This document shows, in pieces, positions 1-32,000 of a stretch of 32,000 nt of DNA (its first letter is position 1; each line of letters begins with the position of its first letter). Origin of the DNA: Geotalea uraniireducens Rf4. GTDB lineage: Bacteria; Desulfobacterota; Desulfuromonadia; Geobacterales; Geobacteraceae. Made by a program: the position numbers and the translations under genes. The notes under the pieces were generated by a model. The model saw nothing but the letters and a program-made list of their open reading frames with translations. It did not search any database and had not been told where the DNA came from. The stretch lies in NCBI RefSeq assembly GCF_000016745.1, contig NC_009483.1, forward strand, positions 5,040,001-5,072,000, in the 5' to 3' direction.

Positions 1-638
1 TACTCTTTTGCAAGTTTTAGCCGCGATGGCACGCAGTCCACCGCAATTACCAAGCCGGCCCCCAGCAACCGGGTCCCGGCAACCGCCATGAGACCAACCG
101 GCCCCAGGCCGAAGATGACCCCGGAACCGCCTAACGGGATATTCGCATTCTCCGCCCCCTTGAAGCCGGTAGACATCATGTCGGTGGCGTAACATGCAGC
201 TTCGTCGGAAACTCCCGCCGGTATCGGAGCCACATTTGCCTCGGCATCGTTGACGTGGAAGTACTCGGCCAGGTTGCCGTCCTTTTGGGTCGTGAACTTG
301 TAGCCGCCGAGCATCACGGTGCACTGGGAAGGGAAGCCCCGCTGGCAGTTTTCGCATTTGTAGCAGGGAGTGATGGCGTTGACCGCGACCCGGTCACCTT
401 CCTTGAGCCCCTTGACCGCACTCCCCAGCTTATAGACGATCCCGACCGCCTCATGCCCCAAGACCCGGTCCCTGATTTCTCCGAGCCCACCGGCAACGGT
501 GTGCACGTCGGAAGTGCAGACCATGGCCAGTGTGGTCTTGATGATGGCATCGTTCGGACCTGGCTCCGGAATGGGCCGCTCGACAATTCCCACATCATTG
601 ATGCCTTTCATGACAAATGCCTTCATCGACTTTTTCAT
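1..638 (-). CDS. Zn-dependent medium-chain secondary-alcohol dehydrogenase (TbSADH/CbADH-like); N-terminal ~212 aa, C-terminus lies beyond the window start
   Basis: My own minus-strand translation from ATG 636-638 (AGGAG at 646-650, 7-nt spacer) gives MKKSMKAFVMKGINDVGIVERPIPEPGPNDAIIKTTLAMVCTSDVHTV...LGHEAVG...PCYKCENCQRGFPSQC...EYFHVNDAEANVAPIP...ATDMMSTGF...GLGPVGLMAVAG. The frame is open to position 1. The catalytic Zn ligands (Cys in CTSD, His-Glu in GHEAVG, Asp in TDMM) and the FHVNDA block match the NADP-dependent isopropanol dehydrogenase type. A CxxCxxCx7C structural-Zn motif is also present. It is absent from the ORF track because it runs off the edge. Confidence 0.85.
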   Translation of the reverse strand, partial: MKKSMKAFVMKGINDVGIVERPIPEPGPNDAIIKTTLAMVCTSDVHTVAGGLGEIRDRVLGHEAVGIVYKLGSAVKGLKEGDRVAVNAITPCYKCENCQRGFPSQCTVMLGGYKFTTQKDGNLAEYFHVNDAEANVAPIPAGVSDEAACYATDMMSTGFKGAENANIPLGGSGVIFGLGPVGLMAVAGTRLLGAGLVIAVDCVPSRLKLAKE

Positions 639-725
639 CTTTGCTCTCCTTTTACACCCTTATGCTGCAGGCAATGCTGCAGGCTGTAGACAACCGGCCT
701 TGGCAAGGAAACTCTGGATAAGATA

Positions 726-947
726 CTAGCCAAACGTGTAGACGGGATTACCCCTTTCATCGTCTGTCAGAAATGTCACCTCCATGCCGATCGTGATAGC
801 CGTTTTGTCCGAGTACCCTACGACACGAGCCATCCTTTTTTTCATGTTTTCTTCCACCACCGCCAATACGTACGGGGTTATCTCCTGAAAAGCCCCTATA
901 CCGCTATGCACGACGGAATAGGTATATATGGTGCCGCGCCTCTCCAT
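726..947 (-). CDS. DUF35-family OB-fold protein (thiolase partner) lacking the N-terminal zinc ribbon
   Basis: The track ORF is 726..977. I prefer the internal ATG at 945-947 (MERRGTIYTYSVVH...), because GGGGGAGG lies about 8 nt upstream and this start avoids overlap with the thiolase stop (952-954). The sequence TIYTYSVVH...PYVLAVVE...RMARVVG...IGMEVTF is typical of the DUF35 C-terminal OB fold. No CxxC pairs are present. It sits directly downstream of an SCP-x-type thiolase. Confidence 0.6.
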   Translation of the reverse strand: MERRGTIYTYSVVHSGIGAFQEITPYVLAVVEENMKKRMARVVGYSDKTAITIGMEVTFLTDDERGNPVYTFG

Positions 948-951
948 TTCT

Positions 952-2115
952 CTACCTCCCCCGGAAGATACTGACAACGCAGGTAGCTGCAGTGCCCCCG
1001 ATGTTGTGAGTCAAGCCAATGTCCGCCTTCTTTAACTGCCGTGCATCACCTTCCCCACGCAGTTGGGTAACTATTTCGTAAATCTGGCTTAAGCCCGTTG
1101 CCCCGATCGGATGCCCCTTGGCCTTCAAGCCGCCGCTCACATTGATCGGCATCAGACCATGGGCAGCCGTCTTTCCTTCGGCCACGGCTGCCGCCCCTTT
1201 CCCCTTGGCAAAGAATCCCAGGTCCTCGCTGTTGATTATCTGCGTGATGGTGAAACAGTCATGCACCTCTGCCAGATCGATCTGCGCGGGTTTGATGCCC
1301 GCCATCCCATAGGCCTGCTTGGCGGCATGCACGGTAGCAGCAAAGGTTGTCATGCTCTTTTTGGCCGCCAGGGTCACCGTATCACCAGCCTGGCCACAGC
1401 CGACCACCTCCACCAGGCGCTTCCGACAGACCGCCTTTGCCACGTCGGTCGCCGCCAGCACCACAAACGCGGCCCCATCCGAGACCAGGGAACAATCGAA
1501 AATCGTGAAAGGATGGGCGATCGGCAGGCCGTTCTTCACCTGCTCCACGGTAATCCTCTTCTGCAACTGCGCATCGGGATTGAGCAGGGCGTGATCGTGG
1601 TTCTGCACCGCACACAGTGCCATCTCATCCCGCACATTGCCGTATTCGTGGAAATACCGATTGGCGATCATGGCAAAGATGGAAGGGAATGTGGCGCCAA
1701 GACCAGCCTCCAGCTCCATGTCCGAGGCGCCGGCAAGCCCCGCGGTTACCGCCTCGGTTGACTGGTGGGTCATCTTTTCCACGCCGCCGACCAACACAAC
1801 GTCGTACATGCCTGACGCAACGGCGCTTAAAGCCTGCCTGAATGCCAGACTCCCCGAAGCGCACGCCCCTTCAACCCGGAGCGTCGGCACATTCCCCAGG
1901 CCCAGAACTTCGGCAGCCAGCGGCCCCAGGTGCCCCTGGCCGGAAAATCCTTGCGCGTTGTAGTTGCTCATGAAGAGAGCGCCAATGTCCTCCCTGCCGA
2001 TTCCGGAATCATCGATAGCCTTTGCGCCTGCCTCCAGGATCAAATCTTTCAGTGACCTTTCCGGGAATCTGCCGAATTTGGTTTCGCCGATGCCGATAAC
2101 GGATACACTACGCAT
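952..2115 (-). CDS. Thiolase-family protein, SCP-x/archaeal-type beta-ketoacyl-CoA thiolase
   Basis: 387 aa. It has a VIGIGETKFGR N-terminus, the nucleophile Cys in VEGACASGS, HDCFT and GHPIGATG catalytic blocks, and GGT...C near the C-terminus. It is paired with a DUF35 gene, as in the BbsAB, Ltp2 and archaeal thiolase systems. Confidence 0.9.
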   Translation of the reverse strand: MRSVSVIGIGETKFGRFPERSLKDLILEAGAKAIDDSGIGREDIGALFMSNYNAQGFSGQGHLGPLAAEVLGLGNVPTLRVEGACASGSLAFRQALSAVASGMYDVVLVGGVEKMTHQSTEAVTAGLAGASDMELEAGLGATFPSIFAMIANRYFHEYGNVRDEMALCAVQNHDHALLNPDAQLQKRITVEQVKNGLPIAHPFTIFDCSLVSDGAAFVVLAATDVAKAVCRKRLVEVVGCGQAGDTVTLAAKKSMTTFAATVHAAKQAYGMAGIKPAQIDLAEVHDCFTITQIINSEDLGFFAKGKGAAAVAEGKTAAHGLMPINVSGGLKAKGHPIGATGLSQIYEIVTQLRGEGDARQLKKADIGLTHNIGGTAATCVVSIFRGR

Positions 2116-2136
2116 TTCTCACCTCTCTCCGGTTTA

Positions 2137-2793
2137 TTACACTGCAATGGCCTTTAGCTGCGGATCGATACTCAATTGGGGGCCGGTCACCCGTTGCACC
2201 TCTTCCACCGTATAGCCGGGTGCGATTTCCCTCAGCAGCAGACCGGCCTTGGTGACATCGATGACTGCCATGTCGGTGATGATGCGGTGCACCACCCCTT
2301 TGCCGGTCAGCGGCAGGGAACAACTGTTGACTATCTTGGGCTGACCGTTCTTACTGCAATGCTCCATGATCACCACGACCCGTTGCGCCCCATTGACCAG
2401 ATCCATGGCGCCCCCCGGCCCTTTCACCATCTTGCCCGGCACCACCCAGTTGGCCAGGTCTCCGCCCACCGACACCTCCATGCCACCCAAGATGGAGAGA
2501 TTTATGTGGCCACCGCGAATCATGGCAAATGATTCGGCACTGGAAAAAACACTGGCGCCCGGAATCATCGTAATCGTCTCTTTGCCGGCATTGATCAGTT
2601 CCGGATCCACTTCTGCTTCCGTCGGATACGGCCCGATCCCGAGCAAGCCGTTTTCCGACTGCAAGACCACATGTTTGTACTTGGGGATAAAGTTGGCAAC
2701 CAGCGTCGGAATGCCGATACCCAAGTTCACATAAAAGCCGTTTTCTATTTCCTGGGCGGCGCGTTGCGCAATCTGCTCTCTGGTTAAAGACAT
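2137..2793 (-). CDS. scoB: 3-oxoacid CoA-transferase subunit B
   Basis: 218 aa. The sequence is close to family consensus ([16 protein letters not shown] catalytic-Glu block, GGAMDLV). It lies 13 nt downstream of the subunit A gene. Confidence 0.93.
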
Positions 2794-2805
2794 TGTTTTT
2801 CCTCC

Positions 2806-3495
2806 TTAAGAGCGAACCGTTCTTCGCTCAATACGTTTTTCATAACCGGAGCATTTGATGACTCGTTGCACGTAAATACCCGGAGTATGGATAAAGTTGG
2901 GGTTAAGTTCTCCCACATCCAACAGTTCCTCTACTTCGGCAATCGTCACCTTGCCGGCGGCGGCCATCATCGGGTTGAAGTTACAGGAGGTCTTGTTGTA
3001 GATGAGATTGCCGGCCCTGTCCCCCGAGCAGGCCTTGACGAAGGCAAAGTCCGCGGTCAGGGCGGTTTCGAGCACGTAATCCTTGCCGTTGAAGCTCCGC
3101 ACCTCCTTCCCCGAGGTCAACTGGGTTCCCACCCCCGCCGGGGTGTAAAAAGCCGGAATACCGGCACCGCCGGCCCTGATCCTCTCCGCCAGGGTACCTT
3201 GCGGGACAAACTCCAGCTCCAGCTCGCCGGCCAGGAATTGCCGTTCAAACTCCCTGTTTTCACCCACGTACGAGGCGACCATCTTCCGAATCTGCCTGGT
3301 GGTCAAAAGGGTGCCCAGGGCATAGTCATCAATGCCGCAGTTATTGGATATAATCGTCAGATCCCTGGTCCCCTTCCTTAGCAATCCCTCGATCAGCTTC
3401 TCAGGGATGCCGACGATGCCAAAGCCGCCAGCCATGATGGTTGCCCCATCCTGGATATCATTAATGGCTTCTTCAATTGAACTCTGGACTTTCAT
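2806..3495 (-). CDS. scoA: 3-oxoacid CoA-transferase subunit A
   Basis: 229 aa. Motifs are DGATIMAGGFG, VSNN-like ISNNCG and GTLAERIRAGGAGIPAFYTP. An AGGAGA RBS lies upstream of the ATG at 3493-3495. Confidence 0.93.
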   Translation of the reverse strand: MKVQSSIEEAINDIQDGATIMAGGFGIVGIPEKLIEGLLRKGTRDLTIISNNCGIDDYALGTLLTTRQIRKMVASYVGENREFERQFLAGELELEFVPQGTLAERIRAGGAGIPAFYTPAGVGTQLTSGKEVRSFNGKDYVLETALTADFAFVKACSGDRAGNLIYNKTSCNFNPMMAAAGKVTIAEVEELLDVGELNPNFIHTPGIYVQRVIKCSGYEKRIERRTVRS

Positions 3496-3524
3496 GCGTT
3501 CTCTCCTTGCTCAGAATGACGTGT

Positions 3525-4784
3525 TTACGTTATTGGGACTGCTCTGTTCGAGCGCAGCCGTATTCCCTGCACTTCCCAGCCGTCCAGCTTGAAGGCGGAC
3601 GAGCCGACTCTGCTTACGTTGTGGGCCAGCCAGCACCTGGTGGGGAATGGACAGCCGGCAATGGTCGGTCGACCGCCAGGGGCACTGTTTTGCACGGCAG
3701 AGAACCCACAGCGGATGGCTTCGACCTCCTCACGGTTCAGGTCGCGGACGATAAAGACCAGCCGGCCGTGATGATCCGCAAATGGGCTCTGTGCCGGCCA
3801 TGTGCAGAGGCTGACCGGCGGATAGGCCACATCCTGGACGCAGTGGATTACCCGCGGCAGGGGATCGCCCATGATATTCATCAGCCCCTTGACCCGCAGG
3901 ATTTTGGGGCCGTGGGTTTGCAGGATCCGTCCCATTGCCACGGCGAAGCTGTACCAGGCCACGGGATCGGGGAAGCTGATGACAAAACTGCTGACCGAGT
4001 CGCCATGATGCCCGTGGGAATGGTCGGCTGCGTGGTCTGCAGCTGTACCGGCCCCGGGCGGCTTCTGGGCGCGCATCTGCTCGGCACCGAGCCATGCCGC
4101 CACATTGGTCGACCGGCCCCCGGTGGAGTAAATGCCACAGCCGAACAGCGCGTCCGGACTGATTCGGCCCCGGCACACATCGATCCGGGGCGCACCGGGA
4201 TTGAGTGCATCCAGCCGCCCGTCCAGCGCGGCGCGACCGGTGGTATTAGCCAGATCGCATTTGGTGATCAGCAGCCGGTCGGCCATGGCCACCTGGCGGA
4301 CCGCCTCCCGGTGCTGGTCCAGTTGCTGTAGGGCGTGGGTGGCGTCGACCACGGTGATGACACCGTCACACTGGTAGCGGGCCGCAACGAACCATTCCTG
4401 GGTGAGCGTGGAAATCACCGGGAGGGGATCGGCAAGACCGGTGGTTTCGATGACCACCCGCGACACCTGCGGAATCTCACGCATTGAGCTGCGCTGGGCC
4501 AGATTCCGCAAGGCCTTGACCAGATCCCCCTGCACGCTGCAGCAGATGCAGCCGGAGTCGAGGATCATCATCGTCTCGTCGACCCTGTCGACCAGGTGGT
4601 GATCTATACCGACCTCGCCGAATTCGTTGATCAGGACCGCTGCCCCGGCCATCTCGGGATGCTGCAGCAGATTGTTGAGCAGGGTGGTTTTCCCCGCACC
4701 CAGAAAGCCGGTGAGCAGGGTCACGGGAATCCGCCTGTCGGTTTGCGCCATCAGGTCATGGTACGGCTGCGTTTCGTTGTTCAT
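3525..4784 (-). CDS. COG0523 (CobW/ZigA/YeiR-type) G3E metallochaperone GTPase
   Basis: 419 aa. It has the Walker A GFLGAGKTTLLN, the CxCC metal motif (GCICCS), a His-rich linker DHAADHSHGHHGD, and a CobW_C-like C-terminal domain (ILRVKGL...HHGRLVFI). Confidence 0.9.
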   Translation of the reverse strand: MNNETQPYHDLMAQTDRRIPVTLLTGFLGAGKTTLLNNLLQHPEMAGAAVLINEFGEVGIDHHLVDRVDETMMILDSGCICCSVQGDLVKALRNLAQRSSMREIPQVSRVVIETTGLADPLPVISTLTQEWFVAARYQCDGVITVVDATHALQQLDQHREAVRQVAMADRLLITKCDLANTTGRAALDGRLDALNPGAPRIDVCRGRISPDALFGCGIYSTGGRSTNVAAWLGAEQMRAQKPPGAGTAADHAADHSHGHHGDSVSSFVISFPDPVAWYSFAVAMGRILQTHGPKILRVKGLMNIMGDPLPRVIHCVQDVAYPPVSLCTWPAQSPFADHHGRLVFIVRDLNREEVEAIRCGFSAVQNSAPGGRPTIAGCPFPTRCWLAHNVSRVGSSAFKLDGWEVQGIRLRSNRAVPIT

Positions 4785-4814
4785 GGTGTTTCCTTTAATC
4801 CAGAGAAAGCGGTT

Positions 4815-4927
4815 TCACGCAACGACGCGACGACGCAACGTTTAAAACCATGATCCAAAGATTTGTTTAAAAGCCTTTCGTCGCTTAAAAGCGCCTACTT
4901 TTGGTGCGGCGTTGCGTCATTGCGTGA
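4815..4927. repeat. Imperfect inverted repeat (REP-like) in the intergenic spacer
   Basis: tcacgcaacgacgc[gacgac]gcaacg at 4815-4840 pairs with cgttgcgtcattgcgtga at 4910-4927, whose reverse complement is tcacgcaatgacgcaacg. A duplicated ttaaaagc lies between the arms. Confidence 0.5.
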
Positions 4928-4994
4928 GGAGCCGCGTTTTTTGTCTCTTACGACTTGAGTCTTCATAAAAAGTGAGCAAACCTGAACTGCAATC

Positions 4995-5099
4995 GAACGC
5001 GGATGACGGGGATTGAGCGGATTTACGCAGATCTTAAAACCTTTTTTCTGCCTTGGTTGATCCGTGTAAATCCGCTTAAATCAGATTTGATCCGCGTTC
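4995..5099. repeat. Imperfect ~40-nt-arm palindrome (REP-like element)
   Basis: The left arm is gaacgcggatgacggggattgagcggatttacgcagatc (4995-5033). The reverse complement of 5059-5099 is gaacgcggatcaaatctgatttaagcggatttacacggatc. The arms share the gaacgcggat and agcggatttac blocks and the gatc terminus, with a ~25-nt loop. Confidence 0.55.
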
Positions 5100-5163
5100 T
5101 CTTGCCTTTGATTTCCCATGGTTCCGGCTTGTCCGGGTTGGGTTTAATCGCCTCAATTACCCG

Positions 5164-6039
5164 TCAAGCCCTGTCTGCCTTCAATCTGGCAAGACTGTCC
5201 AGTACCTGCTCCGGCAGGGCATCCCGCGGAATGTCGACGAAGTAGAACTGTGTGGGGGTTAATGGGGGCAACGGCTCTCCCCCCCAGACCATGCCGGACA
5301 CATCAAGGCCCTGGGCCCTGCCGGCAGCCGGGAAGTCGCCGGCGCCGATGAACACATCGATCTCCGCGAGCGCCGGGCTGTCGACAACTTTCCCCTCCCC
5401 CATGCGCAGGGCCAGCGGCCACCGGTAATGCCTGGCCAGGTTGATCAGGGGCCGATACAGCTCCGGATCAACACCCCCCGGTTGCACCCCGGCCAGCGAC
5501 TCCTCCAGCAGCAGGCCACCAACGGCCGCACCGGATACCGAACGGGCAAGATCGGCCACATACATGGCGGAGTCCTCGATACTGTCTCCGTCCAGCTCCA
5601 CCTCCCCGCGTCCCGCCGCCCGGCTGGCCTTTTGCAACCAGGAGCCGGGTGACGGCATGGACAGGACCAGCGGCAGCTGACCGCGGAGTTGCGCCAATAC
5701 GGCTTCGATGATTTCAGCCAGGAGCTCCCGCGGTTGCGACTGTTCCAGCAGCTTGCGCAGCGGATAGGACAGCTTGCGCTTTCCTGCCAACTCCGCTTTG
5801 ACGGCTGGATTACGCTGCAACCATGCGTCAAAGAGCTCGCCGACCTCAATCACCGCCACATCCGGCTTCAGCAACCCTTGGGCCTGGGAGAAATAAGCGA
5901 GGTATCTGCTCGCGCTCTCCCAGGGATCGCCAGACTCCCCCACGAGCAGTCGTTTCGTATAAGAGAAGGATTTAAGCCACGTCCTGATGTTGACGCTGGC
6001 ACCATCTACGGGCATGAGATCGGCGAGATTCTGGCTCAT
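5164..6039 (-). CDS. Hypothetical 291-aa protein with no family recognised; candidate accessory or fifth subunit of the ketone carboxylase
   Basis: A long ORF in the same orientation as the cluster. Its ATG (6037-6039) overlaps the TGA of the alpha-subunit gene (6036-6038) as ATGA. Codon composition matches its neighbours. I see no signal peptide, TM segment or metal/nucleotide motif. Confidence 0.75.
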   Translation of the reverse strand: MSQNLADLMPVDGASVNIRTWLKSFSYTKRLLVGESGDPWESASRYLAYFSQAQGLLKPDVAVIEVGELFDAWLQRNPAVKAELAGKRKLSYPLRKLLEQSQPRELLAEIIEAVLAQLRGQLPLVLSMPSPGSWLQKASRAAGRGEVELDGDSIEDSAMYVADLARSVSGAAVGGLLLEESLAGVQPGGVDPELYRPLINLARHYRWPLALRMGEGKVVDSPALAEIDVFIGAGDFPAAGRAQGLDVSGMVWGGEPLPPLTPTQFYFVDIPRDALPEQVLDSLARLKADRA

Positions 6040-8312
6040 TTCTTTTCGTCCCCCATCGCACCCAACTCGACAAGACGGGCTTCCAGTTCATCAATCCGGA
6101 CATCCTTGGGATGGCGCATATAGTTGGGCTTGGGCTTGTTGGCGTCGCGGGTGATGTCCGGGCTACCGGCATACAGGGTGCCGACATTATCACCCCAGCA
6201 GCCAAAGTACTGCAGATGTGCCGGGGGCTTTGGCGTGTTCCAACTCTTGACGAACTCGGCGAACGGAACCCCACGGGCAACACGATCCTGGCGCTCTTTA
6301 TCACGAAGTGCCCTGGTTGCCTCGTGATTGATCGCCAGGGTAAGCGGATCGAACTTCACCTTGTAGAGACTTTCTGCTACCCCCTCGGAAATCAGCCCTT
6401 CTTCGATATCCTTGATCACCGCCCGGGGGTCGCGCTCCAACAGATCACCATAGCCGGCACCGGCACCTTGGGAAATCATGAACATCTCACCGCGCTTGGA
6501 GATCTCGAACCCCATCCCCATGTGGTGGGTGGTGTAGCTGGCGCCTTCGAACGGTTGCTCGTTCATGATTTCGGCAATGGAATGCTTGAACTTATCCGGT
6601 TCGTTCAGGAGCACGTCATAGACGTCCACCCCCTTCACCTTGCACAGGGGATAGGCGCCGCAGGAGTACCCGCCGAAGAGCCCCTGCATCGGCGGAATCT
6701 TGGCCCCCTGGCAAACGGTCATGAAGCCCCACTGTTCGCTGTCCTTGGTGGCGACCATCATGGTGTATCCCTGGCCGCCGCGGTACTTGCCGGGAGCGAT
6801 TGCATCCTTGGTCATCTTCTTGGAAACCAACTGAAGGAAAGGGACCTCCTCCTCGTTCAGTTCCTGTTCACCGATGTCCGCCATGGTGGCGAAGATCGGC
6901 GCCAGAGCTGGTTCGCCATCACAGTCGGAGCGGGCGCCATGCCCCATGCCGTTCAGGTCGGCACAGAGGTTGCCCAGGGTTTCGCCGTGCTGGCTCACAC
7001 CACCCCAGATGAAGGTGTTGATCATATTGAAAGTCGGCGCATGAACCTTGGTGTACTTCTCCGGGCAGCTGTAGAGGAACTTGGCCACGGCGTGCTGGGC
7101 GGCGGTAAATCCGGTGAAGATCGACATCAGGCTCTGGGAGTTTGGTGCGTCGTAGGAGCAGTCGACAATGGAATGGGGATCGGTGATCACCTCGATGGGG
7201 GCGAACGCCGCCTGCCCCCGCGGCAGGTCCGGCCAGACGTAGCAGAGGAACATCTGGGCGATCATCCCCTTTAAGCCCGCCAGAACCGTATTGGTGGCGC
7301 GGTTGGTGAATTCCGGACTCGATCCGCGGAAGTCGAATATGAGCCGGTCGCCGGTCTTGGTCAGCTTGCAGTTGATCTTCACCACGCAGTTCTCACGCAG
7401 GGTCGAATCCTGGATAATGTAGGTACGCGAAGTCATGTCCGGCCATTCACGGATGCGGCGGATTACCTCGGCGCGCACGTTCTCCATGGTCAGACGGAGC
7501 GTGGCAATAAGGGCCTGTGGCCCGTCGGTCCGCAGGGTCTCCTCGACCCGCTGCTTGATCCGCAGGCAGGCGAAGAGCTTGACCTTCATGTCCTCGTACT
7601 GGAGCTTGGGCTCGCGCACCGAGTTCTGCAGGAAGGTCAGGACATCGCGCTTGATCTCGTAGTTCTCCACGACCCGGAACGGACTCATCTTCAGCCCCTC
7701 GTCGAAGGAGGTCTCGGCCATGGAGGGCATGCCGCCCGGCTCGATGGCGCCGTTCTCCCCTTCGTGCACCGTGGAGGCAACCCAGCAGACCAGCTTTCCC
7801 TCCCAAAATATGGGGAGGATCATACTCTGATCGGTATTATGGACATTGCCATAACGGGAGTCGTTATGTATGAAGCCGTCACCTTCGCGCACCCCCACCG
7901 TCGGGTCATTCATCCAGTTCTTGATGATAAATTTGATCGGGTGGTGAACCAGCGTCGAGAAAATCAGCACGCCTCCCGCACTAGCGATGGCCAAGTCTCC
8001 CGATGCGGTGTAGACGCCGGTGATGACGTCGCCCCACTTGGCACCCGGCGCTGCCCCCATCGCTTCCACCATTTCGAAGCCTTCATCGCAGCCGGCCTGG
8101 ACACGGTCACGAATCTTGGCGGTAGTATGCACGTCATTGTCTTGCCTGATGGCTTCCTCTTCATCCTCACTGCGCGGCATGAGGTCGTGCCGACGCATGA
8201 TCTCCGGATCCGGGCCAAGGAATAGTGTCGTATCACTAAGGAATTTCTTGATCAGTGCGATTTCCTCGGCACTGGGCGTCTTCGCCGCACTTGGCATAAT
8301 AGTTTCGCTCAT
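6036..8312 (-). CDS. acxB: Acetone-carboxylase-type alpha subunit (hydantoinase B/oxoprolinase family)
   Basis: 758 aa, which is acetone-carboxylase alpha size and far longer than a plain hydantoinase B. It contains the block DSRYGNVHNTDQSMILPIFWEGKLVCWVASTVHEGENGAIEPGGM and a KYRGGQG motif. Hydantoinase-A and gamma genes are adjacent. Confidence 0.88.
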   Translation of the reverse strand: MSETIMPSAAKTPSAEEIALIKKFLSDTTLFLGPDPEIMRRHDLMPRSEDEEEAIRQDNDVHTTAKIRDRVQAGCDEGFEMVEAMGAAPGAKWGDVITGVYTASGDLAIASAGGVLIFSTLVHHPIKFIIKNWMNDPTVGVREGDGFIHNDSRYGNVHNTDQSMILPIFWEGKLVCWVASTVHEGENGAIEPGGMPSMAETSFDEGLKMSPFRVVENYEIKRDVLTFLQNSVREPKLQYEDMKVKLFACLRIKQRVEETLRTDGPQALIATLRLTMENVRAEVIRRIREWPDMTSRTYIIQDSTLRENCVVKINCKLTKTGDRLIFDFRGSSPEFTNRATNTVLAGLKGMIAQMFLCYVWPDLPRGQAAFAPIEVITDPHSIVDCSYDAPNSQSLMSIFTGFTAAQHAVAKFLYSCPEKYTKVHAPTFNMINTFIWGGVSQHGETLGNLCADLNGMGHGARSDCDGEPALAPIFATMADIGEQELNEEEVPFLQLVSKKMTKDAIAPGKYRGGQGYTMMVATKDSEQWGFMTVCQGAKIPPMQGLFGGYSCGAYPLCKVKGVDVYDVLLNEPDKFKHSIAEIMNEQPFEGASYTTHHMGMGFEISKRGEMFMISQGAGAGYGDLLERDPRAVIKDIEEGLISEGVAESLYKVKFDPLTLAINHEATRALRDKERQDRVARGVPFAEFVKSWNTPKPPAHLQYFGCWGDNVGTLYAGSPDITRDANKPKPNYMRHPKDVRIDELEARLVELGAMGDEKK

Positions 8313-8359
8313 TTTTAAATCCTCTCAAATTGTTAAGGTCAAATTGGTTTTCAACCCGG

Positions 8360-10495
8360 TCAGGCCCGCAGGAACCAGGAGGCACCCTGCTTGGCGGAAA
8401 CAAAGTTCCAGCCCGGATTCACCAGATAGGTGGTCACCTCGGAGGCGATCACCGCCGGCCCGGCAACCTGGACACCCGGTTCAATCGCAGCCCGATCCCA
8501 GACGGGGGTATCAAGCGGACCATCGTGACCGACGAAGTAGCATTTGCGGGTACTCTTGGGTGCGGGTGGCGCCTTGCGCCTGGCCGGTGCAGCGGGTTTT
8601 ATATCTTCGAACTGGACCGTTTCATGGCGCACGTAAGCCGCCACCCGGATGGTATTGATCCGGATCCCCGCCTCGGGGGCCTGGCTCCCTTCACCGAAAC
8701 GTTTGCCGTAGTCCAGTGAGAACTGGGAAATCATCGCCATGACGTCGGCGGGGCCGTGCAACTCGTGCACCGGGATGACCGCGGTCGTCTGCACCAGCTG
8801 GTTGCCATAGCGCATGTCCAGTTCAAGGCTGTGAAGGATCTGCTCCCGCGGAATCCCCTGGCGGATCAGATCCTGGGTCCCGGCCTCCTTCAGCTCCTCG
8901 ACGATGCCGTTGAAGCGATCATAGTCATCGTAGATGTGGCGGCTGTTGGAGTCGTACAGCACCATGTAGAGGGACCGCTCATGGATGTGCAGCTGATGCA
9001 TGTTGCCGGCGCCGACGGCCGAGAATACCGAGCTGAAGGGGGGTGCCAGGATCTTGTTAATCCCCAGGTTCTGGGCGATGCCGCAGCAGTGCAGCGGGCC
9101 GTTGCCGCCGTAGGCGAGCATGGTGAAGTCCTTCGGGTCGTACCCCCTTGCCCGCATTTCGGTGAACAGGCCGTTGGCCATATTGTCGTCAACCTTCTGG
9201 CGAATCAGCATGGCCGCATCGATGGTCGAGCAATCCAGGTCGTCGCAGAGCGCGTCTTCAATGGCGGCGGCGGCCCGACGGGGATTCAGGGAGATCGAAC
9301 CACCCGCGTAGTTCTTGGGATCCAGATAGCCGAGCACCAGGTCCGCATCGGTCACCGTCGGCCGCATGCCACCCCGGTCGTAACAGGCCGGACCGGGATC
9401 TGAACCGGCACTCTCGGGGCCGCACTTGACCGTCTCGTACATCCGGTCGTAGGAGGCGATCGAGCCGCCACCTGCACCCAGCGTCACCAGGTGCACCATC
9501 GGCACGGAAACCAGCCAGCGATCGACAACCGGGTTGAAGTCATAGTGTTTGATGCCCCCCTCGACGACGATGCCGATGTCGTAACTGGTACCACCCATGT
9601 CGGTTGCCACCACATTCCCCAGTGCCGCCTGCATGGCCAGATGTTCGGAGGCGGCAATACCGGATACCGGGCCGGAGTGGATGGTCTGCAGGGCATCGGT
9701 GGAGTTCAGCTGCGCCATGCCGCCCGAGTTGTGGATTACCAGCATCGGCTTTTCATAGCGGTGGGCACGCAGGTTCTGCTCCAGGGCCGAGAGGGCGTGA
9801 TACATGGTCGAGTGGAGATAACCGTCGACAATGGCCGAGGTCGCACGCACATACTCCCCCTTCCGTCCCGCCACCTGGTGGGAGAGGATGACCGGTATGG
9901 CACCCAGCAGATGGGACGGATATTCCTCCAGCAGGATCTCCTCGATCCGCTCTTCATGCATGGGATTGACCACGCTGTTGACCAGGGCCACGACGATGAT
10001 CTCGGCCCCCTTGTCCACCAGGGAACGGATCTGGACGCGAACATCGTCTTCGTCCAGTCGCATCACCAGCCTCCCCTCGAAATCAAGACGCTCGCGCACG
10101 CCACGAATCATGTGGGGCAGGACCAGGGGGGCAGGCCGGGATGCATTGGGGAGATCCTGCTTGCCCAGGTCATCCAGCCCCTCGCCATAACCACGGGCGC
10201 GGCTAAGCGGGACCGTCGCCTCGAAACCCGCGGTCACAAGCATGCCGATCCGCGGCCCCTTGTGTTCGATCAATGCATTGGTACCCAGAGTTGTGGCATA
10301 CCGCACAGAATCCACTCCGGCCAGAATATCTTCCAACTCCAGTCCAAGGACGTTGTAGGCCTTGCTCAGCGCTTCGTTGAACCCGAGCGCCAGATTGTGG
10401 TGAGTGGTGAGAGCCTTTTCCTCAATGTACTTACCATCCCAAACCACGAAACAATCGGTGAAGGTGCCACCGATATCGACAGACACGCGCCTCAT
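8360..10495 (-). CDS. acxA: Acetone-carboxylase-type beta subunit (hydantoinase A/oxoprolinase family)
   Basis: 711 aa. ASKHA motifs are VDIGGTFTD at the N-terminus and ATDMGGTSYDIG. An AAGGAGG RBS lies upstream of the ATG at 10493-10495. Confidence 0.88.
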   Translation of the reverse strand: MRRVSVDIGGTFTDCFVVWDGKYIEEKALTTHHNLALGFNEALSKAYNVLGLELEDILAGVDSVRYATTLGTNALIEHKGPRIGMLVTAGFEATVPLSRARGYGEGLDDLGKQDLPNASRPAPLVLPHMIRGVRERLDFEGRLVMRLDEDDVRVQIRSLVDKGAEIIVVALVNSVVNPMHEERIEEILLEEYPSHLLGAIPVILSHQVAGRKGEYVRATSAIVDGYLHSTMYHALSALEQNLRAHRYEKPMLVIHNSGGMAQLNSTDALQTIHSGPVSGIAASEHLAMQAALGNVVATDMGGTSYDIGIVVEGGIKHYDFNPVVDRWLVSVPMVHLVTLGAGGGSIASYDRMYETVKCGPESAGSDPGPACYDRGGMRPTVTDADLVLGYLDPKNYAGGSISLNPRRAAAAIEDALCDDLDCSTIDAAMLIRQKVDDNMANGLFTEMRARGYDPKDFTMLAYGGNGPLHCCGIAQNLGINKILAPPFSSVFSAVGAGNMHQLHIHERSLYMVLYDSNSRHIYDDYDRFNGIVEELKEAGTQDLIRQGIPREQILHSLELDMRYGNQLVQTTAVIPVHELHGPADVMAMISQFSLDYGKRFGEGSQAPEAGIRINTIRVAAYVRHETVQFEDIKPAAPARRKAPPAPKSTRKCYFVGHDGPLDTPVWDRAAIEPGVQVAGPAVIASEVTTYLVNPGWNFVSAKQGASWFLRA

Positions 10496-10576
10496 ACTAC
10501 CTCCTTTATTCTTCGCTCCGCAGTTCCGGTTCTCTCCGGCTCTTGACCGGAGGGGAACGGCGGGATTTCTGGTTTA

Positions 10577-10975
10577 TTAATGGCCGTGTCCGGCGCCAAG
10601 GACTACTTCAGGGCCTCTCACCGGCTCAAGGACCTCTTCGCGAGTCGACCATTGGGCCTTCAGCGCCGCCAGATCCACCTCCATGTCGTAGAGGGGGGGA
10701 TGTCCGGGAATGGCGTATTCGGTTTCCACCTGGGTGCCGCACTTGGGGCAGTAATACTCGAGAATGCGTACCCACTCAGGATCCGGACTGAAGGTGAAGC
10801 GGTACTTATCCGGATCGATGATCGGCGGATGAATTTCCCTCGGGTCGCGGTTGTAAACCAGCAGCCCTTCCTTGTAGCTCTTTTTTGCGGAACCCACTTC
10901 ATGGTTACAGACGCGGCATTCCCAGGTCTCTTTGTCCAGGTCGATGCGGAGATATTCGGTCATCAGTACTTTCAT
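10577..10975 (-). CDS. acxC: Acetone/acetophenone-carboxylase gamma subunit (Cys4 zinc protein)
   Basis: 132 aa. It has CRVC ... YYCPKCGTQVETE, two CxxC pairs. The EYYCPxCG block is the hallmark of the acetone carboxylase gamma family. Confidence 0.88.
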   Translation of the reverse strand: MKVLMTEYLRIDLDKETWECRVCNHEVGSAKKSYKEGLLVYNRDPREIHPPIIDPDKYRFTFSPDPEWVRILEYYCPKCGTQVETEYAIPGHPPLYDMEVDLAALKAQWSTREEVLEPVRGPEVVLGAGHGH

Positions 10976-10979
10976 GTTT

Positions 10980-12911
10980 TCAACCTCTCTTGTTCAGTAG
11001 AATGTCGCCCGCGTCGCTGATGACAAAACTCCATCCGTCAAGGACCCGGCAGGTAAAGAAGTCTTCTTCGATAATGGCTGGACCAACGCCGTAGTCGCCT
11101 GTTTTCATCTCGTTAAGGTTGTACACGGGCACTTCAATGCGTCCCTTGCGTTTGGTCAGCAGGGTACGATTACTGTGCAATGACGCCTTGTTGCCCTTTT
11201 TGAAGCTGGCTTGTTTATCTTTTTCAGAGCGCAAAACCTTGACCGCTTTCAACTCGACTTCGACGTGCTCGGCCTTCTTGAACGGAGCCGGTACCGCCGC
11301 ATCCGTCAGGAAGTGGCTGATCTCCCTGCCGTCAACTGTCGCCACGAGGCGAGCGCGCAGTTCATAGCGCCCTTCGGCAAATCCTTCCGCATACATGTCG
11401 CGGGCGGCCTTCGTCTTCAGCGCGGCGATGGTCTCCTTCAGCCTGCTTTCATCGATGCCGTGGACCGTGGCGGCGTAATGCTGGGATATGTCGCACTCGC
11501 CGATACCGTAGGCACTGAAGACCGCGGCCATTTTCGGAACTGCGACAGTATCTATTCCTGCCTTCTCGGCGACGCCGCAGGCATTCAGGGGGCCGGCTCC
11601 GCCGAATGCAAGCAGGATGGTCTGGTCCGAGATGCTGGTGGTACGATGCAGCTCAACGGCAACCTTTTCCTCGTAGGCATACTGCATCTGCTGCAAGGCA
11701 TCCTCGAGATCCAGGCCAAGAGGTTTGGCAATATTCTGCTCGACCGCCGCCGCTGCGCGTTCGGCGTCCAGGGCCAGATCACCGCCAAAATAGGATGTTG
11801 GATCAAGGATGCCGCTCAGAAGACTGGCATCGGTGATGGTCGCTTCCTTGCCGCCGCGACCGAAGCAGGCCGGACCTGGAACGGCGCCGACGCTCTCGGG
11901 TCCGATCACGATGCGCCCTTCATGGGCACGGAAAATCGAGCTGCCGCCGACACCGGCGCTGATGATCTCGCAGAGGGGGAATGAAACGGTAATACCTTCC
12001 ACATTGCCACGCCGCTTCTCCGCCACCGTGTCGTTCAGAAACTGACCGATATCGGTGGTGGTGCCGCCGATGTCGATGGCAACCACATCGGAAAATCCGT
12101 ACAGCTTGGCGAAGGTCTTCATCCCCTCCATGCCGCCGCGCGGGCCGGAGCTGTAAGTTTTGATCGCGATAGATTTGGCCACCCGGGATGAGTCGCCATC
12201 GTTGCGGAAGATCTGAAGGGGATTCTTGGTGCGATAGCTGCGCAACCGGTTCTCGGCGTTATAGAGGAAGTTTTCCATTGCCGGATGGAGGAAGGAGTTG
12301 ATCAACGCCGTCCAGGTACGCCGCGCCAGATGGGTGTCGGCACTCAGATCGCTGCCGTACAGAATCGGCACGGCGCCGAGGAGGTGGCGGGGGTACTTGC
12401 GCAGGGCGACCTTCTTGAAAGCCGCCTCGGACTCGATGAAATCCTTTCCGCCGAAACTGACGACCAGCCTGTTCGCCCCGGCAGCGGTGAGCTCGTTGAT
12501 GGCCTTGACGATCAGGTTGTCACGGTCGTCACGCTGCATCAGATCGTCAGCCAGGATTGCCACCCGGTTCCCCACCAATGCAGCGTACAGTTCGGGATCA
12601 TGTTCGGCCAGACTGACCATGATGTCTTTTGTGGCACCATGAATAATCAGTCCGAGACGTGGCCCCTTCCGCTCACAGATCGCGTTCGTCCCCTGGGTCG
12701 TTGAATAGCGAATGAGATCGACCTCTTCCAGTAGACGAGCAACATTCGGCTCGCCGTAGATGACACCGGAGGCCTTCTGCAGCCCCTCAAAGAAGCACTT
12801 ACTGAGATCATAAGGAGTTGTTAGTACCTTGGTTTTGTTGACCAACCCGTCATTCAGAATGCAGATATCGGTGAGTGTCCCCCCGTTATCGATGTTGATT
12901 TGTAATCCCAT
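10980..12911 (-). CDS. Second hydantoinase-A-family paralogue (alpha-prime-like extra carboxylase subunit)
   Basis: 643 aa. Motifs are NIDNGGTLTD at the N-terminus and AIDIGGTTTDIG. An AGGAGG RBS lies 9 nt before the ATG at 12909-12911. The gene ends 4 nt before the gamma gene. Confidence 0.88.
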   Translation of the reverse strand: MGLQINIDNGGTLTDICILNDGLVNKTKVLTTPYDLSKCFFEGLQKASGVIYGEPNVARLLEEVDLIRYSTTQGTNAICERKGPRLGLIIHGATKDIMVSLAEHDPELYAALVGNRVAILADDLMQRDDRDNLIVKAINELTAAGANRLVVSFGGKDFIESEAAFKKVALRKYPRHLLGAVPILYGSDLSADTHLARRTWTALINSFLHPAMENFLYNAENRLRSYRTKNPLQIFRNDGDSSRVAKSIAIKTYSSGPRGGMEGMKTFAKLYGFSDVVAIDIGGTTTDIGQFLNDTVAEKRRGNVEGITVSFPLCEIISAGVGGSSIFRAHEGRIVIGPESVGAVPGPACFGRGGKEATITDASLLSGILDPTSYFGGDLALDAERAAAAVEQNIAKPLGLDLEDALQQMQYAYEEKVAVELHRTTSISDQTILLAFGGAGPLNACGVAEKAGIDTVAVPKMAAVFSAYGIGECDISQHYAATVHGIDESRLKETIAALKTKAARDMYAEGFAEGRYELRARLVATVDGREISHFLTDAAVPAPFKKAEHVEVELKAVKVLRSEKDKQASFKKGNKASLHSNRTLLTKRKGRIEVPVYNLNEMKTGDYGVGPAIIEEDFFTCRVLDGWSFVISDAGDILLNKRG

Positions 12912-13070
12912 GCTGCGTTACCTCCTACCTTCGGTTTGCGTTGCTGATGATTGCCTTTTAGCGCCTGTTTATTTATGCATTCTGTGGCAGTTGCAATTCA
13001 CCTCCCTCTGATGGATTTGGTTATGGCAGACCAAGCAATAATCAAAAACAATGTTTTATGATGCTCCCTA

Positions 13071-13088
13071 TTGCGATCTCCATGCCAA
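13071..13088 (-). promoter_or_regulatory. sigma54 (-24/-12) promoter for the carboxylase operon
   Basis: The reverse complement of 13071-13088 is TTGGCATGGAGATCGCAA. TGGCAT and TCGCA have the canonical GG-to-GC spacing (12 nt, first G to G). It lies about 150 nt upstream of the first carboxylase gene, and a sigma54 activator gene is divergent. Confidence 0.55.
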
Positions 13089-13198
13089 TCAATTTCATAT
13101 GTTACCGGTGAATGCATTCGTGATTAAGTATCTAATTTAGTTGTGTTTATTTTATTGGCATACCGTCGTGCATTTTATTCTATTGATACAACGTCGTT

Positions 13199-13241
13199 TT
13201 GTCTCGGATATGAGACTGAGACAGTCTCATATCCGAGACAA
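13199..13241. promoter_or_regulatory. 20-bp perfect palindrome, candidate upstream activator sequence
   Basis: ttgtctcggatatgagactg - aga - cagtctcatatccgagacaa. The centre is about 130 bp upstream (minus-strand sense) of the -24 element, and an AT-rich tract lies between them. Confidence 0.45.
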
Positions 13242-13510
13242 GCCAATGACTGGGCAGCAGATATATCGACCCCATGCAAGAGTGTTCTGGAATTTGCAGG
13301 TGAGCTTTTCAGGCATGCTAACTGACTGATTTCACACATCAAACTGATCTCTGAAGGATGATAGACACCGGATAAATATTTAAAACGAACTTCTCGTCCG
13401 GAAAGACAACGCCCCTCCCCGCCAAGGGATTAAGAGCGCAAGAAAGGCAACAAAGGCGAGAAAAACGAATCGATCGGGTGAAATCGTAAGAGTGGTTGGC
13501 GTGGCCACTG

Positions 13511-13540
13511 TTGCAATTGGTACGATGTTTGTTTTAGAAT
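13511..13540 (+). promoter_or_regulatory. Possible sigma70 promoter for the activator gene
   Basis: TTGCAA (13511-13516), an 18-nt spacer, then TAGAAT (13535-13540). It lies 135 nt upstream of the ATG at 13675. This is a pattern match only. Confidence 0.3.
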
Positions 13541-13674
13541 TTTCTATACCCTTGTATTTTTTGGAATCGATGTGCTACACTTAAATGAATAAATATAAAC
13601 ATTGTTTTAGCCGCTACAAAAAAACAGGCTGCGACTCAAAAGATCTAAACTGGAGCTTTAGAAGGAGGCATCCG

Positions 13675-15636
13675 ATGGCTCTTGTGAACCCATACGTCAC
13701 GTATCCTAAAGATCGACGCAACATCCATAAACTCCGGGATAGATTTGAAGTTGGACGGTTCGCCAATGAACAGCTGAATGTCTATGAAAAAAAGCTGATC
13801 ACAGACTGGTCTCGCTGCAAAACAATCGGTGTCGATCCGGGTATGCGTGATGGGATCGTTATTCCCGAAGATGAGTTCAGAATCGCCGTTGCCCATAGCA
13901 GTTTCATAATCGAGAAAGCAGAGCCGATTCTGCAAAAGGTTTCAAATCTGCTGGTGGGTGTCCCTGGCATTCTCATTCTTACCGATAATCAAGGTACCAT
14001 TCTGCACATCGTTGGTGATTCGTCCGTGCGTATGCGGGCAGCCGATGAATCTTCGCTTATTGAAGGATCTCGCTGGCTCGAGTCGTTGGCGGGAACGAAC
14101 GGCATCGGTACGGCTATCGCTCAAAAAGAGGCCGTCCATGTGTTTTCCAACGAACATTTTTGCGAAGGGTGGCACCAGTGGTCATGCGCAGCAACGCCGA
14201 TCCTTGACCCCTTCACGGAGGAGGTTCTCGGCGTCGTCGACTTTACCACCTTTGATAAGGACTACCGGGAAGACGCAGTAGGGCTGACCTATTCCCTTTC
14301 TGGCCATATCAAGGCAGAACTGAGACTCCAGCTGGAATTGGAAAGGATGCAACTGATCCATAGCTACTCGGACCACTCATCCCGGTATCCAGCTGATGGC
14401 ATCGTCGTTCTGGATCGAATGGGCCGTGTCGTCAGAAGTAGTCCGGGGATTGACCCGGACGAATGCGATCTGTTCCAGAGATGCAGGTGCGAAAAAGAAC
14501 AACCAAAAATGGTGCAACAGGTCTATTTGCCTGGTACAGAGCGGGAAATCGGTTCGCTCCTGGTGATCCATCGCAAGAAACCCGTTACCATTTCAGTACC
14601 GATAGAATCGGCACTGATACGTTGTGTTGCCACGTTTGGCGAGTTCGTCACGGCTAGCGAGAATCTCAAACTGATTATGGAACGGATCAGCAAAGTCATC
14701 CCTTCTGATATCAACGTGCTGCTCATCGGCGAGACTGGAACCGGCAAGGAGATTGTCGCCAACTACATTCATGCGCACAGCAAACGTCACGCAGGCCCTT
14801 TTGTAGCGGTCAACTGTGGAGCAATCAGCAAGGAACTCTTTGAAAGCAAGTTTTTCGGCTATGAGCGTGGCGCCTTTACCGGTGCCGACCCTCGGGGTAG
14901 GAAAGGGGTTTTTGAATGCGCCGACGGTGGGACCCTCTTCCTCGATGAGGTCGGAGAGATGCCATTGGAAATCCAGGCAGCTCTCTTGCGGGTACTGGAG
15001 ACGGGACGATTCAACCGCGTCGGCTCAGAAAAAGAAATTGCCACAAACTGCAGAATTGTCGCCGCAACAAACCGCTCCCTGTCCCATGAGATCACGCGGG
15101 GTACCTTCCGGGCTGACCTTTACTACAGGCTTGGTGTTGCCACGTTCGACATACCTCCCCTGAGAGAACGACCTGAAGACATCCCTGTTCTTATCCAACG
15201 CACCATGGTGTCATTATGCCGGAAGCACGACCTGCCCCCATCAAACATTTCCGAAGAGGCCATGGAACTCCTGACCGGATACAGCTGGCCGGGAAATGGG
15301 CGCGAGGTCAGAAATGTCATCGAATCGGCCATGATTTGCGGCGGTTCTTCCATTTCCGTCCAGGATCTGCCCATGAATATCAAATATTCACAGAAGCTGC
15401 CGCAAGAGGCGATCTCTGTGAGTGGTGCGCACCTGACTGCAGCACAGGGCAGGAGTCCCGACTCTACCGGCTACCGGATAAATGCCAATATCTCGCAACG
15501 CGAGGTGCACCTGATCATAACAACCCTGGAAAAGTACAAGGACATAGCCCTCGCCTGTGAGGCGCTCGGCGTTTCCAGAGCGACTTTTTACCGTAAGTGC
15601 AAAGCCCATGGGATTACGCCGAGTGACTATATTTAG
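13675..15636 (+). CDS. sigma54-dependent transcriptional activator, AcoR/AcxR type (GAF-like sensor + AAA+ + Fis HTH)
   Basis: The N-terminal sensor carries GTNGIGTAIAQKEAVHV...EHFCEGWHQWSCAATPILDP. The AAA+ core has GETGTGKE, ERGAFTGA (the sigma54-contact GAFTGA loop) and LFLDE, and there is a C-terminal HTH (GVSRATFYRK). I chose the start at 13675 (AGGAGG 6 nt upstream) over the track start at 13585. Confidence 0.92.
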   Translation: MALVNPYVTYPKDRRNIHKLRDRFEVGRFANEQLNVYEKKLITDWSRCKTIGVDPGMRDGIVIPEDEFRIAVAHSSFIIEKAEPILQKVSNLLVGVPGILILTDNQGTILHIVGDSSVRMRAADESSLIEGSRWLESLAGTNGIGTAIAQKEAVHVFSNEHFCEGWHQWSCAATPILDPFTEEVLGVVDFTTFDKDYREDAVGLTYSLSGHIKAELRLQLELERMQLIHSYSDHSSRYPADGIVVLDRMGRVVRSSPGIDPDECDLFQRCRCEKEQPKMVQQVYLPGTEREIGSLLVIHRKKPVTISVPIESALIRCVATFGEFVTASENLKLIMERISKVIPSDINVLLIGETGTGKEIVANYIHAHSKRHAGPFVAVNCGAISKELFESKFFGYERGAFTGADPRGRKGVFECADGGTLFLDEVGEMPLEIQAALLRVLETGRFNRVGSEKEIATNCRIVAATNRSLSHEITRGTFRADLYYRLGVATFDIPPLRERPEDIPVLIQRTMVSLCRKHDLPPSNISEEAMELLTGYSWPGNGREVRNVIESAMICGGSSISVQDLPMNIKYSQKLPQEAISVSGAHLTAAQGRSPDSTGYRINANISQREVHLIITTLEKYKDIALACEALGVSRATFYRKCKAHGITPSDYI

Positions 15637-15699
15637 TCAAAAGTCCAGGTTGCCCAGGTTCACCAACCGGGCATTACTTGATCTATTGAAAAAATTCCC

Positions 15700-15736
15700 A
15701 ATCCCACCGAAAAACTCGGTGGGATTTCTTATTTTT
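15700..15736 (+). terminator. Rho-independent terminator after the activator gene
   Basis: Stem aatcccaccg / cggtgggatt (10 bp, 7-nt loop) followed by tcttattttt. Confidence 0.7.
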
Positions 15737-15754
15737 GCTTGCAGAGGTCAGGTT

Positions 15755-15782
15755 TTGACAAGGCGTTTATGGGTGTTAGTAT
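15755..15782 (+). promoter_or_regulatory. Possible sigma70 promoter for the Cache histidine kinase
   Basis: TTGACA (15755-15760), a 16-nt spacer, then TAGTAT (15777-15782). It lies 75 nt before the ATG at 15858. This is a pattern match only. Confidence 0.35.
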
Positions 15783-15857
15783 TGCCAATAAGAAGCTCGC
15801 GCTGAACACAGAAAGCTGCCGGATATTTCCCCCTTTCCCGCGGGAAGGCCATAAGTC

Positions 15858-17411
15858 ATGAAAGATATCCCAAAGAAAAATGCACCTTCCAAGCTCAGTC
15901 TTATTCTAACCATCCTCAAAAGTTCAATAACGCATTTAGGTCTTGTTCTGACCCTGCTCTTTTCCCTTACAATCATATTGATTTTCACCTATTTCACGAC
16001 TTATCAGTCAGCCAAGGAACAGATATTGGATGTAGGCGGTGAAATGTTCACCAAGGTAGTAAAGGACGTAATCGGTTTTATGGAGATGATGGACGCGAGG
16101 GTAAAAGCCGGCGAAATAACGCTTGCGGAGGCGCAAGATCTCGTCCGTACGTATGTTAATGGACCAAAGAAACCGGATGGCAACAGGGATATATCAAAAT
16201 CGAAGATGTCAGTGGACGATTACATGTATGTATGGGCTTCTTCCTATAAGCATGATAGAGGCACGCTAACGATGCATCCGTTCAATGTGGAAGGGGTCAA
16301 CGAGTGGAATTATCAAGTGAAAGGCCGCTATACGATTCGAGAATCCTGGTCAAATATTAATAATACCGGCCGTGTTTTCCGCCAGCTGTGGAAAAACCCG
16401 GGAGAACCCGTTTACACATTTATCGCTTATCAGGAGTATTTCGAGCCTTGGGATTGGATTGTGGGATGTGGCGGAAGAGAAGAGATCATATATGAAAGAA
16501 GATTAGGGGGGTTGAAAGGAAAGTTCTTGATAGTAGGCGCGATCTTTTTGTTAATTTCTACCATCCATGTTTACTCTTTCACACGCGTGGAAATCGCTCG
16601 CAGGGAGAGAGAGGAGGAAGTCAGGAAATTAAACAAAGAGCTTGAGCAGCGAGTGAAGGAACGAACGGCACAGCTGGAAGCCACGAACAAGGAGCTCGAT
16701 GCCTTTGCTTACTCCGTCTCCCACGACCTGCGGGCTCCGTTGCGCGCCATTGACGGATTCAGCGCTGCTCTGCTGGAGGATTACAGGGACAAACTGGATG
16801 ATGAGGGAAGAAAATACCTTCGCTACGTCCAGGAGGGAAGTCACGAGATGAGTGATCTCATCGACGGGCTTTTGAAGCTCTCCCGGTCCACGCGTGGCGG
16901 GATAGCTCCGGAGCGTGTTGACCTTTCCGCAATGGCGGTGATGGTGGCAGAGGAACTACGTAAGGCGGAGCCTGACCGTCGGGTGACCATTCACATCGCG
17001 CCGGGTGTGGAGGCCTTTGCCGATCACCGGCTGCTCTGGGTCGTCATGGAGAACCTCCTTGGCAATGCCTGGAAATACACGAGCCAGCGTGCCGACGGCC
17101 GCATTGAGTTAGGCGTCGCAGAACAGCAAGGCAAGGACGTCTACTTCGTCCGAGACAACGGGGCAGGCTTCGACATGGCCTATGCCGACAAACTCTTCCT
17201 TCCCTTCCAGAGGTTGCATAAAACCAGCGAGTTTCCGGGCATCGGCATCGGCCTGGCGACGGTCGAGCGGATCATCCACCGCCACGACGGGCGTATCTGG
17301 GCGCAGGCGGCTGTGGGAGAAGGTGCCACGTTTTATTTCACTCTGGGATTGGAAAGGAACGATGATGAGAAATCGAACTATTCTCTTGGTGGAGGACAAT
17401 CCCAAGGATGA
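15858..17411 (+). CDS. Sensor histidine kinase with a periplasmic single-Cache domain
   Basis: 517 aa. The layout is TM1 (LGLVLTLLFSLTIILIF), a Cache-like periplasmic region (YMYVWASSY...MHPF...WDWIVGCG), TM2 (FLIVGAIFLLISTIHVY), a coiled coil, HisKA (FAYSVSHDLRAPLRAIDGF) and HATPase (NAWKY, RDNGAGFD, GIGIGLATV). Confidence 0.9.
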   Translation: MKDIPKKNAPSKLSLILTILKSSITHLGLVLTLLFSLTIILIFTYFTTYQSAKEQILDVGGEMFTKVVKDVIGFMEMMDARVKAGEITLAEAQDLVRTYVNGPKKPDGNRDISKSKMSVDDYMYVWASSYKHDRGTLTMHPFNVEGVNEWNYQVKGRYTIRESWSNINNTGRVFRQLWKNPGEPVYTFIAYQEYFEPWDWIVGCGGREEIIYERRLGGLKGKFLIVGAIFLLISTIHVYSFTRVEIARREREEEVRKLNKELEQRVKERTAQLEATNKELDAFAYSVSHDLRAPLRAIDGFSAALLEDYRDKLDDEGRKYLRYVQEGSHEMSDLIDGLLKLSRSTRGGIAPERVDLSAMAVMVAEELRKAEPDRRVTIHIAPGVEAFADHRLLWVVMENLLGNAWKYTSQRADGRIELGVAEQQGKDVYFVRDNGAGFDMAYADKLFLPFQRLHKTSEFPGIGIGLATVERIIHRHDGRIWAQAAVGEGATFYFTLGLERNDDEKSNYSLGGGQSQG

Positions 17412-17517
17412 GCTCCTCACGTTGCGAGCGCTTAACAAGTGCCATCTGGCTGAATTGGGACGTTACTGGCTGATCATCAATGAGCCGCCGCGCAAGGAGG
17501 GGGGAAAGACGCAATGA
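17362..17517 (+). pseudogene. Stub of a CheY-like receiver gene (beta1-alpha1 only)
   Basis: MMRNRTILLVEDNPKDELLTLRALNKCHLAE is a typical receiver N-terminus. The ORF then turns into unrelated sequence and stops after 51 codons, before any phospho-acceptor Asp. It overlaps the kinase 3' end and the next gene's start. Confidence 0.5.
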
Positions 17518-18474
17518 GTGGGCATCTTCGTATACTGATCATCGATGATTCCGAGCGAGATGCCCTGCTGTTGGTCCGTGCCCTGTGCAAGGAAGGGCTT
17601 GAACTGTATTCAGAGCGGGTCGACACCGCAGAAGCCATGGAGAGAGCGCTGATGGCTGGACAGTGGGATGTTGCGATTTCCGATTGCCACATGCCGGACT
17701 TCACTGTCGAAGGGGCACTGGCTATATGGCAAAGAGAGGGAAAGGATCAACCCTTCATCGTGGTTTCAGGAGCCATAGGCGAAGAGGAAGCAGTAGCGCT
17801 TTTAAAAGCGGGAGCCCACGATTTTGTCAAGAAAGACAACCTGGCCCGCCTGGTGCCGGCCATCGAGCGCGAACTGCGGGACGCGGCGGACCGTCATGCC
17901 CGAAGAGAGGCTGAAGAGGCTTTGCGCCAAAGCGAGATGCGCCGCCTCCAGCTTCAGGCGGAATTGAACTGTGCGGCCGAAATGCAAAAAATGCTGCTTC
18001 CCCGGGATCCCCTTACTTTAGCCGGCTTTGAAATCGCCGCGTTTTGTACGCCTGCCCGTCAGGTTGGGGGTGATTTCTACGACTGGTATGAGACGATTCC
18101 GGGGATCGTGACCCTGACCTTTGGTGATGTCATGGGCAAAGGAATGGCAGCTGCCATGCTCATGACAACGGTACGGGCCACTCTGCGTGCCGTAACCCTC
18201 CGAGTTCAACCATCGATAGCAGTTCAACTTGCCGAACAGTCCCTCCGTCACGACCTGAACAGTTCAGAAAGCTTTGTGACTCTTTTTTTGGCACGACTCA
18301 ATGTTGATGCCTCTCTAATGACGTATGTGGACTGCGGCCACGGTTTTGCATTCCTGCGGCGCCGTGATGGAATGGTTGAAGAGCTTCTTCCACGGGGCCT
18401 TCCTTTAGGGGTCTCGTCTGTAGAGAAATATCAAGAGGGGGGATGTGTCTTTGAAGAAGGGGATGCCTTCGTTC
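17514..18474 (+). pseudogene. REC-PP2C (RsbU/SpoIIE-type phosphatase) response regulator, 5' fragment interrupted by an IS
   Basis: The receiver is ILIIDDSERD...AISDCHMPDF...KKD. A coiled coil follows, then the PP2C blocks GGDFYDW and GDVMGKGMAAAMLM. Authentic sequence ends at ...EEGDAFV (GTT 18471-18473); the rest of the track ORF (to 18536) is IS-end sequence. Confidence 0.85.
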
Positions 18475-18502
18475 CCCCCTGTGTCAGAATAGTTGTCGCC
18501 TC
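18475..18502. repeat. IS left inverted repeat (IRL)
   Basis: See the mobile-element entry; the core is tgtcagaatagttgtcgcctc. Confidence 0.8.
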
Positions 18503-18520
18503 AGATGGGTTGTTTAGCCA

Positions 18521-18580
18521 CGGTCTTTCGAGCTGAATTGCAACGAGCGTAGCGAGCTTGCGATTCAGCTCGAAAGACCG
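18521..18580 (+). repeat. 18-bp perfect stem-loop inside the IS left end
   Basis: cggtctttcgagctgaat (18521-18538) pairs with attcagctcgaaagaccg (18563-18580), with a 24-nt loop. It lies between IRL and orfA. Confidence 0.6.
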
Positions 18581-18640
18581 GGACCGGCAAAAGCCGGCGA
18601 CCCGTATTTTTTCAACATCTGGGGGCAGCAAGGATCTATA

Positions 18641-19174
18641 ATGACATACACACAAGGATTCAAATCCAGCCTGGTTCGCAAGATGGCCTGCCCTAATGGC
18701 GTCTCGGCCTCAGCTCTATCCCGAGAAGTGGGAATTCCCCAACAATCACTCTCTCGCTGGCTTCGAGACGCAAATGTCGTGAATGAATCTGGTAACTCCC
18801 CAATTTCTGAAGCACCATGGAGAACAATGTCCCCAAAGCGCCCACAAGACAAGTCTGCCGAAGAAAAGCTCAAAATCGTCATCGAAGCCGAGACGGTTGC
18901 CGAAGATCAACTTGGCGCCTTCCTGCGTCGCAATGGAATTCATGAAGCACAGTTACGCGAGTGGCGCGCCATGATGCTTTCGGGGCTGCAAAAACCGTCT
19001 CGGCCTTCCTCAAAAACATCAGAGGAAACTCGCAAAATTCATGCACTGGAAAAAGAATTACTGCGCAAAGATAAAGCATTGGCCGAGGCCGCCGCGATTT
19101 TGATCCTCAAAAAAAAAGTCCAATCGATCTGGGGGGGCGAGGACGAGCCCACGGACAAGAGGAACGGCAGATGA
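18641..19174 (+). CDS. IS3-family transposase OrfA (HTH + leucine-zipper-like)
   Basis: 177 aa. It has an HTH region (ALSREVGIPQQSLSRWL) and a C-terminal heptad region (ALEKELLRKDKALAEAAAILILKKK), as in IS3/IS911 OrfA. Confidence 0.85.
   Translation: MTYTQGFKSSLVRKMACPNGVSASALSREVGIPQQSLSRWLRDANVVNESGNSPISEAPWRTMSPKRPQDKSAEEKLKIVIEAETVAEDQLGAFLRRNGIHEAQLREWRAMMLSGLQKPSRPSSKTSEETRKIHALEKELLRKDKALAEAAAILILKKKVQSIWGGEDEPTDKRNGR
19111..19117 (+). other. Candidate -1 programmed frameshift heptamer A AAA AAA
   Basis: An A9 run at 19109-19117 is read as AAA AAA AAA in the orfA frame. By my translation the orfB (-1) frame is open from 19108 through to the ATG at 19171 (QKKSPIDLGGRGRAHGQEERQM). Confidence 0.5.
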
Positions 19175-20196
19175 TCGGGCAACTTATTGAAGAGGCAACC
19201 CATTCCGGAGCGAGACTTGAATCGGCCGTTGTCGCCATCGGGCTGAGCATTCGCACGTTCCAGCGTTGGAATCTCCAGGATGACGGAGCAGATCGGCGAC
19301 ATGGGCCAGTCGCAGAACCGGCGAACAAGCTGGCTCCGTCGGAGCGGCAGAACATCATCGATATTGCAAACTCCCCGGCGTTTCGGGATATTTCGCCGAA
19401 ACAGATCGTGCCGCAATTGGCCGATCAGGGAATATACGTGGCGTCGGAATCGAGTTTCTACCGGGTGCTCAAAGACGATGGGCTGATGACTCACCGGGAA
19501 CCCTCCCGGCCCGCCACCAGCCGCAAGCCAAAAGAACATGTGGCTACCGGTCCTTGCCAGGTCTGGTCATGGGACATCACCTACTTGAAGAGCCCGATTC
19601 TTGGGCAGTTCTTTTATCTCTACATGATCATGGATGTCTGGAGCCGCAAGATCGTAGCGTCCACGGTGTTTTTAAAAGAATCCAATGACTATAGCGCCAG
19701 GCTGTTTCTGAAAGCCTGTATCAGGCTCGGCATCAATCCGGAAGGCCTGATTCTTCACTCCGACAACGGCGGCCCGATGAAAGGGGCGACCATGCTGGCT
19801 ACTCTCCAGCGCCTGGGCGTAATTCCTTCCTTCAGCAGGCCACAGGTCAGTGACGACAACCCTTTCTCAGAAGCGCTGTTCCGAACCATGAAATATAGAC
19901 CTGGTTATCCGAGTCGGCCTTTTTCAAGTCTGGCAGCGGCCCAGACTTGGGTTGATGGTTTCGTCGCTTGGTATAACACGGAGCATCTGCACAGCGGCAT
20001 TCGCTTCGTCACCCCGGACGATCGCCACTTCGGCCGGGAGAAAGCCATCCTGTTAAACCGCCGGGAGATATACGAGAAGGCCCGGCAACAAAACCCAAAC
20101 CGCTGGTCAAAAAACATCCGAAACTGGGAGCCAGTGGAAACAGTTTATCTTAACCCTGAACCAACGGCGGAAGTCGAACTTCTTGACGCCGCATAA
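19171..20196 (+). CDS. IS3-family transposase OrfB (DDE/rve integrase core)
   Basis: 341 aa. Motifs are WSWDITYL, HSDNGGPM, a DDNPFSEALFRTMKY block and YNTEHLHSGI. It is in the -1 frame relative to orfA. Confidence 0.9.
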   Translation: MIGQLIEEATHSGARLESAVVAIGLSIRTFQRWNLQDDGADRRHGPVAEPANKLAPSERQNIIDIANSPAFRDISPKQIVPQLADQGIYVASESSFYRVLKDDGLMTHREPSRPATSRKPKEHVATGPCQVWSWDITYLKSPILGQFFYLYMIMDVWSRKIVASTVFLKESNDYSARLFLKACIRLGINPEGLILHSDNGGPMKGATMLATLQRLGVIPSFSRPQVSDDNPFSEALFRTMKYRPGYPSRPFSSLAAAQTWVDGFVAWYNTEHLHSGIRFVTPDDRHFGREKAILLNRREIYEKARQQNPNRWSKNIRNWEPVETVYLNPEPTAEVELLDAA

Positions 20197-20206
20197 AAAT
20201 TCAACA

Positions 20207-20234
20207 GAGGCGACAACTACCTTGACACCCGCCG
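20207..20234. repeat. IS right inverted repeat (IRR)
   Basis: gaggcgacaactaccttgacacccgccg; its reverse complement aligns with IRL. Confidence 0.8.
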
Positions 20235-20417
20235 GTTCTGTACAGCGATGGATTGATTGATGCCCAAACAGAGCTTGCTCTCGACAATGTGGCCTTGGCT
20301 GCCCAACTGGAAGGAGCAGCAAATGCTAAAGAAATGGTGGATCGAATAGCAGCGATGATACCGCCTGGGACTACCCTGCCAGACGACTTGACAGTTCTGG
20401 TAGTACGCAAACGTTAG
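20235..20417 (+). pseudogene. REC-PP2C response regulator, 3' fragment after the IS
   Basis: My translation is VLYSDGLIDAQTELALDNVALAAQLEGAANAKEMVDRIAAMIPPGTTLPDDLTVLVVRKR*. LYSDGL and DDLTVLVV are the terminal PP2C/SpoIIE motifs. The fragment is in frame with the 5' fragment once the IS is removed. Confidence 0.85.
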
Positions 20418-20484
20418 ATGGCCGTTATTCTTTTCCACACACTCGTTTAAGAAATTGTATTATATATCAACTCATGGTTTAGCT

Positions 20485-20856
20485 TCAGATGTAAAATCGG
20501 TTGAATTCACGCCCGAAGGACGTGGCTTTGATTGGCCAGAGAACGTTGCATTCCACGATGGTGCTGTTCGGAACATGCGGCTGCAAGCCCTTGATGAGCT
20601 CGATAGGCAGCATGTTCGGCCCATGCGGCTCACCGCTGTGCAACTTGATGCCTATTTTGCCGGTCATACCCTGATTGATTTTTGAATAGATTTTCAGCAA
20701 TCCGTTAGCACTGATATCCTTCGTAAAAAATACTTGGGATTTGCTCTGTCCTGCGGCAACAGCACTACCTATACCTTTAAAATCGCATACGGCAACAGTA
20801 CCCAGCGCAATGGCACTTGTCTTCAGAAAACTGCGACGCGAAATTTGCTTTTCCAT
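20485..20856 (-). pseudogene. Tat-signal DUF362-family protein, N-terminal fragment only
   Basis: It starts with MEKQISRRSFLKTSAIALG (twin-arginine signal). The DUF362-like block VFFTKDIS...KIGIKLHSGEPHGPNMLP...STIVECN follows. The ORF then ends after about 20 unrelated residues. Downstream is AT-rich and non-coding, and typical family members are much longer. Truncation is an inference from remembered family length. Confidence 0.55.
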
Positions 20857-20885
20857 GTTTTCTCTCCTTTTGATAAGAGGTCATT

Positions 20886-23198
<2,313 letters not shown>

Positions 23199-23214
23199 GC
23201 GGCTCCCCCTCGAT

Positions 23215-24327
23215 TCAGTTCAACCCCTTTTTCTCCAGAAATCTGGACATCTGGTCGGCGATTTCGAGATTGTTTAGATCCGACATGAGAAAATGCGTGT
23301 TTCCGTGAATGCCTATCTCGGGCAGATGGACAATAGTGACATCACCTCCGTGACGGTTCACTACATCTCTCCACGTCTTCGCCACCTCAAGGAATACGCG
23401 CCATTGTTCCTGTCCCGGGTTTTGCGAAGGCTGTTTGGGAATGTTATCTCCATAAAAAACAATGATAGGGATTTTGGTGAGCCGCATAAAATCCGCCATG
23501 AGCACAGTGGGCGGAGTGACGGTACGACCTGCGAGTTTTATTGACTCAGGCGCTTCTCCTTCTGGAAAAAGAAAATCTCCGCCCGGTTCAAAGGAAACAA
23601 TGGCGCGGATGTTGTCGTTTTTGATTGCGGTACGCCATCCAGGTCCCCCACTTTGTGAGTGGGTGACGAGAATGCCTTTGCCGATCTTATTGAATAGTTC
23701 CGAAACCGCAGCGACATTTACTTCTGCGTTATAAGGGCCTGTATTGGGAGCCATTTGTCTGAAAAACTGGTTCAAGGTCTCCGGGGCTTTTGAAAACTGA
23801 ACGCCTTCATAAAAATTCGGCCAGGCGCCGAGCCGGAAAATACCAAACCACAATTGTTCGTCCGGGGTAGCGGTAATCGTCGTCGCTTCAGTGCTGCGTG
23901 CCGCGCGACCACGTCGAGGCTGATCAATCAAATACACACCGTATCGCTCGCGCAGAAATATATTCTGGAACCCTTCACGCCCATCGGGAGTGGTTTCCCA
24001 TGTTTTCGCCGTCTGTCCGTGCCCATGCCAGAATACGAGCGGAAACTTTCGGGCGTTTTCCGGTATCTGATAGAAAACAGAGGCATGATCACCGTGAAGC
24101 GTTTGTCCAGCGGGGCTGACTCCTGCGGGGTTGTAAGCGCCTTGCGTTATGGGGTCAAAAGTGCCCGGTTCACTTATGACCGTTCCCCCGACTGAAAAAC
24201 TTCCCTGCTCCTGGATGACCAGTGGCGCGGATATGCCGCTACGCTGGGTGACTGCGCAGGCGGAGAGGCTCAGGCCGCAAAACGTCAGCGTGAGAGCAAC
24301 GACTATCTTCCCAAACTTGATATTCAT
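23215..24327 (-). CDS. Lipoprotein alpha/beta hydrolase
   Basis: It has a lipobox signal ([11 protein letters not shown]) and a nucleophile elbow, [10 protein letters not shown]. Its ATG overlaps the stop of the upstream gene (24324-24327). Confidence 0.78.
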
Positions 24328-25397
24328 AAGTTGGCTCCTTGCTTCAACGTCTCACCGAAGAACCGGATCAATTTACCCATGGCTTGATTCACATACTGCG
24401 GTTTCCAGTAGGTTTCGATGTGGGTTGCACCGTCAATCAGGAATAATTCTTTGTTTTTCGCGCTGGTCGCTCCTTTGAAGGCACTCTGGGTCATATACAG
24501 GGAATCGGCCTTGCTCCCTGCCATCATCAGTAAGGGTTGGTTGATCAAGTCCATATTGCTGGCGGCATCGAAATTCATTAAATCGAGCAGGCTACTCATA
24601 GTGTATCTGAACGTGGAGTTGGGGTGGGCGTGAGTCTTGCCGTAGTATTCAAAGCCCTGACGATAAAGATCAAAAGGGAGCTTGGCGATTTGTTCATCCG
24701 TCAGCTTGGTATCGGCTGCATAGATAATCTTGCCTCCGGCCGCTTCTTGCGCGCGGGCGGCAGAAGCTTGCTGCAAGCGTTCCTGTATGGTGGCTACTTG
24801 CGAGTCCATAAAGCCGTTGCGTCGTACCAGGCCGGAATTAAACATGCTCAAAGTGGCAACAGACTTAAAACGCTTGTCAGTTTGGGCCGCTTTCAGGGAA
24901 TAGCCGCCACCTCCACAAATGCCAAGCAAGCCTAAACGGTCAGCATCTACGCCAGCATACTGAGTGATAAAATCAGCCATGCCTCGAATATCTTCAATCC
25001 GGTTTGCCGGCTTATCCACATTGCGGGGCAGTCCACCGCTGGCGCCTTGATACGCTGCATCCGCAGCAATGGTGATGTATCCTTGTTCAGCCAGACGCTG
25101 AGCATACAAGCCGGCGACTTGCTCTTTCACGCCACCATTGGGGTGGGCCACCACCGCCGCCGGATATTTATTGTTCGGGTTATAGTTCGCAGGGGTATAG
25201 ACGTTCGCAGAAATATCGATACCATTTAGTTTGTACGTGACTGAATGAATATTGACTTTGCCTCTGACGTTTTCGGTAATCGCTCCGTCATAGGCCAGAG
25301 TAAACGGATTTAGTTTATAGTCTGCGGCCATGGCTGCTCCTGATGAAATACTGATAACTGCTGCCAACAACAACGACACAGTTTTTACGATAGACAT
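24324..25397 (-). CDS. Exported alpha/beta hydrolase, dienelactone-hydrolase-like (Cys nucleophile)
   Basis: It has a Sec signal MSIVKTVSLLLAAVISISSGAAMA and a nucleophile elbow LGICGGGG (GxCxG). Confidence 0.75.
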   Translation of the reverse strand: MSIVKTVSLLLAAVISISSGAAMAADYKLNPFTLAYDGAITENVRGKVNIHSVTYKLNGIDISANVYTPANYNPNNKYPAAVVAHPNGGVKEQVAGLYAQRLAEQGYITIAADAAYQGASGGLPRNVDKPANRIEDIRGMADFITQYAGVDADRLGLLGICGGGGYSLKAAQTDKRFKSVATLSMFNSGLVRRNGFMDSQVATIQERLQQASAARAQEAAGGKIIYAADTKLTDEQIAKLPFDLYRQGFEYYGKTHAHPNSTFRYTMSSLLDLMNFDAASNMDLINQPLLMMAGSKADSLYMTQSAFKGATSAKNKELFLIDGATHIETYWKPQYVNQAMGKLIRFFGETLKQGANL

Positions 25398-25423
25398 TGT
25401 TTTCTCCTTGCCGGCGTGCTCGG

Positions 25424-26305
<882 letters not shown>

Positions 26306-26309
26306 TTAC

Positions 26310-27362
<1,053 letters not shown>

Positions 27363-27485
27363 TTACTCCAGCCAAAGCAAAGGCAGATAGACCAATCCTG
27401 TCGATTTATTGCCTAATACTACTTTATGCTGAAAATTTATTGTAACGCGTAATGGGGTCGGATAGTATTCAAGCAGGAGGAATGT

Positions 27486-28424
27486 ATGATAAACGAGCTA
27501 CCTATAAAGGATATTGGAGATAAAAGCCTGGGAATTGCAGTTGCAGATTTGGTGAAGAGTATTGCCCGATGCACTGAAAAGGGCGAGCTATATACAACTG
27601 CCGTACCTGGCTTGTCACTTTTTAGGCGGGACGAACCGACCGGACCGATCAGCGGCATGTATGAACCGAGTATTTGCATGGCCGTACAAGGGGCCAAGCG
27701 GGTGTTGTTGGGAGACGACTCGTATGTTTATGATGCGCACCATTATTTGATCACGTCCGTTCAACTACCGACGATTGTGCAGATTATCGAAGCGAGCCCG
27801 GAGAAACCTTACCTGGGGCTCAGGCTGAAATTTGATCTGAAAGAGATATCGCAACTAATGATGGACAGCAATCTTCCCCAGCCGCGTGCACAACAATCAA
27901 GTCGCGGCATGGCGACCGGCGAGGTAACACTGCCACTGCTCAACGCCATTCAACGGATGATCGACTTGCTCTCAGAAGAGAAGGACATTCCGATCCTTGC
28001 GCCGGTCATCCAGCGGGAAATCATTTACCGTTTACTTGTGGGGGATCAAGGTGCGCGTCTGCGCCAGATTGCCTCAGCGGGGAGTCAGAGTCATCAGATC
28101 GCGCGGGCAATCGATTGGTTGAAGACTAACTTTACACAGCCGTTGCGTATCGATGACCTCGCTGCGCAGGCCCGCATGAGTAGTTCAACGTTTCATCACC
28201 ATTTCCGATCGATGACCGCTTTAAGTCCGTTACAATTCCAGAAGCAACTGCGCTTGCAAGAAGCAAGGCGTTTAATGCTGGCAGAACATATGGATGCCGC
28301 AACCGCAGCGTTTCAAGTAGGCTACGAGAGCCCTTCGCAGTTCAGCCGTGAATACAACCGGTTGTTTGGTGCACCACCGTTACGAGACATTACGACACTA
28401 CGTCAGATGTCTACCGCTCAATAA
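27486..28424 (+). CDS. AraC-family transcriptional regulator (AraC_N sensor + HTH_18)
   Basis: 312 aa. The N-terminal block is PGLSLFRRDEPTGPISGMYEPSICMAVQGAKRV. The C-terminal tandem HTH is LAAQARMSSSTFHHHFR...GYESPSQFSREYNRLFG. It is divergent from the AKR/hydrolase genes. Confidence 0.92.
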   Translation: MINELPIKDIGDKSLGIAVADLVKSIARCTEKGELYTTAVPGLSLFRRDEPTGPISGMYEPSICMAVQGAKRVLLGDDSYVYDAHHYLITSVQLPTIVQIIEASPEKPYLGLRLKFDLKEISQLMMDSNLPQPRAQQSSRGMATGEVTLPLLNAIQRMIDLLSEEKDIPILAPVIQREIIYRLLVGDQGARLRQIASAGSQSHQIARAIDWLKTNFTQPLRIDDLAAQARMSSSTFHHHFRSMTALSPLQFQKQLRLQEARRLMLAEHMDAATAAFQVGYESPSQFSREYNRLFGAPPLRDITTLRQMSTAQ

Positions 28425-28559
28425 ATTATTGTCAGGAGTAGTATGGATATATTGTCCTTGCTGCTATGGGAGCGTAGATAGCGATGTCTTCATTCTGTAG
28501 CCCAGTCAAAGTGTCCTCCCAGTGCCCAGCACCGTCTTCGTTGGGGAGCCATAAAATTC

Positions 28560-28596
28560 GAGGGGTTAGACGACACGTCTAACCCCTCTTTTATTT
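28560..28596 (+). terminator. Rho-independent terminator
   Basis: Stem gaggggttagacg / cgtctaacccctc (13 bp, loop aca) followed by ttttattt. It lies about 135 nt downstream of the AraC gene stop. Confidence 0.65.
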
Positions 28597-28900
28597 CAGG
28601 TAACCTCTGCATAGCCGGTAGCAAAATCCGGCGATTCGGCCAAACTTCCATTTTCGATGAATTGAGCTCTGCCCTCCAGAAGATCCTCGACACCTCCCAG
28701 GCGCCAATCATGTTTTCGTTAAGGGTGAAATTCCGGTAATAAGGATTCCTGATGCAATGATTCGCTAATAGTGAGTTTTGTAAAGAACCTGATAAAATAA
28801 ATAAAAGAACCGCGGCAGATGATTTCGTTCACTTCGTATCGGTGGGTATCCCCGCTCAGACCGGTTCACAAACCCGGCCCGCAGAAAGGAGTTGAGCATC

Positions 28901-29806
28901 ATGAACGCAACCGTAACTGCGCATGAACTGCAGCAGCTGATCGCTAGCAATTCTGTCAGCCTGATAGATGTTCTTCTGCCTGAAGATTTTGCCTGTCGAC
29001 ATATTGCCGGCGCCGGAAATGCCTGCGTCTACGAGATGGTCTTTCTGGAACGGATCGCGGAGTGTGTGCCGGACCGGGACAGGGCTGTCGTTGTCTATGA
29101 TTACAGCGGTACGACCCTGGCTGCCCGTACCGCCAAGGAAAAACTGGAACACGCAGGGTACCGCAATGTGGCGATTCTGGAGGGAGGTTTGCAGGCCTGG
29201 CAGGCGACCGGGTTTGCGGTCGAGTCGAGCGCTCCGCTCCCGCCACCGCCCACGGTTCGTGACGGTGTCTATCATATCGATGTGGAAAAGAGTGTTCTTG
29301 AATGGACCGGTCGCAATATCAATAACTGCCACCATGGCCGGATCGCAATCTCCGGTGGCGAAGTCGTTCTGGCGAATGGCCGCCCGGTGTCGGGCAGTTT
29401 CGTGCTCGACATGAACACGATAACTAATCTGGATCTTCAGGATGAAGGCTGGCGGGGTATGCTGCTCCGGCACCTTAAATCCGAGGACTTCTTCGACGTG
29501 GAACGCTATCCCAAGGCAACCTTCGAGTTGCGTGGTGCAGCCGCGATTGCCGGGGCCACACCCGGAGCACCAAGCGTGGAAATTGCCGGTTTGCTGACCA
29601 TCAAGGAGACGTCCCGTTCGATCTGCTTCCCGGCGATTATAGCAGCGCAGGAGGACGGCAGTCTCAAGGCCCAGGCTGCACTCGACCTCGATCGTACTCT
29701 CTGGAATGTCTGCTATGGTTCTGGCAAGCTTTATGAACGGCTCGGCATGCACCTGGTGAATGATCTGATCAGCGTGGAGATGTTTATCGTCGCAAACCGC
29801 CCGTGA
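28901..29806 (+). CDS. Rhodanese-homology domain (catalytic Cys replaced by Asp) fused to a YceI-like domain
   Basis: I chose the start at ATG 28901 (AAGGAG 8 nt upstream). The rhodanese fold is HIAGAGN...AVVVYDYSGTTLAAR...GGLQAW. The YceI blocks are LEWTG...HHGRI, HLKSEDFFDVERYPKATFEL and GLLTIKETSRSI. Confidence 0.85.
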   Translation: MNATVTAHELQQLIASNSVSLIDVLLPEDFACRHIAGAGNACVYEMVFLERIAECVPDRDRAVVVYDYSGTTLAARTAKEKLEHAGYRNVAILEGGLQAWQATGFAVESSAPLPPPPTVRDGVYHIDVEKSVLEWTGRNINNCHHGRIAISGGEVVLANGRPVSGSFVLDMNTITNLDLQDEGWRGMLLRHLKSEDFFDVERYPKATFELRGAAAIAGATPGAPSVEIAGLLTIKETSRSICFPAIIAAQEDGSLKAQAALDLDRTLWNVCYGSGKLYERLGMHLVNDLISVEMFIVANRP

Positions 29807-31717
29807 TTATTGGCCCAAGGTAAAAAAGATCGTAGCACCTTCGTCAACCTTGGATTCCGCCCAGATTTTTCCTTCGTGCTTTTCAATTATACGATGCACC
29901 GTTGCCAGGCCGATTCCAGTGCCTTTGAATTCTTTTTCGCTGTGCAGACGGGAAAACGGCTGAAACAACTTGCTGACATACGCCATATCAAAACCTGCCC
30001 CATTGTCCCTCACAAAATACACTTTTTGATCCGCGCGGCTTTCCGCACCGAACTCTATCGATGCCAGCGGCTTTTTTAAGGTGTATTTGTAGGCGTTTCC
30101 AAGCAGGTTATGCATGCAGATGTTGAGAAGCTTACGGTCGCCACGCGCGAATACGTCCGGGGCAACGCGGAATTGCATGGTTCGCTCGCCATGGACCTCA
30201 ATCAATTCAGCCATCACCTGTCGGGAAAGTTCGCTAAGGTTTATCGGCTCCGATGTGATTTCGGTCTTGGACAGCCGATTCATCATGAGAAGCGCATCGA
30301 CTGCTGACTTCAACTGCTGGACCGAGCAACCAAGGCGTCCTACGTAATATTGCAAATCGCCATAATCCCCGCTCTTGAAGCATTCGAAAATAACCTCCCT
30401 GAAGCCCTCCAATCTGGCAATTGGCGCTCGCAGCTCATGGGATATTGCATAACAGAACGCTTCCAGCTCTTTGTTTGAGTTTTCCAACTCCGCAGTCCGC
30501 TCCAGGACTCGCTTTTCCAGGTCTGCATTGAGTATGCGAATTTGCTCCTCTGCCCTCTTCTGCTCGGTCACATCAACCATGACCGCCTGGGAACGGATCA
30601 CCTCGCCGGTGGCGTTCCATTCGGCCACGGCGGTGAGAAGCACGTCAACTATCTCTCCGTTCTTTTTCATCATCTGATACGGGATATCCTGGCAATGGCC
30701 GGACCTGAAAAATGCTGGAATAACAATCTCTTCGGCATAGCGGCTTGACTCCTCGGTCAAGAATTCCGTCGATTTTCGTCCGATCACCTCGTTTCGTTCG
30801 TAGCCCAGGTGGAACAACCAATAATTACTGACATTCACTATGCGCCCGACTCCGTCTATGGAATGCAGCATGACCGGCGTATCTTCATAAAGATGCCGGT
30901 AACGTTCTTCGCTTTCCTTGAGAGCGTTATCTGCTCTTTTTCGTTCGGAAATGTCTTCCTTCACCGCCACGTAGTTGGTAATGACCCCTTCCGCATCGAA
31001 TAGGGGAGAGATGGATGCCGACTCCCAGTAAAGTTCTCCGCTCTTTTTCCGGCTCTGAAATTCGCCTTGCCACTCGTAGCCGGCGGTTATCGTGCTCCAG
31101 AGCTTTTCATAAGTATCCGATTCTCTTGCGTTCAATTTCGGAATTCTGGGGGTTTTTCCGATAACTTCTTCAGGGAGGTAACCGGTAATCTCCGTAAATT
31201 TGGGATTAACATACTCTACCACGCCTTTCGCATCGGTTATAATGACCATGCAGGGACTCTGTTCGACTGCGCGGGTAAGCTTGCAGATGTATTCACTCTG
31301 TTTCCGGACATGTCTTTCCAGAGTGATCCGGGCAACACAATCTTCTATGGCCTCAAAAAGCTTTTCTTGGTCAATCGGCTTCAGCACATACCGGTTGATG
31401 CCTATATCTATGGCATTCAGCAGGTAGCGCGTATCGCTGTGAGCGGTAATGACGATAATGCTGGCATCGGGGTTCAGCACCCGAATTTCACTCGCCAAGC
31501 GGATCCCGTCCATGACCGGCATGCTTATATCGGTAAGGACGATATCCGGCCGGTGCTCTTTGTACAACGCCAGGCCGATCTGACCATTTTCAGCAGCTAA
31601 AAGGTTCAACCCCGGAAATTTAACGGGGATCATCGTGCATATGAGATCCCTGGTAATCGGATCGTCTTCCACATAGAGGATCGAAACCTCTGATGTACCA
31701 AGGGTATATGGTTCCAT
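29807..31717 (-). CDS. Hybrid sensor: REC + two PAS domains + HisKA + HATPase histidine kinase
   Basis: 636 aa. The layout is REC (ILYVEDDP...VLTDISMPVMDG...LKP), PAS1 (VEYVNPKFTEITGY...YVAVKEDISERK), PAS2, HisKA (FCYAISHELRAPIARLEGF) and HATPase (GNAYKY, RDNGAGFD, GTGIGLATV). Confidence 0.92.
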   Translation of the reverse strand: MEPYTLGTSEVSILYVEDDPITRDLICTMIPVKFPGLNLLAAENGQIGLALYKEHRPDIVLTDISMPVMDGIRLASEIRVLNPDASIIVITAHSDTRYLLNAIDIGINRYVLKPIDQEKLFEAIEDCVARITLERHVRKQSEYICKLTRAVEQSPCMVIITDAKGVVEYVNPKFTEITGYLPEEVIGKTPRIPKLNARESDTYEKLWSTITAGYEWQGEFQSRKKSGELYWESASISPLFDAEGVITNYVAVKEDISERKRADNALKESEERYRHLYEDTPVMLHSIDGVGRIVNVSNYWLFHLGYERNEVIGRKSTEFLTEESSRYAEEIVIPAFFRSGHCQDIPYQMMKKNGEIVDVLLTAVAEWNATGEVIRSQAVMVDVTEQKRAEEQIRILNADLEKRVLERTAELENSNKELEAFCYAISHELRAPIARLEGFREVIFECFKSGDYGDLQYYVGRLGCSVQQLKSAVDALLMMNRLSKTEITSEPINLSELSRQVMAELIEVHGERTMQFRVAPDVFARGDRKLLNICMHNLLGNAYKYTLKKPLASIEFGAESRADQKVYFVRDNGAGFDMAYVSKLFQPFSRLHSEKEFKGTGIGLATVHRIIEKHEGKIWAESKVDEGATIFFTLGQ

Positions 31718-31718
31718 A

Positions 31719-32000
31719 TCAGACCTCTATCCGAAATTCGGCTCCGCCGTCGAAATTGCGTGCGGTAAGCCGTCCTTTCATGTTTTTCTCAATTATGGTT
31801 TTCGACATGAACAGCCCGACTCCCGTCCCCTTGTCCGGCCCTTTGGTGGTAAAGTAGGGATCGAAAATCTTGTCCATTATGTCCTCGGAAACCCCGCCGG
31901 CGTTGTCGTTAATGGTCACGACAGCCTTGTCGTTTTCCCGGCAGATGGTGATCGTAACCCTCGGGTCGGCGACTTTCGCCTCGGAAAGTGCATCTCTGGC
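31719..32000 (-). CDS. Histidine kinase, C-terminal HATPase_c part only (N-terminus beyond the window end)
   Basis: The frame is open to position 32000. The sequence is ...VTITICRENDKAVVTINDNAGGVSEDIMDKIFDPYFTTKGPDKGTGVGLFMSKTIIE...FRIEV*. The stop lies 1 nt before the ATG of the next gene. Confidence 0.85.
   Translation of the reverse strand, partial: ARDALSEAKVADPRVTITICRENDKAVVTINDNAGGVSEDIMDKIFDPYFTTKGPDKGTGVGLFMSKTIIEKNMKGRLTARNFDGGAEFRIEV

What the first reader, a model, noticed from the sequence alone, without database searches (positions are those of the whole stretch)
5164..12911. Five-gene ATP-dependent ketone carboxylase: acetophenone-carboxylase gene order with acetone-carboxylase-sized core subunits
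The sequence shows five consecutive minus-strand genes.
- 643 aa, hydantoinase-A paralogue.
- 132 aa, Cys4 gamma.
- 711 aa, hydantoinase-A type.
- 758 aa, hydantoinase-B type.
- 291 aa, unknown.

The gaps between them are 4, 81, 47 and -4 nt. From established knowledge, canonical acetone carboxylase is a three-gene acxA(beta)-acxB(alpha)-acxC(gamma) system. The only characterised enzyme I know with a second hydantoinase-A-like subunit, the gamma gene in second position and a fifth ~30-kDa subunit is acetophenone carboxylase ApcABCDE of Aromatoleum aromaticum. Its subunit masses, from memory, are roughly 70/15/87/75/34 kDa.

Here the first, second and fifth genes fit the Apc pattern by size. 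The 711- and 758-aa proteins instead have acetone-carboxylase beta and alpha sizes and motifs. I infer a hybrid or uncharacterised member of this carboxylase class, with a substrate that cannot be read from the sequence.
Basis: partly seen in the sequence, partly recalled or inferred. Interest (0 to 1): 0.8.

Follow-up and report, generated by a model that had tools for sequence, protein, structure and literature searches.

The report
Acetophenone-carboxylase-type ketone carboxylase operon, probably for acetone
Geotalea uraniireducens carries a complete five-subunit, ATP-driven ketone carboxylase of the acetophenone-carboxylase type, from an uncharacterised but widespread sister lineage whose neighbouring genes point to small aliphatic ketones such as acetone rather than acetophenone.

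Summary
The five minus-strand genes are real, at exactly the stated coordinates and spacings. The "hybrid" reading is only partly right. All four core proteins are clearly closer in sequence to acetophenone carboxylase (Apc, PDB 5L9W) than to acetone carboxylase (Acx). Only the length of the 758-aa subunit is Acx-like. The 291-aa protein is a remote homologue of ApcE: its confident model has the ApcE crystal structure 9FOU as best PDB match.

So this is a full Apc-type alpha'-gamma-alpha-beta-epsilon system. It is not an Apc orthologue: identity is 30-50 %, and NCBIfam equivalog scores fall far below cut-off.

It belongs to a distinct "long-beta" sister lineage with three marks:
- a beta subunit of about 750-790 aa;
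- its own epsilon family;
- a strictly conserved alpha-subunit pocket signature, T-I-H-P-I/V-H-L, against [LM][FY]NPIQ[TS] in Apc proper.

The lineage occurs with the same gene order in about 60 species genomes, including Geobacter, Rhodocyclaceae, Zoogloea, Azotobacter, Pseudomonas, Acinetobacter, Rhodococcus RHA1 and a haloarchaeon.

In the window the operon continues with a CobW GTPase, 3-oxoacid CoA-transferase A and B, a thiolase with an OB-fold protein, and an isopropanol-type secondary alcohol dehydrogenase. A sigma-54 activator sits upstream. The best reading is a secondary-alcohol/methyl-ketone (acetone or butanone) catabolic operon. The substrate is inferred, not shown.

The parts
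10980..12911 (-). Gene 1, 643 aa: alpha'-type HydA/ASKHA kinase subunit (ApcA equivalent; proposed bicarbonate kinase)
   Evidence: Pfam Hydant_A_N + Hydantoinase_A. Best PDB match is ApcA, 5L9W_b, 285 bits. ATP motifs DNGGTLTD, DIGGTTTD and FGGAGP are present, and the alpha fingerprint R/KERxDxxG is absent. 31-34 % identical to ApcA of true Apc loci.
10577..10975 (-). Gene 2, 132 aa: short Cys4 (Zn-ribbon) gamma subunit (ApcB equivalent)
   Evidence: Pfam Acetone_carb_G, E 8e-39. 116 bits to ApcB 5L9W_C against 36 bits to Acx gamma. It lacks the roughly 50-aa N-terminal extension of Acx gamma. C20, C23, C76 and C79 are conserved.
8360..10495 (-). Gene 3, 711 aa: alpha-type HydA/ASKHA kinase subunit (ApcC equivalent; proposed ketone kinase)
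   Evidence: 530 bits to ApcC 5L9W_B against 295 bits to Acx beta. Alpha fingerprint RERLDFEG and motifs DIGGTFTD and DMGGTSYD are present. Pocket positions T72 I272 H273 P276 V324 H335 L336 differ from Apc at six of seven sites and are lineage-invariant.
6036..8312 (-). Gene 4, 758 aa: HydB-type beta subunit (ApcD equivalent), with N- and C-terminal extensions that give it Acx-like length
   Evidence: Pfam Hydantoinase_B. 288 bits to ApcD (residues 75-708 align with 45-674) against 140 bits to Acx alpha. The H/D/H positions equivalent to the Acx Mn ligands are conserved, as they are in ApcD. 76-95 % identical across the window clade.
5164..6039 (-). Gene 5, 291 aa: epsilon-type subunit, a remote ApcE homologue with a URO-D-like TIM barrel
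   Evidence: No Pfam, NCBIfam or PDB sequence hit. AF2 model pLDDT 91, pTM 0.90. Foldseek top hits are 9FOU ApcE (E 3e-8, TM 0.6), then uroporphyrinogen decarboxylases. A broad-profile hhalign against the ApcE family gives E 3.8e-4 over 235 colinear columns, with a shared N-x-A-[RK]-[HF]-[YH]-R motif. The start codon overlaps the stop of gene 4 by 4 nt.
3525..4784 (-). CobW/COG0523 GTPase (putative metallochaperone), conserved partner of the carboxylase
   Evidence: Pfam cobW + CobW_C. It follows the epsilon gene in most window-clade loci. A 34 % identical CobW also lies in true Apc clusters.
2806..3495 (-). 3-oxoacid CoA-transferase subunit A
   Evidence: TIGR02429 pcaI_scoA_fam, 286 bits, above the 128.5 cut-off. 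Linked to the cluster in about 25 loci.
2137..2793 (-). 3-oxoacid CoA-transferase subunit B
   Evidence: TIGR02428 pcaJ_scoB_fam, 323 bits, above the 243.55 cut-off.
952..2115 (-). Thiolase-domain protein (beta-ketoacyl-CoA thiolysis)
   Evidence: NCBIfam PRK06064, 477 bits, above the 420 cut-off; Pfam Thiolase_N and Thiolase_C_1.
726..947 (-). 73-aa OB-fold (DUF35-type) partner of the thiolase
   Evidence: Pfam OB_ChsH2_C, E 1.5e-9. Coordinates. Conserved after the thiolase in L001-L004.
1..638 (-). 5' part (212 aa) of a Zn-dependent secondary alcohol dehydrogenase of the isopropanol-dehydrogenase type; it runs off the window
   Evidence: Best PDB matches are NADP-dependent isopropanol/secondary-alcohol dehydrogenases (7F3P, 6SDM, 1YKF, 1KEV) at about 200 bits, against about 105 bits or less for other MDR classes. 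It has the same position in Geobacteraceae loci L002-L004.
13072..13087 (-). Sigma-54-type -24/-12 promoter-like element, TGGCATGGAGATCGCA, 176 nt upstream of gene 1
   Evidence: Read. An equivalent element occurs 100-280 nt upstream of gene 1 in 15 of 68 related loci, against 0.45 expected.
13199..13241 (.). Perfect 20-nt inverted repeat (3-nt spacer) about 110-170 nt upstream of the promoter-like element; candidate activator binding site
   Evidence: the repeat finder. Its function is inferred from position only.
13585..15636 (+). Divergent sigma-54-dependent activator (683 aa) with an AcoR/DhaR-like N-terminal sensor region
   Evidence: Pfam Sigma54_activat, AAA_lid_14 and HTH_8. The N-terminal 352 aa match only the DhaR N-terminus, E 2e-15. 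A homologous activator adjoins most related clusters. The sensor region is shared with the Rhodococcus RHA1 cluster regulator.

Best explanation
The five genes encode an Apc-type biotin-independent ketone carboxylase.

Proposed mechanism, by analogy with A. aromaticum Apc:
- The core is an (alpha alpha' beta gamma)2 complex made of the 711-, 643-, 758- and 132-aa proteins. The 291-aa protein is a dissociable epsilon subunit.
- The alpha kinase phosphorylates the enol of a methyl ketone.
- The alpha' kinase phosphorylates bicarbonate to carboxyphosphate. Together this costs 2 ATP, giving 2 ADP + 2 Pi.
- The epsilon subunit is needed to bring the two intermediates together, yielding a beta-keto acid.

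In this operon the ketone is most likely acetone, or butanone or another short methyl ketone. The pathway would be:
1. The secondary alcohol dehydrogenase produces the ketone from the alcohol.
2. The carboxylase produces acetoacetate or 3-oxopentanoate.
3. The 3-oxoacid CoA-transferase activates that acid.
4. The thiolase with its OB-fold partner cleaves it to acetyl-CoA, plus propionyl-CoA if the substrate is butanone.

The CobW GTPase probably delivers the metal the complex needs. Transcription is switched on by the divergent sigma-54 activator.

Shown here: gene content, homologies, fold of the epsilon subunit, lineage structure and operon context. Inferred: complex stoichiometry, ATP stoichiometry, substrate identity and the role of CobW.
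For: (1) All four core proteins match Apc chains best: 530, 288, 285 and 116 bits, against 295, 140, 140 and 36 bits to Acx.
(2) Both HydA paralogues keep the ASKHA ATP motifs. Only the 711-aa one has the alpha fingerprint RERxDxxG described in PMC5214803.
(3) The gamma subunit is the short Apc type with Cys4.
(4) The fifth protein folds like ApcE: Foldseek top hit is 9FOU, E 3e-8, and the broad-profile hhalign gives E 3.8e-4 and is colinear.
(5) The five-gene order is conserved in about 60 species, with the alpha and beta subunits 76-96 % identical.
(6) Downstream on the same strand lie CobW, 3-oxoacid CoA-transferase A and B (both above NCBIfam cut-offs), a thiolase, an OB-fold protein and an isopropanol-type alcohol dehydrogenase. 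The same order is found in other Geobacteraceae.
(7) CoA-transferase, thiolase or AMP-ligase genes are linked to the cluster in many other taxa, including a haloarchaeon.
(8) True Apc clusters instead carry a PaaK-like ligase and sit next to ethylbenzene-dehydrogenase-like genes.
(9) The alpha pocket lacks the aromatic Phe/Tyr of the Apc lineage and has an invariant signature of its own.
(10) There is a sigma-54 activator and a promoter-like element, as for Acx regulation; the element is enriched about 30-fold upstream of gene 1 in relatives.
Against: - There are no biochemical or genetic data for any member of this lineage in the papers searched.
- I found no report that G. uraniireducens grows on acetone or isopropanol.
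- The CoA-transferase models (pcaI/scoA and pcaJ/scoB subfamilies) do not separate acetoacetate from 3-oxoadipate or other 3-oxoacids.
- The linked thiolases are the non-canonical 'thiolase domain-containing' type, not AtoB.
- The alcohol dehydrogenase is linked only in the Geobacteraceae loci, and its family is broad in substrate range (PMC5123277).
- The alpha pocket is not Acx-like either: Acx has L-I-V-P-M-A-M. Its two histidines could suit a polar substrate.
- Some loci carry MMPL/Ycf48-like genes, which hint at hydrophobic substrates.
- Whether the 291-aa protein actually binds the core complex was not tested.
Confidence: 0.6

Rival explanations
1. It is a true acetophenone (aryl-alkyl ketone) carboxylase, an orthologue of A. 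aromaticum ApcABCDE. It would feed benzoylacetate into a CoA-transferase and thiolase to give benzoyl-CoA + acetyl-CoA.
For: Same gene order and subunit set. The best PDB and NCBIfam matches are the Apc subunits. The epsilon subunit has the ApcE fold. CobW is also linked in true Apc clusters.
Against: - NCBIfam Apc equivalog scores are 335 against a 1250 cut-off, 135 against 250, 569 against 1500 and 326 against 1500.
- Identity to true Apc is only 30-50 %.
- It falls in a separate sister lineage in the beta-subunit tree, with a different epsilon family.
- Six of the seven proposed acetophenone-pocket residues differ, and the aromatic Phe/Tyr is lost.
- There is no ethylbenzene dehydrogenase, phenylethanol dehydrogenase, benzoylacetate-CoA ligase or benzoyl-CoA pathway gene nearby. 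An isopropanol-type alcohol dehydrogenase and a Sco-type transferase are there instead.
Confidence: 0.07
2. It carboxylates a different, more polar or functionalised methyl ketone. An example is levulinate, which would give 3-oxoadipate and then go through a PcaIJ-type transferase and a thiolase to succinyl-CoA + acetyl-CoA. Other candidates are acetoin or acetol, or longer or cyclic ketones.
For: - The CoA-transferase subunits match the pcaI/scoA and pcaJ/scoB subfamily models, which cover 3-oxoadipate transferases too.
- The alpha pocket has two invariant histidines (H273, H335) that are absent from Apc, Acx and lactamases.
- The activator's sensor resembles the AcoR/DhaR class.
- pcaB lies about 5 kb from the cluster in Neorhizobium.
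- MMPL/Ycf48-like and AMP-ligase neighbours occur in some taxa.
Against: - The isopropanol-type alcohol dehydrogenase at the end of the operon in Geobacteraceae fits simple secondary alcohols best.
- No pathway of this kind is known.
- The neighbours are heterogeneous and none is universal.
- The pcaB linkage is seen in one locus only.
Confidence: 0.2
3. It is not a carboxylase but an ATP-dependent lactamase/hydantoinase-type hydrolase, or a kinase-only system, that happens to have extra subunits.
For: HydA and HydB domains are shared with oxoprolinases, caprolactamase and N-methylhydantoinase. RefSeq annotates relatives as 'hydantoinase/oxoprolinase family protein'.
Against: - Per PMC5214803, a gamma subunit (PF08882) accompanies only the carboxylases (Acx, Apc), and a second alpha' paralogue only Apc-type clusters. 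Hyd clusters there are two-gene.
- Scores to lactamases are much lower: 273 against 530 bits for the alpha subunit, 71-73 against 288 bits for the beta subunit.
- The downstream CoA-transferase and thiolase fit a beta-keto-acid product.
Confidence: 0.04

Closest known systems
Acetophenone carboxylase ApcABCDE of Aromatoleum aromaticum EbN1 (core complex PDB 5L9W; ApcE PDB 9FOU; Jobst et al. 2010; Weidenweber et al. 2017, PMC5214803)
   Same: - The gene order is identical: alpha'-gamma-alpha-beta-epsilon.
- There are two ASKHA kinase paralogues.
- The gamma subunit is the short Cys4 type.
- The HydB subunit is colinear with ApcD over 634 residues.
- The epsilon subunit has the same URO-D-like barrel.
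- A CobW GTPase is linked in both.
- All four core proteins have their best sequence match here.
   Different: - Identity is only 31-34 % (alpha'), 47-52 % (gamma), 37 % (alpha) and 30-32 % (beta).
- The epsilon subunit is about 15 % identical and belongs to a separate sequence family.
- The beta subunit is 758 aa against 684-686 aa.
- The alpha pocket signature is T-I-H-P-V-H-L against L-F-N-P-I-Q-T.
- The product-activating enzyme is a Sco/PcaIJ-type CoA-transferase instead of the PaaK-like ligase.
- Regulation is by a sigma-54 activator instead of a two-component system.
- The context is a secondary alcohol dehydrogenase instead of ethylbenzene dehydrogenase.
Acetone carboxylase AcxABC (Xanthobacter autotrophicus Py2, PDB 5M45/5SVB/5SVC; A. 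aromaticum, Rhodobacter capsulatus)
   Same: - It is a biotin-independent, ATP-dependent carboxylation of a ketone to a beta-keto acid.
- It shares HydA, HydB and Cys4-gamma building blocks.
- The HydB subunit is of similar length (776 against 758 aa).
- The H150/D153/H175-equivalent positions are conserved.
- Regulation is sigma-54-dependent.
- It has the same probable physiological role and the same downstream CoA-transferase/thiolase logic (PMC5543143).
   Different: - Acx is a three-gene system in the order acxA-acxB-acxC, with one kinase subunit, no alpha' and no epsilon.
- Its gamma subunit is 168 aa with an N-terminal extension.
- It uses ATP to AMP + 2 Pi chemistry on a single nucleotide site.
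- Sequence scores are about half of those to Apc.
- The pocket positions are L-I-V-P-M-A-M.
Uncharacterised 'Apc-like' clusters noted by Weidenweber et al. 2017 (24 Apc or Apc-like beta subunits in their sFig. 1)
   Same: The paper already states that apcABCD(E)-type clusters exist in many genomes, that the fifth gene is variable and much more divergent, and that function assignment for distant members needs caution.
   Different: As far as the text held here shows, that work does not do the following:
- separate the long-beta lineage;
- recognise the 291-aa family as epsilon homologues (it lists only Nevskia and Rubrobacter as ApcE orthologues);
- give the pocket signature;
- link these clusters to aliphatic ketone or secondary alcohol genes.

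Membership tests
Acetophenone carboxylase type (Apc and Apc-like, five-gene architecture) | Gene order alpha'(HydA paralogue) - gamma - alpha(HydA) - beta(HydB) - (epsilon) | tested here: met
   ORFs and Pfam. The order is as described in PMC5214803.
Acetophenone carboxylase type (Apc and Apc-like, five-gene architecture) | Two HydA-type subunits, both with ASKHA ATP-binding motifs; only alpha carries the R/KERxDxxG fingerprint | tested here: met
   The 711-aa protein has RERLDFEG. The 643-aa protein lacks it but keeps the PHOSPHATE1, PHOSPHATE2 and ADENOSINE motifs.
Acetophenone carboxylase type (Apc and Apc-like, five-gene architecture) | Short (~130 aa) gamma subunit with four conserved Cys | tested here: met
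   132 aa; C20, C23, C76, C79; 116 bits to ApcB.
Acetophenone carboxylase type (Apc and Apc-like, five-gene architecture) | Epsilon subunit homologous to ApcE | tested here: met
   Fold level: Foldseek top hit 9FOU, E 3e-8, TM 0.6. Sequence level is only marginal: BLASTP not significant, narrow profile not significant, broad profile E 3.8e-4.
Acetophenone carboxylase type (Apc and Apc-like, five-gene architecture) | Beta (HydB) subunit ~670-690 aa (size criterion of Weidenweber et al.) | tested here: not met
   758 aa; 748-790 aa throughout the lineage, against 686 aa in the Apc lineage.
Acetophenone carboxylase sensu stricto (isofunctional orthologue of A. aromaticum Apc) | Scores above the NCBIfam equivalog cut-offs for ApcA, ApcB, ApcC and ApcD | tested here: not met
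   335 against 1250, 135 against 250, 569 against 1500, 326 against 1500.
Acetophenone carboxylase sensu stricto (isofunctional orthologue of A. aromaticum Apc) | Proposed acetophenone pocket residues of Apc-alpha (L81 F281 N282 P285 I333 Q344 T345) | tested here: not met
   The window has T I H P V H L, so only Pro is identical. The signature is invariant in the long-beta lineage and different in all short-beta loci.
Acetophenone carboxylase sensu stricto (isofunctional orthologue of A. aromaticum Apc) | Carboxylates acetophenone to benzoylacetate with 2 ATP -> 2 ADP; requires core complex plus epsilon | not testable with these tools
   Needs an enzyme assay.
Acetone carboxylase AcxABC | Three-gene acxA(beta)-acxB(alpha)-acxC(gamma) cluster with a single HydA-type subunit and no epsilon | tested here: not met
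   Five genes, gamma in second position, two HydA paralogues.
Acetone carboxylase AcxABC | Closest sequence relatives are Acx subunits; gamma ~168 aa with N-terminal extension | tested here: not met
   Acx scores are about half of the Apc scores. The gamma subunit aligns only to Acx gamma residues 69-157.
Acetone carboxylase AcxABC | Catalytic Mn/Fe ligands in the HydB subunit (E89, H150, D153, H175 of X. autotrophicus) | tested here: inconclusive
   The H, D and H positions are conserved and E89 is replaced by D, but the same pattern is present in ApcD. The feature therefore does not discriminate.
Acetone carboxylase AcxABC | Carboxylates acetone to acetoacetate (function, irrespective of ancestry) | not testable with these tools
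   Only context supports it: isopropanol-type alcohol dehydrogenase, 3-oxoacid CoA-transferase and thiolase.
Hydantoinase/oxoprolinase/lactamase (HyuAB, OplAB, CapAB) | Two-gene hydA-hydB system without gamma, alpha' or epsilon | tested here: not met
   Gamma, alpha' and epsilon are all present. Scores to 6YRA and 7HK5 are lower.

The most novel reading that the evidence does not exclude
The 'long-beta' Apc-type lineage would be a second, so far unrecognised kind of aliphatic ketone (acetone/butanone) carboxylase. It would have arisen independently of AcxABC. It would use two separate kinase subunits plus a URO-D-like epsilon subunit (2 ATP -> 2 ADP), and it would depend on a CobW-type metallochaperone, possibly loading a metal at the invariant His pair of the alpha pocket. 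It has spread by horizontal transfer between Geobacter, Beta-, Gamma- and Alphaproteobacteria, Rhodococcus and haloarchaea. If so, it would explain acetone and isopropanol use in organisms that lack acxABC, including strict anaerobes.
Probability: 0.4. Interest if true: 0.65.

Novelty: new variant of a known kind. Interest (0 to 1): 0.5.

Why it matters
Only one Apc-type enzyme has ever been characterised, and its epsilon subunit and carboxylation step are still poorly understood. This cluster represents a large, very highly conserved and horizontally mobile sister lineage that current annotation does not recognise. RefSeq calls relatives 'hydantoinase/oxoprolinase family protein' plus 'hypothetical protein'.

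If it carboxylates acetone or other short ketones, several things follow:
- Genome-based surveys that use acxB as the marker undercount ketone-carboxylating organisms.
- Fe(III)-reducing Geobacteraceae gain a predicted route for isopropanol and acetone.
- The lineage offers tractable hosts (Azotobacter, Acinetobacter, Pseudomonas, Rhodococcus RHA1), and a second, very different epsilon subunit, with which to test the proposed Apc mechanism.
- The lineage-specific pocket signature gives a simple annotation rule.

Tried and rejected
- Hybrid with an Acx-like core: rejected, because every core subunit scores about twice as high to Apc as to Acx.
- The fifth gene as an unrelated hitch-hiker: rejected. 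BLASTP and a narrow profile comparison with ApcE were negative. The structure model, Foldseek and a broader profile then showed remote homology. The gene is present in 62 long-beta loci.
- Acx metal-ligand positions in the HydB subunit as a discriminator: uninformative, because ApcD has them too.
True Apc loci were obtained instead via an ApcB query and contig look-up.
- The second structure prediction (ApcE): unnecessary once 9FOU appeared in the PDB library.
- Neighbourhood clustering across 65 loci: no universal catabolic partner beyond CobW, CoA-transferase/thiolase or AMP-ligase, and the sigma-54 activator. The gammaproteobacterial flanks were uninformative.
- NCBIfam typing of the linked thiolases and transferases: could not separate acetoacetate from 3-oxoadipate chemistry.
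- Literature searches for Geobacter, Azotobacter or Rhodococcus RHA1 with acetone or acetophenone carboxylase: no characterisation of this lineage was found. The Heider et al. 2016 review is not held.

Full report
**Observation.** The ORF listing confirms five consecutive minus-strand ORFs at 12911-10980 (643 aa), 10975-10577 (132 aa), 10495-8360 (711 aa), 8312-6036 (758 aa) and 6039-5164 (291 aa). The gaps are 4, 81 and 47 nt, followed by a 4-nt overlap. Pfam assigns HydA-type domains to the 643- and 711-aa proteins. It assigns Acetone_carb_G to the 132-aa protein, Hydantoinase_B to the 758-aa protein and nothing to the 291-aa protein. The window comes from Geotalea (Geobacter) uraniireducens: the 291-aa protein is 100 % identical to a protein of that species on a 5.14-Mb contig.

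**Which known enzyme the core resembles.** Sequence searches against all PDB chains gave these bit scores.

| Window protein | Apc chain (5L9W) | Score | Acx counterpart | Score |
|---|---|---|---|---|
| 711 aa | ApcC | 530 | Acx beta | 295 |
| 758 aa | ApcD | 288 | Acx alpha | 140 |
| 643 aa | ApcA | 285 | Acx beta | 140 |
| 132 aa | ApcB | 116 | Acx gamma | 36 |

- The gamma subunit is the short Apc type with four conserved Cys. It aligns only to the C-terminal two thirds of Acx gamma.
- Both HydA paralogues keep the ASKHA ATP motifs.
- Only the 711-aa protein carries the R/KERxDxxG fingerprint that Weidenweber et al. 2017 (PMC5214803) give for Apc-alpha as opposed to alpha'.
- The 758-aa protein is colinear with ApcD (residues 75-708 with 45-674). 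It has about 30 extra N-terminal and about 50 extra C-terminal residues, which is why its length looks Acx-like.
- The Acx Mn-ligand positions (H150, D153, H175; PMC5543143) are conserved. They are conserved in ApcD too, so they do not discriminate.

**The fifth gene.** The 291-aa protein has no Pfam, NCBIfam or PDB sequence match. Its relatives are all annotated as hypothetical. I obtained bona fide Apc loci to compare it with. One is L082 from Georgfuchsia toluolica, next to an ethylbenzene-dehydrogenase-like Mo enzyme. The other is L081. I also obtained ApcE of A. aromaticum EbN1 (P0299).

- BLASTP and a narrow profile-profile comparison against ApcE were not significant.
- An AlphaFold2 model built with 43 homologues is confident (pLDDT 91, pTM 0.90) and forms a (beta/alpha)8-like barrel.
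- Its best matches among 350,542 PDB chains are the three chains of 9FOU, "Acetophenone carboxylase subunit epsilon ApcE" (E 3e-8, TM about 0.6). Uroporphyrinogen decarboxylases and MtaA-type methyltransferases come next.
- An exhaustive profile search found 471 clusters at the 50 % identity level for this family.
- A broader profile built from those hits aligns to the ApcE family over 235 colinear columns (E 3.8e-4). It superposes the most conserved motif of each family: N200-x-A-R-H-Y-R-W on N211-V-A-R-F-H-R.

I conclude that the 291-aa protein is a remote homologue of ApcE. The cluster therefore has the full Apc subunit set.

**It is not an Apc orthologue.**
- Identity to true Apc is 31-34 % (alpha'), 47-52 % (gamma), 37 % (alpha) and 30-32 % (beta).
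- NCBIfam equivalog scores are far below cut-off.
- A genome scan with the gamma subunit returned 80 loci. In about 60 species genomes the same five-gene order is present.
- Across those genomes identity is 82-96 % for the alpha subunit, 76-95 % for beta, 69-95 % for gamma, 57-88 % for alpha' and 34-86 % for epsilon.
- Hosts include Geobacter, Rhodocyclaceae (among them Aromatoleum diolicum), Zoogloea, many Burkholderiales, Azotobacter vinelandii and A. beijerinckii, Pseudomonas psychrophila, Acinetobacter populi, Ciceribacter and Ampullimonas.
- About 90 % identity between a Geobacter and Betaproteobacteria points to horizontal transfer. So do the cluster's GC content, which is slightly above that of the rest of the window, and a nearby IS element.
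- A plasmid search added a Neorhizobium megaplasmid copy at 85 % identity. It also added about 52 % relatives with the same five genes in Rhodococcus jostii RHA1 pRHL2, strain DK17 and Cupriavidus necator N-1, and a 41 % relative in a haloarchaeal plasmid.

**Two sister lineages.** A neighbour-joining tree of the beta subunits, rooted on a two-gene hydantoinase, splits the Apc-type clusters into two lineages. Three features track the split.

| Feature | Long-beta lineage | Short-beta lineage |
|---|---|---|
| Members | the window, its relatives, RHA1, N-1, the haloarchaeon | Apc proper plus Actinomycetota and Gammaproteobacteria MAGs |
| Beta subunit length | 748-790 aa | 686 aa |
| Epsilon HMM hits | 291-aa family in 62 loci | ApcE family in 9 loci |
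| Alpha pocket signature | T-[IVM]-H-P-[IV]-[HY]-[LM] | [LM][FY]NPIQ[TS] |

- No locus matches both epsilon HMMs.
- The pocket positions are the seven that the Apc structure paper proposes to line the acetophenone site: L81, F281, N282, P285, I333, Q344 and T345.
- In the long-beta lineage 64 window-clade loci and RHA1 have exactly T-I-H-P-[IV]-H-L.
- Acx has L-I-V-P-M-A-M at these positions.

The long-beta lineage thus looks like a distinct family, probably sharing one function, with a different substrate site.

**Context.** The following genes lie on the same strand downstream of the carboxylase genes.

| Window coordinates | Gene | Evidence |
|---|---|---|
| 4784-3525 | CobW/COG0523 GTPase | |
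| 3495-2806 | 3-oxoacid CoA-transferase subunit A | above the NCBIfam cut-off, |
| 2793-2137 | 3-oxoacid CoA-transferase subunit B | above the NCBIfam cut-off, |
| 2115-952 | thiolase-domain protein | |
| 947-726 | 73-aa OB-fold partner | |
| 638-1 | start of a Zn alcohol dehydrogenase, running off the window | |

- The best PDB matches of the alcohol dehydrogenase are the NADP-dependent isopropanol/secondary-alcohol dehydrogenases of Thermoanaerobacter and Clostridium beijerinckii. They score about 200 bits over 204 residues, against about 105 bits or less for other MDR classes.
- The same order, up to and including the alcohol dehydrogenase, is found in other Geobacteraceae loci.
- In other taxa the cluster is often next to CoA-transferase A/B with a thiolase, or next to an AMP-ligase.
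- CobW follows the epsilon gene in most loci and is also present in true Apc clusters. A ZIP metal transporter follows in seven loci.
- Upstream and divergent lies a sigma-54 activator. Its N-terminal sensor region matches only the DhaR/AcoR class.
- A TGGCAT-N5-TCGCA element sits 176 nt upstream of gene 1. A perfect 20-nt inverted repeat lies about 110-170 nt further upstream.
- An equivalent -24/-12 element occurs upstream of gene 1 in 15 of 68 related loci, against 0.45 expected.

**Interpretation.** The best-supported reading is an Apc-type carboxylase working as proposed for A. aromaticum Apc. One kinase subunit makes the enol phosphate of the ketone, and the other makes carboxyphosphate. 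The epsilon subunit is required to couple the two (PMC5214803). Here the enzyme is embedded in a pathway from secondary alcohol to methyl ketone, to beta-keto acid, to beta-ketoacyl-CoA, to acetyl-CoA. Acetone or butanone are the most economical substrates.

The substrate is an inference from context:
- The transferase family does not exclude 3-oxoadipate-type products.
- The thiolases are of a non-canonical type.
- The alcohol dehydrogenase is linked only in Geobacteraceae.
- The histidine-rich pocket could fit a more polar ketone.

The confidence scores in the report sections express this. Rival explanations are listed with their tests.

**Novelty.** The literature already describes apcABCD(E)-like clusters of unknown function and warns against naming them. 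The class is therefore known. As far as my searches reach, the following points are not described:
- the long-beta lineage itself;
- its own epsilon family, recognised here as ApcE-like;
- its pocket signature;
- its link to aliphatic ketone or alcohol genes;
- its breadth and mobility.

No experimental work on any member was found. I rate it a new variant of a known kind, of moderate interest.

Noticed in passing
window 3525-4784 (-); L081:17102-18187; L082:17628-18701: A CobW/COG0523 GTPase is linked to both the long-beta clusters (it follows the epsilon gene in most loci) and the true Apc clusters (34-51 % identity). This suggests a dedicated metallochaperone for Apc-type carboxylases. I did not find it mentioned in the Apc papers read.
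   Followed up: partly
L024:15675-16739 and six other Zoogloea/Proteobacteria loci: A ZIP-family metal transporter gene lies directly downstream of the epsilon gene in seven loci, again pointing to a metal requirement.
   Followed up: partly
window 15858-17411 (+) and 17514-18536 (+): An sCache_2 histidine kinase and a response-regulator/PP2C (SpoIIE) phosphatase follow the sigma-54 activator. The same trio flanks the cluster in Geobacter MAG locus L004 (74-81 % identity), so they may take part in regulating the operon.
   Followed up: partly
window 18641-20196 (+): An IS3-type insertion sequence (HTH_Tnp_1 ORF plus rve integrase ORF) lies about 5 kb from the regulator genes. This is consistent with the region being horizontally acquired.
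   Followed up: no
L084:16502-17800 (Neorhizobium petrolearium megaplasmid): A plasmid-borne extra copy of the sigma-54 factor gene (rpoN) sits inside the carboxylase gene neighbourhood, between the CoA-transferase genes and the CobW-like GTPase.
   Followed up: no
window 20912-26275 (-): A run of genes lies beyond the IS element: a TAT-signal aldo/keto reductase, a CMD + cupin protein, two alpha/beta hydrolases and a second aldo/keto reductase. It is unrelated in function as far as examined.
   Followed up: no
L083 (Rhodococcus jostii RHA1 pRHL2, record 148329-156190) and L086 (Halorientalis marina plasmid): The same five-gene architecture, with a 291-aa-type epsilon gene, is plasmid-borne in Rhodococcus RHA1 and DK17 and in a haloarchaeon. 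The RHA1 regulator shares the N-terminal sensor region with the window's sigma-54 activator (30 % over about 145 aa), which suggests a common effector.
   Followed up: partly
PMC5123277: The acetone-induced MDR dehydrogenase of Desulfococcus biacutus is reported to be up to 70 % identical to two G. uraniireducens alcohol dehydrogenases (ABQ28495 and WP_041246222). One of them may be the truncated gene at window 1-638. I could not check this.
   Followed up: no

Follow-up and report, generated by a model that had tools for sequence, protein, structure and literature searches.

A probable epsilon-type fifth subunit, remotely related to ApcE, of an Apc-class ketone carboxylase in Geotalea uraniireducens

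Introduction

What does an unannotated gene do when it starts inside the last codons of a ketone carboxylase gene? This question is raised by a 291-aa open reading frame (ORF) on the minus strand (5164–6039) of a 32,000-nt stretch of the Geotalea uraniireducens Rf4 genome (contig NC_009483.1, hereafter the window, to which all coordinates refer). An initial annotation, made from the sequence without database searches, described its product as family-less and, from position and size, likened it to the epsilon subunit (ApcE) of acetophenone carboxylase (Apc).

The comparison matters since Apc-epsilon is essential for activity yet absent from the purified core: the native Apc core, purified with its Zn, is inactive alone although both kinase sites are present, and becomes active in vitro only when recombinant Apc-epsilon is added (PMC5214803). 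Close ApcE orthologues were reported from only two other organisms, and the fifth subunit was missing from some clusters (Weidenweber et al. 2017; PMC5214803). We therefore analysed the ORF product (hereafter epsilon), its family, its predicted fold and its gene neighbourhood.

Results

Four genes upstream of the ORF, all on the minus strand, encode a carboxylase core. The adjacent gene (6036–8312) encodes a 758-aa Hydantoinase_B (HydB-type) protein (Pfam PF02538, E 1.4e-74) whose best NCBIfam and PDB matches are ApcD of acetophenone carboxylase (PDB 5l9w_A, E 1.4e-84; the A. aromaticum ApcD chain in entry 5L9W is 31% identical). We call it the beta subunit, following the Apc usage of Weidenweber et al. 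2017 for ApcD; the initial annotation called it the alpha subunit, which follows acetone-carboxylase naming. The next gene (8360–10495) encodes the ApcC-like alpha subunit, a 711-aa Hydantoinase_A (HydA) protein by Pfam and NCBIfam with the sequence RERLDFEG, a case of the alpha fingerprint R/KERxDxxG defined in PMC5214803; the motif [RK]ER.D..G lies at residue 134 and is absent from the second HydA paralogue, the 643-aa ApcA-like alpha' subunit (10980–12911; Pfam, NCBIfam). Between them lies the gene of a 132-aa ApcB-like gamma subunit (10577–10975; NCBIfam ApcB, E 1.5e-39) with a CxxC...CxxC arrangement (C20, C23, C76 and C79).

All four core subunits score below the NCBIfam equivalog cut-offs for acetophenone carboxylase sensu stricto (335/1250, 135/250, 569/1500 and 326/1500 bits for ApcA, ApcB, ApcC and ApcD, respectively). 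They do have the architecture of the Apc class, with a small Cys4 gamma subunit alongside two HydA paralogues, only one of which has the fingerprint. HydA and HydB homologues also occur in acetone carboxylase (Acx), ATP-dependent hydantoinases, oxoprolinases and caprolactamase, and gamma occurs in Acx too; all of these lack alpha' and epsilon subunits (PMC5214803), so that a cluster with both points to the Apc class. Judged by its predicted architecture, the Geotalea carboxylase is thus an Apc-class enzyme, for which acetophenone cannot be assumed as substrate. Scores so far below the cut-offs suggest that the enzyme may differ from Apc in substrate, and its use of epsilon possibly differs as well. 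A literature search pairing Geobacter with acetophenone carboxylase found nothing relevant.

The ORF product matches, at 100% identity, a Geotalea uraniireducens protein annotated as 'hypothetical protein'. Its composition agrees with the Leu/Ala/Gly-rich, acidic protein of about 31 kDa described initially (31.5 kDa, pI 4.9; Leu 14.4%, Ala 11.7%, Gly 8.9%) and includes no Cys and a single His. The domain and transmembrane segment that the initial annotation failed to recognise were not found by us either: searches of Pfam and NCBIfam gave zero matches at E <= 0.1, and the Kyte–Doolittle maximum in a 19-residue window is only 1.27, which indicates no transmembrane segment. With no hydrophobic segment present, a signal peptide or a membrane role is ruled out. 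Searching the PDB by sequence returned nothing, with either the single sequence or a close-family profile. The term 'family-less' holds for the curated libraries only: a word-indexed search recovered 236 homologues and a profile search 473 cluster representatives at E <= 1e-3, with named members in Geobacteraceae, Desulfuromonadaceae, Rhodocyclaceae and other bacteria. This conservation, together with a confidently predicted fold, rules out a chance ORF.

The start of the ORF overlaps the upstream TGA, as initially claimed. Both the ORF coordinates and the minus-strand sequence place ATGA at bases 6039–6036 (feature 6036–6039, minus strand), so that the epsilon start codon and the beta stop codon share 4 nt, and a GGGGA motif lies ~10 nt 5' of the ATG. 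None of the 38 related metagenomic loci with an epsilon at least 43% identical (43–80%) lacks this overlap (-4 spacing), which is therefore not a chance feature. The arrangement, read from sequence, indicates translational coupling of epsilon to beta. The gene order alpha'-gamma-alpha-beta-epsilon is likewise conserved across the related loci and the window. Of the 72 metagenomic loci with sequence upstream of an epsilon homologue, 68 have a HydB-type gene as the immediate upstream neighbour on the same strand. Homologues thus almost always follow hydantoinase-B genes, a linkage that the initial annotation had proposed to test.

We then compared the epsilon family with ApcE. An ApcE family was built from ORFs directly 3' of apcD orthologues (52–88% identity with ApcD in PDB 5L9W) and comprises 59 of 70 such ORFs, from 59 genomes, by BLAST clustering. 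A. aromaticum EbN1 was absent from the genome scan, in which the best locus was 88% identical, and its ApcD and ApcE sequences were taken from PDB alignments; the family was anchored to the structure 9FOU through a member that matches 9fou_A with a phmmer E of 3.9e-87. The pairwise alignment to ApcE that had been proposed as a check gives no support, as BLASTP of epsilon against A. aromaticum ApcE (PDB 9FOU sequence) yields a non-significant E of 4.6. Profile–profile comparison succeeds: hhalign relates the target family to the ApcE family with probabilities of 95.8%, 97.8% and 97.4% (E 7e-9, 1.3e-12 and 1.4e-11, respectively), over 238–250 columns at ~15% identity. The ApcE-family HMM scores epsilon at 23.6 bits, and when it was run over 3364 ORFs of related loci all 39 matches were epsilon-position ORFs. 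By these profile comparisons, epsilon and ApcE are related but have diverged very far (~15% identity), so that only profiles reveal the relationship.

The predicted structure leads to the same protein. The AlphaFold2 model of epsilon (pLDDT 90.7, pTM 0.90) has eight alternating strands and helices that form a (beta/alpha)8 barrel. The Foldseek search proposed at the outset puts ApcE on top, with chains B, A and D of 9FOU, labelled 'ApcE', at ranks 1–3 among PDB entries (E 5.4e-8 to 1.1e-6, TM 0.54–0.61). These are followed by uroporphyrinogen decarboxylase-type (URO-D) structures (E ~1e-4, TMq 0.55–0.61) and by MtaA, including 4ay7. The TM to ApcE (~0.6, rmsd 5.5 Å) is not above that to URO-D, and ApcE leads on Foldseek E-value alone. 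The modelled fold of epsilon is that of the solved ApcE structure 9FOU, at a moderate TM. Our literature search found no paper describing 9FOU.

Genomic position links the two families as well. ApcE of A. aromaticum EbN1 (PDB 9FOU) is also encoded by the fifth gene of an alpha'-gamma-alpha-beta-epsilon operon, directly after the HydB-type gene, and is of similar size (32–34 kDa versus 31.5 kDa). Among 80 ApcD-orthologue loci, 71 have an ApcE-family HMM match just 3' of apcD, four further loci have the match inside an ORF whose call extended upstream and three lack downstream sequence, so that, of the 77 informative loci, 75 have an epsilon-family gene downstream of beta. The motifs L-x-R-x-[FY/S] and N-[VIL]-A-[RK]-[HF]-[YH]-R occur in both proteins, as do [PG]-P following strand 3 and a strand that ends in E; conservation between them covers E109, P131, R166, E179 and N200-x-A-[RK]. 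They differ in that epsilon lacks cysteine whereas C-P is a conserved motif of the ApcE family, and in that epsilon of this subfamily starts 4 nt inside the beta gene whereas the ORFs called in ApcD-orthologue loci mostly start a few nucleotides past the apcD stop.

The genes 3' of epsilon, also on the minus strand, suggest a pathway for the carboxylation product. A CobW/ZigA-type metallochaperone GTPase gene (3525–4784; Pfam cobW and CobW_C, NCBIfam) is separated from epsilon by a structured spacer of 379 nt and may belong to the same operon; Rfam matched no family over the entire window, the spacer included. In loci with an epsilon at least 43% identical, cobW lies 3' of epsilon in 25 of 42 (24 on the same strand and one on the opposite strand). 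Next are the genes of a 3-oxoacid CoA-transferase (2137–3495; subunit A, 2806–3495, and subunit B, 2137–2793; Pfam CoA_trans, E 4e-75 and 3e-50), which are conserved 3' of epsilon in the close group as well as in the ~30%-identity group. The enzyme probably activates the beta-keto acid product. An SCP2-type thiolase (952–2115; Pfam Thiolase_C_1 and Thiolase_N) and its DUF35/OB-fold partner (726–977; OB_ChsH2_C), together spanning 726–2115, would then probably cleave the beta-ketoacyl-CoA by thiolysis. The downstream pathway thus differs from that of Apc, with CoA-transferase and thiolase (and CobW in some loci) here and a benzoylacetate-CoA ligase there.

Upstream of the core genes lies a candidate control region (13072–13241, minus strand). 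It contains a sigma54-like -24/-12 element, TGGCAT-N5-TCGCA (13087–13072), and a perfect 20-nt inverted repeat (13199–13241). A strict sigma54 consensus search (<=1 mismatch) missed this region; the element, which has two mismatches, was spotted by reading the sequence. The two are a probable promoter and activator site, and a divergently transcribed gene (13585–15636, plus strand) encodes a sigma54-dependent activator (Pfam Sigma54_activat, E 2.8e-66, and HTH_8).

Discussion

Taken together, these results make it very probable that Geotalea uraniireducens has a biotin-independent ketone carboxylase of the Apc class (alpha' gamma alpha beta epsilon) that depends on ATP, and that the ORF product is its epsilon-type fifth subunit. 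The equivalence with ApcE, which had been proposed from position and size, is now supported by four tests that are independent of one another: Foldseek, hhalign, HMM searches and synteny. An unrelated housekeeping family without linkage to hydantoinase genes, which the initial annotation had named as an outcome contrary to its proposal, was not found.

How epsilon would act is suggested by its residues. Across its wider family, conservation is highest at residues that are mainly aromatic, Pro or Leu, and the position of the URO-D catalytic Asp is occupied by Pro in ApcE and by Gly in epsilon according to transitive alignments. The absence of Cys, the Gly at this position and the pattern of conserved residues favour docking over catalysis. 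Epsilon therefore probably has a structural, docking or gating/coupling role rather than URO-D- or MtaA-type catalysis, a reading drawn from patterns of conservation and from transitive alignments. The alpha and alpha' kinase sites are separated by a gap of ~20 Å. In the proposed mechanism, the overlap would couple translation of epsilon to that of beta and so give roughly equimolar amounts; one kinase reaction would convert the ketone to an enol phosphate and the other bicarbonate to carboxyphosphate; epsilon would enable the coupling of both reactions to C–C bond formation; and the resulting beta-keto acid would pass to the co-encoded CoA-transferase and thiolase.

Epsilon has its predicted fold in common with other barrel proteins. 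URO-D/HemE (PF01208) has the same (beta/alpha)8 barrel topology as the epsilon model, but epsilon is ~60 residues shorter and lies in a carboxylase operon rather than in a haem synthesis context. The Pfam URO-D model matches neither the target nor a single one of 55 relatives when hits up to E 10 are admitted, and the FSD-motif catalytic Asp that together with a profile match would mark a URO-D member was not found, which leaves the fold alone in common. Methylcobamide:CoM methyltransferases of the MtaA/MtbA type and MetE also have this superfamily fold, and MtaA acts by docking onto a partner protein. A Zn methyltransferase of the MtaA/MetE type is ruled out for epsilon, whose composition (no Cys, one His) makes a His/Cys/Cys zinc site impossible; unlike in the MtaA/MtbA-type setting, no corrinoid protein gene lies near epsilon.

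URO-D family members are cofactor-less decarboxylases, and carboxylation is the reverse of their chemistry. Epsilon could accordingly be the actual carboxylation catalyst, a URO-D-derived barrel whose pocket would take up the products of the two kinase sites, enol phosphate and either carboxyphosphate or CO2, and form the C–C bond. This we consider distinctly unlikely. The link to the URO-D superfamily in fold and sequence is clear, the ApcE profile matching MtaA 4ay7 (E 3e-15) and URO-D 2eja (E 1e-5) in agreement with Foldseek, and the close family has charged residues at or beside strand ends (K23, E65, E179/E180, R212 and D246). The wider alignment weakens this picture: in the 55-member family (down to 24% identity), D246 is less than 70% conserved and position 23 has a consensus Asp where the target has Lys, while the list of residues conserved at >=70% names neither E65 nor R212. 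Moreover, the best-conserved polar residues (D163, R166, N200, H204 and E277) lie on helices and not at strand C-termini, and the URO-D catalytic Asp is replaced in both ApcE and epsilon, as described above. That ApcE is essential, the core being inactive alone despite both kinase sites (PMC5214803), would suit a catalyst.

It is very unlikely that epsilon is instead an adaptor for maturation or metal insertion, which would load Zn or another metal into gamma or beta together with the CobW-type GTPase. The CobW/ZigA-like gene found after epsilon both in the window and in 25 of 42 related loci, the Cys4 site of the gamma-like subunit and the absence of ApcE from the core once purified (PMC5214803) would all be consistent with such a role. 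However, the ~30%-identity group keeps epsilon without CobW, the published account of the A. aromaticum apc operon lists apcA–E and a benzoylacetate-CoA ligase gene but mentions no CobW (PMC5214803), and epsilon, with no Cys and one His, would be a poor metal carrier. Furthermore, an already purified core with Zn still requires Apc-epsilon in vitro (PMC5214803), which points to a role during turnover.

It is highly improbable that epsilon works on its own in the pathway, for example as a decarboxylase, isomerase or methyltransferase of the URO-D/MtaA superfamily, without being a carboxylase subunit. The predicted URO-D-like barrel and the co-encoded pathway enzymes (CoA-transferase and thiolase) would fit such a role. 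Against it stand the lack of any family member matching Pfam URO-D or another enzyme family, the lack of Zn ligands, a near-universal adjacency to beta with a conserved 4-nt overlap whereas the downstream pathway genes vary among loci, and a homologue, ApcE, that is a documented carboxylase component (PMC5214803).

With epsilon as a carboxylase subunit, a more far-reaching generalization can be formulated, which we regard as unlikely: URO-D-like epsilon barrels would be a universal, obligatory fifth component of all alpha'-containing (Apc-class) ketone carboxylases, in families that pairwise search does not link, and, given their descent from the fold of a cofactor-less decarboxylase, would maybe form the C–C bond-forming chamber in which CO2 or carboxyphosphate meets the enol phosphate. 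If such a chamber exists, E109, P131, R166, E179 and N200-x-A-[RK] mark a catalytic or channel-forming surface.

In brief, a second, unannotated family with 473 cluster representatives is now tied to ApcE. The family could receive a Pfam or NCBIfam model, by which several hundred 'hypothetical proteins' could be re-annotated. Residues conserved across ~15% identity are concrete targets for mutagenesis, and the Geotalea system offers a second, phylogenetically distant one in which to examine epsilon. Understanding Apc-epsilon is central to explaining how biotin-independent, ATP-dependent ketone carboxylases work.

Target gene and operon context

The target gene (5164–6039, minus strand) starts with ATG and encodes a 291-aa protein, hereafter the Geotalea epsilon, of 31.5 kDa and pI 4.9. 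Minus-strand bases 6039–6036 read ATGA, so that its start codon overlaps the TGA of the preceding gene (6036–8312) by 4 nt; ∼10 nt upstream of the ATG is a purine-rich motif, GGGGA. The product is rich in Leu (14.4%), Ala (11.7%) and Gly (8.9%), with no Cys and one His. Pfam and NCBIfam searches returned nothing at E ≤ 0.1, a PDB sequence search gave no match, and no hydrophobic stretch is long enough to span a membrane. The initial annotation, which listed this ORF, its ATGA overlap and its Leu/Ala/Gly-rich, acidic composition, with no recognizable family or transmembrane segment, was thus accurate.

Upstream of the target gene lie four minus-strand genes for subunits resembling those of the acetophenone carboxylase (Apc) of Aromatoleum aromaticum: alpha′ (Hydantoinase_A, 10980–12911, best match ApcA), ApcB-like gamma (132 aa, 10577–10975, with C20, C23, C76 and C79), alpha (Hydantoinase_A, 711 aa, 8360–10495, best match ApcC) and, directly adjacent, beta (Hydantoinase_B or HydB, 758 aa, 6036–8312, best match ApcD; PDB 5l9w_A, E = 1.4e-84). 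Of the two Hydantoinase_A paralogues, the 711-aa one alone carries the R/KERxDxxG fingerprint that separates alpha from alpha′ (Weidenweber et al. 2017, PMC5214803), as RERLDFEG, so that the architecture of the cluster is the apcA-B-C-D-(E) type of that study. Judged by this architecture, the Geotalea enzyme belongs to the Apc class, with all four core proteins far below the NCBIfam Apc equivalog cut-offs.

Downstream of the target, also on the minus strand, are genes for a CobW/ZigA-type GTPase (3525–4784), CoA-transferase subunits A (2806–3495) and B (2137–2793), an SCP2-type thiolase (952–2115) and a DUF35/OB-fold protein (726–977). A CobW/ZigA-type metallochaperone GTPase in a ketone-carboxylase operon hints at dedicated metal delivery, e.g. 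Zn to the Cys4 gamma subunit or metal to beta. The A. aromaticum apc operon carries a benzoylacetate-CoA ligase, whereas the genes at 726–3495 encode a 3-oxoacid CoA-transferase, the thiolase and its DUF35/OB-fold partner. This suggests that the beta-keto acid product is processed in another way, and the substrate may also differ from that of the A. aromaticum enzyme.

The spacer between the epsilon and cobW genes (4785–5163, 379 nt) contains two long inverted repeats (4815–4837/4905–4927 and 5013–5033/5059–5079), while in close relatives (e.g. locus L081) cobW starts ∼14 nt after epsilon. It matches no Rfam family, occurs once within the window, and may represent either an insertion or a structure with a regulatory function. 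A sigma54-like −24/−12 element (TGGCAT-N5-TCGCA; 13072–13087, minus strand) is located ∼160 nt upstream of the apcA-like start, and a perfect 20-nt inverted repeat with a 3-nt spacer (13199–13241) lies ∼110 nt further upstream. Their location between the operon and a divergently transcribed gene for a sigma54-dependent activator (13585–15636, plus strand) makes them the probable promoter and activator-binding site. Farther away, an IS3-like transposase pair (18641–20196, plus strand; an HTH_Tnp_1 ORF, then an rve integrase-core ORF with a 4-nt overlap) adjoins a Cache-domain histidine kinase (15858–17411) and a response-regulator/SpoIIE phosphatase (17514–18536).

Homology to ApcE

A word-indexed search found 236 target homologues, none with a functional name or Pfam domain: the only one at 100% identity is annotated as a 'hypothetical protein' in Geotalea uraniireducens, and the others (∼288 aa) are from Geobacteraceae, Desulfuromonadaceae, Rhodocyclaceae, Ampullimonas and many metagenomes. 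Searched with a profile, a set of 1.84 billion cluster representatives yielded 473 members at E ≤ 1e-3, of which 348 reached E ≤ 1e-10, and full-length members extend down to ∼25% identity.

To define the ApcE family, ApcD of A. aromaticum was taken from the PDB alignment and aligned with the HydB protein of the window (31% identity), and this alignment was used to scan one genome per species. The scan yielded 80 loci with ApcD orthologues 52–88% identical to the PDB chain. By BLAST clustering, the ORFs directly downstream of apcD fell into one family for 59 of 70 loci; this family is ApcE, because one member matches 9fou_A at E = 3.9e-87. In 71 of the 80 loci its HMM had a match immediately after apcD, and 4 more gave a match inside an ORF that the ORF caller had extended upstream. 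Epsilon is thus present in 75/77 informative loci (three lack downstream sequence). In loci L038 and L039, no epsilon-family gene was detectable in the ∼10 kb downstream of apcD (about 11926); they could be Apc-like clusters that naturally lack epsilon, or epsilon may be encoded elsewhere.

Pairwise BLASTP between the target and A. aromaticum ApcE (the 9FOU sequence) was not significant (E = 4.6), although its best local alignment covers the same region as the hhalign alignment. Profile–profile comparison, by contrast, linked the two families with a probability of 95.8% (E = 7e-9) from the close alignment (A1) and 97.8% (E = 1.3e-12, 250 columns) from the broad alignment (A3), while a further comparison, by the hhalign built into the tool, gave 97.4% (E = 1.4e-11). 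The target scores 23.6 bits against the plain ApcE HMM, and all 39 matches of this HMM among 3364 ORFs of target-type loci are epsilon-position ORFs. Both families share (i) E/D109, (ii) a Pro after strand 3 (PSP aligned with GP), (iii) R166 (A-D-L-x-R aligned with L-x-R), (iv) a strand ending in E179 and (v) N200-[VIL]-A-[RK]-[HF]-[YH]-R. Residue numbers count Met as 1; A1, A3 and the structural model lack Met1 and are numbered one lower.

An AlphaFold2 model of the target, built from a 44-sequence alignment (pLDDT 90.7, pTM 0.90), has eight alternating strands and helices, a predicted (beta/alpha)8 barrel. With this model, the three best Foldseek matches in the PDB are chains of 9FOU (E = 5.4e-8 to 1.1e-6, TM 0.54–0.61), an entry named 'Acetophenone carboxylase subunit epsilon ApcE' and released on 2025-12-24, for which the available literature yielded no publication. 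Many uroporphyrinogen decarboxylases (URO-D; E ∼1e-4, TMq 0.55–0.61) follow, then the MtaA-type methyltransferase 4ay7. The ApcE profile also matches MtaA 4ay7 (E = 2.8e-15), URO-D 2eja (E = 1.3e-5) and, weakly, MetE, which places both epsilon families in the URO-D/MtaA/MetE barrel superfamily. The equivalence with ApcE, initially guessed from position and size, is therefore supported by profile homology, predicted fold and gene linkage.

Gene linkage and divergence

A metagenome scan yielded 79 loci with an epsilon homologue 30–80% identical to the target. The expectation that homologues always follow HydB-type genes holds in 68 of the 72 loci with upstream sequence, where such a gene is directly upstream on the same strand; the four exceptions comprise one ORF-calling artefact and three insertions of ∼1.5 kb. 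Contigs of sufficient length all keep the alpha′-gamma-alpha-beta-epsilon order. Each of the 38 loci with epsilon ≥ 43% identical has the 4-nt overlap, while beta–epsilon spacers in the ∼30% identity group are mostly short, up to ∼160 nt. This conserved overlap suggests translational coupling of epsilon to beta and near-equimolar synthesis. CoA-transferase A/B and thiolase genes lie downstream in both groups.

Identities to alpha′/gamma/alpha/beta/epsilon of the window are 85/93/96/94/80% in L081, 63/80/88/87/60% in L095 and 37/56/60/51/32% in L127. Across L081–L159, epsilon evolves fastest and alpha′ second, consistent with the 2017 remark that divergence of the fifth subunit far exceeds that of the others (PMC5214803). 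Epsilon and alpha′ are the two Apc-specific subunits, with similar divergence rates relative to alpha, beta and gamma; these rates would fit co-evolution of the two.

Possible role of epsilon

Apc epsilon has been proposed to bind the closed complex and trigger two kinase reactions, and to help bridge the ∼20 Å that separate the alpha and alpha′ sites (PMC5214803). By analogy, the Geotalea epsilon probably performs the same functions; homology, predicted fold and gene linkage tie it to ApcE, and we infer the mechanism beyond these.

The best conserved residues in the 55-member family are W21, Y27, P123, P131, Y160, D163, R166, N200, H204, Y205, W207, P276 and E277. In the model, most of these are on helices or in the loops leading from helix to strand, not at the C-terminal ends of strands. 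Among the charged positions at or next to strand ends in the close family, conservation of D246 drops under 70%, and at position 23 the family consensus is Asp instead of Lys. Tentatively, this pattern would fit a docking surface better than a substrate pocket. It lends poor support to the otherwise attractive idea, prompted by the decarboxylase ancestry of epsilon, that this subunit is the true C–C bond-forming site. The position of the URO-D catalytic Asp is taken by Pro in ApcE and by Gly in the target, and a Zn-thiolate site is impossible because the target lacks Cys. Together with the conservation away from strand C-termini, these two features argue against URO-D- or MtaA-like catalysis by the target.

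CobW follows epsilon in 25 of 42 loci with epsilon ≥ 43% identical, but two findings contradict a role as CobW-linked maturation factor: the distant group lost CobW yet keeps epsilon, and the already metallated core still requires epsilon in vitro (PMC5214803). The reading as a stand-alone pathway enzyme conflicts with the position of epsilon, which is almost always next to the beta gene even though the genes downstream differ between loci.

Earlier work had shown that apc-like operons can include a fifth gene for a divergent epsilon (PMC5214803), and an ApcE structure (9FOU) had been deposited. Our results add (i) the link of an unannotated family to ApcE, (ii) the finding that nearly all clusters of either type contain epsilon and (iii) a small set of residues conserved across both epsilon families. 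The link to ApcE would not surprise a specialist, but it should help to annotate these proteins and to plan experiments on the mechanism.
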